Shown here one piece after another: positions 1 to 64,000 of a stretch of DNA of 64,000 nt (position 1 is its first letter; the number at the start of each line of letters is the position of its first letter). The translations under genes and the position numbers were made by a program. The notes under the pieces were generated by a model. The model ran no database searches. It saw only the letters and a program-made list of their open reading frames with translations, and had not been told where the DNA came from. The stretch is from a virus. Location: the IMG/VR virus record IMGVR_UViG_3300043411_000715, positions 5,492-69,491 of that record; one strand, written 5' to 3'.

Positions 1-16
1 CGGGAGTATCACGTCA

Positions 17-364
17 TTGGTCGGCTATAGCCCTGACACACACAAAACAGTGCCAGCGCCGCCAGGCGAGATTGATTTGTGCTATTGGGATAACGGGGTG
101 CAGCACATGCCGCCACAGCCCAGCCCGCACCATCGGTTTGACTACATCACCAAAAATTGGGTGCTTGATGTGTCTACTGCTTGGGCTGTTGTGCGCCATA
201 AGCGCGACGCTCTGCTAATCCAGTCCGACTGGGTTGTTTTGCGCGCAGCCGACCGCAGCGAGCCAGTGCCGCCCGCGTGGTTGGCCTATCGCCAGGCGCT
301 GCGCGACGTGACCGAGCAGCAAGACCCGTTGAATATCGCCTGGCCGGTGGCGCCGGCGGCTTGA
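17..364 (+). CDS. Phage tail fibre assembly chaperone (true start may lie upstream of the window)
   Basis: C-terminal 'VRHKRDALLIQSDW...W.AYRQALRDVTEQ..P.NI.WP..P' pattern typical of tail assembly chaperones. Confidence 0.75.
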   Translation: MVGYSPDTHKTVPAPPGEIDLCYWDNGVQHMPPQPSPHHRFDYITKNWVLDVSTAWAVVRHKRDALLIQSDWVVLRAADRSEPVPPAWLAYRQALRDVTEQQDPLNIAWPVAPAA

Positions 365-379
365 AAATCTAGACCGCGC

Positions 380-399
380 CGATTCCCGCATGGCCCACT
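380..399 (+). promoter_or_regulatory. Late-gene upstream motif CGATTCCCGCATGGCCCACT (copy 1)
   Basis: Identical 20-mer at 39011-39030; variants at 41901 and 43157, all just upstream of virion genes. Confidence 0.6.
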
Positions 400-406
400 T
401 CAGGCC

Positions 407-805
407 ATGCCCCTGAGCTTTGACTTCGAGCGCATCGCCCGCTTTGTGAAAGAGCGCGTCCCGGTGGACGTGTGCGAGCGCATGCGGGCCTTCGGCTGGG
501 AGCGCGACGGGGTGCTGGTGGCCGGCGTGCTGGTGTACGGCTGGACGGGGCCGGCGGCCTGGATTCACGCGGCCGGCGACGGGCAATGGCTGACCCGAGG
601 CTTTGCCCGGACGGTGTTCGGCTACGTGTTCCGCGACATGGCCTGTGCGCGGCTGTTTGCCTGCGCCGAGGCATCCAACTCGAAATCCATCGCGTTCATG
701 GGGCGCCTGGGCTTCACTGTGGTCGGACGCCTGGACGGCGCGGCGCGCGACGGCGGCCCGATGCTGATCAATCAACTTCTCAAAGAGGACTGCAGCTATG
801 GGTAA
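407..805 (+). CDS. GNAT-family acetyltransferase (virion-module type)
   Basis: 'ACAEASNSKSIAFMGRLGFTVVGRL' GNAT C-terminal motif; located before ejection genes as in podoviruses. Confidence 0.75.
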   Translation: MPLSFDFERIARFVKERVPVDVCERMRAFGWERDGVLVAGVLVYGWTGPAAWIHAAGDGQWLTRGFARTVFGYVFRDMACARLFACAEASNSKSIAFMGRLGFTVVGRLDGAARDGGPMLINQLLKEDCSYG

Positions 806-1583
806 AGGCGCTGACGTTCCAGCTCCCGATCCGCGCTTGATCGACGCTCAGATCAAGAGCTTGGGTATTCAGGATCAGGCGATCCAGTACATGATCGACG
901 CATCGAAGGACATGGCGCCGCAACAGCGCCAGATGATGCAGGACTCGATCGACCGGTCGAAGGTGCTGTGGCAGCAGTCGCAGGAAGACCGCGAGTTCGC
1001 GCTGGGCAAGCGGGCGCAACTGGCGGGCATCCAGAACGCCATCGTGCGAGACGCCAATTCGTTCAACACCGAGGATCGGCGCGCCGAGCTGGCCGGCGAG
1101 GCCATGGGCGACGTGAACCAGGCGTTTGCCAATGCGCGCGGCCAGAGCCAGCGCGAAATGGCGCGCATGGGCGTGAACCCGAACGATGGCCGACAGGCGG
1201 CGATGAGCGGCCAGATGGCGGCCCAGCAGGCGCTGGGGCTGGCCACGGCCGGCAACAAGGCCCGTGTGCAGGCGCGCCAGGAGGGCTACCAGCTCACCGA
1301 CCGGGCCAACAACGTCTTGGCAGGCTACCCGTCGATGTCGGCCAGTTCGGTCGGGGTGGGTGCGGGCGTGGCCGGCATGGGGCAGCAGGCGCTGTCGCAG
1401 GGCCAGGCCGGCATTCTGGCCCCCAGTCAGGCGATTGTCAGCGGGGCCGGCGCAATGTCGGCCAATGCCGGCAACATCTGGGGCCAGCAGAACCAAGCCT
1501 ACCAGCAGGCGCAGCAGCAGGACGCGGCGGCTGGCGGCATGTTTGGCAGCGCCCTGGGGACCATCGGCATGATTGCGATGTGA
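798..1583 (+). CDS. Putative DNA ejection/internal virion protein
   Basis: MGKG..PAPDP N-terminus, Ala/Gln/Gly-rich helical sequence, Gly-rich hydrophobic C-terminus; position. Confidence 0.6.
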   Translation: MGKGADVPAPDPRLIDAQIKSLGIQDQAIQYMIDASKDMAPQQRQMMQDSIDRSKVLWQQSQEDREFALGKRAQLAGIQNAIVRDANSFNTEDRRAELAGEAMGDVNQAFANARGQSQREMARMGVNPNDGRQAAMSGQMAAQQALGLATAGNKARVQARQEGYQLTDRANNVLAGYPSMSASSVGVGAGVAGMGQQALSQGQAGILAPSQAIVSGAGAMSANAGNIWGQQNQAYQQAQQQDAAAGGMFGSALGTIGMIAM

Positions 1584-1584
1584 A

Positions 1585-2328
1585 ATGACGGCTCTTGAAA
1601 CAGCCGCCGAGGCATTCAACCGTCACACCCGAATCGCCTTCCAGTTCTCTGGTGGGCGCGATTCCACCGCTGCCCTGCACGTGCTGCGCCCGCTGTGGGA
1701 CAAGATGGCGATCTACACCCTGAACACGGGGGATGCGTGGCCTGAAACGCTTGGCGTCACGGCCGCCATGGAACAACTGGTTGGCCGGCCGTTCACGGTC
1801 ATCCGAAGCGACGCACCGACGTACTGGCGGGTCATGGGGAACCCCTCCGACGTGGTGCCGACCGGGCGCACGCCCATGGGTTTGCTGGTGAAGGATGGCG
1901 AGCCCATTTCTGATCGCTTTGCCTGCTGCACGGCCAACATCATGCGCCCGATGCACGAGCGCATGGCGGCGGACGGCATCACCCTGATCGTGCGCGGCAC
2001 GCGGGCGGCGGACTACGTGGTTCCTCCGGTGCTCTCGGGTGAGCGCGACGATCAATTCGAGTACCTGTACCCGATCGAAGACTGGTCGGATGCGCAGGTG
2101 GCCGAGTACATCGAGCATCACCAGCTTCCGGTGTCGCCGGTCTACGCCGCTGGCGCGCCGCACGGCAGCGACTGCCTGCACTGCACGGCCTGGTGGGACG
2201 ACGGCCGCCTGCCGTACCTGCGCGAGCACTACCCGGTGGCGTTTCAGCGGTTCGAGCGCCATGTTGCGCGCGTGCATGACGCGATCACCGAGCAATTCAA
2301 GCCACTGACCGAGGGGGCCAACTCATGA
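1585..2328 (+). CDS. PAPS-reductase-family protein
   Basis: PP-loop 'QFSGGRDS', 'NTG', 'CC', 'YPIEDWSDAQV..YI', 'DCLHC'. Confidence 0.85.
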   Translation: MTALETAAEAFNRHTRIAFQFSGGRDSTAALHVLRPLWDKMAIYTLNTGDAWPETLGVTAAMEQLVGRPFTVIRSDAPTYWRVMGNPSDVVPTGRTPMGLLVKDGEPISDRFACCTANIMRPMHERMAADGITLIVRGTRAADYVVPPVLSGERDDQFEYLYPIEDWSDAQVAEYIEHHQLPVSPVYAAGAPHGSDCLHCTAWWDDGRLPYLREHYPVAFQRFERHVARVHDAITEQFKPLTEGANS

Positions 2329-3797
2329 GTAGAGGTTTCAACAGCAATTTCCTTGCCGGCCTGGTGTCTGGCGGCCTGGGCACGTACCTGAAAATGAAGG
2401 ACGTGGAACGAGCCGACGCACGCGAGAAGCGCGAGCAGGAGGCGGCTGAATACCTGGCAGAGCAGCGTGGACGCGAGCGCACGCGCCAGCGAAACATCGA
2501 CGCGGCGATGGATGACTATGCGGCGATGGAGGGCTCGGGGCAGGTTCTGGACAAGAACGCCAGCGGGTTCTCGCCGTCGCAGGTGACGCAGCTCATGGGC
2601 CAAGGCGGACAGGCCGCGGTAGACGCCGAGGCCACCAAGATCGCCGATGCCGAGATGGCGGCCGGCGGCCCGCCCAGCAAGGTGTCGTCGATGATCCCGA
2701 ACTTTGCCGATCCGGGCGGCGCTCCGGCGCAGGGCGCGCCCACGGTGGCCATGCGCGACGCCACCAACGCGGACCGCATCGGCGGCCTGCAGCGCATTGC
2801 CCTGGCCTCGCGCGATGCCGGCGCCATCGAGCGCCTGGGGCAGGCGAGGATGCAAGCCAAGTACGGGCAGGAGGACATGGCCGCCGCCGCTGCCGTGATG
2901 AAAGACCCGACGGGACCGCAGGCGCAGGCGCTGGTCGGCCTGGTCAAGCAAAGCGTGCCGGGCGCCAGCCTGGACTTCGACAATACGACCGGCAACTTTG
3001 TCGGCTCGATCGGCAACAAGGCGGTGAATCTGTCGCCGGCCCAGCTTGGGCAACTGGCCGTGGCGCAGAACCAGTTCAGCCGCGCCGATCCGGCCGCGCT
3101 GCAAACCATCGCCGGGATCGACAAGGACTTGGCCGGCGCGGCTGCCGGGGCTTGGCAAACGCAGCTCAAGATGGCTGAGTTCGGGCAAAAGCAGAAGTAC
3201 CAGGGCGCGCAGATCACGCACATGCAGAACCAGGACGCGAACCAGGCGCTGACCGCTGGCGCGAATGCCGTGCACATGCAGCAGCAAACCGCCGACTTGC
3301 AGCGCAAGGCGGCCACGGAAGCCGAAACCCGCGGTGTGGTGGAGCGGCTGTACAAGGCCAAGAACCCGAACGCGAGCGACGACGAGGTAAAGGCGGCCGG
3401 CCTGCGCGTGATGGATGGCCTGGTGGACAAGAACGCGCCGGCCGAGGTGAAGTTGGCCAGCGCCATGGTGAAGTTCGGTGTTGCCCCCGACATGAAAACG
3501 GCGCTGGAGCGCTCCATGTCGAGCAAGGAAGCATCGCCCGACAAGCTGCGCGCCGATGTCTACAAGGCAGCGCTCACGGCCAATTTTGGCGACGCCAAGA
3601 AAGCGGAGGCGGTCGCCGATCAATTCATGGCGTACATGGCCCAGTTCGGCAAGCCGAGCACGTCCAACCCGCAAGCCGTCACGCCATCCAGCGTCACTGG
3701 CAGACGAACCGGGCCGACCGCCGGCGCCGTGGTGAGCGGATTCCGCTTCAAGGGCGGCAATCCGAATGACAAGGCCAACTGGGAACCTGCGAAGTAA
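2325..3797 (+). CDS. Putative ejection/internal virion protein
   Basis: 490-aa Ala/Gln-rich ORF with C-terminal 'GFRFKGGNPNDKANWEP' motif, directly before the giant gene. Confidence 0.6.
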   Translation: MSRGFNSNFLAGLVSGGLGTYLKMKDVERADAREKREQEAAEYLAEQRGRERTRQRNIDAAMDDYAAMEGSGQVLDKNASGFSPSQVTQLMGQGGQAAVDAEATKIADAEMAAGGPPSKVSSMIPNFADPGGAPAQGAPTVAMRDATNADRIGGLQRIALASRDAGAIERLGQARMQAKYGQEDMAAAAAVMKDPTGPQAQALVGLVKQSVPGASLDFDNTTGNFVGSIGNKAVNLSPAQLGQLAVAQNQFSRADPAALQTIAGIDKDLAGAAAGAWQTQLKMAEFGQKQKYQGAQITHMQNQDANQALTAGANAVHMQQQTADLQRKAATEAETRGVVERLYKAKNPNASDDEVKAAGLRVMDGLVDKNAPAEVKLASAMVKFGVAPDMKTALERSMSSKEASPDKLRADVYKAALTANFGDAKKAEAVADQFMAYMAQFGKPSTSNPQAVTPSSVTGRRTGPTAGAVVSGFRFKGGNPNDKANWEPAK

Positions 3798-3803
3798 AGG
3801 CGC

Positions 3804-6800
3804 GTGGACATGACCAACCCCTGGGAACAAGACTGGAGCGGCGCCGCGCCGCAGGCGAACGACAAAGCCCCTTGGGAGCAGGATTGGGGCAAGCCGTCCG
3901 ATGTGACCAAAGGCGGCGTGCTGGATACCGTGCGCGACTACACCCTGGCGGGCCTGAGCAAGGCGGGCCAAGGCAGTATGCAGGCGATCGCCGGCATGGC
4001 CGATACCGTGTCGGCGCCGGTGGCCAAGACGCGCGCCATGCTGACGGGCGCGGCGGCGCTGGCCGATCGCTGGCTCCCGGGCGACATCAACCCAACGTTG
4101 CAGGAGTTGGCGCAGGATGACGCCGCCGCGGCCGAGGCCAAGGCCCAGCAGAACGCCCTGAACAACCCGCTGGCGCGTGGGACGATGGCGTTGCGCGACG
4201 CCGCGCGCGAGCGCGGTCAGATGCTTCAGGACTTCGACAAGGAGTTCAACCCGGAGTTGGTGCGCCAGGAAGGGGAGATGTCCAAGGCGCAGGGCTTTTG
4301 GGAGAACGCCAAGGCCATCAAGGACAACCCGCTGGCGTTCTATGGCAACCTGATGCAATCGGCCCCTGCCATGGCGACCGGCATCGGGATGAGCAGCGGG
4401 GCCGCGCGCGCTGCTGGCGCGCTCGGCAAGGTTGCCGGCATGAGCGACGAGGCCGCGCTGGCGCTGGCCACGCGCAGCGCTGGCGCTGTCGGCACAGCTT
4501 CGGAGGCGGCGCTGTCTGGCAGTCAGGCGCGCGAGGGCATCCGATCCAACATCCTTGCAACGCCACATGCGCAGCTTGCCGAAAATTCGCCGCGCTATCA
4601 GGAGTTGATGTCGCAACCCGGCATGACGCCAGCGCTGGCGCGCGACACGCTGGCCAACGAGGTGAGCACGTCGGCGTCCTTGCTGACATCGGCGGCAACC
4701 GCGCTGGGATCGACTGTCACCAACCGGGTGTTCGGCAACCTGGAAGCGCAAATGATCGCCGGCAACAAGTTGGGCGCCAAGGACGCGCTGCTCAAGATGC
4801 CGGCCAAGGAAACGGCCGAGGAATCCGCCCAGGGGATGGGCGAGGACTATGTGCAGCATCGGGCGATGTTGCCGGCCGACAAGACCAACGCCTACGACCC
4901 GGGTGGCTCGTTTGTGCAGAACGCTGCGGCCGGCCTGGCCATGTCCGGGCCTGGGTCGGTGGGCGGCTACGCGCGCCAGCAGTACAACGCCTCGCGCGGG
5001 CTGAACCCGGACGGAACCAAGCCGGCGACCCCGCCTGCCGCGCCGCCGGCCGACGTGGCCATGGACATTCGATTCCCTGATGGCACGGTATCCAAAGACC
5101 CCGCTGGCGGCGCGTTCGACTACGCCAGGTATGACCAGTACCGCACAGCGCTGGAATCTGGCGGCCGGGCCGATGCCAAGAACCCGAACAGCTCGGCCAC
5201 CGGCCTGCACCAGTTCACCGAGGGCACGTGGCTGGCGATGGTCGAAAAAGCCAAGCCGGCCTGGGCCGAAGGCCTGAGCCGCGACCAAATTTTGGCCGCG
5301 CGTACCGATGCTGGCAAGTCCACCGAAATGGTGCGCGTGCTGGACAGCGAGAATTCCGCGCGCCTGCGGGCGGCCGGGCAGCCGGTGAACGAGCACACCC
5401 TGTACGCGGCGCACCACTTCGGCTCCGGCCGGGCCATCGACTTTGCCAAGGCGGGCGACGACGCGTTGATGAGCAACATCTTGTCGCCGTCGCAGATGCG
5501 GGCGAACCCGTACCTGGAAGGTCTGACCAAGGCGCAGGCGATTGCCAACTGGGACAGCCGCGCGGGCGGCGCGGCGCCCGCGGCAAGCCCAGCGACAAAG
5601 CCGGCGGCCGAAAGCGACATCGCCAGCACCGAAACCGACGCCGCGGCCGAGGCCCTACAGCCGCGCGAGGCCGCGGACGTGGACAAGGTGTCCGCGCTGG
5701 ACAAGCAGGCCCAGGCGCTGCAAAGCCGCTGGAACGACCTGAACAAGCCCGAGTACGGCCCCGCCTTCGACACCGAGCGGGCCGATTTGCAAAGCCAGAT
5801 CGCGGCGCTGCGCGGCGAGCGTGACCAGCTGGCCCGCGACTGGCCCAAACCCGAGTACGGCCACCCCACCAGCTTCGCCACCGAATCCGGCGTGCGGCTG
5901 GATGGCCGCTATGCGCTCGTGGATGCCGATGCGCTGGTGACCAGCCACAACTCGCTGCTGAACAAGAACGGCGCCTACCCGCAGGAGCTGCAGCCGCGCG
6001 AGCGTGACCGCGCCGCCAGCGAAGCGCAGATTTCGGGCATCGTCAACAAACTTGACCCGGCCCGCCTGGGCATGAGTGCGGATGCCGCCACTGGCGCGCC
6101 GATCATCGGCGCCGACGGCGTGGTGGAGTCGGGCAACGCCCGCACGATCGCCCTGATGCGCGCCTACGAGGCCAACGGCCAGAAGGCGGCCGAGTACCGC
6201 CAGTTCCTGAGCGACAACGCCAACCAGTTCGGCCTGAGCGCTGAGCAGGTGGGGGCGCTGAAGAACCCGGTGCTGGTGCGCGTGCGCGACACACCCGTGG
6301 ATCGTGCCGAGTTCGCGCGCCAGGCCAACGCCAGCACGGTGGCCGCCATGTCGCCGTCGGAGCAGGCGCGCTCGGACGCGCAGCGCATCGACAACATGGA
6401 GGACTTGACGCCCAACGACGATGGCGACTTTGCCACCTCGCGCGACTTCATCCGCCGCTTCATGGCGCGCCTGCCGATGACCGAGCAGGCCGGCATGGTG
6501 GATTCGTCGGGCGCGCTGTCCACGGCGGGCTACGCGCGCGTGCGCAATGCCGTTCTGGCCAAGGCCTACGGCGATTCGCCGGTGTTGCAGCGCCTGACCG
6601 AAAGCATGGACGACAACCTGCGCAACATCAGCAAGGCGCTGGTGATGGCGGCGCCCGAGGTGGCAAAAATGCGCAGCGCGATCGACGCGGGCGCGCGCTT
6701 CGACGTGGACATCACCCCTGACCTGATGGCTGCCGTGACCGAGCTGTCGCGCCTGAAAGACGCCGGCACCAGCGTGCAGGACGCCATCGCGCAGGTCGGC

Positions 6801-9800
6801 ATGTTCGGCGAATACTCGACCGAGGTCCGCGATCTGCTGCAATTCCTGGCCGACAACATCCGCCGGCCGCGGCGCATTGCCGATTTCGTGCGCGCCTACT
6901 ATGCTGCGCTGGATCAGGCCGGCGACCCCAACCAAGGCTCGCTCCTGGGCGAGAAGCAGCCGCCCGCCAAGGGCGATCTGATGACTGCCGCGCGCCAGGA
7001 CGCGCAAGGAGAACTGCTCGATGGCAATCCCGCAACCGCAACCCGATCCGCAGCAGATGCAGCGGGCGATCAAGGCCGTGCGCAAGCTGGCCCTGAAGGT
7101 CGAGTCCAGCGCCCGGATGAAGCGCGCCGTGGCCATGGCGATCAAGTCGATGGGCCTGCCCGATCCGAAGCCGCAGTAGACAAGCAGCCGTCGCCGACCG
7201 GTCAATGGCGCACCTTCCCGCCCGACATGGGCAGCCTGGGCATTCCGCGCGCCGAGATGCCGCAGATCAAGGGCGAGCATCGGGGAGCATTCATCCAGTT
7301 CCTGAAGGGCCGCGGCATCGAGGCCAGCGAGCAGCACGAGGTTGACGCTGCCAAACTCAAGCCGACGCAGGCCGAGTTCTCCATGGCCAAGGTCGAGGGG
7401 TTCCTGAAGAAGGGGCTCGGATCGGGTCGCTCCGTTCTGGTGTCGTCCGATGGCTACGTGCTGGACGGACACCACCAGTGGATGGCGCACGCCGTCGCCA
7501 ACCAGGACATCCCGGTCATCACCCTGAACGCGCCGATGCGTGAGCTGCTGGCGGTGGCGCACGAGTTCCCGAGTGTGCAGCGCAGCGAAGGCGCGGCCAA
7601 CGACCCGAACGCCAGCCGGCGCGAAGCGGTGCAGGACTTCAAGGCCGCCATGGCCGATCTGGCCGACATCGCCACCAAGTGGCAGCGCGCGGCCCTGGTG
7701 CCCGAGAAGGACGCCGATCTGATGCCAGTGCTGGCGCGGCTGTTCGATGCCGCCATCCGCATCGTGGGCACCGATCTGAAGGCGGCCACGCGCTGGGTGA
7801 AGGACCAGCTGCGCGCGAACCCGGCAACCAAGAAGCTGGTCAACAAGGTCGAGCCGATGAGCTTTCGCAAGGCGGCCGAGCAGGCGCTGGAGGCCATGAG
7901 CGAGCCACCGGCCCAGGGCGGGCTGTTCGACAGCCCGGAGCAGGCCAGCGAGGCGGTGCAGGGCGACATGTTCGGTCTGCCCGAGGCGCGGCCCTATGCG
8001 CAGTTGAGCGCGGACGAAAAGGCGGCGTTTGATCGGCGGCAGGGCATTCGAGCGTCGGATCGTGGGCGCGTCAGCGCGGCGAACTACGACACGGCGCGCG
8101 ACAACTACAGCCCGCCGGCGGTCGAATCGTTCATGCCCAAGGAGGCGCTGGCGGCGGCCGACAAGGTGATTGCCGAGCATCAGCCGGAAAAACGAAATGA
8201 TGCAGCGCCTGCGCTTAGTGTCGAAGATCGCGCACGCGCCGAGTCTTTGCTGGCACCGGTTCTGGCGAAGGCGGCCGAAGCGAAGGCTGAGTTCGATCAG
8301 AAAGTGATCGACATCGCCCAGCGCGTCGGAGCGCTGGGGCAGCAGTTGGCGCCTCTCAAGGGCCTGAAGCGCGGTGCCGAGAAGCTGGTCGAGGAAAAAT
8401 TCGACGTCGGTGGCATGAAGGACTTGCTGCGTTCGACGATCGTGGTGCGCAGCTACGCCGATGCCCAGGCCGTGGTGGATGCGATCGAGAGTGAGTTCAA
8501 GCTGCTGCGCGCGCCCAAGAACCGCACGGGCGACGTGCCGCTACGCGCCCAAGGCGAGGATGTGGCTCCAGAAGACCCGGCGAAGTACGCCGGCTACAGC
8601 GACATCATGGTCAACGTGGTGATGCCCAACGGCACGATCGCGGAAATCCAGATCAACACCCCCGACATGTTGGCCGCCAAGGGCGCGCAGGGGCACAAGC
8701 TATATGAGGTGCTTCGCGCTGAACCGAAAGGTAGCGCGACGTTTGACGTGGTGAATGCGGCGAGCCTGGCGTTTTACGCCGAGGCGCGGGCTGCGGCGAG
8801 AAATTCCTCTTCGGTCATGCGAGACCAGTCGGCTGGCCAGAACCCGTTGGCGGGTTTGAGCCCTTCCCAGGGGGCTTTCTCGTCAAGCCAGAACCGCTTG
8901 CCGTCCGGGAACTCGACATACGACCGCTCGATGCCGTCGCCGTCGGCGCGATCCATGCCGAAAACGCAGCCGGGCGGGAATTTGTCAGGGACTTTCATGG
9001 GTTCCTCCGATGCCTCCATTGTACCCGGCCAGGGCGCGGGACGCAGCGCCACTAGTGCAGCCGCGCAACAAAGTCAAGCGCAAAATCGCGCCTCGCGCAA
9101 CAATTCGCAGAACGACCTGTTTGGAGCCCAAGATGCCAGTGCTGAAGGAAACCGTCCGCCGGGCGATGCAGGCGCAGGCGCCGCAGCTGTACCGGCAACT
9201 GGAGCGCAGCGGCAAGCTGGCCAGCTTCGTGAAGGAGCAGGCGGACGCGCTGAACGCGGAAATCCACGACGCGGTGATGCAGCGGATGATGGAGCCCGAC
9301 ATGCAGGCGCTGCCCGATCTGGAGCGGCCCAAGCGGGCCGCGGCGCTGGATCAGGCGCACACCGAAATCGCGCTCGCGCAGATGGCGTTCCCGTCAGCCG
9401 AGACATCCCCGCCAAGTCCGGGCGAAACTACAGCTTCTCAGGCCCCGACGACCTGAGCTACACCGGCTCGTGGGCGAAGAAGGCCGAGGCCAACGTCGCC
9501 GCCGTCGAGCTGCTGCGCGACCTCATCGCCGACAAGCGCCAGGCCACGCCCGATGAACAGGCCGTGCTGGCCAAGTTCGTCGGCTGGGGCGCGTCGGAGC
9601 TGGCCAACAACCTGTTCGGCGACAAGCTGAACGCTCCGGCCCAGGCGCTGCGCGAGTACGAATCAGCCAGCAAGGAAATGGACAAGCTGGGCCGTGGCTC
9701 GTTGTCCAAGGGCGGACAGTACCGCGGCCAATATGCCGACCCGGGCTATTACCAGGCGGTGGGCGTGTTGCGCGCGGCGGGCAAAGTCGCCCCGCACGAG

Positions 9801-12800
9801 TTCCCGCCGAGCGTGACGCGGGCGCAGTTGGACGCGGCCAAGCCGGACGCGGGCGTGCAACGCTGGATCGCCCTGCGCGATCGCCTGAAGGTGGCGATGA
9901 CGCCGACTGAGTGGAAGGAAGCCGCGCGCACCACGCAGTACGGCCACTACACCAGCAAGGCGGTGGTGCAGTCCATGTGGGCGGCCATGCAGCGCATGGG
10001 CTTCAAGGGCGGCGCGGTGCTGGAGCCGGGCGCCGGCATTGGCGTGTTCCCGGGCCTGATGCCGGCCGACGTGGCGGCCAATTCGACCTACACCGGCATC
10101 GAGTACGACACCTTCACCGGCAACGTGCTCAAGCAGCTGATGCCCGACGAGCGCATCGTCATCGACGGCTATCAGAACGTGGCGCTGCCCAAGGACTTCT
10201 ACGACGTGGCGATCGGCAACCCGCCGTTCGCCTCGATGTCGGTGCTGAACGACAACGAGTACAAGCGCAACGCCTTCAAGCTGCACGACTACTTCTTTGC
10301 CAAGACGATCGATCGCGTAAAGCCGGGCGGCCTGATGGCCTTCGTCACCAGCCGCTACACCATGGACAAGCTGGACGACAAGGCGCGGGCCTACCTGGCC
10401 GAGCGCGCCGATCTGGTGGGCGCCATCCGCATGCCGCAAACGGCGTTCAAGCAGAACGCGGGCACCGAGGTGGTCACCGACGTGCTGTTTCTGCGCAAGA
10501 AGGTGCCGGGCGAAGTCTTCGAGCACGCGCAGCCCTGGGCCAAGTCCACGCCGATGCAGGTGGACGGCGAGAGTTACCCGGTCAACGAGTATTTCCACGC
10601 GCACCCCGAGATGGTGTTGGGCACGCACAGCAGCCGGGGCAGCATGCGGGCGGCCAACGAATACACGGTGCTGCCGGGCGAGGGCGACATCGAAGCCGCT
10701 TTTGCCAAGGCTGCGGCCACCTTGCCGGCCGACGTGTACCGCGCCGAGATCGGCAGCGCCGCGCAGGCCGCGCAGGTGCGCGAGATCGACTTCAATCCGA
10801 CGGCGAAGAAGGAAGGCAACTTCTACGTCACCGACAAGGGCGTGCTGATGCAGCGCGAAGGCGGCGCCGGCCTGCGCGTCGAGGGCTTGAAGCCGGCCGA
10901 CGAGGCGATCGTGAAGGCCTATGTGCCCCTGCGCGACGCCGTGAAGCAGGCCCAGTATGACCAGCTCAATGGTGGGCCTTGGGAGCAGTCCCTGGCCGCG
11001 CTGCAGGCGGCCTACAAGGCGTTCACCGACAAGCACGGCCCGCTGTTGCAGGCCAAGGCCTACACCGTCACGACGACCGAAACCGACCCGGAAACCGGCG
11101 AGGCGGTGAAGGTCAAGGACACCCGCTATCGGCACCCGCTGGAGGCGTTGCTGCGCTCCGACCCGGACGCCTACCTGACGCTGGCGCTGGAGCGCTTCAA
11201 CGAGGAAACCGGCCAGATCACGACCACGGACGCGCTCACCAAGCGCGTGCTGGAGGCGCCTGTGCACGCGCGGGTCGAGACGGTGCACGACGCGCTGCTA
11301 ACCTCGCTCAATGACCTGGGGCGGGTGGACATCGCGGCCGTGGCCCATGCCGTCGGCCTGTCGCAGAAGGACGCGATCGAGGCCATGGGCACGGCGATCT
11401 ACCAAGACCCGAGCGCGGGCTGGCAGATGGCTGACGAATACCTGTCGGGCAACGTGAAGAAGAAGCTGGCCGAGGCGCGCGCCGCGGCGCAGTCGGACGC
11501 CCGCTACGAGCGCAACGTTGCCGCGCTGGAAGCGGCGCAGCCGGCCCCGAAGACCCCGGCCGACATCAACGTCGGGCTGGGCATGAACTGGGTTCCGGCG
11601 CCGTTCTACGAACAGTTCCTGCACGACCTGGCCGGCACGACCGTGAGGGTCAACTTCAACACGGCGACGCGCGAATGGTCGGTGGAGAAGGTCGATGGAC
11701 ACAAGACCCCGGCGGCCATTGCCGACTGGGGCACGGGTGACCGCGACATTGCCGATTTGCTGGTGCACGCGCTCAAGGGCACGCCGATCGACATCTCGCG
11801 CACCGAGATCGCCGACGGCAGCAAGAAGACCGTGAAGGATCACGCGGCCACCGAGGCCGCGAACGAAAAACTCAAGGCGCTGCGTGAGCGGTTTGAGGGC
11901 TGGGTGTGGGAGAACCCCGAGCGCTCGGACAAGCTGGTGCAGCTGTACAACGACAAGTTCAACACCACGGTGCCGCGCCGCTTCGACGGCCGCCATCTGA
12001 CGCTGCCGGGCACGACCAGCACGGTCACGGTGTTCGATCACGTCAAGCGCGGGGCCTGGCGCATCATCCAGTCGGGCAACACCTATCTGGCCCACGCCGT
12101 TGGATCGGGCAAGACCTGGCAAATGGTGATCAGCGCCATGGAGCAAAAGCGCCTGGGGCTGATCAAGAAGCCCATGTTCGTGGTGCCCAACCACATGCTG
12201 CAGCAGTTCGCGTCGGAGTGGATGCAGCTGTACCCGGCCGCGCGCCTGATGGTGGCCGACGAGGAGAACTTTCACACCAACAACCGCCGCCGCTTCGTGT
12301 CGCGCGTGGCGCTGTCCGACCTGGACGGGGTGATCATCACCCAGTCGGCATTCAAGATTCTTGACCTGGCCCCCGAGTTCAAGGCCAAGATCATCCAGGA
12401 GCAGCTTGACCAGCTGGAGGCCTCGCTGCACGATGCCGATCCGAGCCTCAAGCCGGGGCAGAAGTCGCGCGATCCGACGGTCAAGCAGATTCAGGCCAAG
12501 ATCGAGAAGCTGGAAACCCGGCTGCAGGCGGCCATGTCGAGCGAGGGCAAGGACAAGAACGTCATGTTCGACGAGCTGGGCGTGGACATGCTGTACGTCG
12601 ATGAGGCGCACGGCTACCGCAAGCTGGACTACGCCACCTCGCGCAAGGTCAAGGGCCTGAGCAGCGACGGCAGCGCCATGGCCTTGGACATGTACGCCAA
12701 GGTGCGCTACCTTGCCGAGAAGAACCCCAAGCGCAATCTGGTGATGGCCTCGGGAACGCCCATCACCAACACGATCGCCGAGCTGTACAGCCTGCAGCGC

Positions 12801-15800
12801 TTCATGGCGCCCGAAGGCCTGGAGGAGCGCGGGCTGACCGACTTCGATTCCTGGGCCGCGCAGTACGGCCGCGAGGTGACGGCGCTGGAGGCCGGGGCCG
12901 ATGGCAAGTATTCCCCGGTGACGCGCTTTCAGCGCTTCGTGAACGTGGGCGACCTGACGATGGCGTTTCGCCAGTTCGCCGACGTGCTGACGGCCGATGA
13001 CTTGGCCGCGATCCTGGGCGACAAGCGGCCCAAGGTGAACACGGGCGCGCGCCAGTTGCTGCTGACGCCCAAGACCGATGGCTACCACGAGTACCAGAAG
13101 GTGCTGGCCGAGCGCACCGAGGCCTCGCGCAAGTGGCGTCCCAGCAAGGACGAGCCCAACAACCCCGACCCGATCATTGCCATCATCGGCGACGGCCGCC
13201 TGGCGGCGATCGACACGCGCTTTGTGACCCCGGGCGCGGGAAACGACCCGCAGTCCAAACTCAATCAGATGATCGACAAGCTGGTCGAGCGCTACAAGGA
13301 AACCGCGGTCAACACCTACATCGACAAGAAGACCGGCCAGCCCGAGCCCTTGAAGGGCGGCACGATGATGGTGTTCTCGGACATCGGCTTTGGCGATGGC
13401 GTTCGCCTGAACCGTGGCTTCGACACGCGCGCCTGGGTGAACAAGCGCCTGGCCGAGGCCGGCGTGGATATGAAGCAGGTCGCCTACATGAGCGACTACA
13501 AGGCGTCGGCGGACAAGCTCAAGCTGTTTCGCGACGTGAACGCCGGCAAGATTCGCATCCTGTTCGGCACGTCGAAGAACATGGGCACCGGCGTGAACGC
13601 GCAGCAGCGCCTGACGACGATCTTCCACCTGGACCCGACCTGGTATCCGGCCGACATCGAGCAGCGCGAGGGCCGCGCCGTGCGCCAGGGCAACAAGAAC
13701 CCGTCGGTCGATCTGTACGCCTTTGCCACCAAGGGCACCTACGACCAGAACATGTGGCAGATGATCGCCCGCAAGGCCGCGTTCATCGACCAGATCATGA
13801 CGGGCGACGGCAGCATCAACGAGGTCGAGGACGTGGATTCCGAGTCGAACTACTCGGTGCTGGCGGCGATGGTGGCCGACGATCCGCGCGTGCTGGAGCT
13901 GGCCGGGCAGGAAAACGAGGTCAAGCGCCTGGAGCGCCTGTATCAGGCCCACGAGACGCAGCGCCAGTCGTTCATCGACCGCTACCGGCAGGCCGAGTGG
14001 GCCGTCCAGGGTGCCGAGAAGTCCCTTCCTGCCGCCGAGGCCGCGGCCAAGAAGGCGCGCGACCTGAGCGGGGACAACTTCACGGCCAAGGTGGGCAAAG
14101 CCACCATCACCGAGCGCGCGAAGTTCGGTGAGGCGTTGATCGGCCAACTCAACGAATTGTCCGGGCGCGTGGTGACCGAACCTACGCCCGTGGGTGAGAT
14201 TGGCGGCATGCCGCTGGTGTTCCACGGCTCCAAGGTGGGCTCCGCGTTCAGCGCCTGGATCGAGCTGCAGGCCGGCGAGCCGATGAATCTCGTGTCCAAC
14301 CCGGGCGAGTCCCCGGCCGGCATCGCCATGCGCGCACAAAACGCCGTGGCCGCGGTGGCGCGCCGCCCCGACAAGCTGCGCGAGCGCATCGCCGAGCAGA
14401 AGGCGGTCATGGAGTCGATCAAGGATCGGCGCCAGGCGCCGTTCCCGATGGCGCAAATGCTGACGGACGCCCGCGCGCAGGTGCAGAGCCTGAAAGCCAC
14501 GCTGGCCGCCGAGGGCGCCGCCCAGGCCGAGCCGGCCGCCAACGTCCCAACGATGTCGCGGGGCGTGGCCGAGCAGGACGGCGCAGGCGTGAAGCTGGCC
14601 GACGTGCAAGCCATGGCCGATCGCGTGGCCGCGGCGCTGCCCAAGCTGCCGGGCGTCGAGGTGCTGCAGTCCACCCAGGATGCACCGCCGGCCCTGCTTG
14701 CCTACCTGGAGCAGCAGGGCGCCATGGATGACACCGAGGGCGCTTTCCACGACGGCAGCATCTACCTGTTCGCGGGCAACCTGGCAAGCATGGAGCGCGC
14801 CGAGCACGTGCTGGCCACGCACGAGGCGGGGCACGCCGGCCTGGCCGCGATCCTGGGCGCTGACCGCGCGCGGGTGATGCAGTCGCTGCTGAACCTGAAC
14901 GACGACCTGAACCGCCGCGCAAACGCCGTGGCCAAGCGCCTGAAGGTGCCGGTCACCACGGCCGTCGAGGAACTGCTGGTCGATGTGCCGCCGGCCGATC
15001 TGGTCAAGCTCAAGGGCTGGCGCCGGGTGGCCCACAAGGTGCAGCAATGGCTGGCGCGTTCGGGCTTCACGGCGCTGGCCGCTCGCATGGGCCGCTGGCT
15101 GGAGAGTCGGCTGTCAGACCAGCAGAAGGCGGACCTGCTGGCGGCCGAGCTGATGACGGCCGCGCGCGAGCACCTGGCCGGACGCAAGCCGGCCGTGCGC
15201 AGCATGGCCGCGGACGCACAGCAGCAATCCCGGTGGCTGAACAAGCAGGCCGCCCAGCGGGGCTACGAGAATGCCGACGCCATGGCGCTGGCCGACTTCG
15301 ACGGCCTGGAATCGCTGATGGCGCAGTGGCGCGGCAAGAACCCGGCGGCGGCGATGCTGGCGCGTCGCATCGTGCGCGACGGCTACCGCACGGTGAACGA
15401 TTCGGTGATCCCGGAGACGCCCGAGTACGATGGCAACTTGACGGGCGATCTGGCGCAAGTGCCCGCAGGCAAGACTGTCAAGGCGGGGCCGATTCGCCTA
15501 CCTGTTGGAGTTGCTGAGGGCGCGCATCGCGGACTTGGCATCGAGCACATGGCCGACAACACCAGACGCGACGCCACGCGCATGCCGAAAAAACAAACGG
15601 GAGACCTGGCCGAAGACCTGGTGCGGCAGGCGGTGGAAGTGCTGCGCGGAGTGAAAGAGGTTCACTACGACGGCAGCAAGTTCATATTCCCGAACCCGCT
15701 GATGAAGCAAGCCGTGGTGGCTGTGTGGCGTGGCGATCACTATTCGATCACGACCGTGCGACCGTACCGCAACGCTCAGAACTTGTGGGGGAATCCGGAG

Positions 15801-18800
15801 AAGGTGGGGCGCCTAACCTTCCCCACCCGTGACGCTGAAGCCACGTCACCTTCAATTGCTGTCGCCAAGGAATCTTCGCTTCACCCTGACCGCTTCGGGC
15901 TAGAAGTAGCCTCCGAACGCTTCGATTTTAACACCGACAAGCCAAAACCAGCAACTCAGGTTGTTGTCAAAAAGAAGCGGTCGATCCAGGTTCCTGATGG
16001 CGCGCCGCGCCTGAGCCGCGCCGGGGCGTTGCCATCGGCCGCTGCCGGCCAGCAGGCCCAGTTGACCCCGGCCGATCGTGCTGAGGTGCTGATCCAGAAG
16101 TCCGCCCGCACCGCGCAACCGCTGGACGCGGTGGCTCAGGCAATCACGCGCGCCACGGGCGTGGAATGGGCCGCCAAGAAGGTGGGCAGCGTCATCGCGG
16201 GCGCTCTGAACCGCTACACGCCCGAGTCGGTCAAGGCCGGGCTGGTCAGTGACTACGGGCTCGATCCGCGCGTGCGCGACGAGCGTGTGCTGATGCAGGC
16301 GCGCCAGCAGGTGCAGCTGCGCAAGGCCGGCGAGATGATCGACAGTCTGGCCAGCCTGACGCGCGAGGAGTCGGCGGCGGCCTACCGCTGGATGAACGAA
16401 ACCGACCCCGACAAGATCATCCGTGGCATGGACGAGCTGCCCGAAGGCAGCGCGGAGAAGCTGCAGGAAATCCAGCGCGTGATCGACAAGTTGTCGCAAG
16501 AGGCGGTGGACCTGGGCCAGCTGGATCAGCGCAGCTACGAGCGCAACAAGTTCGCCTACCTGCACCGCAGCTATGCCAAGCATGTGCTGGAGCCCAAGGG
16601 CGCGAAGGCGGCGCGGGCGCGCACCGTGGCCATCCTGGGCAACCAGTACAAGGGCCGCGGTACGACCGAAACCGTCGCCATGTCCATGGTGCGACAGACG
16701 GCGCCTGAGTGGTGGGACGTGGCGCGCAAGGCCGGTAAGGCCGATCCCAACCTGATCGGCAAGAAGCTGACGCGCTACGATCGCCTGGCGCCAAGCGGTG
16801 CCGGCACGCAGACGCTGCCGGGCATGGATGGGCGCAGCGATGGCCGGGTGCTGGAAACCGTGTACCTGCCGGCCGATCGCGCGGCGCCGAAGCAGTATGC
16901 CGAGTGGCGCAAGGGGGCCACCTTCGAGGTGCGCGATGTCAAGCGCGGCGACTTGACGCTATGGCGCGACTGGACCGCCGATGAGCGCCAGAAGATGGGC
17001 GAGATCGACGAGGCGCGCTTTGCCATCGCCAAGACCCTGCACGGCATGATTCGTGATGTCGAGGTCGGTCGGTTCTTGGGCTGGCTGTCGCGCACGCAGG
17101 CCAAGCCCACCGAAGCCCAATTGCCGGCCGGCGCGTCCATCGTGGATGCGTCGGAAAGCCTGCTACGCGCCTTCAAGCCGGGCGAATGGGTGAAGGTGCC
17201 CGAGACCACCATCGCTGGTACGGCGGTGAAGAAGTACGGCGAGCTGGCCGGAAAGTACGTCGAAGGGCCGGTGTGGAACGAGGTGCGCCAGGCGCTGCAC
17301 ACGGCGCAGGGCTTCGGCAAGGTGTACGGGGCCATCCTCAACGCCTGGAAGCTGTCAAAAACTGCGTTGTCGCCCACGGTTCACATGAACAACATCATGT
17401 CGAACTTTGTGATGGCCGACTGGCACGACGTGACGGCCGGGCACGTGGCCAAGGCGCTGCGGATCATCATGGGCGCCCACGATTCGACCAGTGTGCAGGG
17501 GATCATCGGTCTGGCTGGCAAGGGGATGAAGGCCGCCGCCGGCATGGCTGACCAGGACGCCGCGCGCGAGCTGGTGAAGCGCTACAAGGATTCCGGCGCC
17601 GAACTGGGCTCGTTTGTGGTCAACGAAACCATGAAGGCGCAGGTCGATCCGTTGCTGGCCGCCATGGAAGCCGAGCTGCGGGCCGATCCGAACTCGACGG
17701 CCGCGCAGGTTGGCGTCATGTCGGCCCTGCAACTGTTGCGCCAAGGCGAGGTGGGCGCAGCGGCGAAGGCGGCGGCCGGCGCGCAGGGCGTGCGTCAGGT
17801 GATCCGCGAGGGCGGGAACATGATCGACCTGTACCAGTCGGAGGACTCGGTGTTTCGCCTGGCGTCCTGGCTCAAGGCCAAGGAGGAAGGCAAGACCGAC
17901 ATTGAGGCCGGTCGGATCGCTCGCCATTCGTTCATGGACTACAACATCAACGCGCCCTGGGTGCAGGCGGCGCGCAAGACGGTGCTGCCGTTCATCTCGT
18001 ACACCTACCGCGCCGCGCCGATGCTGGCCGACATCGCCATGAACAAGCCGCACAAGATTCTGAAGTTGATGGCCGTGGCCGGGGCGATCGACCTGCTTGG
18101 ATCGCTGCTGGCAGGCGGCGGCGCGGACGACGACAAGGTGCGCAAGCTGCTGCCCAAGGAGAAGGCCGGCGGCGTGTGGGGCATGGTGCCCAAGTTGATC
18201 CGCATGCCGTGGAACGACAACAACGGCTCACCGGTGTTCCTGGACATCCGGCGCTGGGTGCCTATGGGCGACGTGTTCGACCTTGGTCAAGGCCACGCAG
18301 CCCTGCCGATTCCGCCGTCCCTGATGCCGGGCGGCCCGCTGGCGTTGGCTGGCGAGTTGATCGCCAACAAGTCGCAGTTCACCGGCAAACCGATTGTGCT
18401 GGAAACCGACACGGCCGGGCAAAAGGCCGGCAAGGTGGCTGATTTCGTGTACAAGTGGGCGGCGCCGAACGTGCTGGGCCTGCCTGGCAGCTACGCCACC
18501 ACCGGTGTGATCGACGCCGCCAAGGGTCGCACGGACGCCTTCGGGCGCGAGCGCAGCGTGGCCCAGGCCATCGCCTCGTCGATTGGCGTGAAGGCGGCAA
18601 GCTACCCGCGCGACATCCTGGAGCGCAACATCATCCTGGAGTCCAAGGGCAAGCAGGCCGAGTTGGAGCGCGGCATGCGGCAACTGGCGCGGCAGCGGTC
18701 AACGAACGCGATCAGCGACGCCGAGTTCGAGCGGGCCATTGGGGTGGAGCAGGGCAAACTGCGCAAGCTGCGGGAGGAGACGCAGGAGCGGCTGGAGGCT

Positions 18801-18815
18801 GGTCGGACGCACTGA
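3804..18815 (+). CDS. darB: Giant (5,003 aa) DarB-like polyvalent protein: SLT/lysozyme-like, ddrB-ParB-like, ParB-like, RelA/SpoT-like NTase, N6-adenine MTase, SNF2 helicase, HExxH metallopeptidase-like, PBECR-like RNase, LPD38-like C-terminus
   Basis: ESGG..A.NPNSSATGLHQF (~5150); ESGNARTIAL (~6130); LDGHHQW (~7460); KDLLRSTIVV/GYSDIMVNV/AEIQINT (8420-8660); VLEPGAGIG and NPPF (10020, 10220); AHAVGSGKT and VDEAH (12090, 12600); HEAGH (14820); GLGIEHM (15530). Confidence 0.9.
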   Translation: MDMTNPWEQDWSGAAPQANDKAPWEQDWGKPSDVTKGGVLDTVRDYTLAGLSKAGQGSMQAIAGMADTVSAPVAKTRAMLTGAAALADRWLPGDINPTLQELAQDDAAAAEAKAQQNALNNPLARGTMALRDAARERGQMLQDFDKEFNPELVRQEGEMSKAQGFWENAKAIKDNPLAFYGNLMQSAPAMATGIGMSSGAARAAGALGKVAGMSDEAALALATRSAGAVGTASEAALSGSQAREGIRSNILATPHAQLAENSPRYQELMSQPGMTPALARDTLANEVSTSASLLTSAATALGSTVTNRVFGNLEAQMIAGNKLGAKDALLKMPAKETAEESAQGMGEDYVQHRAMLPADKTNAYDPGGSFVQNAAAGLAMSGPGSVGGYARQQYNASRGLNPDGTKPATPPAAPPADVAMDIRFPDGTVSKDPAGGAFDYARYDQYRTALESGGRADAKNPNSSATGLHQFTEGTWLAMVEKAKPAWAEGLSRDQILAARTDAGKSTEMVRVLDSENSARLRAAGQPVNEHTLYAAHHFGSGRAIDFAKAGDDALMSNILSPSQMRANPYLEGLTKAQAIANWDSRAGGAAPAASPATKPAAESDIASTETDAAAEALQPREAADVDKVSALDKQAQALQSRWNDLNKPEYGPAFDTERADLQSQIAALRGERDQLARDWPKPEYGHPTSFATESGVRLDGRYALVDADALVTSHNSLLNKNGAYPQELQPRERDRAASEAQISGIVNKLDPARLGMSADAATGAPIIGADGVVESGNARTIALMRAYEANGQKAAEYRQFLSDNANQFGLSAEQVGALKNPVLVRVRDTPVDRAEFARQANASTVAAMSPSEQARSDAQRIDNMEDLTPNDDGDFATSRDFIRRFMARLPMTEQAGMVDSSGALSTAGYARVRNAVLAKAYGDSPVLQRLTESMDDNLRNISKALVMAAPEVAKMRSAIDAGARFDVDITPDLMAAVTELSRLKDAGTSVQDAIAQVGMFGEYSTEVRDLLQFLADNIRRPRRIADFVRAYYAALDQAGDPNQGSLLGEKQPPAKGDLMTAARQDAQGELLDGNPATATRSAADAAGDQGRAQAGPEGRVQRPDEARRGHGDQVDGPARSEAAVDKQPSPTGQWRTFPPDMGSLGIPRAEMPQIKGEHRGAFIQFLKGRGIEASEQHEVDAAKLKPTQAEFSMAKVEGFLKKGLGSGRSVLVSSDGYVLDGHHQWMAHAVANQDIPVITLNAPMRELLAVAHEFPSVQRSEGAANDPNASRREAVQDFKAAMADLADIATKWQRAALVPEKDADLMPVLARLFDAAIRIVGTDLKAATRWVKDQLRANPATKKLVNKVEPMSFRKAAEQALEAMSEPPAQGGLFDSPEQASEAVQGDMFGLPEARPYAQLSADEKAAFDRRQGIRASDRGRVSAANYDTARDNYSPPAVESFMPKEALAAADKVIAEHQPEKRNDAAPALSVEDRARAESLLAPVLAKAAEAKAEFDQKVIDIAQRVGALGQQLAPLKGLKRGAEKLVEEKFDVGGMKDLLRSTIVVRSYADAQAVVDAIESEFKLLRAPKNRTGDVPLRAQGEDVAPEDPAKYAGYSDIMVNVVMPNGTIAEIQINTPDMLAAKGAQGHKLYEVLRAEPKGSATFDVVNAASLAFYAEARAAARNSSSVMRDQSAGQNPLAGLSPSQGAFSSSQNRLPSGNSTYDRSMPSPSARSMPKTQPGGNLSGTFMGSSDASIVPGQGAGRSATSAAAQQSQAQNRASRNNSQNDLFGAQDASAEGNRPPGDAGAGAAAVPATGAQRQAGQLREGAGGRAERGNPRRGDAADDGARHAGAARSGAAQAGRGAGSGAHRNRARADGVPVSRDIPAKSGRNYSFSGPDDLSYTGSWAKKAEANVAAVELLRDLIADKRQATPDEQAVLAKFVGWGASELANNLFGDKLNAPAQALREYESASKEMDKLGRGSLSKGGQYRGQYADPGYYQAVGVLRAAGKVAPHEFPPSVTRAQLDAAKPDAGVQRWIALRDRLKVAMTPTEWKEAARTTQYGHYTSKAVVQSMWAAMQRMGFKGGAVLEPGAGIGVFPGLMPADVAANSTYTGIEYDTFTGNVLKQLMPDERIVIDGYQNVALPKDFYDVAIGNPPFASMSVLNDNEYKRNAFKLHDYFFAKTIDRVKPGGLMAFVTSRYTMDKLDDKARAYLAERADLVGAIRMPQTAFKQNAGTEVVTDVLFLRKKVPGEVFEHAQPWAKSTPMQVDGESYPVNEYFHAHPEMVLGTHSSRGSMRAANEYTVLPGEGDIEAAFAKAAATLPADVYRAEIGSAAQAAQVREIDFNPTAKKEGNFYVTDKGVLMQREGGAGLRVEGLKPADEAIVKAYVPLRDAVKQAQYDQLNGGPWEQSLAALQAAYKAFTDKHGPLLQAKAYTVTTTETDPETGEAVKVKDTRYRHPLEALLRSDPDAYLTLALERFNEETGQITTTDALTKRVLEAPVHARVETVHDALLTSLNDLGRVDIAAVAHAVGLSQKDAIEAMGTAIYQDPSAGWQMADEYLSGNVKKKLAEARAAAQSDARYERNVAALEAAQPAPKTPADINVGLGMNWVPAPFYEQFLHDLAGTTVRVNFNTATREWSVEKVDGHKTPAAIADWGTGDRDIADLLVHALKGTPIDISRTEIADGSKKTVKDHAATEAANEKLKALRERFEGWVWENPERSDKLVQLYNDKFNTTVPRRFDGRHLTLPGTTSTVTVFDHVKRGAWRIIQSGNTYLAHAVGSGKTWQMVISAMEQKRLGLIKKPMFVVPNHMLQQFASEWMQLYPAARLMVADEENFHTNNRRRFVSRVALSDLDGVIITQSAFKILDLAPEFKAKIIQEQLDQLEASLHDADPSLKPGQKSRDPTVKQIQAKIEKLETRLQAAMSSEGKDKNVMFDELGVDMLYVDEAHGYRKLDYATSRKVKGLSSDGSAMALDMYAKVRYLAEKNPKRNLVMASGTPITNTIAELYSLQRFMAPEGLEERGLTDFDSWAAQYGREVTALEAGADGKYSPVTRFQRFVNVGDLTMAFRQFADVLTADDLAAILGDKRPKVNTGARQLLLTPKTDGYHEYQKVLAERTEASRKWRPSKDEPNNPDPIIAIIGDGRLAAIDTRFVTPGAGNDPQSKLNQMIDKLVERYKETAVNTYIDKKTGQPEPLKGGTMMVFSDIGFGDGVRLNRGFDTRAWVNKRLAEAGVDMKQVAYMSDYKASADKLKLFRDVNAGKIRILFGTSKNMGTGVNAQQRLTTIFHLDPTWYPADIEQREGRAVRQGNKNPSVDLYAFATKGTYDQNMWQMIARKAAFIDQIMTGDGSINEVEDVDSESNYSVLAAMVADDPRVLELAGQENEVKRLERLYQAHETQRQSFIDRYRQAEWAVQGAEKSLPAAEAAAKKARDLSGDNFTAKVGKATITERAKFGEALIGQLNELSGRVVTEPTPVGEIGGMPLVFHGSKVGSAFSAWIELQAGEPMNLVSNPGESPAGIAMRAQNAVAAVARRPDKLRERIAEQKAVMESIKDRRQAPFPMAQMLTDARAQVQSLKATLAAEGAAQAEPAANVPTMSRGVAEQDGAGVKLADVQAMADRVAAALPKLPGVEVLQSTQDAPPALLAYLEQQGAMDDTEGAFHDGSIYLFAGNLASMERAEHVLATHEAGHAGLAAILGADRARVMQSLLNLNDDLNRRANAVAKRLKVPVTTAVEELLVDVPPADLVKLKGWRRVAHKVQQWLARSGFTALAARMGRWLESRLSDQQKADLLAAELMTAAREHLAGRKPAVRSMAADAQQQSRWLNKQAAQRGYENADAMALADFDGLESLMAQWRGKNPAAAMLARRIVRDGYRTVNDSVIPETPEYDGNLTGDLAQVPAGKTVKAGPIRLPVGVAEGAHRGLGIEHMADNTRRDATRMPKKQTGDLAEDLVRQAVEVLRGVKEVHYDGSKFIFPNPLMKQAVVAVWRGDHYSITTVRPYRNAQNLWGNPEKVGRLTFPTRDAEATSPSIAVAKESSLHPDRFGLEVASERFDFNTDKPKPATQVVVKKKRSIQVPDGAPRLSRAGALPSAAAGQQAQLTPADRAEVLIQKSARTAQPLDAVAQAITRATGVEWAAKKVGSVIAGALNRYTPESVKAGLVSDYGLDPRVRDERVLMQARQQVQLRKAGEMIDSLASLTREESAAAYRWMNETDPDKIIRGMDELPEGSAEKLQEIQRVIDKLSQEAVDLGQLDQRSYERNKFAYLHRSYAKHVLEPKGAKAARARTVAILGNQYKGRGTTETVAMSMVRQTAPEWWDVARKAGKADPNLIGKKLTRYDRLAPSGAGTQTLPGMDGRSDGRVLETVYLPADRAAPKQYAEWRKGATFEVRDVKRGDLTLWRDWTADERQKMGEIDEARFAIAKTLHGMIRDVEVGRFLGWLSRTQAKPTEAQLPAGASIVDASESLLRAFKPGEWVKVPETTIAGTAVKKYGELAGKYVEGPVWNEVRQALHTAQGFGKVYGAILNAWKLSKTALSPTVHMNNIMSNFVMADWHDVTAGHVAKALRIIMGAHDSTSVQGIIGLAGKGMKAAAGMADQDAARELVKRYKDSGAELGSFVVNETMKAQVDPLLAAMEAELRADPNSTAAQVGVMSALQLLRQGEVGAAAKAAAGAQGVRQVIREGGNMIDLYQSEDSVFRLASWLKAKEEGKTDIEAGRIARHSFMDYNINAPWVQAARKTVLPFISYTYRAAPMLADIAMNKPHKILKLMAVAGAIDLLGSLLAGGGADDDKVRKLLPKEKAGGVWGMVPKLIRMPWNDNNGSPVFLDIRRWVPMGDVFDLGQGHAALPIPPSLMPGGPLALAGELIANKSQFTGKPIVLETDTAGQKAGKVADFVYKWAAPNVLGLPGSYATTGVIDAAKGRTDAFGRERSVAQAIASSIGVKAASYPRDILERNIILESKGKQAELERGMRQLARQRSTNAISDAEFERAIGVEQGKLRKLREETQERLEAGRTH
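7021..7179 (+). CDS. Nested 52-aa ORF in the +1 frame of the giant gene (MAIPQPQPDPQQMQRAIKAVRKLALKVESSARMKRAVAMAIKSMGLPDPKPQ)
   Basis: AAGGAG shortly upstream of ATG 7021; codons mostly G/C-ending in this frame while the giant frame reads as an atypical linker; too short for the ORF track. Confidence 0.6.
   Translation: MAIPQPQPDPQQMQRAIKAVRKLALKVESSARMKRAVAMAIKSMGLPDPKPQ
8774..8998 (-). CDS. Nested antisense 74-aa protein (MKVPDKFPPGCVFGMD...EEEFLAAARASA) after the RelA/SpoT-like domain
   Basis: GGAGGA RBS (9003-9008) and TACAAT -10 (9018-9023) on the minus strand; globular aromatic/acidic composition; giant frame is Ser-rich here. Confidence 0.7.
   Translation of the reverse strand: MKVPDKFPPGCVFGMDRADGDGIERSYVEFPDGKRFWLDEKAPWEGLKPANGFWPADWSRMTEEEFLAAARASA
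9133..9456 (+). CDS. Nested 107-aa +1-frame protein, TnpV-reminiscent helical protein
   Basis: GGAG at 9123-9126; GC3-rich codons in this frame; 'PQLYRQLERSGKLASFV' resembles TnpV by eye; giant frame is R/G/A low-complexity here. Confidence 0.7.
   Translation: MPVLKETVRRAMQAQAPQLYRQLERSGKLASFVKEQADALNAEIHDAVMQRMMEPDMQALPDLERPKRAAALDQAHTEIALAQMAFPSAETSPPSPGETTASQAPTT
15797..15918 (-). ncRNA. Candidate antisense structured small RNA downstream of the PBECR-like domain
   Basis: Minus-strand TTGCTG-N18-TAAAAT with extended TG (15954-15925), three hairpins, last one GGTGGGG/CCCCACC; no evident ORF. Confidence 0.4.
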
Positions 18816-19110
18816 CCTCGATGGCCAGCGCCTGCTGGCCGTCCTGAGCCGCGACGGCGCGCCGGTGGCACACCACGACTTCAGCAAGCCAGCGCCGCCC
18901 GATCCAGGCAGTAATCCGGCGCGCTGGTGGCGAGGCCGCGCTTGATGCCAAGATGACGCGCCGCTGGTATCGCGCGGCGGCGCACATGTTGCGCGGCTGC
19001 GGCCGCATCACCACGGCTCGAATTGCCGAGAGCAAGGCGCGGCGGGCACGCAAAGGAGCATTCGATTGAGTACCAACAATGCCGATCTGAACTCGGCCAA
19101 CTTAGGAGCC

Positions 19111-19491
19111 ATGATGAACCACACCACTGAAACTGAAATCGCGGCCGCATCGACCGCAGAGCGCGTGACGCCTGCGGACATCGAGGCAGAGATTTCCAGC
19201 GAGCACTTCTTCACGGCGCGCGAGGGCCGTGCGGGCGCTCTTGAGTCCGACACCTACGTGGGCCGCGAGCGCCCCACCGCAGATAACTCCGACCTCCTGC
19301 CGCTGGAGCTGCTGACCTTCTGCGTCCTGGTGCTGCGCAACGGCTTCACCGTCACTGGCGAGAGTGCGTGCGTCAGCCCGGAGAACTTCAATGCCGAGAT
19401 TGGCCGTCGCGTCGCCCGCGAACACGCGGTCAACAAAATCTGGCCGCTGCTGGGATTTCGTCTGCGCGACAAGTTGGCGTCAAGGTCATGA
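19111..19491 (+). CDS. Phage Gp49/Gp66-family protein
   Basis: 'LTFCVLVLRNGFTVTGESACVSPENFNAEIGRRVARE.AVNKIWPLLG'; AGGAG RBS. Confidence 0.85.
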   Translation: MMNHTTETEIAAASTAERVTPADIEAEISSEHFFTAREGRAGALESDTYVGRERPTADNSDLLPLELLTFCVLVLRNGFTVTGESACVSPENFNAEIGRRVAREHAVNKIWPLLGFRLRDKLASRS

Positions 19492-19718
19492 GCACCCTGC
19501 AAGACTTCGGCGGCTACCTGGGCCGTGTGTTTGACGCCAAGACGCTGATCGCGCTGGCCCTGATCGGCTGCGCGACCTACCTCGCTTCGATCCGCATCCT
19601 TGACGCCGCCGCATGGGTGAGCATGTGCACCACCGTGGGCGCGTTTTGGGGCGTGGGTGCGGTGGCATCTTCGCCCAGTGGCATGCAGGCGCTGGCGAAA
19701 CTGGGAGGATCGAAATGA
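19488..19718 (+). CDS. Small two-TM membrane protein, holin-like
   Basis: 76 aa, two hydrophobic segments, upstream of spanins. Confidence 0.5.
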   Translation: MSTLQDFGGYLGRVFDAKTLIALALIGCATYLASIRILDAAAWVSMCTTVGAFWGVGAVASSPSGMQALAKLGGSK

Positions 19719-19798
19719 TCGACATCGGCGAATGGATCGACTGGGCCATCAGCATCTGGCTGCGCTGGATGATGGGTGTGCGGGAGCGGTGGGCATGA
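19715..19798 (+). CDS. Trp-rich 27-aa mini-peptide
   Basis: GGAGG RBS, ATGA overlaps at both ends, paralog at 52930-52986. Confidence 0.55.
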   Translation: MIDIGEWIDWAISIWLRWMMGVRERWA

Positions 19799-20004
19799 TC
19801 GTATTCGGAGCCATCCAGACCGGCGCTGACGGCAAGCAATACGGCGTACGCTACCTGCTCACGCGCGAGGAGCTGGCCGGGCTGCAGGCGGCCGGCCTGG
19901 TGGGCGAGGTCGAGCAGATCGACGGCATGCAAGCCGTGGCCGATGGCATCGTGGCGATGTACGAGCGCGAGGCGGTGCTGGCCTGCGGCGGGAGCGTGCA
20001 ATGA
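19795..20004 (+). CDS. Hypothetical protein (paralog of 52983-53201)
   Basis: Shared 'Y.VRYLLT..EL.GLQ.AGL.G...YEREA.L.CGGS.Q'. Confidence 0.7.
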   Translation: MIVFGAIQTGADGKQYGVRYLLTREELAGLQAAGLVGEVEQIDGMQAVADGIVAMYEREAVLACGGSVQ

Positions 20005-20291
20005 GCGCATGGAGCGTGACCGACGATGCCGCGATGCTGGATTACGGCACGGTGCCGGTGCGTGCACTGGCCCAGCGCCTGCGCCGCTCGATTGGCAAGG
20101 TGTACGACCGTGCGCGGACGCTTGGGCTGACGCGCAAATACCGTGGCGGAGAGCCATATGGAGGCACCATGAAGCCGAAGAAAACGCATGTGCGCTATCG
20201 CAGCGCGATCACTGGGCGCTGGGTGACCGAGGCCTACGCCAAGGCGCATCCCGCGACGACCGTGCGCCACATTATCAAGGGGGGCGTGTGA
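20001..20291 (+). CDS. Small HTH-like protein
   Basis: 'WSVTDDAAML.YGTVPVRALAQRLRRSIGKVYDRARTLGL'; similar gene at 53198. Confidence 0.6.
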   Translation: MSAWSVTDDAAMLDYGTVPVRALAQRLRRSIGKVYDRARTLGLTRKYRGGEPYGGTMKPKKTHVRYRSAITGRWVTEAYAKAHPATTVRHIIKGGV

Positions 20292-20860
20292 CCCTCAACT
20301 TGCTCCCTTGGTGGGCTTTTGCCGCCGCCGGCGCCGTGGCCGGTGCTCTGCTGGCCGGTGGCGTGCAGCAAACGCGCGTCAGCAATGCCAAGGCGGAACT
20401 GGCGCAGGTACGCGAGCAGCACGCCAAGGCCGTTGCCGACGCCGCGCTGGCCAAGGCTGCAGCCCACGCCCGCGCCCTCGAAATCGAGCGCGAGCTGACC
20501 GCGCGCGAGCAGGCCCTGCAAGCCACGATTGACAAGCAAGATCAGGATGCCCGACATGCTCAAGCCCAACACGCTGCTGACCGCGCTGCTGCCGCTGCTG
20601 CTGCTGACCGCCTGCGCGAGCAACTCGCCACTATCACCCGTGCCGCAAGTGCCGGTGCTCGTGTCCAAGCAGATTCAAATTCCAGAGCTGCCCGAGAGCG
20701 CGAAGCAGCCGACGCCACCACCCGAATGCTTGCCGAGCTGCTCGCAAGCGCTAGCGACCGAGCGGGAACGCTGGCTGTCTTTGCTGACGCCGCCCACGCC
20801 GCCGGCACAAGCTGCGAGCGCGCCTACACCAGTGCCCGCGAGGCCGTGACCGTACGCTGA
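20288..20860 (+). CDS. rz: i-spanin (Rz-like), copy 1
   Basis: N-terminal TM segment, coiled coil, C-terminal 'G..CERAY'; contains an embedded lipoprotein gene. Confidence 0.85.
   Translation: MTLNLLPWWAFAAAGAVAGALLAGGVQQTRVSNAKAELAQVREQHAKAVADAALAKAAAHARALEIERELTAREQALQATIDKQDQDARHAQAQHAADRAAAAAAADRLREQLATITRAASAGARVQADSNSRAAREREAADATTRMLAELLASASDRAGTLAVFADAAHAAGTSCERAYTSAREAVTVR
20547..20849 (+). CDS. rz1: o-spanin (Rz1-like lipoprotein) embedded in Rz
   Basis: Lipobox LTAC, Pro-rich, +1 frame inside Rz. Confidence 0.8.
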   Translation: MPDMLKPNTLLTALLPLLLLTACASNSPLSPVPQVPVLVSKQIQIPELPESAKQPTPPPECLPSCSQALATERERWLSLLTPPTPPAQAASAPTPVPARP

Positions 20861-20865
20861 TTTCG

Positions 20866-20939
20866 TACACTTGCACGGCGCTGGCGACGATGCCCTGCAG
20901 CTCGGCTGGGCTGAGTTGGATCATGGTGATGGCGGTCAT
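20866..20939 (-). pseudogene. Possible truncated excisionase-like/HTH gene start
   Basis: 'MTAITMIQLSPAELQGIVASAV' at the end of the early operon, then runs into antisense Rz sequence. Confidence 0.4.
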
Positions 20940-21211
20940 TTGTTGATCCTTCCATTAATCCAATTCGTCGCACCGGACTGCTTCTCAGCCGGTGAACCCT
21001 CAGTACCGGAGCCGAAATATTTGTTCGGGCTGCAGGTGAGCCAAATGACTCGCTCGGGTTCCACAATGATGTCGGTGACTCGCGTGCTCTTGTACCGCCA
21101 ATAAAACGCACGGCCGAGTCCATCAACATGAACCCTCGCAATGCCGTTGTCGGCGGCATTTGCCCATGCCACATAGTCGTACCCAAAGAAAAAATTGAGC
21201 AGCTTCCACAT
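20936..21211 (-). CDS. Hypothetical protein (lower GC)
   Basis: 91-aa ORF coupled in the leftward operon. Confidence 0.65.
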   Translation of the reverse strand: MWKLLNFFFGYDYVAWANAADNGIARVHVDGLGRAFYWRYKSTRVTDIIVEPERVIWLTCSPNKYFGSGTEGSPAEKQSGATNWINGRINK

Positions 21212-21237
21212 CGCTTATTTTTTCCCTTGGCCCTCGT

Positions 21238-21645
21238 TCAGGGGAAGTACAGCTTTGGTTCGCCCTCGATGACCACGACGACGTAGAAGTCGTCCGGGTC
21301 GCTCGTGGCGGCGCCGCTGTTGTGCTCGCTGGCCAGATGTTGCTGGGCGGCACGAGCGGCTTCGGCGGGTGAGTCGGCCTCGCCCTCCCAGAAGTAGTGC
21401 TCATGGCCGTAGTTGTTGGCGATGTGGTCGGGGTAAAGCAGGACGACGGTGTAGGTGTTCATGGTGTTGTGTAGCCTTAACTGAAATCGCTGTTCCCCCT
21501 GTGCTGCTGGGGCTGCGCCAGCAAGGGCAGCGCGCCCTTGGACTACCGTGTTGTGTCTCTCGCCAAAGTGCAATGCGTTGTGCTCTACGCATATCCACAG
21601 CGCCTCGCGCAGGGCATCCGCCCCAATGGGAGTTGTGTTAGGCAT
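21238..21645 (-). CDS. Hypothetical modular protein (possible internal start at 21462)
   Basis: N-terminal module shared with 55735-56010; GGAGG RBS. Confidence 0.6.
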   Translation of the reverse strand: MPNTTPIGADALREALWICVEHNALHFGERHNTVVQGRAALAGAAPAAQGEQRFQLRLHNTMNTYTVVLLYPDHIANNYGHEHYFWEGEADSPAEAARAAQQHLASEHNSGAATSDPDDFYVVVVIEGEPKLYFP

Positions 21646-21774
21646 TCGAGCCTCCGTGTATATAGGTTTTGCGCAGTGCGCTATGGGGTGGCTGATTTGG
21701 CGGCGCGGATGGTTGCGCTGCTCGGTCAGTCGATGCGTTTCGATGATGACGCGGGCGGGAGCGGCTGGAGGTGG

Positions 21775-22224
21775 TCATGATTCATCCCTTTTGCCGGCCC
21801 ACCAGTCCGCGCCTGGCGGGTGGTCGGCTTCGTATCCGGCTTCGATTGCGGCCTCGATGCCTTTGCGCAGCGCGTTTTTGCCTCCCAAGGCATTGCGCAG
21901 CGTTTTGAACGCCGCCTGCACCTTGTCGTTGTCGCGCTCCGTCATCCACAGCAGCCCGAGGGCCAGCAGAGCGGCGGATTCAATGTGCTGCAGGCGATGC
22001 AGGTCGATCTCCGCCTCTTGAACGCAGTCGTCGTCTCCACGAGATGCAGCGAAGCCGCGCAATACAGCCAGCTCGCGCTTCAACGGGCCGGGATGCAGGT
22101 CGAGCGCGATCTCATCGATGCGCGATCTGTCGCCCTTGGCATAGGCCAGCGCCAGCGGATAGTGACCAACGACGGTTCGTGAGCCGTCGGGATGCATCAC
22201 GCGCCAGACCGTGCTTTCAGCCAT
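21775..22224 (-). CDS. Hypothetical protein
   Basis: 149-aa ORF, AAGGAG RBS, overlaps neighbours. Confidence 0.7.
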   Translation of the reverse strand: MAESTVWRVMHPDGSRTVVGHYPLALAYAKGDRSRIDEIALDLHPGPLKRELAVLRGFAASRGDDDCVQEAEIDLHRLQHIESAALLALGLLWMTERDNDKVQAAFKTLRNALGGKNALRKGIEAAIEAGYEADHPPGADWWAGKRDES

Positions 22225-22615
22225 GCTTGGCTCCTTCCTTGGCTACGCGGGCGCGCAGGTATTTGACGGCCGCGTTATGGGCGTCCGCCACGTACTCCGC
22301 ATTAGGCATCCTCACGATTTCTGTCAGGGCGGCGATGTGCTTTGCGTCACAAGCATCCCCCTGTGCTGCTGGGGCGGGCGCTGCCTGGGTGGTGGGCGCG
22401 CGGCGGTTCCAGGCGGCGATTGCGCTTGCGCGGTCCTTGCCAACTCGCTCGATGGCGCGGCTTGGTTGGCCGGGTGTCGCCTCGCAATGGTGAAGCACGG
22501 AAACGCTTGAGGGCTCCCCGTACTTCATGCCCTGCCAAATGAGGCCATTCTCTCGAATGACTGTAGTGCCCGCTCCGCAAAACGGGCACGGCGCCAGGGT
22601 GTTGGTGTCAGTCAT
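22217..22615 (-). CDS. lar: Lar-family restriction alleviation protein with C-terminal extension
   Basis: 'LAPCPFCGA...AIAAWNRRA'. Confidence 0.75.
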   Translation of the reverse strand: MTDTNTLAPCPFCGAGTTVIRENGLIWQGMKYGEPSSVSVLHHCEATPGQPSRAIERVGKDRASAIAAWNRRAPTTQAAPAPAAQGDACDAKHIAALTEIVRMPNAEYVADAHNAAVKYLRARVAKEGAKHG

Positions 22616-23231
22616 TTGAGTCTTTCTGCGCATTGGTGCGGGAGGCGTCGATCTGTGAGTCGGTGAGAGGCATTCGCTCAGGCTGCGCGGGTTCTTCTTT
22701 GGGGGCGGCTGCGAGGGTAGATTGGATCGCCATCCAGGCGTCCAGTCCTTCGTTTGAGATTTGTTCGCACGCCTCAAGCATCATTTGCTCGTCGCCTTGA
22801 GCAGCCGTCTCTGCTTCAACCTTCATGCTGTTGATTGCTCTCTGAGCGCCGATTAACGCTTGAACCAGCGCCAGAGCACTCGATTCCAGATACACCGGCA
22901 CATCTCCGTCGAGCGCGCTCGGCCCGAACTTTGCACTTCGGAGTTGCGCGCCGTGCCCAGAGTGCAATCGACTAAGCTCATAAGCCGGCAGGTAGCCGAC
23001 TGGCCTGTCATAGATGCGGTCGCTGTCGTCTCGTGGCTCTGCCGGGTCTCCGGTCAATGCTGGCGGCTGTGCTGCGGTGGAGAGTGCCGCACGGCGAAGC
23101 TCTGCGCGCCACCAGTATTTGCCCGCGCCTTCCGGCGTTTCGCCGAATTGAAACCCGTTGAGAGGGCCGTCGCCCATCAGGAAATTGATGACGGTCTTGA
23201 GGTCAGGGGCGGCATTGGTGTTGGTGGTCAT
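22608..23231 (-). CDS. Hypothetical modular early protein
   Basis: Coupled ORF with Ala/Pro linkers separating modules. Confidence 0.7.
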   Translation of the reverse strand: MTTNTNAAPDLKTVINFLMGDGPLNGFQFGETPEGAGKYWWRAELRRAALSTAAQPPALTGDPAEPRDDSDRIYDRPVGYLPAYELSRLHSGHGAQLRSAKFGPSALDGDVPVYLESSALALVQALIGAQRAINSMKVEAETAAQGDEQMMLEACEQISNEGLDAWMAIQSTLAAAPKEEPAQPERMPLTDSQIDASRTNAQKDSND

Positions 23232-23449
23232 TCGTCGTTCTCCCAATAGCTCATGTCTTCATCTGCGACATCGTCAGGAGACTCCCAGTTATCGATATCA
23301 ATGCCATTGGATTTGGCCTGTTTATCCGCGCACGCGGCAGCAAAGTACGCAGCTATCTCTTGATCTAGTTCCCACGCGGTCATGTACCTTTTGGCGCATG
23401 CTTCGACCCACTGATCGCGCGTGAGAGCCGTGATGCTGGCTTCGGTCAT
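23228..23449 (-). CDS. Hypothetical acidic protein
   Basis: GAGG RBS; 'WESPDDVADEDMSYW' C-terminus. Confidence 0.65.
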   Translation of the reverse strand: MTEASITALTRDQWVEACAKRYMTAWELDQEIAAYFAAACADKQAKSNGIDIDNWESPDDVADEDMSYWENDE

Positions 23450-23475
23450 TCCTCGCCCCCATTGTGGGTGTGGTG

Positions 23476-25320
23476 TCATGCTGCCTCCAGCTCGCCGCGC
23501 ATGGCGTCGGTAGCGCACCGGACAATGGCCTGGCAAAGCTGCTCGAACTGAGACTGGCTGTACAACTTTGCGGCCTTCTTCGTCGCCAGCGGCTCGATGC
23601 CGAATTCGGCCAGGCCGGCTGCGCTGATGCTGATCGGGTGCAGGCGCTCGTTGATGGCGCCGAGGGTAAGGGTAGGAGCTTCATCGGCCGCATCGCCAGT
23701 TGCCGCAGCGTTAGCAATGCCAGCGGCCACAGGCGCGGCAGCGGTCGGTGCAGGTGCAATGGGCTTTCCCGGCGTGGCCTCTTTTTCTCGTTCGATCGCT
23801 TCCAGTGCTCGCGTTACGGCTGGTTTGGCGGCTTCGGCCAGGATTCGCTCGCGCCGAGCCGCTGCTTCGCGCTCGGCCGCTTCCGCTTGAGCCTTCTGTT
23901 GCTCCTCGGCCCGAATGCGCGCCCGCTCGGCTTCGGCCTTGGCCTCGGCGGCGGCATGGGCCTTGCGTTCTTCCTCCTGGCGGATGCGCTCGCGTTCGGC
24001 CTCGATGCGAGCCGCCTCGGCATCCACCCGCTTTTGCATCAGCAGCTCCAGCGTCTCGGCGTCCTTGTAGGCCAGCTCCTGCCGATCGGCAAAAAGGTGG
24101 GCGTACTGCGGCACGCTGTCCAGCGTTTTCAGGTTGTTGATGATCCGGATGGCGATGGTGTTGGCCTCGGCCCTGCCGGCGATCAGCGCGGCGGTCAGCT
24201 TGTCGTCGATGCTGGACAGGCTGCTCAGGCCCTTGATGGCCGCGCCGAAATCCGGCATGGGCACATTCAGGAGAACGCCCTTGATGTCCAGCTGGCAGGC
24301 GGCGACATGCTTGTCAAACGCCTGGCGCGCCGCCACGACTTTCTCGGTGCGGCGCGCGTCCTTCTCGGCCTTGACCAGCTTCTCGGTGGCCAGCCGGGTG
24401 GATCGTGCCAGCTCTTTCAGGTCGGCCACGGTGCGGCGCATTACTTCCACGTCGCTGATCTGCGCCAGTGCGCCGTCCTCGGCCTGGGCGAGCGCGTCCT
24501 CGGCTTTGCGCAGCGCCTTGCACGCGGCCTCAGCATCTGCGAACTGCTGATCGGTGGCGGGCCTGGCCGGGATGCGCTCGATGAATGCGCGCAGGGCCTG
24601 CCCGAAGGCGGGCAGGTTGCCGGCGACCGTGAGGGCGCCTTGCACCTGCACCACCACGGCGGGCAGGCTTTCCATGGGCGCGGCCACGGCCTGGGCGGGG
24701 CGCTCGGCTGCTGGGTTGTAGGCGGCTACGTCCTGCTCAAACTGCGCCCAGCCAGTAACCAGGCGCTGGCGCATATCGGGGTCTGGCGTGTACCAGCAGT
24801 GGCGCCCTTCGCTGATTTCGTCGCCGTCCAAACTTGCCGCCGTGAACAGGATGCGCTCGCAGCCCGAAACCATGGCCTGCTGCTCAAGCTGCGCACGATA
24901 GTGCTCGGGCAACTGGTGGCCGCTTTCCGGGATGCCGTCAAGTCGATTCGGGATGGCGTCGCGCAGCGCGGCGTTGAGTGTTTTGCACTCCCATGCTGTG
25001 TCGCCCTCGAATGTCAGGCCGTCGAAGCTGGCGCTGTACTTGCCATCGGCCAGCACCAGCGGGGCCAGTTCTTCACCGATGATCTGCTCGGCCAACGGGC
25101 GGGCAAGTGCCTCGATGCGGTGGCCATCGGCAAAGCGGCGCGCGGTGGCCGCGTCAATCTCGGCGTCAACGATGCCGGTGGCCACTTCGTGCAGCAGCGC
25201 TTGGCGGGTTTTGTAGGGGCTGCAGCCCAGCATGGCGGGGGCGTCGCTGGCGTTGAAGTGCTCGCGCCGGTGCTGGTGCCAGGCGGCACTGCCTTGTTCG
25301 TGGTTGATGACTTGTCGCAT
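23476..25320 (-). CDS. YqaJ/lambda-Exo-like recombination exonuclease with long coiled-coil C-terminus (copy 1)
   Basis: 'QGSAAWHQHR...ASDAPAMLG', 'ASFDG', 'WECK', 'QLEQQ'. Confidence 0.9.
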   Translation of the reverse strand: MRQVINHEQGSAAWHQHRREHFNASDAPAMLGCSPYKTRQALLHEVATGIVDAEIDAATARRFADGHRIEALARPLAEQIIGEELAPLVLADGKYSASFDGLTFEGDTAWECKTLNAALRDAIPNRLDGIPESGHQLPEHYRAQLEQQAMVSGCERILFTAASLDGDEISEGRHCWYTPDPDMRQRLVTGWAQFEQDVAAYNPAAERPAQAVAAPMESLPAVVVQVQGALTVAGNLPAFGQALRAFIERIPARPATDQQFADAEAACKALRKAEDALAQAEDGALAQISDVEVMRRTVADLKELARSTRLATEKLVKAEKDARRTEKVVAARQAFDKHVAACQLDIKGVLLNVPMPDFGAAIKGLSSLSSIDDKLTAALIAGRAEANTIAIRIINNLKTLDSVPQYAHLFADRQELAYKDAETLELLMQKRVDAEAARIEAERERIRQEEERKAHAAAEAKAEAERARIRAEEQQKAQAEAAEREAAARRERILAEAAKPAVTRALEAIEREKEATPGKPIAPAPTAAAPVAAGIANAAATGDAADEAPTLTLGAINERLHPISISAAGLAEFGIEPLATKKAAKLYSQSQFEQLCQAIVRCATDAMRGELEAA

Positions 25321-25331
25321 GGTGGTTCCTT

Positions 25332-26324
25332 TCAGGCGAAGCTGGCTTGGGTGTCTTCGTAGATTGCGGTGAGTTCCTGCCGATGCTGCGGGTTCTCGAC
25401 CGCGCCGATCAGGGTGGCGATCTCGTCCAGCTCATCCAAGTTGGCGGCGTTTTGCAGGCGCCCGGCCAGGCCGGCATAGGTGACGGTGGGCGCGGCCTCG
25501 GTCTTTGGCTGCACGTCCTGGACTTCATCGGCGGGCGGCACGGCCTTGACGGACAGCAGCCGGGCTTTCTGCTCTTCAGTGAAGGGCTCGCCTCGGGTGG
25601 CGGCGAAGTCGATGTAGTCCTTGGCGCTCTTGCGGCCCTGCTGGATGGTTTCAGCCCACTTTGGCAGGTTGTGGTCGAACTTGGCGGGGTCGTAGAACTT
25701 GACCGGTGCGGGTGCTGGCTGCACCACGTCAGCCGGCCCCATGTGCTTCTCGGTCGCATCAACGATGCGCTCGGCCTCGTCCTGGTCGTAGATGCCGCCA
25801 TAGCCGAAGGCCAGGCGAGCGCACTGGATCATGGACTTGTGACGCAGGAAACGCTTGGTGTGCGTCTGCCAGGGGCCGGTCACCTCGCCGTACTTGCCCT
25901 TGAAGGGCGCGCGGTACACCTCGTCCAGGTATTCGCGCACCACAATGGGCCGGCTGCGGTCCTTGCGGTAGATGTGGCACTCGATCCACTCGGGCGCTGG
26001 CTTGCCACCGGGCATCGTCACAAGTTTGTCGGCGTGGTGAAACTCGATGCCGTCGAACTGAGGATGCGAGTTGATGATGCGGCTCCAGCCGTCCACCCCG
26101 ACCACGGGCACGATGCCGTTGTTCTTGTCGGGGAAGGCATAGATTTCCTTCGTCCAGGGGTTGAGGCCGTACTGATTGGCCACCACCAGCAGCGCGGTCA
26201 TTTGCGCGTCGGTCACTTCGCCCTTGAAGGCGGTGGCCTTTAGGGTTTCAATCAGACCTTCGCCGTCGCCCATGTCGAGTTTGGTGGCGAGGGTTTGGGT
26301 GAGGGTGGTGAGGGCGTTGGTCAT
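25332..26324 (-). CDS. bet: Phage recombination protein Bet (lambda-like ssDNA annealing protein)
   Basis: 'LVVANQYGLNPWTKEIYAFPDK..GIVPVVGVDGWSRIIN.HPQFDG', 'RFLRHK..IQCARLAFG'. Confidence 0.92.
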   Translation of the reverse strand: MTNALTTLTQTLATKLDMGDGEGLIETLKATAFKGEVTDAQMTALLVVANQYGLNPWTKEIYAFPDKNNGIVPVVGVDGWSRIINSHPQFDGIEFHHADKLVTMPGGKPAPEWIECHIYRKDRSRPIVVREYLDEVYRAPFKGKYGEVTGPWQTHTKRFLRHKSMIQCARLAFGYGGIYDQDEAERIVDATEKHMGPADVVQPAPAPVKFYDPAKFDHNLPKWAETIQQGRKSAKDYIDFAATRGEPFTEEQKARLLSVKAVPPADEVQDVQPKTEAAPTVTYAGLAGRLQNAANLDELDEIATLIGAVENPQHRQELTAIYEDTQASFA

Positions 26325-26337
26325 GATGTTTCCTTGG

Positions 26338-26550
26338 TCATTTGTGCCCACTGGCCGCCAGCAGCGCCAGCGCCTGGGCTTGGTGGATTTTGGCCCGAGC
26401 CTGTTGCTGGGCGTCGCGCAGGTCGGCGGCGGTGTCCTGCAGCGCCTCGGTGTCGCTGGGGCCGGGCATCAGCCACATCCCCAGCACAAACGCCAGCACG
26501 CACAGAATCAGGGTGAGCCAGACGGCCCAGTGGTCGGCGCGCTCGGTCAT
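26338..26550 (-). CDS. Small membrane protein (paralog of 60582-60788)
   Basis: One TM segment; near-identical copy in early region 2. Confidence 0.7.
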   Translation of the reverse strand: MTERADHWAVWLTLILCVLAFVLGMWLMPGPSDTEALQDTAADLRDAQQQARAKIHQAQALALLAASGHK

Positions 26551-27164
26551 GGCTTGATCCTCTTGAATTCGACGATCCATACCCATGGATTGGCGTCCCA
26601 TGAGCCGGGGCCGTTGATGGACTGCCAAAGCGCCTGGAAGTCGCAGCGCGGCGTAGCACGGCGCATTTCATCCAGGATGGCGGATACCCCCTCGGCAAGC
26701 GCATCCGCTTCGCTGATGTCCTGCAGCCGCTCCACGCGCACGCCAGTCACCTCAAGGGTTATGCGGCTGGCCCAGCGGGGCATGTGGATGCTGGGGCGCC
26801 ATCGGGGCGGAGGTTCGTGGCCCTCCGGAACTGTGGCGGCGTATTCGATCCAGCCACGCGACGGATGCGGCTCGGTCATGATTCGCAGGGCAAGTTCGTT
26901 GCCGTCGATGGCCTGCCAAGTCTCACGCACCCACAGCTGATCGCCGGGCGCCCCGTAGGGGCACTCGGCCAAGATTCTTTCGCGCGCATTCGGCCACAGC
27001 CAGAAGCCGTCGCCTTGGCGCTTTTTGAATCCCAGCATGTTGCCGATCTGCTCAATGTTGCGGCGCTCGGGCTGCGGCTTCACAACCCGCCGCGTTTGAC
27101 TCTTCGATCCGCTCAGGATTGCTCTGACCATCGGCGCGGAAAACAAAATTGGCCTTTCACGCAC
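26547..27164 (-). CDS. ASCH/PUA-like phage protein
   Basis: 'RPILFSAPMVRAIL.G.K.QTRR', 'WRPSIHMPRWASRITLE', 'NPWVWIVEF'. Confidence 0.85.
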   Translation of the reverse strand: MRERPILFSAPMVRAILSGSKSQTRRVVKPQPERRNIEQIGNMLGFKKRQGDGFWLWPNARERILAECPYGAPGDQLWVRETWQAIDGNELALRIMTEPHPSRGWIEYAATVPEGHEPPPRWRPSIHMPRWASRITLEVTGVRVERLQDISEADALAEGVSAILDEMRRATPRCDFQALWQSINGPGSWDANPWVWIVEFKRIKP

Positions 27165-27203
27165 GGCGGGCCTCCTGAGATTGATGGGGGCAAACGCCGC
27201 CGT

Positions 27204-27341
27204 TCATGGCAGCGCCCTCCAGCGAGGCCCCAGCGCGCGCACCTGGCGAACCCACTGACGGATGTTGTGACGCTGGGTGTGGCGCGGCGTGAGGTCGTTG
27301 CAAAACAGGCGGCGGGCCTGGGTCAAGCGGGTGGTGTTCAT
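27204..27341 (-). CDS. Small basic hypothetical protein
   Basis: AGGAG RBS, ATGA coupling. Confidence 0.55.
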   Translation of the reverse strand: MNTTRLTQARRLFCNDLTPRHTQRHNIRQWVRQVRALGPRWRALP

Positions 27342-27613
27342 TCGATCGACTCCTGAACGTAGGTTTTCAGACGCAGCAGGGCGCGCACGCCGGGCGCGCA
27401 GGTGGCCAGCTGGGCATTGGCCTCTTGCCAGGCGCGCGCCTCGCCCCGCAGGTCGCCGCTGCGCCAGGTGGCGCAGTCCAGCATCTCCAGCGTGAGGTTG
27501 ATGTCGTCGGCGGCGGCCATGGCATCGGGGTGGCCGCAGCTGGCGGTGGCCAGCAGCACGTTGACGGTGCGCGCCGCACGGTCGGCCAGCCAGGCGCGGT
27601 GCAGGGCGCTCAT
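27338..27613 (-). CDS. Hypothetical protein
   Basis: N-terminus 'MSA.HRAWLAD.A' shared with 61671-61889. Confidence 0.65.
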   Translation of the reverse strand: MSALHRAWLADRAARTVNVLLATASCGHPDAMAAADDINLTLEMLDCATWRSGDLRGEARAWQEANAQLATCAPGVRALLRLKTYVQESIE

Positions 27614-27819
27614 CAGAACTCCTGGTGTTGAAGTTCGAGGCGCTCGGCCTCACGCTGGCGCCGCTGCTCGTACAGCTCGGTGCGCCGGTTGAAAAACTGC
27701 GGGTCGCGCGCCGGGCCGGCCAGGTAGCGGTCGGCTTCCAGTAGCTGCGCTTCGGTGAAGGCGTCGGGTGGCGCGAATGGCGCAAGCGCGGCGGCGAAGG
27801 CGGGGTGCAGGTTGTTCAT
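27613..27819 (-). CDS. Hypothetical protein
   Basis: 'MN.LHPAF.AALAPFAPP' shared with 61886-62095. Confidence 0.65.
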   Translation of the reverse strand: MNNLHPAFAAALAPFAPPDAFTEAQLLEADRYLAGPARDPQFFNRRTELYEQRRQREAERLELQHQEF

Positions 27820-27829
27820 CTCCATCTCC

Positions 27830-28204
27830 TTAATTGAGCGTGCTGTAACCACGGCCAGACATGCAGCGCAGCACCACGGCGCGCTGGTTTGCCTCGCCTG
27901 CGCCAGCTCCTTGCAGCCCACCAGCGACAGCTCCTGCAGCAGCCCAGCGGCCATGCCCACCGCCGCCCAGGATGGCGCTCAGCACGCCCATGACAATTGC
28001 GCCGCCCACCGCGCCCGCGACAGCGCCGTCACCAGCGCCTGCCGCGCGCTGGGCGTACTGCTGGCAATCAGCCAGGTCTTGCTCGTACACGCCTATGCGC
28101 GTGCCGGTGTCGACCATGGGGCGGTAGTTCGCGCCTCCGGGTGATGTGGCGCAGCCGGCCAGCAGGGCGATGGCTGCGGCAGCGGCGATGGTTTTGATCC
28201 GCAT
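27830..28204 (-). CDS. Glycine-zipper lipoprotein (copy 1)
   Basis: Lipobox LAGC, Gly-zipper, 'CMSGRGY'. Confidence 0.85.
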   Translation of the reverse strand: MRIKTIAAAAAIALLAGCATSPGGANYRPMVDTGTRIGVYEQDLADCQQYAQRAAGAGDGAVAGAVGGAIVMGVLSAILGGGGHGRWAAAGAVAGGLQGAGAGEANQRAVVLRCMSGRGYSTLN

Positions 28205-28410
28205 CTGTCTCTCCTTGATTGGTTGATGGTCCCCGTCTTTCCGGGGTGTCACCACTGAGTTCCCATGTCCCTGGCCGGTGGTTGGCCGCGGTTAGCGCTG
28301 CATGGTGGAGGGCAAGATCGGCTGTAGGCTCGCCGCTTGCATGAGCAGGGTTTCCACCCTGTGCCTACTCTCACAAATCGTTGGCCCCGGCACTGCCGGG
28401 GAGTGGGGGG

Positions 28411-28593
28411 TTACAGCGCGGCTTTGGCCTTGCGCCGCACTTCGGGATTGGTGTCCAGCATGGACGGCTTGCCGATGCGCTTGGCATGTTTTTCATGCGG
28501 CGGTGCCAGCCGGTCCCACGCCTCCATCACAAGGTCGGCGTACTTGCGCCTATCGTTCTGCTTACGGCGTGCGGCGAGATCCGTGACTTTCAT
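28411..28593 (-). CDS. Small basic hypothetical protein (paralog of 62831-63010)
   Basis: Shared 'KRIGKPS.LDT.P.VRRKAK.AL'. Confidence 0.7.
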   Translation of the reverse strand: MKVTDLAARRKQNDRRKYADLVMEAWDRLAPPHEKHAKRIGKPSMLDTNPEVRRKAKAAL

Positions 28594-28874
28594 GCCGCCA
28601 CCAGCCGCTGCGGGCTCCAGCCGTTGCGCTCCTTCCATGCGGCAGATGCGCTGGCGCGCTTGCCGATGGACAGCACGGCATCAGGACTGAGCTTGTGGCG
28701 CTTGCCTTGGTACACCTGGCGCATCAGCTTCGATGCGCAGATGCAGCCGACGTTGAATTCCTCGCCGTGCTCATTCGTGACAGCCACGGCGCGCGTGAGA
28801 TTCGTTTTGCCGCAGCAGTCGCAGACCGGGTAGTCCGTGCTGCCAGTGACCGTGAAAGACTGGCCTTCGATCAT
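28590..28874 (-). CDS. Zn-binding hypothetical protein, first clear gene of leftward operon 1
   Basis: CDCC..CIC motifs; AGGAGA RBS; paralog at 63007-63300. Confidence 0.75.
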   Translation of the reverse strand: MIEGQSFTVTGSTDYPVCDCCGKTNLTRAVAVTNEHGEEFNVGCICASKLMRQVYQGKRHKLSPDAVLSIGKRASASAAWKERNGWSPQRLVAA

Positions 28875-29295
28875 TTATCTCTCCTGTGTGTGGTGGGGGT
28901 TGAAAACCTCAGCCGCCTGTCACGCGGCTCAGGTTTTGCCCCTGTTCCCAGGGGCTTCGCGGACATCACCCGGCGTTGCCGGCTCCCGCTGCCCACTGGC
29001 TGGGCTTTGCTGATCAACATCAGTGCCGTGTCCACGCGACTTCCAATCCCCACCTGGGGCAGTCGCGTTCCACCGGCTTGCTGCTCTAGGCTGCCGGCCC
29101 CATCACCCGCTGCTCTCGTCGCGGTTCACGCCCTGCCATCAGAGGCCCGGGAAGTTGGCTTTTTAAGGATCGTCGGGCTCGGCTCGATCGCTTGGCCCGG
29201 TGCCGCTTCGGAGAACATCTCCTGCACCCCCTCCCGCTTCCGCTCGGTTCGCCCCGGTATCGCTAGGGCTGGGTGGTTTTGCTGCGTTAGGGTGT

Positions 29296-29393
29296 AATGT
29301 AAGCGCGCTAACGCAATCTGTCAAGTGCGCTAACCGAATAATTTAAAATTCACTGTCAGTGTGCTTGCGCATTGACTGTAAGGGTGCTAACAT
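29296..29393. promoter_or_regulatory. Back-to-back sigma70 promoters pL1/pR1 with operator-like repeats
   Basis: Minus: TTGACA(29324-19)-N17-TACATT; plus: TTGCGC(29365-70)-N17-TAACAT; repeats GTAAGCGCGCTAAC, TCAAGTGCGCTAAC, GTAAGGGTGCTAAC. Confidence 0.8.
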
Positions 29394-29401
29394 AGGCGCC
29401 C

Positions 29402-29620
29402 ATGAGAAAGCAACAAGCCATCAACTTGCTTGGCGGGTCGGTATCCGGGGCGGCTGAAGCCATAGGCGTCAACAGTCAGGCTATATCGCAATGGCCCGAC
29501 GATCTGCCGCGACGTCTGGTTGACCGCGTGATCGCCGCGCTCGTCCGCCTTGGGAAAGATATTCCAGACGAATTGCGCACCACCCCCACCCCCCAAGAGA
29601 CAAGCGGGGAGGTGACGTAA
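29402..29620 (+). CDS. cro: Cro-like repressor
   Basis: 'MRKQQAINLLGGSVSGAAEAIGVNSQAISQWPD'. Confidence 0.85.
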   Translation: MRKQQAINLLGGSVSGAAEAIGVNSQAISQWPDDLPRRLVDRVIAALVRLGKDIPDELRTTPTPQETSGEVT

Positions 29621-29673
29621 GTGCCCACCCAACAAGTTGACTCCAGCGTCGGGCACCAACCCGCCGTGGTTTG

Positions 29674-29705
29674 CCCGCTGGCCTTCGGGCCGGTGGGCTT
29701 TTTTG
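29674..29705 (+). terminator. tR1-like intrinsic terminator
   Basis: GC stem with TTCG loop followed by a T run. Confidence 0.7.
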
Positions 29706-29719
29706 CAAAGGATTGGTCG

Positions 29720-30220
29720 ATGCAGATTCCACTCGGTCACGGGCGTTTTGCTGAGATTGATGAAGACGTTTTTTGCTTGGTACAGCAATACAAGTGGCGT
29801 CTTCTCGGTGGCCCGAATGCACGCTGGCATTACGCCGCCGCCACCACAAACAATAACGGCAAGCGTTCCGTTGTGCTGATGCATCGGCTCATCGCAGGAG
29901 CTGGAGCTGGAAGCGTCGTTGACCACGCGGACGGAGATGGTCTGAATAACAGACGATCGAATATCCGGGTTTGCACGCACGCAGAGAACATGAGAAATAG
30001 GTCTGTTGCATCGTCGAACGCGCTTGGAATTCTCAATGTTTATGCAGAGACTCGTTTGAACCGATCGACTCTCTATGTGGTTCAGGTAGTAACGAACGGG
30101 GAGAGGGTTCGCCGTCGTTTTAAGAGCATGGATGACGCAATTCGCGCTGCGCAGCGCATGCGTGCCGAAGCCCATGGCGAGTTTGCAACACATCAGTTCC
30201 GCACAACGCGATTTTCCTAA
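29720..30220 (+). CDS. HNH homing endonuclease (HNH-AP2-like)
   Basis: 'MHRLI...VVDHADGDGLNNRRSNIRVCTHAEN..N'; lower GC. Confidence 0.9.
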   Translation: MQIPLGHGRFAEIDEDVFCLVQQYKWRLLGGPNARWHYAAATTNNNGKRSVVLMHRLIAGAGAGSVVDHADGDGLNNRRSNIRVCTHAENMRNRSVASSNALGILNVYAETRLNRSTLYVVQVVTNGERVRRRFKSMDDAIRAAQRMRAEAHGEFATHQFRTTRFS

Positions 30221-30223
30221 GCC

Positions 30224-30436
30224 ATGGCCGAAAAAACAGAGTTGCGCTTTGAGATGTCCGCATCTGAGTTGGCCGTGCTCGATGGCTACTGCAACGCGAC
30301 GGGTCGCGCGCGCACCGACGTAATGCGCGAGATGCTGGCCAAGTGGAGCGCTGAAAAGCTGCATGAGTCCACTGTGATTTGCCGCGTGGCGGGCGTCAAT
30401 CCGCTGGCAGCGGACTCCTTTGGAGCGGACTCCTGA
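30224..30436 (+). CDS. Ribbon-helix-helix/CII-like regulator
   Basis: 'TELRFEM...LAVLDGYC.A.GR.RTDVMRE.L'; position after cro. Confidence 0.6.
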   Translation: MAEKTELRFEMSASELAVLDGYCNATGRARTDVMREMLAKWSAEKLHESTVICRVAGVNPLAADSFGADS

Positions 30437-30762
30437 TGGGCGGGCGCGATGTGTTCGGCTGGCAGCTTTCTCAGTTGCGCCGCATGGCCGGCGATGCATA
30501 TCAGCGCCGCCCGCGCATTGCCTTCAACCCCAAGCCGGCCGGCTCGATGCAGCACGGCTCTTACACGCACCGCGCGCTGCTGGTGCTGCGCGAGGCCCGC
30601 GGCAACTGGATCAGCTATGGCGAGCTGCTGGAGCGCATGGGCGAGCGCAAGGGCCGGTCAATTCACTGGGCGCTGGCGCTGCTCATCGAGCGGGGCTCGA
30701 TCGAGTGCTCGAACGCCGACTGCCGCAATCCGCGATACGCGATGTACCGAGCGAAGGGGTGA
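30436..30762 (+). CDS. Hypothetical winged-helix-like protein
   Basis: Coupled ORF. Confidence 0.6.
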   Translation: MGGRDVFGWQLSQLRRMAGDAYQRRPRIAFNPKPAGSMQHGSYTHRALLVLREARGNWISYGELLERMGERKGRSIHWALALLIERGSIECSNADCRNPRYAMYRAKG

Positions 30763-30766
30763 CTGC

Positions 30767-30997
30767 ATGAGCACCGAACCAAAAACATTGTCACCGGCCG
30801 ATCAGGAGCGCGAGCTGCGCATCCAGGCCGAGGGCTTGCTGATGCAAGCCGAGATGCTGGCCTGGGAGCGCACGGGATACCTTGGCGCGCGTGCTGGGGC
30901 GGACTATCACCGCATGCGCATGGAGCAGCTGATTGCCGAGCGATCGCCGGAGGCGGTGGCGCGGATGGAAGACGCGAGGGGGCTGCCTCATGCGTGA
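30767..30997 (+). CDS. Hypothetical protein
   Basis: Coupled ORF. Confidence 0.6.
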   Translation: MSTEPKTLSPADQERELRIQAEGLLMQAEMLAWERTGYLGARAGADYHRMRMEQLIAERSPEAVARMEDARGLPHA

Positions 30998-31793
30998 CTA
31001 CGGCAAGGTCTACAGCACGTTCTGGTCAAGCCAGACGACGGGCAGCATGTCGGACGACGCAAAGCTGCTGGCCCTGTACCTGATGAGCTGTCCTCACAGC
31101 ACCATCGCGGGCGTGTTCCGGTTGCCCGATGGGTATGTTTCGGAAGACCTCGGTTGGCCTTTGGAAAGGGTTGCGAAAGGGTTTGCGGAACTGTTCGACA
31201 ATGGTTTCGCCAACCGTTGCGAAACCACGAAATGGGTGTGGATTCGCAAGCATTTGGAGTGGAACAAACCGGAAAACCCGAACCAGCGCAAGTCGGCCGC
31301 CAAGATTGCCCTGTCGATACCCATCGAATGCGGATGGAAGCGTGAGTTCATGCGGGTTTGCGGCGAAGTGCTCGCTCTCCCATCTGTCGATGAACCGAAC
31401 CCTTCCGAAACCCTTCCGAAAGGGTTTCGTAACCAGGAACAGGAACAGGAACAGGAACAGGAAGAAGGTAGCGCCGACCTCTTGGTCGAGGTCGCCGCCG
31501 ACGTTCCGCCGCCGGTCGCAGTCGCGCTGATCCCGCTGAACGACGGAACCGAGTTCTCGGTGACGGAGGCGATGGTGGCCGAGTGGGATCAGGCGTTTCC
31601 GGCGGTGGACGTGCCGCAGAAGCTGCGCGAAATCCGGGCATGGTGCCTGGCGAATCCCGGACGACGAAAAACGCGCCGTGGCGTTGCGGCGTTCATAAAC
31701 CGCTGGCTGGGCAAGGAGCAGGACTCGGGGCGCGGTGCGTTTGCGCGCCCGCTGGCCGCCCAGCAGGACTCCGCGCTTGGGAGCTTTGTCTGA
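30990..31793 (+). CDS. Phage replication initiator (O-like)
   Basis: 'MRDYGKV...FW..AKLLALYLMSCPH'; internal iteron-like repeats; precedes the helicase. Confidence 0.8.
   Translation: MRDYGKVYSTFWSSQTTGSMSDDAKLLALYLMSCPHSTIAGVFRLPDGYVSEDLGWPLERVAKGFAELFDNGFANRCETTKWVWIRKHLEWNKPENPNQRKSAAKIALSIPIECGWKREFMRVCGEVLALPSVDEPNPSETLPKGFRNQEQEQEQEQEEGSADLLVEVAADVPPPVAVALIPLNDGTEFSVTEAMVAEWDQAFPAVDVPQKLREIRAWCLANPGRRKTRRGVAAFINRWLGKEQDSGRGAFARPLAAQQDSALGSFV
31164..31466. repeat. Iteron-like repeats (GAAAGGGTT/AACCCTT) and (CAGGAA)n: probable replication origin
   Basis: GAAAGGGTTGCGAAAGGGTT at ~31164; AACCCTTCCGAAACCCTTCCGAAAGGGTT at ~31398; CAGGAA tandem 31434-31463. Confidence 0.6.
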
Positions 31794-32194
31794 TGAGCCT
31801 GGACGCCCTGCGCTCGATCCGACGCCAGCGGCTGCGCCCGCCGGAAGTTTTCCTGGTGACGCGCGAATGCCCGCGGCCCGACTGGCGCTGGAAGCGGGAC
31901 GACCCGCAGGCGCTGTGGCTGTCGCCGCGGCGCGACCTGCGCGCCTACGACCTGCGCGCGATCGTCGGCCTGCCGGTGACGGCGCTGGTGGGCGACTTGG
32001 AGCGCGAGCGGACGGGCGTGGTCGATGTCGTGGCGGAGGCCGGCGGGGTGCTGGTGGGCGTGGCCGATGCGTTCCGCGCCGAGGTGACGGACGCGCATCC
32101 GTGGGCCAGATACGCCGATTTGCTGGGGCCGGACTGGCGCGCCCAGGTGGCGCCGGTGCTGCTGGCTTTTCACTATTGTTTTTGGAGCAACTGA
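31793..32194 (+). CDS. Hypothetical protein
   Basis: Coupled ORF between initiator and helicase. Confidence 0.6.
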   Translation: MSLDALRSIRRQRLRPPEVFLVTRECPRPDWRWKRDDPQALWLSPRRDLRAYDLRAIVGLPVTALVGDLERERTGVVDVVAEAGGVLVGVADAFRAEVTDAHPWARYADLLGPDWRAQVAPVLLAFHYCFWSN

Positions 32195-32195
32195 C

Positions 32196-33182
32196 GTGGA
32201 ATTTTTGACCGACGAGATGATCGATTTCCGCCTGTACGAGGAGGAAACGGACACCCAGCAGCGGGTCAAGCCGGCCGCGGTGTGGGTGGCCGAGCTGATC
32301 GAGAACCTGCGCAACCCGCCCCAGCGTGCGCGGCATCAGGTGCTGCCGTGGGCCAAGACGCACGGGTTGATCCAGTTTCGCCCCGGCGAGGTGACGCTGT
32401 GGGGCGGGGCGAACGGTGCGGGCAAGAGCCTGATCACGGGGATGGTGGCGCTGAACCTGATTGCGCAGGACCAGCCGGTGTGCATGGCCAGCTTCGAGAT
32501 GAAGCCGCGCAAGACCATCGAGCGCATGGCCCGGCAGTGGAGCGGGTTCGACCAGAAAAACCCGAGGTTTGCCGGCGGTGATGCGGCCACGCGCCAGATG
32601 ATCGACGTGTACGAGCAGTTCCGCGACTGGTCGAGCACGCTGTTTTTGTACGACCAGCAGGGCACCGTGACGGCGAAAAAAGTGGCTTCGGTGGTGCGCT
32701 ACTGCGCCACGGAAAAAGGGGTGAAGCACTTCTTCATCGATTCGCTGATGAAGTGCGTGGCTGGCGAGGACGACTACAACGGCCAGAAGGCGTTTGTCGA
32801 CGAGCTGACGGCCATCGCCCGCGACCACGAGATGCACATCCACCTGGTGCACCACATCCGCAAGCCGGCCGATGAAAGCCACAAGCCCAGCAAGTACGAC
32901 TACAAGGGCACGGGCGCGATCACGGATCAGGTGGACAACGTGATCAGCGTCTGGCGCAACAAGGCCAAGGAACGCAAGTTGGCCGAGAACAAGCACGTCG
33001 AAGTCAACGAGCCGGACACCCTGCTGATCTGCGACAAGCAGCGCAACGGCGAGTGGGAGGGATCGATCGGCTTGTGGTTCGACAAGGCCAGCCAGCAGTA
33101 CCTGGGCAACGAAGGGGACGAGCCGCTGGTGCTGTATCGCTCCGCGCGCAGCACCGCACCGTCCTACGACCCGGATTTTTGA
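32196..33182 (+). CDS. SF4 (DnaB/T7 gp4-like) replicative helicase
   Basis: Walker A GANGAGKS, 'FFIDSL', 'HLVHHIRK', 'KQRNG'. Confidence 0.9.
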   Translation: MEFLTDEMIDFRLYEEETDTQQRVKPAAVWVAELIENLRNPPQRARHQVLPWAKTHGLIQFRPGEVTLWGGANGAGKSLITGMVALNLIAQDQPVCMASFEMKPRKTIERMARQWSGFDQKNPRFAGGDAATRQMIDVYEQFRDWSSTLFLYDQQGTVTAKKVASVVRYCATEKGVKHFFIDSLMKCVAGEDDYNGQKAFVDELTAIARDHEMHIHLVHHIRKPADESHKPSKYDYKGTGAITDQVDNVISVWRNKAKERKLAENKHVEVNEPDTLLICDKQRNGEWEGSIGLWFDKASQQYLGNEGDEPLVLYRSARSTAPSYDPDF

Positions 33183-33222
33183 CCCGATCCCAAACCACCC
33201 ATCCCCCACCACCCAAGGAGCC

Positions 33223-33912
33223 ATGAGCATGAACCCGAAACCCGAATTTGCTTTCCGCACCACGACCGACGTGATGCTCACGTCCGTGAACTTCCGCAAG
33301 GAGCTGCACGGCGACGAGCACGTGCAGGCCGTTGATTTGACGATGGGCGTGGACGTGCCCAACACGCTGCTGGACACGATCCAGCCGGGCCTGCGTGAGG
33401 CGCTGTACTGGAACCAGGATGCCGAGGCCGGCCAGGCCGCCATCGATGGCGTTGACGCCACGCTGCCGAACCTGCGCTTTCCGCGCCTGAACGGCGGCAA
33501 GTTCGCCCTGGACGACAAGAAGAACAAGCTGGCGGGCTACGAGCTTGAGGTCGAGTACGGCCTGAACGACGTTCGCAGCCGGATGCAGTTCGACTGCTGC
33601 AAGGTGGCCAAGCGCACGATCGAGACCAAGGAGGGCGGCACGGTGCACCTGAGCTGGCAGGTGCAGTACAGCGGCGACCGGCTGGATCAGGAGACCTGCG
33701 GCAAGCTGGCGCTGCTGGAGCAGGACTTGATCGCGATCGTTCTGATTCCGCCGGTGGTGGCGGTGGAAGACGAGCCCGAGGCGAAGCCGGAGAACCCGCT
33801 GTACATGGGTGAGGACGAGGAAGCCGAGGCGACGGCGGAAGACCTGTTCATCGCCGGCGAGCCGAGCGACGAGGACGCGCAGGCGGCGGCGCTGGAAGCG
33901 GACGCGCGGTGA
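33223..33912 (+). CDS. Conserved phage hypothetical protein with acidic tail
   Basis: AAGGAG RBS; 229 aa. Confidence 0.75.
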   Translation: MSMNPKPEFAFRTTTDVMLTSVNFRKELHGDEHVQAVDLTMGVDVPNTLLDTIQPGLREALYWNQDAEAGQAAIDGVDATLPNLRFPRLNGGKFALDDKKNKLAGYELEVEYGLNDVRSRMQFDCCKVAKRTIETKEGGTVHLSWQVQYSGDRLDQETCGKLALLEQDLIAIVLIPPVVAVEDEPEAKPENPLYMGEDEEAEATAEDLFIAGEPSDEDAQAAALEADAR

Positions 33913-33916
33913 GTCG

Positions 33917-34372
33917 ATGATCGTTCTGATCCTTCCGTACCCGATTTCGGCCAACCGCTACTGGCGCCCGGTCAACTTGGGCAAGCACATCAGCATCGTG
34001 CCGACCAAGGAGGCCAGGCAGTACCGGGAGCAGGTGGGCTGGATCGCGCGCGGCGCGGGCGCGAAAGCGCCGCTGCAGGGCCGGCTGGCGGTCGATCTGA
34101 AGCTGTACCCGAACCGGCCGCAGGACTGGCGAACCCGCCAGCGCAAGTTCGGGGCGGCGTGGGACGACAGCGTGCAGTGCATCGACCTGACCAACGCCGA
34201 GAAGGTGCTGATGGACGCCCTGAACGGCGTGGCCTTCAACGATGACAAGCAGGTGCGCCGCTACACCGCCGAGCGGATGGAGCCGGACGAGCGCGGTGCG
34301 CGCGTGGTGCTGACGATTCAGGCGATTGCCGAGCCGGCGGCGCAGCGGGAGCTGGAGGTTGAGGCGCAATGA
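33917..34372 (+). CDS. rusA: RusA-family Holliday junction resolvase
   Basis: 'LPYPISANRYWR', 'DLTNAEKVLMDAL...DDKQV'. Confidence 0.88.
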   Translation: MIVLILPYPISANRYWRPVNLGKHISIVPTKEARQYREQVGWIARGAGAKAPLQGRLAVDLKLYPNRPQDWRTRQRKFGAAWDDSVQCIDLTNAEKVLMDALNGVAFNDDKQVRRYTAERMEPDERGARVVLTIQAIAEPAAQRELEVEAQ

Positions 34373-34593
34373 CCACCCAAGCCTTTGCCGCCCGCATGGG
34401 GCCGACCATCAAGGCGCTCGCCGCCGTGAAGACCAAGCACTGTGCGCCGCCCACCTACCGCCCGGCCGGGCCGGTGTCCGGCCACATGGCTTGCCCGCGT
34501 TGTGGCAGCCGCCTGAGCTACACCGTGGACGCGGATGGGCTGTCCAGCGGGCGCTGCGTGGCGGCGGGTTGTGTCCGGTGGAGCCTGACGTGA
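34369..34593 (+). CDS. Small Zn-ribbon protein
   Basis: CPRC...C..GC..W. Confidence 0.65.
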   Translation: MTTQAFAARMGPTIKALAAVKTKHCAPPTYRPAGPVSGHMACPRCGSRLSYTVDADGLSSGRCVAAGCVRWSLT

Positions 34594-34742
34594 CCTTGAT
34601 TCTTGTCCCGCCCGGGCGCGGCAACTGGAGCCAGACCATGGTGCAGATCACCGGCCGCCGCGCGGCGCCGCTGTTCTTCAAGGTGGGCGCCATGTTCGAG
34701 CTGGGCGGGCGGATGTTCCGCATCGCAAAGGTGCTGCCATGA
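34590..34742 (+). CDS. Small hypothetical protein
   Basis: GTGA/ATGA coupling to both neighbours. Confidence 0.5.
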   Translation: MTLILVPPGRGNWSQTMVQITGRRAAPLFFKVGAMFELGGRMFRIAKVLP

Positions 34743-35209
34743 GCAAGGTCACCCTGATCAAGGACGAGACGGGCAAGCTGCGTGGCGTCGACCCGGCGCA
34801 TCAGCGGGCTTGGGCCAAGTTCAAAAAGCAGATGACCGATCTGCCGGTTGGCCAGACGCTTGGCTTTTCCTACCGGATGCCGCGCGCGCCGGCGCACCAC
34901 CGCAAGTTTTTCGCGCAGATGAATGCGCTGCTGGATCGAACCGAGGCGTTCGGCGACCTGGACAAGCTGAGGTACTGGGTCACGATGGGCGCTGGCTATT
35001 TCGACCTGGTGCCGGGCTTTGACGGCAAGCCCAACGCGATCCCGAAAAGCATCGACTTTGAAAGCCTGGACGAGGCCGAGTTCTCGGAGCTGCACCGGGC
35101 GGCGGATGAATTCCTGATGACCGAGCGCGCGGTGCGTATCTTGTGGCCGCACCTGCACGCGGCCAATGGCCTGGGTATGGCAGAGGCGCTGATTCGGGAG
35201 TTCATGTGA
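34739..35209 (+). CDS. DUF1367-like (nin-region) protein
   Basis: 'PR...HHRKFFA', 'GAGYFD', 'PKSIDF..LDE.EF'. Confidence 0.75.
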   Translation: MSKVTLIKDETGKLRGVDPAHQRAWAKFKKQMTDLPVGQTLGFSYRMPRAPAHHRKFFAQMNALLDRTEAFGDLDKLRYWVTMGAGYFDLVPGFDGKPNAIPKSIDFESLDEAEFSELHRAADEFLMTERAVRILWPHLHAANGLGMAEALIREFM

Positions 35210-35490
35210 GCACCAAGGCCGAACACCAGCACATGGGACGGGTGGCCGCGCTGGGCTGCTACCTGTGCCGGGAGCTGGGCCACGGCCCCACGCCGGCGCA
35301 GGTGCACCACGTGCGCGAAGGGCTTGGCATGGGGCAACGCGCCAGCAACTGGCTGACGGTGCCGCTGTGCGACCGCCATCACGCAAATTCGAGCCCGGAC
35401 GGCTGGCACGGCCAGCGGCTGGCATGGAAGCAGGCCGGGCGCGACGAGATGGACGCCTTGGCCGACACGATCATGAGGTTGATGAAGTGA
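35206..35490 (+). CDS. Ref/DUF968-like HNH recombination nuclease
   Basis: 'VAALGCYLC...AQVHH...GMGQRAS...PLC..HH'. Confidence 0.8.
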   Translation: MSTKAEHQHMGRVAALGCYLCRELGHGPTPAQVHHVREGLGMGQRASNWLTVPLCDRHHANSSPDGWHGQRLAWKQAGRDEMDALADTIMRLMK

Positions 35491-35810
35491 AGAACGATCC
35501 GAATTACTACGGCTTTCCGGGCGGGCGCCCGAAGTGGCCGTTTGCCCGCGTAGCGAAGCCAAAGCCCGAGCCGGTCACGGCACCAACGGTGCGACATGGC
35601 ATGGCCATCTTGCGCTTGGTGTCGGGCGGGGCGGACACGCTGCGCACGATTGCGCCAGGGCTGGGCATGCAGCGGGCCGATTCGGCGATGGGGCTCATTG
35701 CTGCCCTTGATCGTGACGGGTACATCACCCGAACGCGCAACGATGGCCGCAATGAGCGGGTGATGAGCCTGACGCAGAAGGGCCGCAAGGCGCTGGAGGC
35801 AAATCCATGA
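35487..35810 (+). CDS. Winged-helix (MarR-like) protein
   Basis: 'L.RDGYITR...DGR...SLTQKGR'. Confidence 0.65.
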   Translation: MKNDPNYYGFPGGRPKWPFARVAKPKPEPVTAPTVRHGMAILRLVSGGADTLRTIAPGLGMQRADSAMGLIAALDRDGYITRTRNDGRNERVMSLTQKGRKALEANP

Positions 35811-36256
35811 AGCCCAGGCGCCGCAAATTCAGCGGCTGCTCCCCGGTGGAGCGGGCCATCATCGCCCAGCAGTGGGAGGACACGGCGGTGCGGGCGCGCA
35901 TCCACGCCTTGATCGGCCAGGACTCGGATCAGTTCGTGAGTGCGGCCGGGAGAGTGTTGTTCGTGGTACTTGGCGCGCTGCTGATCGAGCAGATCGACCC
36001 CGACATGGTGGAGGTGCGCATCGTGCGTGGGGCCTGCAACGCGCTGATCGAGCAGGCGGGCGAGCCGCGCATCGACCCGCAGCGGCGGGCGTCGATCCGC
36101 GCCGGGCTGGAGGCGGCTGGGCAACTGCTGGCGGTGCTGCCGCGCAAGGCGCGCGTGGATGCGGCGGTGGACCTGCGGGACAAGCTGGATCGCGGCGATG
36201 TGTGGGCGAGCGACTACCAGGCGCTGCTGGGCCGGGTTGAAGGGAGCGCCGCATGA
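35807..36256 (+). CDS. Hypothetical protein
   Basis: Coupled ORF. Confidence 0.65.
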   Translation: MKPRRRKFSGCSPVERAIIAQQWEDTAVRARIHALIGQDSDQFVSAAGRVLFVVLGALLIEQIDPDMVEVRIVRGACNALIEQAGEPRIDPQRRASIRAGLEAAGQLLAVLPRKARVDAAVDLRDKLDRGDVWASDYQALLGRVEGSAA

Positions 36257-36507
36257 GCTGTGAGCACTGCGCGAGCGCCCAAAAGGATGCCGACTGGGCC
36301 GGATACCAGGCCCGGTGCCGGGGCTGCCAGGTGCGTGCCCTGGCCAATGGGCCGGCGTTCTTCGAGTCGGCGCGGGCGCACAAGATCACACCGGCCTACC
36401 GCGGCGCGCTGGAAAAACTGTTTGGCGCGGACTGGCAGGCGTCGCATCGGGAGGTGCGGGCGGAGTTTGAGCGTTTGCAGGCGATGAAGAATGGGGGCGC
36501 AGCGTGA
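36253..36507 (+). CDS. Cys-containing hypothetical protein
   Basis: CxxC twice; coupled. Confidence 0.65.
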   Translation: MSCEHCASAQKDADWAGYQARCRGCQVRALANGPAFFESARAHKITPAYRGALEKLFGADWQASHREVRAEFERLQAMKNGGAA

Positions 36508-36953
36508 AGCAGTCCGAAACCGAAACCCGCAATCTTGGAATCCGGGTGCCGACGGTGCGGGGCGATCGCTCGCGCGGGGCATCTGGCCTGGCGCGGGCCG
36601 GGAAGAGCAGGCGATCGAAGCACGCGAACATCCCTGTGATCGACCCGGTGTACGGCCGCTTCGATTCGAAGTGGGAGCATGCCTGCTGGATGAAGCTGGT
36701 GGCGCGCCAAAAGGCCGGTGAGATTTCCGAGTTGGAGCGCCAGGTTCCTTTCGAGCTGGTTCCGGCGCAGGTGGCGCCGATCAGCGGCAAGAAGGTGCGG
36801 CCGTCGCACTACATTGCCGACTTCGTGTTTGCCGAGAATGGCCGGCTTCGGGTACTGGACGCCAAGGGGCAGCGCACCGATCACTACAAGGACAAGTGGA
36901 AGCAGATGCTGCACGTGCACGGGATCGAGGTTGAGGAGTTGTCGAAGAAATGA
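36504..36953 (+). CDS. DUF1064-like PD-(D/E)xK nuclease
   Basis: 'FDSKWE...LERQVPFEL...YIADFV...DAKG'. Confidence 0.8.
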   Translation: MKQSETETRNLGIRVPTVRGDRSRGASGLARAGKSRRSKHANIPVIDPVYGRFDSKWEHACWMKLVARQKAGEISELERQVPFELVPAQVAPISGKKVRPSHYIADFVFAENGRLRVLDAKGQRTDHYKDKWKQMLHVHGIEVEELSKK

Positions 36954-37408
36954 CCGCAAAGCTGACGCCAAAGCAGCGCGCCTTTGTCTCCGAGTACGTC
37001 GTGGACAAGAACGGCGCGCAGGCCGCGATCCGGGCGGGTTACAGCGCGGCCGCAGCAAAGGAACAGGCGGCGCGCCTGTTAACGAAAGCTAACATTCAAG
37101 CGGCCGTCTCAGAATTGCTTGAAAAAGCCGCCCAACGGACGGAATGGACGTTCGATCACTGGATTCAAAGGCTGGGCGAGGAGGCCAATGATTTCTCTGA
37201 AATGGCCAGCCACTCGGCGCGGATTGGTGCGCTCAAGGAGATTGGCAAGGCGCTCGGGCACTATGCCGAGGACAACAGCCAAAAGGGAAGGGCGCAGGCC
37301 GAGGCGTTCAAGTCCATGCTGGGCTCGATGTTCGCGGCTGGCGCGCAAGCGATCGTGAAGCCGGCCGCCGATGCCGCGACCTACAACAAGGACGGCGATG
37401 ACGACTGA
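36950..37408 (+). CDS. terS: Terminase small subunit
   Basis: 'LTPKQRAFVSEYVVDKNGAQAAIRAGYS'. Confidence 0.92.
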   Translation: MTAKLTPKQRAFVSEYVVDKNGAQAAIRAGYSAAAAKEQAARLLTKANIQAAVSELLEKAAQRTEWTFDHWIQRLGEEANDFSEMASHSARIGALKEIGKALGHYAEDNSQKGRAQAEAFKSMLGSMFAAGAQAIVKPAADAATYNKDGDDD

Positions 37409-38999
37409 CGCCGCTTGGGCCGAGGAAATGGTCGCCAAGTTCGGCGATGCCAGCATCCGCCTGGCGTCGCTCTACAAGATCGTGACCAAGGGGGAGTCGC
37501 CCGAGGATGGCCTGGTGGTCACGTTCCGGCCGAACTTGGCCCAGCGCCGGTTTCTGCGGCGCTTGTGGTCGCGCAACATCATCTTGAAAGCCCGCCAGCT
37601 TGGCTTCTCGACGTTGGCCTGCATCCTGTGGCTGGATACGGCCCTGTTTTCTGCCGACCCGATTGCCTGCGGCATCGTGGCGCAGGACAAGGACGCGGCC
37701 GAGAAGCTGTTTCGCAAGGTGACGTTTGCCTACGACAACCTGCCGGCCGAGCTGCGCCAGCACGCGGCGCTGGCCAAGCGCACCGAGTCGGAGGTCGTGT
37801 TCGCGCACAACGGCGCCAGCATCCGCGTGGCCACGTCGATGCGTTCGGGCACGATCCACCGGCTGCATGTGTCGGAGTTCGGCAAGATCGGGGCCAAGTA
37901 CCCGATGAAGGCCAAGGAGGTCATCACCGGCTCCATTCCGGCCGTTCCGATGGAGTCGGGCATCGTCATCATCGAGTCCACCGCCGAGGGCGCGAGCGGG
38001 CGTTTCTACGACATGAGCATGGCGGCCAAGAAGCTGATGGACACGCCGGGCCATGTGCTGAACCCGCGCGAGTACCGCATGCACTTCTACCCGTGGTGGC
38101 AGGAGCCCGGCTACACGCTGCCCGCCGACGCGGTGCGACTGGATGAGACGGACGCGGCCTACTTCGCCAAGATCGAGGGCGAGCTGGGGCGCCGGCTCGC
38201 ACCGGAGCAGAAGGCCTGGTACGTGGCGACGCTGCGCGCCGACTTCGCGGGCGAGCGGCCTTTGATGTGGCAGGAATTCCCCAGCACGATCAATGAGCCG
38301 TTTCAGGTGTCCACCGATGGCGTGTACTTCGCCAAGCAGCTGACCATGGCCAGGCAGCAGGGGCGTATTGGCGCGCTGCCGATCGAGACGGGCGTGCCGG
38401 TCAACTCGTTTTGGGACTTGGGGATCAACGACAACATGGCGATCTGGCTGCACCAGCGGGTGGGCCTGCAAAACCGGTTCATCGGCTTCAAGAAGGAGAG
38501 CGGCGAGCCGCTGTCGCACTTCTCGCGCTGGCTGATCGAGTGGGCCAACACGCACGGGGCCACGTTCGGCGCTCACTTTCTGCCGCATGACGCCGGAGTC
38601 AAGCGCATGGGCCTGCACCCGGATTTGAACCAGTCGGTCGAGGATATGCTGCGCGAGCTGATGCCGGGGCACCGATTCGAGATCGTCCCGCGTGTCACGT
38701 CGGTGCTGGCCGGGATTCAGGCGACGCGTGAGGCGTTCGCGTCGGCCTGGATCGACGAAGACCGCTGCGCCGAGGGACTGGCCGACCTGAGCATCTACCG
38801 CAAGCAGTGGGACGACAAGCGCGGCACTTGGAAGGACGCGCCGTTCCATGGCCCGGAGTCCGACAGCGCGGACGCCTTTCGCCAGTGGGGGCAGGTGGTG
38901 GCCGCGGGCGGACAGTTCGCCGCGTCGGTGGCAAAGCCGGTGAGCAGCGGCGGCAGTCGCTGGCGCGCCAAGCGTCGCGGCTCCGGGATGGCTGTGTAG
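37398..38999 (+). CDS. terL: Terminase large subunit
   Basis: 'ILKARQLGFST', 'LHVSEFG', 'IESTAEG', 'WDLG', 'LPHDA', 'ADAFR'. Confidence 0.93.
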   Translation: MTTDAAWAEEMVAKFGDASIRLASLYKIVTKGESPEDGLVVTFRPNLAQRRFLRRLWSRNIILKARQLGFSTLACILWLDTALFSADPIACGIVAQDKDAAEKLFRKVTFAYDNLPAELRQHAALAKRTESEVVFAHNGASIRVATSMRSGTIHRLHVSEFGKIGAKYPMKAKEVITGSIPAVPMESGIVIIESTAEGASGRFYDMSMAAKKLMDTPGHVLNPREYRMHFYPWWQEPGYTLPADAVRLDETDAAYFAKIEGELGRRLAPEQKAWYVATLRADFAGERPLMWQEFPSTINEPFQVSTDGVYFAKQLTMARQQGRIGALPIETGVPVNSFWDLGINDNMAIWLHQRVGLQNRFIGFKKESGEPLSHFSRWLIEWANTHGATFGAHFLPHDAGVKRMGLHPDLNQSVEDMLRELMPGHRFEIVPRVTSVLAGIQATREAFASAWIDEDRCAEGLADLSIYRKQWDDKRGTWKDAPFHGPESDSADAFRQWGQVVAAGGQFAASVAKPVSSGGSRWRAKRRGSGMAV

Positions 39000-39010
39000 G
39001 TTGCTCCCCG

Positions 39011-39030
39011 CGATTCCCGCATGGCCCACT
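39011..39030 (+). promoter_or_regulatory. Late-gene upstream motif (copy 2)
   Basis: Identical to 380-399. Confidence 0.6.
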
Positions 39031-39055
39031 CGCCCGGTCAACTTCCGGGCCTGCC

Positions 39056-39466
39056 ATGGGAATCACAATCAACACCGCCAAGGCGCACAAGTGGCGCGCC
39101 AATGGTGAAGTCACGCAACTGCTGACCTGGGTCAACGGCGAACGCGCCATGGTGCTGCTGGCGACGCACCGCAAGGGCTCGCCGTGGTACGTGCTCATGG
39201 ATTCGGCCGCGTGGGAATGCCTGCAGCCGCAGGGGCTGGCGGCCAAAGCCGTGAAGGCGGCTGAGGTGCTGGGCCTGGATGGCGGCGCCGCGCACATCGG
39301 CGGGATGATCGAATCCTGGCTGGATGACCTGGTGACGATGCCGAGCGCGCCCGAGGCCGAGCTGTCGAAGGCAACCTATGGCCAGCTGATCGCCAGGGCC
39401 GACGGCCAGATGATCGGTGGCGAGGAGCTGCGCGTGCCGGTGCGGGAGGGCGCAAGCTATGGCTGA
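39056..39466 (+). CDS. Hypothetical protein preceding portal
   Basis: 136-aa ORF overlapping the portal start. Confidence 0.7.
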   Translation: MGITINTAKAHKWRANGEVTQLLTWVNGERAMVLLATHRKGSPWYVLMDSAAWECLQPQGLAAKAVKAAEVLGLDGGAAHIGGMIESWLDDLVTMPSAPEAELSKATYGQLIARADGQMIGGEELRVPVREGASYG

Positions 39467-41882
39467 GAACACGCGCGACGGCTGGCCGGATGGCAAATTC
39501 GACGGCACAGGGAACTCCAACACCATGCCGGCAATGACGGACAAGGCGCACGCGCTGGACAGCGAAGAGATGCAGCGCCTGCATTCCAAGCTGCTGTCCT
39601 GGTACTACACCGAGCGCGACCTGCAGGCCGAGAACCGCTCAGAGATGGAAATCGACGCCGGTTTCTACGACGGCATGCAGTGGGACCCGGAGGATGCGGC
39701 CATCTTGCGCGAGCGTGGCCAGATGCCGCTGGTGTACAACGAAATTGCGCCGATGGTGGACTGGATGATCGGCACGGAGCGGCGCACGCGGCTGGACTGG
39801 AAAATCCTGCCGCGCACCGAGGATGACCTGCAAGCAGCCGATGTCAAGACGGCCGGGCTGAAGTACCTGAGCGATGCCAATGCCATGCCGTTTGTGCAGT
39901 CGCAAGCGTTCGCCGAGGCCATGAAGGCTGGCCTGGGCTGGATCGATACGGGCCTGCGCGACGACCCGACGCAGGAGCAAATCTACGTCGAGTATGAGGA
40001 CTGGCGCCGGGTGCTGCACGACAGCCGGGGATCGCAAAAGCTGACGCTGGATGATGCGCGCTATGTTTTTCGCTGGCGCCGCGTCGATCTGGATGTGGCC
40101 CTGGTGATGTTCCCGCACCGCGCCGCGCAGCTGGAGCGCGCGGCCGACGACATGCTGGCGCTGAACGACCTGGACGACGACGAGCCGCAGGGATGGGGTG
40201 GGCCGTGGGATGGCTACAACAACGCCCGCCAGCGCATCGCCGGGCGAACCAGCGTGAGCGGGGTCGATGCCAGCCACACGCGGCGCATGGTCAAGCTGAT
40301 TGAGTGCCAGTACCGCATGCCAGCCAAGACCAAGATCGTGGCCAGCGGGACCTTCCAAGGGGCCATCGTTGGGCCTGGTGATGCGATCCTGGCCGAAGCG
40401 GTTGCAGCTGACCCGACGCTGACCCTGATCGACAAGGTGATGATGCGCGTGCACACTGCGATCTTCACCGAGGGCGACATGATCGCCCATGGAATCAACG
40501 CCTACCGCCACAACCGATTCAGTCTGGTGCCGATCTGGTGCTATCGGCGCTCGAAGGACCGGATGCCTTATGGGATGGTGCGGCGCGTGCGCGACATCCA
40601 GCAGGACATGAACAAGCGCGCCAGCAAGGCGATGTTCCTGCTGAACTCGAACCAGGTGATCATGGACGAGCAGGCGGTCGATGACATCGACGTGCTGCGC
40701 GAGGAGGTGGCGGCGCCCGATGGCGTGATCATCAAGAAGGCCGGCAAGGAGCTGGTGATTCGGCGCGACAGCGAAGCGGCCAACGGACAGATCGAGATGA
40801 TGGGTCTGGCGGCCCAGTCGATCCAGAAGTCGGCCGGCGTGGCGCAGGAGAACCTGGGCCGGCAGACCAACGCCGTCTCGGGAGAGGCCATCAAGGCGCG
40901 CCAGAACCAGGGAAGCGTCGTCACGACCGAGCCGTTCGACAACCTGCGCCTGGCAAAGCAGGCCATCGGCCAGCGCGTGCTCTCGCTCATGGAGCAATTC
41001 ATGACGGAGGAAAAGACGCTGCGCATCACGGGCTCCAAGGACGCGATCGACTGGGTGAAGGTCAACGTGCTGGAGGTCGGCCCGGACGGCCAGGTGCGGG
41101 TGATGAACGACATCACGGCCAGCATCGCCGATTTCGTGGTGTCCGAGCAGGACTACGCCGGCACGCTGCGCCAGGTGATGTTCGACTCGATCAACGGCAT
41201 GGCGCAGAAGGTGACGCCCGACGTGGGCCTGCGGCTGCTGACGATCGCCATGGAGTTCAGCGACCTGCCCAACAAGGACGAAATCGCCAACGCGTTCCGG
41301 CGCATCACCGGCGAGGCCGATCCCAACAAGAGGCTCACGCCCGAGGAGCAGCAGCAGGCCGCGCAGCAGCAGCAGGCGCAGCAAGAGGCCATGGAGTTGC
41401 AGCGCCAGACCGCCATGGCCACCCTGGCTGAGGCGCAGGCCAAGGCGCGCCACATCAACGCCCAGGCCGCCGAGCTCGAGGCCCGCGTCGGCACCGCGCC
41501 ACCCACCGGCAACCCCGAGGCCGATCAGGCCATGCAGGGGCAGATGCAGGAATCCATGAAGGCCCGAGCGGCCGCGGCGGACACGATCGACACCCTGAAT
41601 GAGCGCATCGGCAAGCTGACCGCCGATCTGACGGCTGCACGCACGCAGGCCGACAGCAGCGTGCAGGTGGCGCGCATCAACGCCGACGCTCAGGAGCGGG
41701 TGGCCAAGATCAAGGCGGCCAGCGACGACATTCTGGACGCCCTGCAGGAGCGCATCGACAACGCCCTGCGCGCGGTGAACGAGACGATCAAGGCCGAGGC
41801 TGACAAGCGCGAGCGAGGGTTTGCCGCGCTCAACGAGAAGGTGACTGGCGCTGCCAAGAAGCCCACGGCGGACAAGCCCTGA
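39459..41882 (+). CDS. Portal protein (P22-like, long C-terminal coiled coil)
   Basis: 'FYDG.QW...L..RGQ.PLVYN.I', 'SGEAIKARQ.QG'; after terminase. Confidence 0.88.
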   Translation: MAENTRDGWPDGKFDGTGNSNTMPAMTDKAHALDSEEMQRLHSKLLSWYYTERDLQAENRSEMEIDAGFYDGMQWDPEDAAILRERGQMPLVYNEIAPMVDWMIGTERRTRLDWKILPRTEDDLQAADVKTAGLKYLSDANAMPFVQSQAFAEAMKAGLGWIDTGLRDDPTQEQIYVEYEDWRRVLHDSRGSQKLTLDDARYVFRWRRVDLDVALVMFPHRAAQLERAADDMLALNDLDDDEPQGWGGPWDGYNNARQRIAGRTSVSGVDASHTRRMVKLIECQYRMPAKTKIVASGTFQGAIVGPGDAILAEAVAADPTLTLIDKVMMRVHTAIFTEGDMIAHGINAYRHNRFSLVPIWCYRRSKDRMPYGMVRRVRDIQQDMNKRASKAMFLLNSNQVIMDEQAVDDIDVLREEVAAPDGVIIKKAGKELVIRRDSEAANGQIEMMGLAAQSIQKSAGVAQENLGRQTNAVSGEAIKARQNQGSVVTTEPFDNLRLAKQAIGQRVLSLMEQFMTEEKTLRITGSKDAIDWVKVNVLEVGPDGQVRVMNDITASIADFVVSEQDYAGTLRQVMFDSINGMAQKVTPDVGLRLLTIAMEFSDLPNKDEIANAFRRITGEADPNKRLTPEEQQQAAQQQQAQQEAMELQRQTAMATLAEAQAKARHINAQAAELEARVGTAPPTGNPEADQAMQGQMQESMKARAAAADTIDTLNERIGKLTADLTAARTQADSSVQVARINADAQERVAKIKAASDDILDALQERIDNALRAVNETIKAEADKRERGFAALNEKVTGAAKKPTADKP

Positions 41883-41961
41883 AACGACCCTGGCGCCGCG
41901 CGATTCCAGCATGGCACCTTCCGATTTCCCCCAACCCTGAACCGATACAGGAGTGATTGAA

Positions 41962-42969
41962 ATGGCTGCTGACACCGAAAAGACCACCGGCATTTCCGCC
42001 GAAGAAGCGCACGCTCGCTCGCTCATGACGCCCGAGGAGCTGGAGATCATGGACTCCGGCCTGGGCGACGATGAGGATTCCGCCGAAGATCGCGATGACG
42101 GAGACGAAGACGAAATCGTCATCGTGGATCACAAGAAGGCCAAGGCCGACGAGAAAGAAGAAGACGGCGACGAGGATGATGAGGCCGATGACGAAGAGCC
42201 AGCGGAAGACGACGAGACAAAGGACGCCGCGGGCGCCGACGATGGCAGTGGCGACGGTACCGAAGATCCCAGCGATGCCCCTGCGCCGAAGCCGACCTAT
42301 GTCCTGCCCGAGGATCATCAGGCGCGCCGCGAGGCCTTGGACATCCGGTTTGCCGAACTGGAAACCAAGTTCGACGAGGGCGACATCCAGCGCGCCGAAT
42401 ATGCCGCCGAGAACCGCAAGCTCATGCGCGAACAGGCCGATCTCGATCGTGAGCAGATGCGCGCCGATACGGCGCTCGATGCCTATCAAGCGCGCGTGTC
42501 AGCCATGTGGAAGGATGCGTTCGACAAGCACATGGCCTGGGCAGCCACGGCCGAGGGCGGTGGCGTGAAGTACGGCCCGAGCGAGTCGCTGCGCGTCCTG
42601 CTCGGCGCTGAGGCCGACAAGATCGCCGGCGCGAACCCGAATCTGGCCCCGGCCGCCGTGTGGCGTCAGGCCGACGCCGCGGTGCGCGAAAGTCTGGGCC
42701 TGAACATGCCGGCGCCAGGCCAGGCCGCAGTCAAGCCAACCGTGGATGACGCGGCAGCGAAGCAGGCCAAGGCCGACAAGGCCAAGGCGCGCACGCAAGA
42801 CAAGTCGCAGGTACCGCAGAACCTGGGCGGCGTCACCGGTGAGTCGGCCGAATCGGATGTGAGCGGCAACGAGTTCGCCTACCTGGACAAGCTGCAGGGC
42901 GAGGCGTTCGAGGCGGCGTTCGCCAAGCTGTCGCCGGCCAAGCGCGAAGCCTACATGGCGATGGAATGA
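41962..42969 (+). CDS. Capsid scaffolding protein
   Basis: Highly acidic N-terminus, coiled coil, between portal and capsid. Confidence 0.7.
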   Translation: MAADTEKTTGISAEEAHARSLMTPEELEIMDSGLGDDEDSAEDRDDGDEDEIVIVDHKKAKADEKEEDGDEDDEADDEEPAEDDETKDAAGADDGSGDGTEDPSDAPAPKPTYVLPEDHQARREALDIRFAELETKFDEGDIQRAEYAAENRKLMREQADLDREQMRADTALDAYQARVSAMWKDAFDKHMAWAATAEGGGVKYGPSESLRVLLGAEADKIAGANPNLAPAAVWRQADAAVRESLGLNMPAPGQAAVKPTVDDAAAKQAKADKAKARTQDKSQVPQNLGGVTGESAESDVSGNEFAYLDKLQGEAFEAAFAKLSPAKREAYMAME

Positions 42970-43178
42970 CGCACACCGTGCGCCTGATCGACCTGCGTCC
43001 CGGCGATGCCGTCTCCGTGACCGGTGAAGCCCGGATCGAGGTCGTCCACAAGTCGGGGCGCGTGACCCGGCTGCGCATCACCGCGCCGCCCGAGGTTGTG
43101 ATCTGGCAGCACGGCGGCCTGGCCAACGATGCGCTGATGCGCGAGCTTGTGAAGTCCGAATCCCGCATGCCCCAATAG
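42966..43178 (+). CDS. Small CsrA-fold-like protein
   Basis: 'LRPGDAVSV.G...IEVV..SG..TRLRITAPPEV.I' resembles CsrA beta strands. Confidence 0.5.
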   Translation: MTHTVRLIDLRPGDAVSVTGEARIEVVHKSGRVTRLRITAPPEVVIWQHGGLANDALMRELVKSESRMPQ

Positions 43179-43243
43179 CGCTGCCCGCATGGAGCGCATG
43201 AGTGCCCTGACGGTTGGAATCCATCAACCCACAGGAGTAATTC

Positions 43244-44359
43244 ATGGCTCGTACCATCGTCGGGGTCAACGACCCCAAAGCAGTCAAGAAGTACAGCGCC
43301 GCACTGGCGCTGGACGCATCGCAGAAGGCCTACTGGAACGGCCGCTTCATGGGCTCCGGCGCCAATGCCGAGGTGCCGCTGCAGGTCCACACGGACCTGG
43401 AGCAGGACGCCGGTGAGGAGATCAAGTACGACCTGCTGGCCGAGCTGCGCATGGAGCCGGTCGAAGGTGACGACATCCTCGAAGGCAAGGAAGAAAACCA
43501 GCGCTTCTACACCGACTCGGTGTACGTCGATCAGGCCCGTTGTGGCGTGAATACCGGCGGGCGCATGACGCGCAAGCGCACGATTCACAACCTGCGCGAG
43601 AAGGCCAAGCGCCAGCAGTCGGGCTGGTGGGCGCGCTTCTTCGATGAGCTGGTGTTCATCTACCTGAGCGGCGCGCGCGGAGTGAACGACAACTTCATCA
43701 CCCGCCTGGGCTACGCCGGCCGTGCCGGCAACACCCTGGTAACGGCGGACACGAACCACTACTTCTGCGGTGGCTCGGCAACGGCGTTCAACAACATCGC
43801 CGCGGGCGACAAGATGGACCTGGCGCTGATTGACAAGCTGGTGACCCGCGCTGAAACGCAAGGTGGCGGCGCGACTGATGTACCGGTGCTGCAGCCGTGC
43901 ATGGTGGATGGCGAGGAGCACTTCGTGTTCGTCATGCACAAGTTCCAGGAGGACGACCTGCGCAAGGCCAGCGGCGGCAACACGTGGCTGGACATCCAGA
44001 AGGCACTGGCCACGGCGATCGGCCGCCAGAGCCCGATCTTCAAGGGTGGCTTGGGCATGTACCGCAACGTGATCCTGCACTCGCACCGCAACGTGATCCG
44101 CTTCAACAACGCGGGCTCTGGCTCCAACGTCGAGGCCGCGCGCTCCCTGTTCCTGGGCGCACAGGCTGGCGTGGTGGCTTTCGGCTCGCCCGGCACCGGC
44201 ATGCGCTTCGACTGGAACGAGGAAACCCGCGACAACAACAACATGGTTGTCATCTCCACGTCGAGCATTTTCGGCGTGAAGAAAACCACCTATGTGACCG
44301 AGGCGGGCGCGCAGGACTTTGGCCTGTTCACCGCGGACACGGCGGCGGCCAGCCGCTGA
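43244..44359 (+). CDS. Major capsid protein (N4-gp56/DUF4043 type)
   Basis: 'MARTIVGVNDPKAVKKYS', 'LFLGAQA', position, AGGAG RBS. Confidence 0.9.
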   Translation: MARTIVGVNDPKAVKKYSAALALDASQKAYWNGRFMGSGANAEVPLQVHTDLEQDAGEEIKYDLLAELRMEPVEGDDILEGKEENQRFYTDSVYVDQARCGVNTGGRMTRKRTIHNLREKAKRQQSGWWARFFDELVFIYLSGARGVNDNFITRLGYAGRAGNTLVTADTNHYFCGGSATAFNNIAAGDKMDLALIDKLVTRAETQGGGATDVPVLQPCMVDGEEHFVFVMHKFQEDDLRKASGGNTWLDIQKALATAIGRQSPIFKGGLGMYRNVILHSHRNVIRFNNAGSGSNVEAARSLFLGAQAGVVAFGSPGTGMRFDWNEETRDNNNMVVISTSSIFGVKKTTYVTEAGAQDFGLFTADTAAASR

Positions 44360-44422
44360 TGAACCACAGACCGGCGGTCAGCCGGTCTGGTCACATCAAC
44401 CCATCATCTTCGGAGAACCATC

Positions 44423-44875
44423 ATGACTTTCGCAAGCAAAAACGACGTCATCAGCAACCGCGTGCCGGCGCCCACCCCGGCTGACTGCGACCTGACCATT
44501 CCGGCCTTCACGCAGAACTGCGTGACTGCCGACTCGGCGCTCAACAACGTCGGAGTCATCGGCATCCTGCCCGCCGGCTACCTGCCCAAGTTCGCCAGCG
44601 TCGATTCGCTGGCCGGCCTTGGCGGTTCTGCGGCGGTGTCTGTGGGTGTGCTCAATGCCGCGGGCACCGACATTTCGACGGCTGCCGAGGATGGCGGGGC
44701 GGCCTGGCTGACGGCCCAGTCGGTCGGCAGTGCGGCTGTTGGCTCCATCACGCGCACAGCGGCCATGGCCAAGGTCAAGCGCTCGAACGTCGATCGCAAG
44801 ATCGCCGTCAAGTTCACGACCGCAGGTTCTGCGGCTGGCGATCTGACGCTGAACCTTGCCTACAGCGCGAACTGA
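44423..44875 (+). CDS. Capsid decoration/cement-like virion protein
   Basis: Ala/Gly/Val-rich 150 aa directly after the capsid gene. Confidence 0.6.
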   Translation: MTFASKNDVISNRVPAPTPADCDLTIPAFTQNCVTADSALNNVGVIGILPAGYLPKFASVDSLAGLGGSAAVSVGVLNAAGTDISTAAEDGGAAWLTAQSVGSAAVGSITRTAAMAKVKRSNVDRKIAVKFTTAGSAAGDLTLNLAYSAN

Positions 44876-44894
44876 TTTTCAGCAGCAGCGACTT

Positions 44895-44933
44895 GGGGTT
44901 GGCGCGGCAAAGCGCTCTGCCGGCCCCTTTTTT
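44895..44933 (+). terminator. Intrinsic terminator
   Basis: GGGGTTGGC...GCCGGCCCC followed by a T run. Confidence 0.6.
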
Positions 44934-44947
44934 GAACGGAGAACGAT

Positions 44948-45268
44948 ATGCGTCTACTGACCGAACTTCCCCCGCGCGTCGATGGTGTTGTGTTGCTGCA
45001 GGGCTCGCGCGAGTACGAATTCAAGCCCGCCGCTGATGGCCTGGCCTGCGACATCGAGGACGAGGCCGACTTGGCGCTGGCGCTGGGCTCTGGCAACTTC
45101 TACCCGGCTGACAAAGCCGATGAGAAGCGTGCCATGGAAATTGCCGAAGACACGGGCGAGGACGACCTGGACGACGACCTGGCAAGCGACGAAAACGCTC
45201 CGCCGATCGAGGGCAAAACCGAACCCAAGCCAAAGCGCAAATACACCAAGCGGGCGCCCACCGAGTAA
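44948..45268 (+). CDS. Hypothetical protein
   Basis: GGAG RBS; 106 aa. Confidence 0.7.
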   Translation: MRLLTELPPRVDGVVLLQGSREYEFKPAADGLACDIEDEADLALALGSGNFYPADKADEKRAMEIAEDTGEDDLDDDLASDENAPPIEGKTEPKPKRKYTKRAPTE

Positions 45269-45271
45269 GCC

Positions 45272-45883
45272 ATGCGCCAGCTTTCCGACTTGTACCCGAT
45301 GATCGTGCCGCACGTGCCGGGGGCGCCTGACCCACTGATTCGTGCGCACTGCGCGCTGGCGGCTCGCCAGCTGTGCAGCGATCTGCGCTGCTGGTCGGAG
45401 TGGCTGGAGCCAGTGCTGGCTCAAGGGCCGGGCACGGAATACGACATGGATGCGCCGATGGGCGCGAACATCATCCTGGTCGAGCGCGTCACGATCGACG
45501 GCAAGGACGACCGCCTGGCGTCTTGGCGCACCTACAAGAACGATCCTTCCGTGGCCGGCGGCGACATGCTGGTGCCAACGTCGCACGTGGCGTTCCAGAT
45601 CGGCAGCAGCGTGCCGGCCGGCTCCGAGATCCGCTTGCGCGTGGTGCTGGAGCCCACACGCGACGCGACCGCGCTGCCCGATCACGTGCTCGATCTGTAC
45701 GGCGAAACCATCGCCAACGGCACCATCGCGTCCTTGATGCTGCTGCCAGGCCAGCCCTTCAGCAACCCACAAATGGCCGGTGTCTATGGCGGCGCCTTCG
45801 CCCAAGCTGTGGCGGGCTCCCACGCGCGCGAATGGCGCTCGCGCACGAACGTGACGCCGCGCACGCGGCCGACGTGGTGCTGA
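45272..45883 (+). CDS. Head-tail adaptor-like virion protein
   Basis: 'VPGAPDP.I...AA..LC', 'IA.GT.A.LM..P.QP.SNP'. Confidence 0.65.
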   Translation: MRQLSDLYPMIVPHVPGAPDPLIRAHCALAARQLCSDLRCWSEWLEPVLAQGPGTEYDMDAPMGANIILVERVTIDGKDDRLASWRTYKNDPSVAGGDMLVPTSHVAFQIGSSVPAGSEIRLRVVLEPTRDATALPDHVLDLYGETIANGTIASLMLLPGQPFSNPQMAGVYGGAFAQAVAGSHAREWRSRTNVTPRTRPTWC

Positions 45884-45884
45884 C

Positions 45885-46544
45885 ATGACGATTGCGGCCT
45901 CCAGAATCATTGCCGACTGCCAGCGCGAGCTGCAGGACGAGGACGGCGTGCGCTGGCCAGCCGCCGAGCTGGTGGGCTACCTGAACGATGGCCAGCACCT
46001 GACGGTTACCTTGAACCGCGGCGCCTCGGCAAAGAACGACGTTCTGACCCTGGTCGAAGGCGTGGAACAGCAGGCTCCAGCCGGCGTGGCCGAGGTCATG
46101 GACGTGCTGACCAACGTCGATGGGCGCAAGCGTGCCGTTCGGCAGGTGGCCCGCTCGATGCTGGATGCCTGCGAGCCGGGGTGGATGGCCAAGACGCCGG
46201 CGGGCGAGGTCGCGCACTTCATGAAGGATGCGCACCTGCCCACGCAGTTCGAGGTCTATCCGCCCGCGCGCGCCGGCGTACGCGTGCTGTGCAAGCTGTC
46301 CATGGAACCGGTCGATGTCGCGCTGCCGGCCGGCCCGACTGCCGCCGCGGTGCTGGGCGACGTGTCCCTGCGCGACGAATTCATTGAGCCGCTGCGCAAC
46401 TACGTGCTGTATCGCGCTTGGTCGAAGGACGCTGAGTACGGCGGCAATGCCGCGCTCGCGCAGGCGCACTACGCGCTTTTCAATGCCGCGCTGGGAGCCG
46501 ATGTCGCGGCGGCCACCACGGCAAACACCAAATCCCCCGCTTAA
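45885..46544 (+). CDS. Head-tail adaptor/tail protein (DUF6682-like)
   Basis: 'LQD.DGVRW...EL..YLNDG', 'YVLYRAWSKDAE'. Confidence 0.7.
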   Translation: MTIAASRIIADCQRELQDEDGVRWPAAELVGYLNDGQHLTVTLNRGASAKNDVLTLVEGVEQQAPAGVAEVMDVLTNVDGRKRAVRQVARSMLDACEPGWMAKTPAGEVAHFMKDAHLPTQFEVYPPARAGVRVLCKLSMEPVDVALPAGPTAAAVLGDVSLRDEFIEPLRNYVLYRAWSKDAEYGGNAALAQAHYALFNAALGADVAAATTANTKSPA

Positions 46545-46560
46545 CCACTGGAGCCCACCC

Positions 46561-46995
46561 ATGATTTCCAACGCCTTCGCCAACGATCTGCTGAAGTTGA
46601 TCTTCAACGCCACCAGCATCTCGAACCTGGCCGACAACGCCGGCTCGTCGCCGTTGACCAACCTGTATATCGCGCTGCACACAGCCGATCCTGGCGCCGC
46701 CGGCAACCAAAGCACCAGCGAGGTGAACTACACCGGCTATGCGCGCCTGTCGGTGGCGCGAGGCGCTGGCGGCTTCACGATCACGTCCAACGTCATGAAC
46801 CCGGCCGCGACGATGGAGTTCGGCGAAATGACCGCCGGCACAACGCAGACTGCCACGCACATGACCATCGGCACGGCGACGAGCGGCTCCGGCAAGGTGC
46901 TGTTTCGCTTCACGATCTCGCCATCAATCTCCCTCCAGGTCAATACCGTTCCGCGTCTGCGCACCACGACGACCCTGACCGCTGTCACGAGCTGA
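46561..46995 (+). CDS. Tail-associated virion protein
   Basis: 'LYIALHTADPG..G.Q.TSEV.Y.GYAR'. Confidence 0.7.
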   Translation: MISNAFANDLLKLIFNATSISNLADNAGSSPLTNLYIALHTADPGAAGNQSTSEVNYTGYARLSVARGAGGFTITSNVMNPAATMEFGEMTAGTTQTATHMTIGTATSGSGKVLFRFTISPSISLQVNTVPRLRTTTTLTAVTS

Positions 46996-47000
46996 TTGGC

Positions 47001-48014
47001 ATGTCGGCCCTGGCGGAATTTGCACTGGCCGAGATCGGGGATGCCGAGCTGGCGCTTGACAGCCGTTGGTACGCCGATATTGCAGCCGCATCCAGCCCGT
47101 TGTTCACGGCTTCGGCTAGTGGTGGGCGGGTTGTGTACGCGAGCGCCAGTGCGTCGCTCGGCGTGGCAGAACAGGATCACGTCTCGCGCGTGGTCACGCA
47201 GCCGGCAACGGCGGATGCAACGTTCTATGCCAGCGCTGGCGGACAGTTGATCGCCAATATCGACCCAAAACAGAACTGGGTCTGGACGCCGGCCGCCGAT
47301 GGATCGCGCGCCCTGTTGTCGGGCGGCACGGCCAGCCTGAGCTTTACGGCCGATGCCGTGCCGGTGGGCGATGGGATTTTTGGCGTTGCCAGTTGGGCCT
47401 GGTCGAGTTCAGCCGTCGGCCAGGCGTTCGCCAACGGTGTCGGAGCGACCAGCTTGAGCTTTTCTGCGGTGCCAAGCATGCAGTCGATAAGCAATGCCGC
47501 CGGCCTGGCTTCGCTGTTTTGGTCTGGTGCGAGTAGCGGCGGCGCGGCGCAGATGCGCGTCGGGTACGCCGAGTTCGGCTTCGGATCGCAGGCGCAGGCG
47601 CAATCGTGGAGATGGCTGGACGCTGGCGCAAGCTGGAGCTTTGCGGCCATCGGCGTACTGCAGGCCCGTCGCAGCGCGGCAGGGGCGGCGGCCATGGGTT
47701 GGACTCAACAAGGGCGGCTTGACGCGAAGACGTTTTTGCCGAGCCAGGCCGCCGCAGAAGCTCTGTTTCTGACCGGGGCTGGCAGCGGCATGGTGGCCGG
47801 TATCAACGCCTTCGCCCCCGTGGGGTTTTCGGCTACCGCCCGCATCAACACAGTTCAGTCCTCGCAGGGGCTGGCATCGCTGCTGTTCGAGACGATCGGC
47901 AAGCCGGGCGGCGCGCTGTTCACCAGCCTGCTGCGCGCGCGCGAGGGCTTTGTCGTGCCGGCCGCGCAAGAGGCCTGGCGCGTTGCGCCCGACCCTGAAT
48001 TGGAGGATGTGTGA
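47001..48014 (+). CDS. Ala/Gly/Ser-rich repetitive virion (fibre-like) protein
   Basis: Periodic aromatic residues in small-residue repeats. Confidence 0.6.
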   Translation: MSALAEFALAEIGDAELALDSRWYADIAAASSPLFTASASGGRVVYASASASLGVAEQDHVSRVVTQPATADATFYASAGGQLIANIDPKQNWVWTPAADGSRALLSGGTASLSFTADAVPVGDGIFGVASWAWSSSAVGQAFANGVGATSLSFSAVPSMQSISNAAGLASLFWSGASSGGAAQMRVGYAEFGFGSQAQAQSWRWLDAGASWSFAAIGVLQARRSAAGAAAMGWTQQGRLDAKTFLPSQAAAEALFLTGAGSGMVAGINAFAPVGFSATARINTVQSSQGLASLLFETIGKPGGALFTSLLRAREGFVVPAAQEAWRVAPDPELEDV

Positions 48015-48313
48015 TGGCCCTCGTTGGCAAGGACACCAAGCAGCCCGACGAGGTGCTGGATTGGGATGTGGATTTTGGCGACTGGATGCGCCCAGGCGAC
48101 ACCATCGACATGGTGACGGCCAGCGTGCGCGTGCTCTCCGGCCCGGACACCACGCCATTGATTGTGGATCAGGTGCAGAACACGACGACGCTATCCAAAG
48201 TGTGGCTGTCCGGCGGCGCCAGCGGCGCCAAGTACCGCGTCGAGCTGGAAGTGCGTACCGTCGCCGGGCGCGTGAAAGAGGCCGAGTTCGACATTGCGGT
48301 AAAGGAGACTTGA
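48014..48313 (+). CDS. Fibre-tail adaptor-like protein
   Basis: 'KQPDEVLDWDVDF.DW', 'VWLSGG..G..Y.V...T..GR'. Confidence 0.7.
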   Translation: MALVGKDTKQPDEVLDWDVDFGDWMRPGDTIDMVTASVRVLSGPDTTPLIVDQVQNTTTLSKVWLSGGASGAKYRVELEVRTVAGRVKEAEFDIAVKET

Positions 48314-48314
48314 G

Positions 48315-49238
48315 ATGGCGCAGAAATTTGCCAACGCCGCGCGAGCCGCCTTGAGCGCTGGCATTGCCGCTGGCGACACCACGCTAACTTTGGATGATGG
48401 CGCGGACTTCCCGGAAGCGACGGTTGGCACTGGCGCGCTGTCTTCGGGCGACTGGTTCAAGATCGTGCTGCAGGACACGTCCGGCATCGAGATTTGCTAC
48501 GTCCGCACGCATGCCGTGGCGACGACGCCAAACACCCTAAGCAACGTGATGCGCGGGCAGGAGGGCACGACGGCGCGGGCTTTCTCGGCTGGGTCGGTGG
48601 TTGGCCTGCGCATGACGGCGGCCGACATCGACAAGCTGGCCGGGATCGAAGCCGGCGCGCAGGTCAACACGGTTTCCAGCGTGGCCGGCAAGACCGGTGC
48701 CGTGACGTTGACCAACACCGACGTGGGCGCCGCTCCCGTCAACACCACCCTGACCGACGCCGCCGCAGCCAGCACCTTGCCTGCCACCACGTCAACGGCC
48801 CTGACGGCGCTGCTGCAGACCGTGCGCGACTGCCTCAAATGGCTGCTGGCAAACACCCTGCAGCTGTCGGGCGCGCAAACCGCAGCCGGCGTCAAAACCT
48901 TCAGCGACCGCAGCGTGCACGCCGGGGCCTACACGCCCAGCCTGACGCCTGCGCACAGCGCCACGCCGACGTTTGATTGCGCGGCCAGCAACTCGTTTGA
49001 GCCAGGCGTAATGACGTCCAACGTGACGTCCCTCACGATGTCCAACCCAGTGGCAGGCCAGACCGTGCAAATCATCCGCAAGCAAGACTCCACGGGCGGG
49101 CGCACGCACGCCGTGCCCAGCGGGGCCAAGATCGACGGCAGCATCAACACCGGGGCCAACCGGGTGAGCATCCTCGTGATGACGTACTACGGGGCTGGGT
49201 CGATGTGGATTGGCAACTGGCTTCAAATCCCAGCCTAG
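48315..49238 (+). CDS. Tail fibre/spike protein
   Basis: 'RGQEGTTARAF', 'VSSVAGKTGAVTL', 'QD.TGGRT'. Confidence 0.75.
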   Translation: MAQKFANAARAALSAGIAAGDTTLTLDDGADFPEATVGTGALSSGDWFKIVLQDTSGIEICYVRTHAVATTPNTLSNVMRGQEGTTARAFSAGSVVGLRMTAADIDKLAGIEAGAQVNTVSSVAGKTGAVTLTNTDVGAAPVNTTLTDAAAASTLPATTSTALTALLQTVRDCLKWLLANTLQLSGAQTAAGVKTFSDRSVHAGAYTPSLTPAHSATPTFDCAASNSFEPGVMTSNVTSLTMSNPVAGQTVQIIRKQDSTGGRTHAVPSGAKIDGSINTGANRVSILVMTYYGAGSMWIGNWLQIPA

Positions 49239-49250
49239 GAGGGCAAACGA

Positions 49251-49856
49251 ATGCCACGAGGAATTTACATCAGAACGCCGGAATACAGGCAGAAGCTGCG
49301 TGACGCTTGGTATTCGAGCGACAAGTGCGCTGCGCATATCAAGACTTTGGCCCAAGCGTCTCAAACGCCAGAGGCCAACGCCAAGAGGTCGGTGTCTCTC
49401 AAAAAAACCCTTAGCACACCAGAGGCCAGAAAGATCAAGTCAGATGCTGCGACTGGGCGCCAAGTTAATGACCACACAAGGGAAAAAATTCGCCGCGCAC
49501 TCACCAAGTTGACGCCAGATCAAAGGGCCGCAAATAAACGCGTTACCAGAATTTTCTCGAACCAGCTTCGGAGAATTCTAAAAAAGATGAGCATCAGGAA
49601 GAGCGCAACCGCAGAGCAAATCCTTGGCTACACGCGGGGCCAGCTTAAGCGACACCTTGAAGCGCAGTTTCGGGCGGGTATGTCATGGGAGTCCGGAGGG
49701 TTCCACGTTGACCACATAAAGCCCGTCGCAGCGTTTTTGCGCGAAGGCGTTACCAATCCAGCGGTCATTCACGCACTAGACAACTTGCAAATTCTGACGC
49801 CGCACGAAAACTTAACGAAATCAGACAAGTTCCCGTTTCTACAGGTGCCGGCATGA
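49251..49856 (+). CDS. HNH homing endonuclease with NUMOD-like N-terminus
   Basis: 'HLEAQF..GMSWE...FHVDHIKP...HALDNLQ.L...ENL.K'; low GC. Confidence 0.85.
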   Translation: MPRGIYIRTPEYRQKLRDAWYSSDKCAAHIKTLAQASQTPEANAKRSVSLKKTLSTPEARKIKSDAATGRQVNDHTREKIRRALTKLTPDQRAANKRVTRIFSNQLRRILKKMSIRKSATAEQILGYTRGQLKRHLEAQFRAGMSWESGGFHVDHIKPVAAFLREGVTNPAVIHALDNLQILTPHENLTKSDKFPFLQVPA

Positions 49857-50443
49857 GCTTCGCTGTTAGACCCATTGGGCTTTACAAGGGCATGCGCTGG
49901 GAGTACGTCGGCGCGGGCGCGCTGGCGTCTGGCACGGACACCGTTACGGTCAATTTCCCGACCACGGCGCAGGCTGGTGATCTGGCGGTGTTTTGCGGCT
50001 CTGTCAAGTACTCTGGATCGCCGCCATCGGGCTGGACGCTGATTGCGTCGGGCTCGACGCAGCAGGCGTACAAGGTTTGCGCAGGCGGCGAAACGTCAAC
50101 AACGTTCACCTCAAACATATTGTCGGGCGTGGGCCAAATCCTTCTGTTCCGACCGTCGGGCGGCGCTGCGTCCTTGTACGACGGCAAAACAGACAACCCC
50201 ACCGCCAATCGCAGCATGAGCGCGGGCGCTTCACCATCGGTGATCGTGGCCATCGGCAACAACACAGGATCGGTAGCGTCGTGGAGCCCGACCCTGCCGG
50301 GCTCGTGGAGCGTGGTGCAAAACCGTAGCACAAGCCCTGCCCTGTACGTGGCCTGGCGCTTGATGGAGCCGGGCGAATCGACCGGCACGATGTACCTGGG
50401 CGTAAATGGCCGCCAAACCTTCGGCATCTGGGGCATCACATGA
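49853..50443 (+). CDS. Putative tail fibre tip/receptor-binding protein
   Basis: 'QAGDL', 'PPSGWTLI'; Ser/Gly/Thr beta-rich. Confidence 0.55.
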   Translation: MSFAVRPIGLYKGMRWEYVGAGALASGTDTVTVNFPTTAQAGDLAVFCGSVKYSGSPPSGWTLIASGSTQQAYKVCAGGETSTTFTSNILSGVGQILLFRPSGGAASLYDGKTDNPTANRSMSAGASPSVIVAIGNNTGSVASWSPTLPGSWSVVQNRSTSPALYVAWRLMEPGESTGTMYLGVNGRQTFGIWGIT

Positions 50444-50958
50444 CGCTGCACCTCCTGCGCCTGCACCTCATGCAATCGCGCCCAGTGCGCCGCTGGTGCG
50501 CCCTGCGCGCCCGAGCGGCCCGTTGGCTGTTCGGCACGCCCACAACGGTGCTGGAGGTGCTCAATGCCGGCCTGCTGCTGGTGTGGGCGCTGGCCGTGCT
50601 CGATGACCGGCTGATCGCGCTGCCGCTGTACTCGACGGCCTTCCGGCTGTACGAGTCGAGTTGGGCCAATGAAGCGGTGTCCGCCGTGTTCTTTGTCGCG
50701 CTGCTCTTCGCCCTGACCGGCATCCGCCGCCACGGGGGCCGCTATGACGTGCTGGCCGGCTACGCGCTGCAGCTCAGCGCCTTGTTGTGGACATGCGTGG
50801 CCGCGAACTTCCTCGGTGCTTACCCGCCGCTGAACACCGGCGCGGTGGCCTATGCGCTGATCGCGCTGATGTGCTGGACATGCGGATGCCACTTGTGGAC
50901 GCGCGGGAAGATGTGTCGCCGCGCGCGCAAGCGTGCGGGCGAGGTGGGGCGTGAATGA
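50440..50958 (+). CDS. Four-TM membrane protein in the lysis cassette
   Basis: Four hydrophobic segments. Confidence 0.65.
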   Translation: MTLHLLRLHLMQSRPVRRWCALRARAARWLFGTPTTVLEVLNAGLLLVWALAVLDDRLIALPLYSTAFRLYESSWANEAVSAVFFVALLFALTGIRRHGGRYDVLAGYALQLSALLWTCVAANFLGAYPPLNTGAVAYALIALMCWTCGCHLWTRGKMCRRARKRAGEVGRE

Positions 50959-51353
50959 CGCTCGATCAGTTCCTGCGGTCCACCGTGCAACTGGCCATCG
51001 CGGGCGCGCTGGTGGGCGGGCTGCGTGCGGGGGTGATGAGCTGGCGCAAAAACGGCAAGGCGCGAGCCGTGTCGGATGCGCTGATCGGCGTGGTGTTCGC
51101 CGTGGGCATGGCCGACTGGCTGACCCCGCCAAGCTACCCCAAGCTGGCCGCGCTGATCGGCCTGCTGGCCGGCACCACTGGGGCGCGGGCGCTGGATGCT
51201 GCAAGCGAGCTGGTGCCCGAGTTTGTGCGCGAACTGGCGCTGGGGTGGGCACGCAAGATCACCGGGGGCAGTGGGCAGCGTCCGCAGTGGCAGCCACCCA
51301 CTGCCCCGCCGCGTGGGCGCTTCACACGGGACGAGGATCGCAATGACCGCTGA
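50955..51353 (+). CDS. Holin-like membrane protein
   Basis: Three TM segments, charged C-terminus, directly before the endolysin. Confidence 0.7.
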   Translation: MTLDQFLRSTVQLAIAGALVGGLRAGVMSWRKNGKARAVSDALIGVVFAVGMADWLTPPSYPKLAALIGLLAGTTGARALDAASELVPEFVRELALGWARKITGGSGQRPQWQPPTAPPRGRFTRDEDRNDR

Positions 51354-51945
51354 ACAATGGCGCGCTGCGCTGCTGCAACTGGGCGTCATCACCATGGCTG
51401 CTGACGAGTGGGCGCCTGTGTTTGCCGACGAGATGCCGCGCATGGGGCCGCGCACCACGGCGCACTTTGTCTCGCAGGTGTTGCACGAGTCGGGTGGGCT
51501 GCGCTACCTGGCCGAGAACCTGAACTACAGCGCGGAGCGCCTGTGCGCGGTATGGCCCAAGCGCTTTCCGAACGCTGACCGCGCCAGGCCCTACGCCCAC
51601 AACCCCGAAAAGCTGGCCAATTACGTCTACGCCGGGCGCATGGGCAACATCGATCCCGGCGACGGCTGGCGCTATCGCGGGCGCGGCCTGATCCAGATTA
51701 CCGGGCGCGACAACTACGCGCTGGTGCAAGAGCTGACCGGCCTGCAAACGCTGGACGATCCCGACTTGCTGTGCGAGCCCGGGCCGGCGTTGCTGTCGGC
51801 GCTGGCGTGGTGGGGCGAGTCGGTGCCCGACGCCGAAAACCTGAGCGTGGAGCAGGTGACGCGCCGCGTGAATGGCGGCACGAATGGCCTTGACGACCGG
51901 CGCCGATTGTTTGAGCGCGCGCTGCGCGTGTTGGAGGACGCATGA
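51343..51945 (+). CDS. Endolysin, glycoside hydrolase family 19
   Basis: 'HFVSQVLHES', 'ENLNYS', 'YRGRGLIQITGRDNY', 'VTRRVNGG.NGL.DR'. Confidence 0.92.
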   Translation: MTAEQWRAALLQLGVITMAADEWAPVFADEMPRMGPRTTAHFVSQVLHESGGLRYLAENLNYSAERLCAVWPKRFPNADRARPYAHNPEKLANYVYAGRMGNIDPGDGWRYRGRGLIQITGRDNYALVQELTGLQTLDDPDLLCEPGPALLSALAWWGESVPDAENLSVEQVTRRVNGGTNGLDDRRRLFERALRVLEDA

Positions 51946-52667
51946 CATACACCATCATCTGCATCATCGCCGCAATCCTGCTCGTGCCGGCCATCATGGC
52001 CGCGCTGCAATTCGCCTCGGCCCTCTACACGCGCACCGCCGAGCGCACCGTGCGCGACTCCGGCATGCCCGATGCCGACCAGGCCGCGTGCATGGACAGC
52101 ATGGACCTTGCCCGCGAGCGCGAGCTGCCGGTGATCTTCTACGACTGCATCGCGCCGATCTTGATGCTGCTGGTGCTGCCCTTCGTGCCACGCAGCGCGA
52201 ACAAGCTGCCTAGCTGGCTGCGCAAGTGGGACAACAACATCTCAATCAACGGCGACTCGGGCGGCGTGCTGATGCCCGATGGATCGTGGGTGGGCTACTA
52301 CGACGTGCCGGACTGGGAGGCCGTGAAGGGCTACCCGCAAGTCAGCTACGACGATCCATCCTATGGCGGCGATGCCTACTACGCGCGCGGCCATCATCCG
52401 CGCTCATTCTGGGCGCGCTACGTCTGGCTTGGCTGGCGCAACCGCGCCACGCAGGCCAGCTTCGACGTCGGCATCGACAGCAGTGCGCCCATCGTCACCG
52501 CAGCCGAAGGCGACGGCTGGCGCATCCGCCGCTCCGGTGACCTGTGGGAAGTGTTCAGTCATCGGAGTTGGCTGCGCTGCTATTACGGCTGGAAGGTGTA
52601 TGAGGCGCCAGGCCGCGTGCGGCCTGTGTGCATCGGATTCAGTTTTCGCAAAAGGGACGAGCCATGA
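51942..52667 (+). CDS. Membrane-anchored hypothetical protein
   Basis: N-terminal TM; 'WARYVWLGWRNRA'. Confidence 0.7.
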   Translation: MTYTIICIIAAILLVPAIMAALQFASALYTRTAERTVRDSGMPDADQAACMDSMDLARERELPVIFYDCIAPILMLLVLPFVPRSANKLPSWLRKWDNNISINGDSGGVLMPDGSWVGYYDVPDWEAVKGYPQVSYDDPSYGGDAYYARGHHPRSFWARYVWLGWRNRATQASFDVGIDSSAPIVTAAEGDGWRIRRSGDLWEVFSHRSWLRCYYGWKVYEAPGRVRPVCIGFSFRKRDEP

Positions 52668-52927
52668 TCCGACTTGCATCCATCCTCTTTGCGCTGCTGA
52701 CCGCGTGCGTGCTGCTGCTGGCCGCAAGCCAGCCCGCGCACGCCAGCGGCGCGCCAATCGACCTTTTCGACGTCATTAAAGGGCTTTCCCAACGGATTTT
52801 CGTTGAAAAGCCGCCAGAACCCGAAATGACGCCCGATCAGCGGCGCGAGTGGCTGGATCAAGAGCGGGCGTATCGCGCGCAGCAGGCCGCATCAAAGGCG
52901 CAAGCCGCATCGGAGGCAAATCCGTGA
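52664..52927 (+). CDS. Secreted hypothetical protein
   Basis: Signal peptide ending AHA. Confidence 0.6.
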   Translation: MIRLASILFALLTACVLLLAASQPAHASGAPIDLFDVIKGLSQRIFVEKPPEPEMTPDQRREWLDQERAYRAQQAASKAQAASEANP

Positions 52928-52929
52928 CC

Positions 52930-52986
52930 ATGCTTGACTTTTGGGACTGGTGCATCAGCACCTGGCTGGCGTGGTGGTGCGCATGA
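52930..52986 (+). CDS. Trp-rich 18-aa mini-peptide (MLDFWDWCISTWLAWWCA)
   Basis: Same position and pattern as 19715-19798. Confidence 0.5.
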   Translation: MLDFWDWCISTWLAWWCA

Positions 52987-53201
52987 GCGAGTTCAAGGTT
53001 TGGAGCGCACCCATCACCGGGCGCGATGGACACACCTACGCGGTGCGCTACCTGCTGACCGACGCGGAGCTGACTGGACTGCAATCGGCCGGCCTGATCG
53101 GCGATGCCGACGAGGTTGTCGGCCTGCAGCACGCGGCCGATTGTGTGGTGGCGCAGTACGAGCGCGAGGCCATGCTGGTCTGCGGTGGGAGCATGCAATG
53201 A
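52983..53201 (+). CDS. Hypothetical protein (paralog of 19795-20004)
   Basis: Sequence similarity and synteny. Confidence 0.7.
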   Translation: MSEFKVWSAPITGRDGHTYAVRYLLTDAELTGLQSAGLIGDADEVVGLQHAADCVVAQYEREAMLVCGGSMQ

Positions 53202-53419
53202 AGCCAGAGCGACGTGGTGGACGACGCAATTTCTGGACGGCCATCGACGACCAAATCCTGCGCGACGGCTTTGACACCATGACGCTGGCCGAGCTGTGCC
53301 GCAAGCTGGGCCGTAAACCCAGCGCCGTGGCGGCGCGCGCCGGCGTGTTGGGGCTTGAGCCGCATGGCGAGTGCGGCGTGCAGGCGCTGCAGCGGGCGTG
53401 GTTCGGGGCGGCGCAATGA
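53198..53419 (+). CDS. Small HTH-like protein
   Basis: 'WTAIDDQILR...TLAELCRKLGRKPSAVAARAGVLGL'. Confidence 0.65.
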   Translation: MKPERRGGRRNFWTAIDDQILRDGFDTMTLAELCRKLGRKPSAVAARAGVLGLEPHGECGVQALQRAWFGAAQ

Positions 53420-53943
53420 CCCTCAACATCCTGCCCTGGTGGGCCTACGCCGCCGCTGGCGCCGTGGCCGGCGCGCTGCTGGCCGGTGGGCTGCAGCAGG
53501 CGCGGGTGAGCAATGCCAAAGCCGAGCTGGCGCACGAGCAGGTCATCCGCGCCACCCTGCAGGCCGACATTGCAGCGGCATCCGACAAAGCCCGAGCCGA
53601 TGTCGATATCGCCAGGCAGGCCAAAGCTGATGCCGTGGCCGCCGTGGACACAAAATCTCAAAAGGAGCTGGCCGATGCCCACAAAGAAAATGACCGCCTG
53701 CGCGCTGTTGTTCGCATCTCTGCTGACAGCTTGCGCATCCTCGGCGCCAGTTGTCCAGGCCCCGCCGATCCTGTGCCCGCCGCCGCCAGCGCCAGCGGCG
53801 TGGGCGATGCAGCCCCCCAGCTTGATGCAGGCGTTCGAGAAAATATTCTCGATCTCCGCGCCGCCGTGACCGAGGCCGAGGCAACGATCAAATACCTGCA
53901 GGGCTACGCGCGCGCAGTGGCCCAGCCGTCAAGCAATCCTTGA
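53416..53943 (+). CDS. rz: i-spanin (Rz-like), copy 2
   Basis: TM plus coiled coil, 'IKYLQGY'. Confidence 0.85.
   Translation: MTLNILPWWAYAAAGAVAGALLAGGLQQARVSNAKAELAHEQVIRATLQADIAAASDKARADVDIARQAKADAVAAVDTKSQKELADAHKENDRLRAVVRISADSLRILGASCPGPADPVPAAASASGVGDAAPQLDAGVRENILDLRAAVTEAEATIKYLQGYARAVAQPSSNP
53675..53869 (+). CDS. rz1: o-spanin (Rz1-like lipoprotein)
   Basis: AAGGAG RBS, lipobox LTAC, 'CPPPPAPAAWAMQPP'. Confidence 0.85.
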   Translation: MPTKKMTACALLFASLLTACASSAPVVQAPPILCPPPPAPAAWAMQPPSLMQAFEKIFSISAPP

Positions 53944-53951
53944 CAGCTCAA

Positions 53952-53991
53952 ACCCGGCAAAGCCTCACGGTTTTGTCGGGTATATTTTTTT
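53952..53991 (+). terminator. Terminator ending the late operon
   Basis: ACCCGGCAAAGCC/GGTTTTGTCGGGT stem followed by a T run. Confidence 0.65.
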
Positions 53992-53993
53992 GC

Positions 53994-54022
53994 TTGCGCC
54001 GGTGCAGAATCTGCCCCATAAT
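53994..54022 (+). promoter_or_regulatory. Sigma70 promoter of moron-like operon
   Basis: TTGCGC-N17-CATAAT preceded by a T-rich UP-like tract. Confidence 0.65.
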
Positions 54023-54105
54023 ACAGCCATGCAATCGAAAAAGGTTGCACCCGGCGCCAGGCGGAACCTGGCTTCACTGCCGCACAGGCAGCACAGGAGA
54101 GAAAA

Positions 54106-54252
54106 ATGTGGCAAATCGAACAATATAGCACCGGGAAAGTGATGACAAATACTTTCTTCGAAACGGATCAGTGTGGGCGCTTCATTGAGCTGGTTGCACA
54201 CATAACGGGCATTCCAGTGGAAGACCTGGACGCGGTTTTTATTGTCTGCTGA
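54106..54252 (+). CDS. 48-aa hypothetical protein
   Basis: AGGAGA RBS; MWQIEQYSTGK... Confidence 0.55.
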   Translation: MWQIEQYSTGKVMTNTFFETDQCGRFIELVAHITGIPVEDLDAVFIVC

Positions 54253-54267
54253 TGTGGTAGGCGCGCC

Positions 54268-54639
54268 ATGAAAATCCCACTCAACGAAATCTCAACTAAT
54301 GGGCTCCTGCGACTTCTGAACGATGTGGCGGCGGAGCTTCATTCACGTCACGACTTTGCCCCACAGGACAAAAAGAAGCCAGCCGTCGCGCAGCCAGACA
54401 AAGCAATGGCCGCGCTGCTGGATGCGCCCGATGCGGACGACGCCGATTTCTGTCTCATGATCGCAGCCCGCATCAGAGGTGGCGGCTACGTCAAAGCCCA
54501 CGAGCGCGAGCGGGTGGCTGCCATCGCTCAAGACTATCCGCTGTGGGTGCGCCGCCAGGGCCTGCCCACGGTGCATAACGCTGGAGCTTGGCAGCGCTCT
54601 ACAGTAAGTGCCAGCGCGCCACGCGCGAGGGCGCGATGA
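54268..54639 (+). CDS. Hypothetical protein
   Basis: 123-aa ORF in the moron operon. Confidence 0.65.
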   Translation: MKIPLNEISTNGLLRLLNDVAAELHSRHDFAPQDKKKPAVAQPDKAMAALLDAPDADDADFCLMIAARIRGGGYVKAHERERVAAIAQDYPLWVRRQGLPTVHNAGAWQRSTVSASAPRARAR

Positions 54640-55082
54640 AGTACCGCATCTTCATCGACGACAATCCAGCCGGGGCAACCGATTGGTTGCCCATCGCACA
54701 GGCCGCATGGCACCGTGCCTGCCGCGACCGTCATGCTGCCCAGCACGGTGGCGATGCTGTTCTGATGATCGACGGCCGCATCGTCGCGTCCGTGCAGCCT
54801 CGAACCGGCGAGGGCCACCCGTGGCCGGTGCGCGATGATCGCGTGATCGGTACGCGTGACATCGCCGCAGCCGTGCAGCAGCTCGCGCGCATCGCTGGCG
54901 TTTCGCAAGCGCAACTGGCCGACGAGCTAACCGTCATGGGCTTGCCAACCGCGCCCGCGCGGCTCAAAAGCATTGCGTCGCAAGAGACGGGCCGCCGTAC
55001 ACACGCAAGCGCGGCGGAAATCGTCGCGCTGTGCTATGCGGCAATCGCGGCACTCAAAAAGAGTTTCAATGACCCCCGCTGA
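54636..55082 (+). CDS. Hypothetical protein with HTH-like C-terminus
   Basis: 'GVSQAQLADEL'; coupled. Confidence 0.65.
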   Translation: MKYRIFIDDNPAGATDWLPIAQAAWHRACRDRHAAQHGGDAVLMIDGRIVASVQPRTGEGHPWPVRDDRVIGTRDIAAAVQQLARIAGVSQAQLADELTVMGLPTAPARLKSIASQETGRRTHASAAEIVALCYAAIAALKKSFNDPR

Positions 55083-55269
55083 CCTGCGCGCCTGGCGTGC
55101 TGCCATGTTCTTGACGCAGCAGCAGGCCGCCGAGGCGCTGGGCGTGTCCCTGCGCACGGTCAAGTCGTGGGAGGCGGGCTTTGCCGCGCCGCCGGCATTC
55201 CTGGCGCTGGCCTGCGCGGCGCTGGCCGCTGGGCTGGGGCCGTGGGTGGATCAATGGTCATCCTCCTGA
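55069..55269 (+). CDS. XRE-family HTH protein
   Basis: 'LRAWRAAMFLTQQQAAEALGVSLRTVKSWEAG'. Confidence 0.85.
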   Translation: MTPADLRAWRAAMFLTQQQAAEALGVSLRTVKSWEAGFAAPPAFLALACAALAAGLGPWVDQWSSS

Positions 55270-55312
55270 GGCCACGGCTCGCGCTTGTCCCTGCGCTGGC
55301 GGGATCGGCGGC

Positions 55313-55738
55313 TCATGATTGCGGCTCCCAGGACCACCTATCCGGGTCGATTTGTGGCGGCTCCCACCCCTCGATCAGCCCATCGGCGCCGATCTTCATG
55401 ATGATGTAGTCGCCGTAGGCGGGCTCGCTGACGCCCAGCAGGTCAGGCACGTAGCCCGACATCTCGGCTACAACCCTTTTGCCATCGAGTAGCTCGTATT
55501 CGCCGGCGTCGCACACCTTGTAGTAAATGTCCGCCGTCGTCCCTTCGGGCCAGTCGCGCACGCGGCCGGTATCCAGCTCGATGATCGGCATCCAGCAGTC
55601 ACCGAAGCGCAGCGGGATCAGCGCGCCGTCCGTGTCTTCAACACCGTTTACCGTGGCATCTTCCCAATGGCGGACTTCCGCCGTGATGCCGATGGCGGTG
55701 ACCTCGATTTCCTTAGTGATTTGTGCTGTGATTTTCAT
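55313..55738 (-). CDS. Conserved phage hypothetical protein
   Basis: 'VRHWEDATVNGVED', 'YKVCDAG.Y', 'YGDYIIM.I..DG.I.GW'. Confidence 0.75.
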   Translation of the reverse strand: MKITAQITKEIEVTAIGITAEVRHWEDATVNGVEDTDGALIPLRFGDCWMPIIELDTGRVRDWPEGTTADIYYKVCDAGEYELLDGKRVVAEMSGYVPDLLGVSEPAYGDYIIMKIGADGLIEGWEPPQIDPDRWSWEPQS

Positions 55739-56010
55739 GCTTCGCCTCCTTCCTTGGCTGCGCGGGCGCGCAGGTATTTGACGGCCGCGTTATGGGCGTC
55801 CGCCACGTACTCCGCATTGGGCATCCTCACGATTTCTGTCAGGGCGGCGATGTGCTTTGCGTCACAAGCATCCCCCCGTGCTGCTTGGGCTGCGCCAGCA
55901 AGGGCAGCGCGCCCTTGGACTACCGTGTTGTGGGTCTCGCCGAAGTGCAATGCGTTGTGCTCTACGCATATCCACAGCGCCTCGCGCAAGGCACCTCGAA
56001 AATCAGCCAT
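55735..56010 (-). CDS. Chimeric hypothetical protein (two modules found in separate genes of early region 1)
   Basis: AAGGAG RBS; near-identity to ~21500-21610 and ~22230-22365. Confidence 0.7.
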   Translation of the reverse strand: MADFRGALREALWICVEHNALHFGETHNTVVQGRAALAGAAQAARGDACDAKHIAALTEIVRMPNAEYVADAHNAAVKYLRARAAKEGGEA

Positions 56011-56338
56011 TGCTCTCTCCTTGTGCGCTGCGGGCGGCGTCGATGATCGAATCGACCTCATCGGCTGGCGCGCAGCGCAACCAATAAAATACGTCTGTGC
56101 TATCCCAGGTCTTGTATTTCTTGAGATACCGATACCGCGCGGCATCCTCCGCATCCTGAGATGCTGGCGCAGCAGGTTGGGTCGGGCTTTCGGCTTTCCT
56201 CTGGATGTAGGCTTGCAGCCACGCGTCCACGTAGGCGCGCATCTGGTCGGCGGTGTAGAGATAAACCTCGTCGAGGAAAGACTCTTGAACCAACATGAAA
56301 TGTGCCGGCAGCTCGGGGTATTGTTTGTTGTCGGTCAT
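56003..56338 (-). CDS. Hypothetical protein
   Basis: 'LYTADQMRAY', 'DAARYRYL' phage modules. Confidence 0.7.
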   Translation of the reverse strand: MTDNKQYPELPAHFMLVQESFLDEVYLYTADQMRAYVDAWLQAYIQRKAESPTQPAAPASQDAEDAARYRYLKKYKTWDSTDVFYWLRCAPADEVDSIIDAARSAQGESNG

Positions 56339-56589
56339 CCTGATTTCGTCCTTGGTTGAATCTCCGTCGCCTGCCAGATCGGCTGCTGGATGCGCTCAAA
56401 AGTGATGACGCGCTTCATGCCCAATTTCGCCAGCGTGGCGTCACTCGGGGATGATTTTTCGCCGGTGGATAGTCGGAACAGGTAGCTCGATTCGATGCCG
56501 ATTGCTTTTGCGGCGGCGCGCACAGAGCCGTGGGTGTTGATCAGTTCGCCGACGCGTGTACGTATGGGGTCGCTGCTGCCCTCGGTCAC
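56335..56589 (-). CDS. HTH DNA-binding protein
   Basis: 'HGSVRAAAKAIGIESSYLFRLSTGEKSSPSDATLAKLG'. Confidence 0.75.
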   Translation of the reverse strand: MTEGSSDPIRTRVGELINTHGSVRAAAKAIGIESSYLFRLSTGEKSSPSDATLAKLGMKRVITFERIQQPIWQATEIQPRTKSG

Positions 56590-56969
56590 GCCTGCTCCTT
56601 TGCTGGCTCCATTTCGTCCCCGATGATTCCCTCAAAAGCATCAAGTGCGTCATTCCAGACCGACATATCGACCATCATTGCCAGTCCATCAGGGCCTTCA
56701 ATTTCCTCTCCGCTGTGGAACATGGCGGCGATGGTGTTCAGGGCGCCGTCTGCTGGCGGCTGTGCTGCGGTGGAGAGGGCAGCGAGGATCGCGTCGGCCA
56801 ATTCAGGGGGCGTGTCGGACTCGCCCACGTCATCAAAGTCGTCCTGACTCATCGTGCCGAAGTTCCACGCTTCCCAGACGCGCAAGCAGCGGTAGGTGCC
56901 GCTCAGATGTTCAGCAATCATGTCGATCAGCTTTTCGCGCAGGGCGGCGTTGGGGTGGGGTGTGGTCAT
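56586..56969 (-). CDS. Hypothetical protein
   Basis: 'C.RVWEAW..GTMSQDDF' module. Confidence 0.7.
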   Translation of the reverse strand: MTTPHPNAALREKLIDMIAEHLSGTYRCLRVWEAWNFGTMSQDDFDDVGESDTPPELADAILAALSTAAQPPADGALNTIAAMFHSGEEIEGPDGLAMMVDMSVWNDALDAFEGIIGDEMEPAKEQA

Positions 56970-57208
56970 TTGATCAGCTCCGTGCGTTCAAAAAAATTGC
57001 AGCCGTCCCAGTCGGGTGGCGGCTCTGCTGGGCGCAGCAGGCCGTGAGCAAGAGCAATGTCTTGCAACTCACCGCCATCAATGCCGCCTTCGGGCCAGGC
57101 CTGCATCACCTCTTTTGTAAATGCGAGCAGTTGGTCGCGCTGCGCCGTGACGCATTGCTTGCAGTCGCATGCCGGGTCGTGACCATGAATGCCGGCGTCA
57201 GCGGTCAT
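56966..57208 (-). CDS. Hypothetical protein
   Basis: 'IDGGELQDIALAHGLL' module; GGAGG RBS. Confidence 0.65.
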   Translation of the reverse strand: MTADAGIHGHDPACDCKQCVTAQRDQLLAFTKEVMQAWPEGGIDGGELQDIALAHGLLRPAEPPPDWDGCNFFERTELIK

Positions 57209-59043
57209 GCTGCCTCCTCTTGGCGCGCTTCATTGGCCAAGCAGGCGACCTGCTCCAAATGACCCGTCAGTTTTTGTAGCAACTCGTGGAATTGCGCGGA
57301 CGAATACAGTTTGGCCTTCTTCGTCGCCAGCGGCTCGATACCGAATTCGGCCAGGCCAGCCGCGCTCACGCTGATCGGGTGCAGGCGCTCGTTGATGGCG
57401 CCGAGGGTCAGGGTGGGCGCGTCATCGGCTGCACTTCCAACTGCCGCAACGGGAGCAATGCCAGCGGCCACAGGCGCGGCAGCAATCGGGGCAGGTGCAA
57501 GGGGCTTTCCCGGCGTGGCCTCTTTTTCTCGTTCGATCGCTTCCAGTGCTCGCGTTACGGCTGGTTTGGCGGCTTCGGCCAGGGTTCGCTCGCGCTGAGC
57601 CGCTGCTTCGCGCTCGGCCGCTTCCGCTTGGGCCTTCTGTTGCTCCTCGGCCCGAATGCGCGCCCGCTCGGCTTCGGCCTTGGCCTCGGCTGCGGCCTGG
57701 GCTTTTCGTTCTTCCTCTTGTCGGATGCGCTCACGCTCGGCCTCGATCCGCGCCGCTTCCGCATCCACCCGCTTTTGCATCAGCAGCCCCAGCGTCTCGC
57801 CGTCCTTGTAGGCCAGCTCCTGCCGGTCGGCAAACAGGTGGGCGTAGGCGGGCACGCTGTCGAGCGTTTGCAGGTTGTTGATGATCCTGGACGCCAAAGT
57901 GTTGACCTCTGCTTGGCTCGAAATCAGCGCGTCAGTCAGCTTGTCGTCGATGCTGGCCAGGCTGCTAAGGCCCTTGATGGCCGCGCCAAAGTCAGGCATA
58001 GGCACATTCAAGCGCACGCCTTTGATGTCCAATTGGCAGGCCGCAACATGCTTGTCAAACGCCCGGCGCGCCGCCATGACTTTCTCGGTGCGGCGCGCGT
58101 CTTTCTCTGCTTTGACCAGCTTCTCGGTCGCAAGTCGGGTTGACCGCGCCAGATCCTTGAGGTCGGCAACGGTGCGGCGCATCAGTTCGACGTCGCTTAT
58201 CTGCGCGAGGGCTCCATCTTCGGCCTGGGCCAGCGCGTCCTCGGCTCGCTTGAGGGCCTTGCACGCAGCCTCGGCATCCGCGAACTGCTGATCGGTGGCG
58301 GGCCTGGCCGGGATGCGGGCAATGAAGTCACGCAGGGCCAAACCAAAGGCGTCGAGGTTGCCGCCCACGGTCAGGGCACCTTGCACCTGCACCACCACGG
58401 CGGGCAGGCTTTCCATGGGCGCGGGCGTGACCGGGGCCGGGCGGTCTTCGGGGACGTAGGCGGCGAGGTCGGAGGCGAATTGATCCCAGCCCGCAATCAG
58501 GCGCGACACCTTCTCAGGGCTCGTTTCGTACCAGCAATGCACGGTGCGTTCAGGCGTGCCGTCGGAGCATGTGAACAAACACCGACTCGCCCCACTGACC
58601 AGCAACTGCTGATCCATTTGGATCGTGTAGTGCTCTGGCAGATCACCGGTTTTCACCGCTTCGGACAACTCTTGGTTCCACAACTTTGTTTCCCAAACGA
58701 TGTCGTTTTCCATGGTGATGCCATCCATGCTCGCAAGCAAAGCAAGACCGTCCACATCGGCAGTCATCGTCAACGGAGCCAGTTCTTCCCCGATGATTTT
58801 TTCGGCCAGGGGTCGCGCCGAACGTTCGGCTTGATGCCCGCGATCAAAACGAGCTTGAGTTGCGTCGTCTGGCTCTTTGGTAATGCCGGTGGCTTTTTGG
58901 TGCAGCAGGTCGGCTCGACTGACATACCTGCTCATCCCTAAGGCGGCGGGGGCCTCAGACGCCGTGAAGCGGCTACCACGCAGCTTTCTCCAATCATCAG
59001 ACCCTTGCGTGACAGGGTGAATCTCTCTGGTTTGAATATTCAT
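57205..59043 (-). CDS. YqaJ-like exonuclease (copy 2)
   Basis: 'QGSDDW...TASEAPAALG', 'ASMDG', 'WETK'; C-terminal half near-identical to copy 1. Confidence 0.9.
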   Translation of the reverse strand: MNIQTREIHPVTQGSDDWRKLRGSRFTASEAPAALGMSRYVSRADLLHQKATGITKEPDDATQARFDRGHQAERSARPLAEKIIGEELAPLTMTADVDGLALLASMDGITMENDIVWETKLWNQELSEAVKTGDLPEHYTIQMDQQLLVSGASRCLFTCSDGTPERTVHCWYETSPEKVSRLIAGWDQFASDLAAYVPEDRPAPVTPAPMESLPAVVVQVQGALTVGGNLDAFGLALRDFIARIPARPATDQQFADAEAACKALKRAEDALAQAEDGALAQISDVELMRRTVADLKDLARSTRLATEKLVKAEKDARRTEKVMAARRAFDKHVAACQLDIKGVRLNVPMPDFGAAIKGLSSLASIDDKLTDALISSQAEVNTLASRIINNLQTLDSVPAYAHLFADRQELAYKDGETLGLLMQKRVDAEAARIEAERERIRQEEERKAQAAAEAKAEAERARIRAEEQQKAQAEAAEREAAAQRERTLAEAAKPAVTRALEAIEREKEATPGKPLAPAPIAAAPVAAGIAPVAAVGSAADDAPTLTLGAINERLHPISVSAAGLAEFGIEPLATKKAKLYSSAQFHELLQKLTGHLEQVACLANEARQEEAA

Positions 59044-59546
59044 TTCGTTGCTCCGTGGTTTGCGTGGAATCCAAGGCCATCTTCTGCCTTGATCCTCGCG
59101 TGGCGCGCATCGGACAGGCTTTTGAAATAACCGATGTGCCTGGTCTTTCTCTCGCTTCTGACCTGTACGCACCATGCTTTTGCGTGCGGCGCCCAGTGCA
59201 CGCCGTTGATGCCGGATTTATTCCTTGAGTCGCGTGACCTGTTCTTTCTATTTCCAGACCTGGTAACCAACCTCAGGTTTTGAATCCTGTTGTTGGATGG
59301 GTTGTGGTCGATATGGTCTATTTCCATATCATCAGGAATTTGGCCTACAGCGAACATCCACGCGAGACGGTGCGCGTAGTGCCGTTCAGCATTGATCGTG
59401 ATTGACACGTACCCATCCGAGCGCGTGCACCCAGCTTCCGCCCCGGCGCGCGCCGAGCGCCCTTTTTTGTTTACAAGCCAAGTGAAACGGCCAGACGTTG
59501 CGTCGTATGAAAGCGCTGTTCTGATGTGATCCATATCTATCGCCAT
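59040..59546 (-). CDS. HNH homing endonuclease (HNH-AP2-like) between bet and exo
   Basis: 'AHRLAW...IDHIDHNPSNNRIQNLR', 'GFHANHG'; absent at the equivalent site in copy 1. Confidence 0.9.
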   Translation of the reverse strand: MAIDMDHIRTALSYDATSGRFTWLVNKKGRSARAGAEAGCTRSDGYVSITINAERHYAHRLAWMFAVGQIPDDMEIDHIDHNPSNNRIQNLRLVTRSGNRKNRSRDSRNKSGINGVHWAPHAKAWCVQVRSERKTRHIGYFKSLSDARHARIKAEDGLGFHANHGATK

Positions 59547-59557
59547 GGCGATTCCTT

Positions 59558-60565
59558 TCAGGCGAAGCTGTCCTGGGCGTCGCTGTAAATTTCAGCCAGT
59601 TCCTGCCGATGCTGCGGGTTCTCGACCGCGCCGATCAGGGTGGCGATCTCGTCCAGCTCGTCTAGGCTGGCTGCGTTTTGCAAACGCCCGGCCAGATTGG
59701 CATAGGTGACGGTGGGCGCGGCCTCGTTCTTGGGCTGCACGTCCTGCACCTCGTCGGCCGGCGGCGCGGCTTTTATGGACAGCAGCCGGGCCTTTTGCTC
59801 TTCGGTGAAGGGCTCGCCACGGGTAGCGGCGAAGTCGATGTAGTCCTTGGCGGTCTTGCGTCCGGTCTGGATCGTGTCGGCCCACTTGGGCAGGTTGTGG
59901 TCGAACTTGGCGCCGTCGTAGAACTTGGGCTGGGCGATGGCCTGCGGCACCATTTGCACCTCGCCCGCGTCCAGCGTCTTGCCTTCCATTTCGTCGGCCG
60001 TTGGCTGGCTGCCGACTTCGGGGAACGCCTTGCGCAGCGCCTGGGCTTCTGCGCATTTTGCGATCTGGCCGTAGGGGCGCTTCGTCCACATGGCATTGGG
60101 CGCGATGCTCTTTTCCTTGCCGCCCTTGATAGCGTAGTTCTCTTTCCAGAACTCCTTGGCGGTGAACTCGACGACCTCACCCGTGGGCAGGCGGCGCTTG
60201 ACACTGACGCGGCACCAGGCCGGGAAGGTGATGGATTGGCCGCCCAGGGTTTCGGTCGTGTCCGGGCCGAAATCGGGCTCGGAGACGCCTGCGCATTCAC
60301 CGGAGCGCGCGGCCTGCGTGCGGTGCAATCCGACGCCCGGCATGATGACGTCGCGCATTACGCCGGCCTTGCTGTCCCACATGGGGACGATGTGCACGGG
60401 CTTTTGCATCGGATCGAGCCCAGACGCCTTGCAGTAGCCGAGAACCATCTTGATGCTGGCCGGCGATGCGCCGGGGTAGAGGCTTGATTGCAGAACCTGC
60501 ATCAGCTCCTGCTCGTCCATTTGCAGGGCCGGCAGGCGGGGTTCGTGCTTGACGATGTTGCTCAT
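59558..60565 (-). CDS. bet: Bet/RecT-family ssDNA annealing protein (different subfamily from copy 1)
   Basis: 'YCKASGLDPMQKPVHIVPMWD', 'W.KRPYGQIAKCAEAQALRKAFP'. Confidence 0.88.
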   Translation of the reverse strand: MSNIVKHEPRLPALQMDEQELMQVLQSSLYPGASPASIKMVLGYCKASGLDPMQKPVHIVPMWDSKAGVMRDVIMPGVGLHRTQAARSGECAGVSEPDFGPDTTETLGGQSITFPAWCRVSVKRRLPTGEVVEFTAKEFWKENYAIKGGKEKSIAPNAMWTKRPYGQIAKCAEAQALRKAFPEVGSQPTADEMEGKTLDAGEVQMVPQAIAQPKFYDGAKFDHNLPKWADTIQTGRKTAKDYIDFAATRGEPFTEEQKARLLSIKAAPPADEVQDVQPKNEAAPTVTYANLAGRLQNAASLDELDEIATLIGAVENPQHRQELAEIYSDAQDSFA

Positions 60566-60581
60566 GGTTTTCCTCGTTTGG

Positions 60582-60788
60582 TCATTTGTGCCCACTGGCC
60601 GCCAGCAGCGCCAGCGCCTGGGCTTGGTGGATTTCGGCGCGCGCCTGCTGCGGGGCTTCTTGCAAATCGGCAGCGGTGTCCTGCGCGGCTTCGGTTTCGC
60701 TGGGGCCGGGCATGAAAACCACGCTCAGCACAAACGCCAGCACGCACAGGATCAAGGTGAGCCAGACGGCCCAGTGGTCACGGCTCAT
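60582..60788 (-). CDS. Small membrane protein
   Basis: Paralog of 26338-26550. Confidence 0.7.
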   Translation of the reverse strand: MSRDHWAVWLTLILCVLAFVLSVVFMPGPSETEAAQDTAADLQEAPQQARAEIHQAQALALLAASGHK

Positions 60789-60922
60789 GGCTTGCGCTCC
60801 TTCGGCACCGGCCAGCCGGCGCGGCGCATCCGCTCGTGCTGGCGCTGGCGAAAGGCTTCCAGCCCGCCATGGTCGCGCAGGCCGGTTCGCTTGACTGGGT
60901 AAAGTGGGCGGACGGTGTTCAT
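60785..60922 (-). CDS. Small basic hypothetical protein
   Basis: GAGGT RBS, coupled. Confidence 0.5.
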   Translation of the reverse strand: MNTVRPLYPVKRTGLRDHGGLEAFRQRQHERMRRAGWPVPKERKP

Positions 60923-61674
60923 GCGGCCACCTCGGCAGGTTGCGTTTCCTTGGCAGCCCACAGCCTGGCGTGACACGCGACCAACTCCAGCGCGGCGGCG
61001 TACTCCTGCGCGTGCTCGTTGTCGCCGTGCTCATCTTTTAGGGCGGCGCGGAACTTATCGACCGAGCCGAAAAAGCACCCGGTTTGCAGGTACACGCCAG
61101 CGTCCGTCAGGTAGGCCAAAAAGTAGTCGGCGCGCGATCCAATCGGGCCCATCGTCATGATGGGGCGCGTTCCGACTAATTTTTTGCCGTCCAGTTTTGC
61201 CCCGCGCAGTTTTGCCCCGCGCAGGTCGGCCACTTCCATTTTGGCCCCGTCCAGTTCGACCCCGTCCAGGTTGGCACCGTCCAGGTAGGCCCCGTCCAGG
61301 TAGGCCCCGCGCAAATTGACCCCTTCCAGGTTGGCCCCGCGCAAGTTGACCCCTTCCAGGTTGGCCCCTTCCAGGTTGGCCCTGCGCAAATTAGCTCCAT
61401 CCAGATTAGCCCCGCCCAAATAGACACCGCCCAGATTGGCCCCACACAAATTGGCCCCGCGCAGGTTGACCCCTTCCAGGTTGGCCCCATCCAGATTAAC
61501 CCAGCTCAGGTTGACCCCTTCCAGGTTGGCCCCGCGCAGGTTGGCTCCGCACGCCACAGCGGTCTCCAGCGCCGCCAGCATCGCAAGCCCGCTTGCCTGC
61601 TGCTCTGCGGTGGGCTGGTATTCAAGCAGCACTGCATCGGTGTAACGGTGCCTGATCGTGATATTGTCGGTCAT
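60919..61674 (-). CDS. Pentapeptide-repeat protein
   Basis: More than 20 (A/V)(N/Y)LxG repeats encoded by 15-bp tandem repeats; C-terminal 'TGCFFG' domain. Confidence 0.92.
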   Translation of the reverse strand: MTDNITIRHRYTDAVLLEYQPTAEQQASGLAMLAALETAVACGANLRGANLEGVNLSWVNLDGANLEGVNLRGANLCGANLGGVYLGGANLDGANLRRANLEGANLEGVNLRGANLEGVNLRGAYLDGAYLDGANLDGVELDGAKMEVADLRGAKLRGAKLDGKKLVGTRPIMTMGPIGSRADYFLAYLTDAGVYLQTGCFFGSVDKFRAALKDEHGDNEHAQEYAAALELVACHARLWAAKETQPAEVAA

Positions 61675-61889
61675 GCTTGCTCCTTTTTTTGGCTGTTGAG
61701 CTCACGCGCCAGCCGGCGCTCGTTGTTGATGCTGCGCAGGCGCGCGGCGGCTTGGGTGACTGCCGGGGCCGGGTTGGCCCAGGCGTCCAGCTCTTGGTTG
61801 ATGCCGGCGCAGTGCCGGGCGTCGTGCGCAGCGGTGGCGCGCAGCTTGTCGGCCTGGTCAGCCAGCCAGGCGCGGTGCTGGGCGCTCAT
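61671..61889 (-). CDS. Hypothetical protein
   Basis: N-terminus paralogous to 27338-27613. Confidence 0.6.
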   Translation of the reverse strand: MSAQHRAWLADQADKLRATAAHDARHCAGINQELDAWANPAPAVTQAAARLRSINNERRLARELNSQKKEQA

Positions 61890-62095
61890 TTGCGCCACCC
61901 CCATTCGTCCTGGTGCTGAATCTGCTGATCCAGATCGCGTTCGGCAGCCAGTTGCGTCAGGCGCTCGGCCTTGTTGACGTTGCGGGCGCGGTCGGCTTCG
62001 AGCAGATCGGCCTCGCTGATGATTCGATGGACTTCGGACTGCGGTGGCGCGAATGGCGCAAGCGCGGCGGTGAAGGCGGGGTGCAGTTTGTTCAT
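61886..62095 (-). CDS. Hypothetical protein
   Basis: N-terminus paralogous to 27613-27819. Confidence 0.65.
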   Translation of the reverse strand: MNKLHPAFTAALAPFAPPQSEVHRIISEADLLEADRARNVNKAERLTQLAAERDLDQQIQHQDEWGWRK

Positions 62096-62105
62096 ATCCG
62101 TCTCC

Positions 62106-62486
62106 TTAATTGAGCGTGCTGTAACCACGGCCAGACATGCAGCGCACAACCACGGCGCGCTGATTGGCCTCGCCTGCGGCAGCGCCCGACAAGCCGCCAC
62201 TGATTGCCCCTGCAGCAGCCCAGCGGCCATGCCCGCCGCCGCCAAGCACGGCCGACAGCAGGCCAATGACGATGGCGCCGCCCACCGCGCCGGCTGCGGC
62301 GCCTTCACTGGCTCCTGCAACGCGCTGAGCGTAGGACTGGCACTCGGCCAGGTCTTGCTCGTACACGCCTATGCGCGCGCCGGTGTCGACCATGGGCGCG
62401 TAATTCGCACCGCCTGGTGCGGTGGCGCAGCCGGCAAGCAGCGCTGCTGCGAGCGCGGCTGCTACAGCTTTGGTGCTGTTGCTCAT
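62106..62486 (-). CDS. Glycine-zipper lipoprotein (copy 2)
   Basis: Lipobox LAGC; high similarity to 27830-28204. Confidence 0.85.
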   Translation of the reverse strand: MSNSTKAVAAALAAALLAGCATAPGGANYAPMVDTGARIGVYEQDLAECQSYAQRVAGASEGAAAGAVGGAIVIGLLSAVLGGGGHGRWAAAGAISGGLSGAAAGEANQRAVVVRCMSGRGYSTLN

Positions 62487-62788
62487 GCTGCACCGCCTTT
62501 TGCCTTGGTGATTGCAGCGCGGGCCGCACCGATGGCGGCGTCGGTAACGTCGTTGCGGTGCGCTGGCAGATAGCCGATCAAGGCCATATATGCCGTTTCC
62601 AACGCTGCAAGCAGTTCGGGCGCTGCGGCGATCAGGCGGGCATCCGCCTCCTTGAATTCGCCTGCGCAATCGAGCCGGTGCGTCCGCTGGCCGTTCTGAG
62701 CCGTGAACATGACGACGTGGCCGCCATCGTGCACGGCGAGCTTTTTGAAGTGCCACGGCGCTGGCGTGTGTGCTGCTTTCTGCTCCAT
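62483..62788 (-). CDS. Hypothetical phage protein
   Basis: 'HTPAPW...ADARLIAAAPELLAALE'. Confidence 0.8.
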   Translation of the reverse strand: MEQKAAHTPAPWHFKKLAVHDGGHVVMFTAQNGQRTHRLDCAGEFKEADARLIAAAPELLAALETAYMALIGYLPAHRNDVTDAAIGAARAAITKAKGGAA

Positions 62789-62830
62789 CCTGTCTCTCCT
62801 TGGTGACGGCGGCGTTCAGGCCGGGCGGGG

Positions 62831-63010
62831 TTACAGAGCCGACTTGGCCTTGCGGCGCACATCGGGATCGGTGTCCAGCGTTGATGGTTTGCCAACGCGC
62901 TTGGCTTGCTTTTCGCCAGGGTTCAATCGCTCCCAGGCACCCATTACTAGGGCTGTGTACTTTGCGTGCTCCGCAGCCTTGCGGCGGGCTTTGAAGTCTG
63001 TTACTTTCAC
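62831..63010 (-). CDS. Small basic hypothetical protein
   Basis: Paralog of 28411-28593. Confidence 0.7.
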   Translation of the reverse strand: MKVTDFKARRKAAEHAKYTALVMGAWERLNPGEKQAKRVGKPSTLDTDPDVRRKAKSAL

Positions 63011-63300
63011 GCCGCCACCAGTTGGAAGCTGTGCGATCCGTAGCCGTTGCGCTCCTTCCATTCCTTGCTGGCACTGGCCGCCTTGCCAATGGAAATCACG
63101 GCGGCAGTGCTGAGCTTCACTTTCTTACCCTGGTAGCGCTGGCGCAGCACCTTGGAAGCGCAGATACAGCCCACGTTGAACTCTTCGCCACACTCGTTGC
63201 GAACCATCACCGCGCGGGTCAGATTGCTCTTGCCACAGCAGTCGCACACTGGGTAGTCGCTGGTGCCTGCAACGGTGAATGTTGTGCCTTGAATTGCCAT
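63007..63300 (-). CDS. Zn-binding hypothetical protein, first gene of leftward operon 2
   Basis: Paralog of 28590-28874. Confidence 0.75.
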   Translation of the reverse strand: MAIQGTTFTVAGTSDYPVCDCCGKSNLTRAVMVRNECGEEFNVGCICASKVLRQRYQGKKVKLSTAAVISIGKAASASKEWKERNGYGSHSFQLVAA

Positions 63301-63344
63301 CCTGTCTCTCCTGTTGGCCGCCCGGTGTGGGTGGCATGGGGAGA

Positions 63345-63483
63345 ATTATGCACTGCCGCATGAGCATAGTCAAGCGAGAGTGCATTGTTCCGATGCGAAA
63401 CCGTATGATTTATTGCAACAACAAGTAACAGGTGGCCGATGGCAGGCGAGGCACTTGCGTATAACGATGCGTTGGCGCATAAT
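63345..63483. promoter_or_regulatory. Back-to-back sigma70 promoters pL2/pR2 with ATGC-N6-GCAT operators
   Basis: Minus: TTGACT(63373-68)-N17-CATAAT; plus: TTGCGT(63455-60)-N17-CATAAT; ATGCACTGCCGCAT, ATGCGAAACCGTAT, ATGCGTTGGCGCAT. Confidence 0.8.
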
Positions 63484-63489
63484 CGCATC

Positions 63490-63705
63490 ATGAGCCAAAT
63501 TAAAGACGCTTTGACAGCACTTCGGCGCACCATGTCGCAGGCCGAGATTGCCCGCGCCATCGGCGTGAACCAGTCGCGCATCTCACGTTGGGAAGCGGGC
63601 GATGTTGCCAGCGGAGCAGAGGCCGCAGCAAAGCTGATCGCTCTGGCAGACAAGAAGACCGCAGACGCATCGCCCGAACTCGCCTCCAACACGGGGGCTG
63701 CGTAA
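63490..63705 (+). CDS. cro: Cro-like HTH repressor (copy 2, dissimilar to copy 1)
   Basis: 'MSQAEIARAIGVNQSRISRWEAG'; first gene after pR2. Confidence 0.8.
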   Translation: MSQIKDALTALRRTMSQAEIARAIGVNQSRISRWEAGDVASGAEAAAKLIALADKKTADASPELASNTGAA

Positions 63706-63847
63706 GTGCTTCTCCTCCGCCATGCCAAGCGAATCGCCCATGACTCCGGGCGCGGCGCGGCTTTGCCCGGCTTGTACAGCGGGTCTTTCTATTCTGCGCG
63801 TAGCGTGCGCAAAGCGATGGGGCCGATTGAGTCCCCAAAAAGCGAAA

Positions 63848-63873
63848 ACCCGCTGCGCAAACAGCGGGCTTTC
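63848..63873 (+). terminator. Terminator-like hairpin
   Basis: CCCGCTG-cgcaaa-CAGCGGG followed by CTTTCT. Confidence 0.5.
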
Positions 63874-63898
63874 TAACCAAACTAGCCATTGAAAGGGA

Positions 63899-64000
63899 AT
63901 GACTGTGGCTGATGTGATTTTAGGCTATGACGACTATGTGCGGCGCAAGCTGGCACTGGTCATTCGTGAGGGCTTGTCCGCAAAGCCCAAAGAGTGCGGC
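63899..64000 (+). CDS. 5' part of an ORF running off the window (possibly helicase/methylase)
   Basis: 'YDDYVRRKL...GL' start resembles phage SNF2/methylase N-termini. Confidence 0.4.
   Translation, partial: MTVADVILGYDDYVRRKLALVIREGLSAKPKECG

Follow-up and report, generated by a model that had tools for sequence, protein, structure and literature searches.

A probable small-RNA gene on the reverse strand of a giant gene for a phage polyvalent protein

What does a promoter-like site followed by a series of hairpins mean when it lies antisense behind a nuclease-like domain of a phage protein? The locus that raises this question was found in a 64,000-nt stretch (the window) of IMG/VR record IMGVR_UViG_3300043411_000715, a virus record of 69,491 b. 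A sequence-only reading had placed a low-GC, PBECR-like domain, an antisense promoter and a structured RNA here and had stated that no ORF was evident at the RNA. The last statement is wrong, because the putative RNA gene is nested inside an ORF of 5003 aa (3804..18815, + strand) that wholly contains the region and encodes a phage polyvalent protein. Pfam matches of this giant ORF comprise ddrB-ParB, Eco57I methylase, ResIII/SNF2/Helicase_C and a weak RelA_SpoT, its PHROG match is DarB-like antirestriction, and motifs that it encodes are common to 15 other giant proteins. The low-GC domain was confirmed: GC is 0.545–0.625 across 15400–15999 versus approximately 0.70 on either side, the minimum of the entire giant ORF (0.52, from 150-nt values) falls at 15834, and the peptide strings RLPVG..HRGLGIEHM..YSITTVRP are found in the + frame.

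Next to the RNA gene, the + strand encodes a conserved protein module that is common to 15 giant proteins and matched by 133 cluster representatives. Its core (ETPEY..GDLA..HRGxGIEHMADN..YSITTVRPY) occupies 15414..15768 and is followed in the same frame by a tail or linker (LWGNPEKVGRLTFP..DRFGLEVASERFDFN..VVVKKKR; 15769..15992), which is defined by protein alignments and overlaps the opposite-strand RNA gene. The frame of this linker is open in all module loci, and substitutions there still lean to codon position 3. Iyer et al. (2017; PMC5512222), whose paper has 0 occurrences each of “antisense,” “noncoding,” and “small RNA,” characterize PBECR domains by an invariant His that precedes a long helix and by a conserved S/T of the last strand. 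The host protein here is, as in their cases, a polyvalent protein of typical make-up. In the module sequences, the motif GxGxxH(M/L)xxN contains an invariant His, and the S/T of (S/T)V(R/V)P, which would fall in a last strand-like segment, is conserved; these two residues may be the counterparts of those in PBECR. The domain in the window, however, is matched by no PBECR model. If membership in this group is defined by matches above cut-off to the Pfam PBECR1–5 and MuF_C models, the module stays outside. Its core is covered by no Pfam or PHROG family, residues 3867–4016 of the window's protein match 0 Pfam families at E ≤ 10, and 0 of 12 alignment members match PBECR models at E ≤ 1. Sub-threshold matches are confined to distant module members, namely to PBECR3 in P0139, P0141, and P0156 (21–23.5 bits versus a cut-off of 30) and to PBECR1 in P0045, P0126, and P0144 (E 0.1–0.2). 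The hhalign comparison of the 114-row module alignment with nine over-cut-off PBECR3 segments aligns the two co-linearly, with His on His and last strand on last strand, but falls short of significance (E 0.12), as do the comparisons with thin PBECR1/2/5 sets of 2–5 rows (E 0.08–0.34). A sequence search for a solved relative found none. The core is thus a possible divergent PBECR-type domain, and the proposed PBECR-like identity stays unproven.

Judged from the sequence, the features of the window on their own are within chance, and the case for an RNA gene depends on the comparison with relatives. A consensus scan of 14500–17000 listed 0 promoters, and the single-sequence minus-strand fold of 15790–15920 has a z of −0.94, with 34 of 200 shuffles as stable. 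The Rfam 15 covariance models (14500–17000, E ≤ 10) yielded nothing at the RNA; their sole match in this interval was gntR-DTE at 15061–15164, with 19.2 bits versus a gathering score of 63.6. ARAGORN reported 0 genes. The relatives are nine homologous loci from about seven lineages, all from metagenomes or MAGs, which were aligned with MAFFT (alignment A3) and fitted to no structure. For the minus strand of A3, RNAalifold predicted 35 pairs in five helices. In the first pair counts, made on the alignment from which the structure was derived and covering only these seven or so lineages, 88.5% of 314 cells are paired, versus 38–52% after sliding the partners by 1–3 columns. Double changes occur at 22 pairs, versus 8–13 under sliding, and covariation is scored at 0.544, versus 0.10–0.17; in several covarying pairs both partners are synonymous third-codon positions. 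The observed values were equaled by 0 of 500 shuffles, and these compensatory changes support the suggested structured minus-strand RNA, with a predicted length of approximately 120–130 nt.

This predicted RNA measures about 126 nt from the first to the last pair of its closing stem (15793..15918, minus strand), according to RNAalifold, the pair counts, and a covariance model (R1) that scores 131.9 bits at 15920–15790, its sole copy in the window. In the closing stem, P1, the 5′ strand (GUUCGGAGG; 15910..15918) pairs with the 3′ strand (UCUCCGGAU; 15793..15801), as found by RNAalifold and the pair counts; six to seven of its nine pairs show double changes, and the pairs 15914/15797 and 15917/15794, each joining two third-codon positions, are Watson–Crick in 9/9 loci. 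The first arm (15850..15906), supported in the same two ways, consists of P2 (15906–15903 with 15853–15850; 94% of cells paired) enclosing the hairpin P2a (15890–15884 with 15870–15864), the weakest helix with 71% of cells paired (83% in A6). It is followed by H2 (GUGACG/CGUCAC; 15829..15849), for which the pair counts gave six pairs, 92.6% of cells paired, and four pairs with double changes, and by H3 (15802..15828), with 97.5% of cells paired and a nearly invariant top, GGGAAGGUNAGGCGCCC. The H3 pair 15806/15824 again joins two third-codon positions and occurs as G-C, U-A, C-G, and A-U. All three hairpins of the sequence-only reading are present in the window. Its second and third correspond to the conserved H2 and H3, the latter given as GGTGGGG/CCCCACC at 15803–15827, but the first (TTCG..GGCTA-cttc-TAGCC.GAA; 15894–15917) is not conserved as drawn: distant relatives keep just 0–3 of its five inner pairs, and its 5′ half goes into P1 and its loop into P2. 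A weak pyrimidine tail had also been noted behind the third hairpin. The search for intrinsic terminators in 14500–17000 gave 0 terminator-like sites that would define the 3′ end of the RNA, and the relatives have no U-run after P1.

Upstream of this fold, the minus strand carries, as previously described, the −35-like hexamer TTGCTG (15949..15954), which matches TTGACA at three of six positions, an 18-nt spacer, and the −10 hexamer TAAAAT (15925..15930) with TGT just before it. The TAnnnT pattern is kept in 9/9 aligned loci despite differing encoded residues (DFN, NLT, EFN, HTK, LTL), and TTG is kept 17–18 nt from it in 8/9. The conserved combination, TTGnnn-N17/18-TAnnnT, is rare in these loci (1e-4 to 1.4e-3 per nt), and in 8/9 of them the −10 ends 6–7 nt ahead of the first P1 pair. 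The recurrence of the motif at the same spot, also in two copies held out of the alignment, argues for the proposed antisense promoter.

Model R1, whose E-values are rough, finds such held-out copies, two of which score 75 and 76 bits and have no adjacent domain. In the former (L178/L243) every pair is standard and the promoter reads TTGCGC-N17-TACCAT, while the latter (L032) has TTGCTT-N17-TAGTAT; a third copy (L006; 31.4 bits) lies in a decayed remnant. The giant gene is gone in L032 and L006, and the L243 copy sits in a different host ORF, with Rha domains. Although the genes around the L243 and L032 copies differ (a Rha-domain ORF, an XRE-like HTH gene), the conserved unit is bounded in both by the promoter on one side and P1 on the other. 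The residues encoded by the P1 5′ strand change from SERF in the module to KTG in L243, with the RNA motif kept. Conversely, Bacteroidales L166 has no RNA match at the expected place, and some distant module members match profile positions 1–140 only, that is, the core without tail or RNA.

Could all this be chance or a by-product of protein coding, with no nucleic-acid element at all? The unremarkable window and the many hairpins that GC-rich coding DNA yields speak for it, but the compensatory changes at synonymous positions, the far lower pairing of the slid controls, and the scores of 75–76 bits for copies with different flanks make this explanation barely credible. A further possibility is that it is the sense mRNA or single-stranded DNA that makes use of the pairing, for example as a translational pause at the domain border, a processing site, or a recombination signal, and that the promoter-like site is incidental. 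The element does coincide with a domain border in a mosaic family of proteins, and on the plus strand the same helices are also predicted, with 22 pairs, of which 13 show double changes. However, the consensus energy is −36.8 kcal/mol for the minus versus −21.1 kcal/mol for the plus strand, 38 cells pair on the minus strand alone versus four on the plus strand alone, and within the 22 plus-predicted pairs 11 cells are A.C or C.A, which are G.U on the minus strand, versus one cell with G.U on the plus strand. Wobble pairs and energy thus favor the minus strand, and with the promoter at a fixed distance in 8/9 loci and in two held-out copies, a sense-strand or DNA function appears very improbable. 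On these comparisons, a small-RNA gene with its own promoter very probably exists, written backwards inside the giant gene. One DNA stretch therefore seems to serve two genes, since the linker DNA also carries the opposite-strand RNA gene with its promoter and conserved fold, and part of the apparent protein conservation in the linker (GRLTFP, SERF, DFN) is thus probably driven by the RNA gene and the promoter.

As for its action, a sigma-70-type promoter (−35 at 15954–15949, −10 at 15930–15925) would start transcription about 7 nt past the −10, at the first base of the closing stem, and yield an RNA of about 126 nt (15918→15793) with P1 and three arms (P2/P2a, H2, H3), while the + frame reads the same DNA as a linker behind the nuclease-like domain of the 5003-aa polyvalent protein. 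Its synthesis would not depend on the late giant gene. As the RNA is perfectly complementary to the giant-gene mRNA, it could pair with this message and expose it to double-strand-specific cleavage, so that less of a potentially toxic injected protein would be made when unwanted, as with lambda OOP and cII. OOP is a short phage RNA with its own opposite-strand promoter that overlaps the 3′ coding part of cII, not the ribosome site. According to the work of Krinke and Wulff (1987, 1990) as cited in PMC5869508, it acts on cII via RNase III. The RNA described here would likewise be antisense, with an own promoter opposite a coding region, as the comparison of loci suggests, and overlap the coding part of its proposed target. 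In contrast to OOP, it is longer, has a terminal stem that closes off three arms, lacks the intrinsic terminator that sets the 3′ end of OOP-type RNAs, lies entirely within a 15-kb ORF, where the DNA forms an in-frame linker, and recurs in other host genes. The toxins of type I systems are small hydrophobic peptides. According to PMC3919570, type I antisense RNAs such as OrzO of OrzO/ZorO are small RNAs that repress a toxic gene by mRNA pairing; the likeness lies in an antisense small RNA overlapping the message of a potentially toxic gene, but here the host ORF is 5003 aa long, and the overlap lies a long way from where it begins. The full explanation, a nested RNA gene together with this cis-antisense mechanism, we regard as evenly poised, and a role of the RNA chiefly as a cis-antisense brake on the giant gene, the likeliest function among those considered, is a tentative view that falls somewhat short of probable. 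Against the mechanism stand the target position about 12 kb into a 15-kb message, the intact copies that persist in L032 and L006 despite loss of the giant gene, and the L243 copy in another host ORF with Rha domains. It is also disfavored by the locking of both RNA ends in P1 and the elaborate junction, so that the molecule resembles a protein-binding or stand-alone RNA more than a pairing one.

Instead of pairing with the message, the RNA might be an antidote or decoy for the neighboring nuclease-like domain, either by binding it or as its preferred substrate, keeping the domain harmless in the virion-building cell. The RNA gene does occupy a constant position 3′ of the domain core in all nine module loci with readable DNA, even though their flanking domains differ, and most stronger family members match the profile through positions ~180–200, which means that the core is usually accompanied by the tail. 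A closed, multi-arm structure with invariant single-stranded stretches (GGGAAGGUNAGGCGCCC, UAGCCCG) would suit protein binding, and the sub-threshold PBECR matches hint at an RNase. ToxI, the RNA of a type III toxin–antitoxin system, is a tandem-repeat array co-transcribed with the toxin and processed by it. In type III systems (ToxI/ToxN, TenpIN, CptIN), as summarized in PMC8860590 and PMC5772629, an RNA neutralizes an endoribonuclease, and only this idea is shared here: the candidate RNA is a single copy without repeats, on the opposite strand with its own promoter rather than co-transcribed, and its partner would be a giant-protein domain of unproven activity. Tandem Repeats Finder detected only 14-nt × 2.1 and 5-nt × 4.4 repeats in 15300–16300, neither of them at the RNA. 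Since no ToxI-like repeat array is present and intact RNA and promoter copies occur without the domain (L178/L243, L032), the earlier suggestion that the RNA is an inhibitor, substrate mimic, or guide of the domain is unproven and weakened; the distant members with a core but no tail or RNA, and L166 without an RNA match, likewise count against it, and we consider an antidote or decoy unlikely. Much the same doubt attaches to a trans-acting phage small RNA, a regulator, host-takeover factor, or anti-defense decoy that has no relation to either the domain or the host message and is merely parked in a tolerant linker. The units of L243 and L032, which end at promoter and P1 amid differing genes, and the survival of the RNA motifs when the encoded residues change would fit such an RNA. 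However, the non-module copies may be recent deletion remnants, no known RNA family matches, and no candidate target emerged, near-matches to the complement of the H3 top numbering seven in the window versus 5.24 expected.

If the RNA is made, it would represent a new structured RNA family absent from Rfam and a clean case of double coding, one strand encoding a protein linker and its complement bearing a promoter and a folded RNA. What pass for “conserved protein motifs” in polyvalent-protein linkers may then in some cases be footprints of hidden RNA genes, which would affect the annotation and domain splitting of giant proteins, and more nested genes could come to light if coding regions were searched for covarying antisense structure. 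The RNA would also offer a testable handle on how phages control or neutralize large injected effectors. A stronger idea, that the toxic domains found in injected polyvalent proteins come with an RNA antidote of their own, encoded in reverse in the linker that follows the domain, seems rather improbable; if true, a domain-level toxin/RNA-antitoxin unit would move as one piece between giant genes, and the effector would be safe for the virion-producing cell. Directly downstream of the giant ORF lies an Rz-like spanin gene.

Comparison with relatives reveals a predicted unit of ~190 bp on the minus strand, made up of a putative promoter and a structured RNA and set in-frame within the linker of a giant phage gene. 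The surrounding stretch (15470-15960) lies wholly within a single open frame on the plus strand (3804..18815, 5003 aa), and the sequence-only reading was thus wrong that no ORF is evident there. The virus record, complete by CheckV rating, measures 69,491 b. Pfam recognizes ddrB-ParB, an Eco57I-type methylase and ResIII/SNF2/Helicase_C in the giant ORF, besides a weak RelA_SpoT match at 8376-8706 (E 0.0073, 17 bits, under the cut-off); a DarB-like antirestriction match (PHROGs) lies directly upstream of the site, and an Rz-like spanin gene comes after the giant gene. As Iyer et al. 2017 (PMC5512222) use the term, the product is a phage polyvalent protein.

The sequence features noticed in the window can all be found there: a GC dip, which contains the lowest GC of the entire ORF, the peptide strings (RLPVG..HRGLGIEHM..YSITTVRP), and the minus-strand TTGCTG-N18-TAAAAT with TGT ahead of the -10. 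The three hairpins are likewise all present, but only the third, H3 (15803-15827), and the second, H2 (15829-15849), are kept in relatives, with compensatory changes across a codon-threaded alignment, whereas hairpin 1 is not. By themselves these features are unremarkable, and window-only tests do not single out the site. The consensus scan of 14500-17000 listed no promoter and no terminator; folded as the minus strand, 15790-15920 has z = -0.94, with 34 of 200 shuffles folding equally well, and the plus-strand fold has z = -0.42. Rfam 15 has no match at the site, ARAGORN finds no tRNA or tmRNA there, and no ToxI-like repeats were found. One weak Rfam match to gntR-DTE RNA at 15061-15164 (+; E 1.8; 19.2 bits vs a gathering score of 63.6) was dismissed as chance.

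When residues 3860-4080 of the giant protein were used as query, 15 giant proteins matched at E<=0.001 among 4194 candidates. Common to them is a module of ~205 aa (window 15381-15992), consisting of a core and a tail with the motifs LWGNPEWxGRLTFP, DRxGxEVxSERFDF and VxVKKKR. Its location along the chain differs greatly between these proteins, and the supposed non-coding stretch therefore belongs to a portable protein module. Run against 1.84 billion representatives, the module profile matched 133 members at E<=0.001, of which 86 reach <=1e-10 and 47 reach <=1e-30; they are mostly giant proteins, the stronger ones mostly matched through profile positions ~180-200, and roughly 60 representatives retain the tail. 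Among sampled genomes, the profile matched 3 of 401 at the order level and 3 of 401 at the family level. Neither in the window nor in eight homologues is the module covered by a Pfam or PHROG family, and plasmids and GenBank phages gave no match by DNA or protein.

The identification of the core (residues ~3870-3990) as a PBECR-like RNase domain is plausible, if unproven. The window domain has no Pfam match even at E<=10. Over the module core, distant members give sub-threshold matches only, to PBECR3 in P0139, P0141 and P0156 (E 5.5e-5 to 3e-4; 21-23.5 bits vs a cut-off of 30) and to PBECR1 in P0045, P0126 and P0144 (E 0.1-0.2). Aligned by hhalign, a 114-row module alignment is co-linear with nine bona fide PBECR3 segments (E 0.12) and gives E 0.08-0.34 against the PBECR1/2/5 sets, which are thin; none of these values is significant. 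In the module, one His is invariant and one S/T conserved, apparently at the places given in the 2017 PBECR description (PMC5512222). No solved structure of a relative was found by sequence.

For the RNA, we compared the DNA of nine module loci from ~7 lineages (the window, L007, L002, L009, L011, L003, L005, L031 and L156), with L008, which covers the region of L002, and L010, almost identical to L009, omitted from alignments A3 and A5, and L006, L178 and L032 held out from model building; overall the lineages number ~7-10, every one from metagenomes or MAGs. Further loci were sought with DNA patterns, most of whose matches were due to chance: L133, L136, L137, L144, L157 and L161-L164 are unrelated, and L165 is an HsdR-like false positive. 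The formal tests are based on A3, for which the minus strands were aligned by plain MAFFT. On it, RNAalifold predicts 35 pairs in five minus-strand helices: the closing stem P1 (5' strand 15918-15910, 3' strand 15801-15793) and the arm helices P2 (15906-15903 with 15853-15850), P2a (15890-15884 with 15870-15864), H2 (15849-15844 with 15834-15829) and H3 (15828-15818 with 15811-15802).

In 88.5% of the 314 A3 cells the partners pair, vs 38-52% with partners slid by 1-3 columns, and the covariation score is 0.544 vs 0.10-0.17 in these slid controls, the structure having been derived from the same alignment in which pairs were first counted. The structured RNA proposed from the window is supported by its relatives: 22 of the 35 pairs have double changes (8-13 in slid controls), and 0/500 shuffles attain any of the observed measures. 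Protein constraint does not explain three of the covarying pairs, because each links two third-codon positions, namely 15914/15797 (GC, CG, UA, AU), 15917/15794 (CG, UA) and 15806/15824 (four pair types), all of them paired in 9/9 sequences. We do not claim a loop-to-junction pseudoknot (CUA/UAG), which by eye fits ~7/10 sequences.

Energy and wobble pairs favour the minus strand. The consensus energy is -36.8 kcal/mol for the minus strand vs -21.1 for the plus strand, with covariation terms of -4.34 vs -2.32, and on the plus strand the consensus falls to 22 pairs. Wobbles in the minus-derived structure are possible only on the minus strand in 38 cells and only on the plus strand in 4, a count biased by prediction on the minus strand; the plus-derived structure, whose count is biased the opposite way, holds 11 cells with A.C or C.A, equivalent to G.U in minus-strand RNA, vs one with G.U.

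The relaxed promoter motif TTGnnn-N17/18-TAnnnT is found 1e-4 to 1.4e-3 times per nt across the module loci and only twice per strand in the 15-kb ORF, the other matches lying at 18599-18628 (-), 6877-6905 (+) and 12684-12713 (+). At 8 of the 9 loci its -10 end is 6-7 nt ahead of the first P1 pair, and the -10 remains TAnnnT despite differing encoded residues. Transcription starting ~7 nt past the -10 would place the first RNA base at the foot of P1. The locus without the motif is L002, whose gene is truncated just past FDFN. There (829-2094, from an Ottowia MAG), as in the metagenome contig L008 (305-1570), the module frame is just 422 aa and ends right after FDFN, with loss of the antisense -35; it may represent a prophage gene that has been broken or remodelled. 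Downstream of the RNA there is no conserved antisense ORF, and a small antisense protein gene was rejected since stop-free stretches are inconsistent in frame and place across the nine loci.

A covariance model of the RNA (R1; 131 positions, 35 pairs, rough E-values) finds a single copy in the window and three sequences outside its training set. The copy on another IMG/VR contig (L178/L243) scores 75 bits across the whole length of the model; all its pairs are standard, and many are unlike those of the training set. It lies at L243:1501-1634 (-), behind a promoter-like TTGCGC-N17-TACCAT (~1641-1669, -) at unchanged distance from P1; it has no adjoining module core and is antisense to the N-terminal part of an ORF (1425-2381, +) with two Phage_pRha domains. 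On the MAG contig L032 the copy (684-814, -; 76 bits) follows TTGCTT-N17-TAGTAT and is ~117 nt upstream of an 82-aa HTH-like ORF on the same strand (319-567, -); about 6 of the 35 pairs are non-standard, chiefly in H2, and the opposite strand retains just a tail remnant, in a 100-aa ORF starting at the RNA 3' border. In both, similarity is bounded by the promoter on one side and P1 on the other, which argues that the conserved unit is the RNA gene itself. The third copy, L006:1546-1679 (+), also matched over the full model length (31.4 bits), falls in a decayed tail remnant (89-aa frame); several of its pairs are non-standard, and its -35 is good but its -10 poor; the adjoining sequence reads like a tyrosine integrase C-terminus in one frame. 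With L178 and L032 added (A6, model-fitted and so favourably biased), 91.6% of 383 cells pair and 26/35 pairs have double changes.

The Bacteroidales relative L166 has the core and a different tail, with no RNA at the expected place, and the model detects none in the partial matches L139 and L140. Weaker matches, L211, L217 and L181 (21-25 bits) and L039, L066, L077, L071 and L030 (25-29 bits), are probably chance; the 17-nt fishing motif alone scores 13-20 bits (L133, L136, L137, L192, L237).

Within the module, GRLTFP coincides with the top of H3, SERF and NPE with the two P1 strands, and DFN with the -10. Since the nucleotides of these motifs persist where the protein context is gone, the RNA gene probably drives the linker 'protein' motifs at least partly. 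Third-position changes in the plus frame of the tail are in excess (10 of 19 differences vs L007, 26 of 60 vs L009), and constraint seems to act on both codes.

As to function, the reading we favour, tentatively and after the OOP precedent, is that the RNA would serve as a cis-antisense brake that acts on the giant gene. The closed multi-arm fold, together with the persistence of the RNA where its host gene is missing, would also suit an RNA acting in trans, which we consider less likely; no trans target stood out in the window (7 near-matches vs 5.24 expected). The same two features would fit an RNA antidote or decoy, the original proposal, to which we give a similarly small chance. Among the papers listed by full-text search on polyvalent proteins, antisense RNA and PBECR, no description of such an RNA was found, and the terms 'antisense', 'noncoding' and 'small RNA' are absent from the 2017 polyvalent-protein paper (PMC5512222). 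The predicted RNA would belong to a known kind, the cis-encoded antisense small RNAs, here in a structured and portable form that lies in-frame inside the linker of a polyvalent protein.

Upstream of the module, at 14750-14850, the giant protein has an HEAGH motif (MERAEHVLATHEAGHAGL) that resembles a zincin-type metallopeptidase site and has no Pfam match at E<=10. Its close homologue P0004 matches a homing endonuclease (Hom_end) at residues 3625-3689, which suggests that this copy contains an intein. Elsewhere in the window lie phage genes for two annealing proteins of the RecT/Bet-like type (25335-26351 and 59561-60595, both -) and for a RecE-like exonuclease (57208-59175, -).
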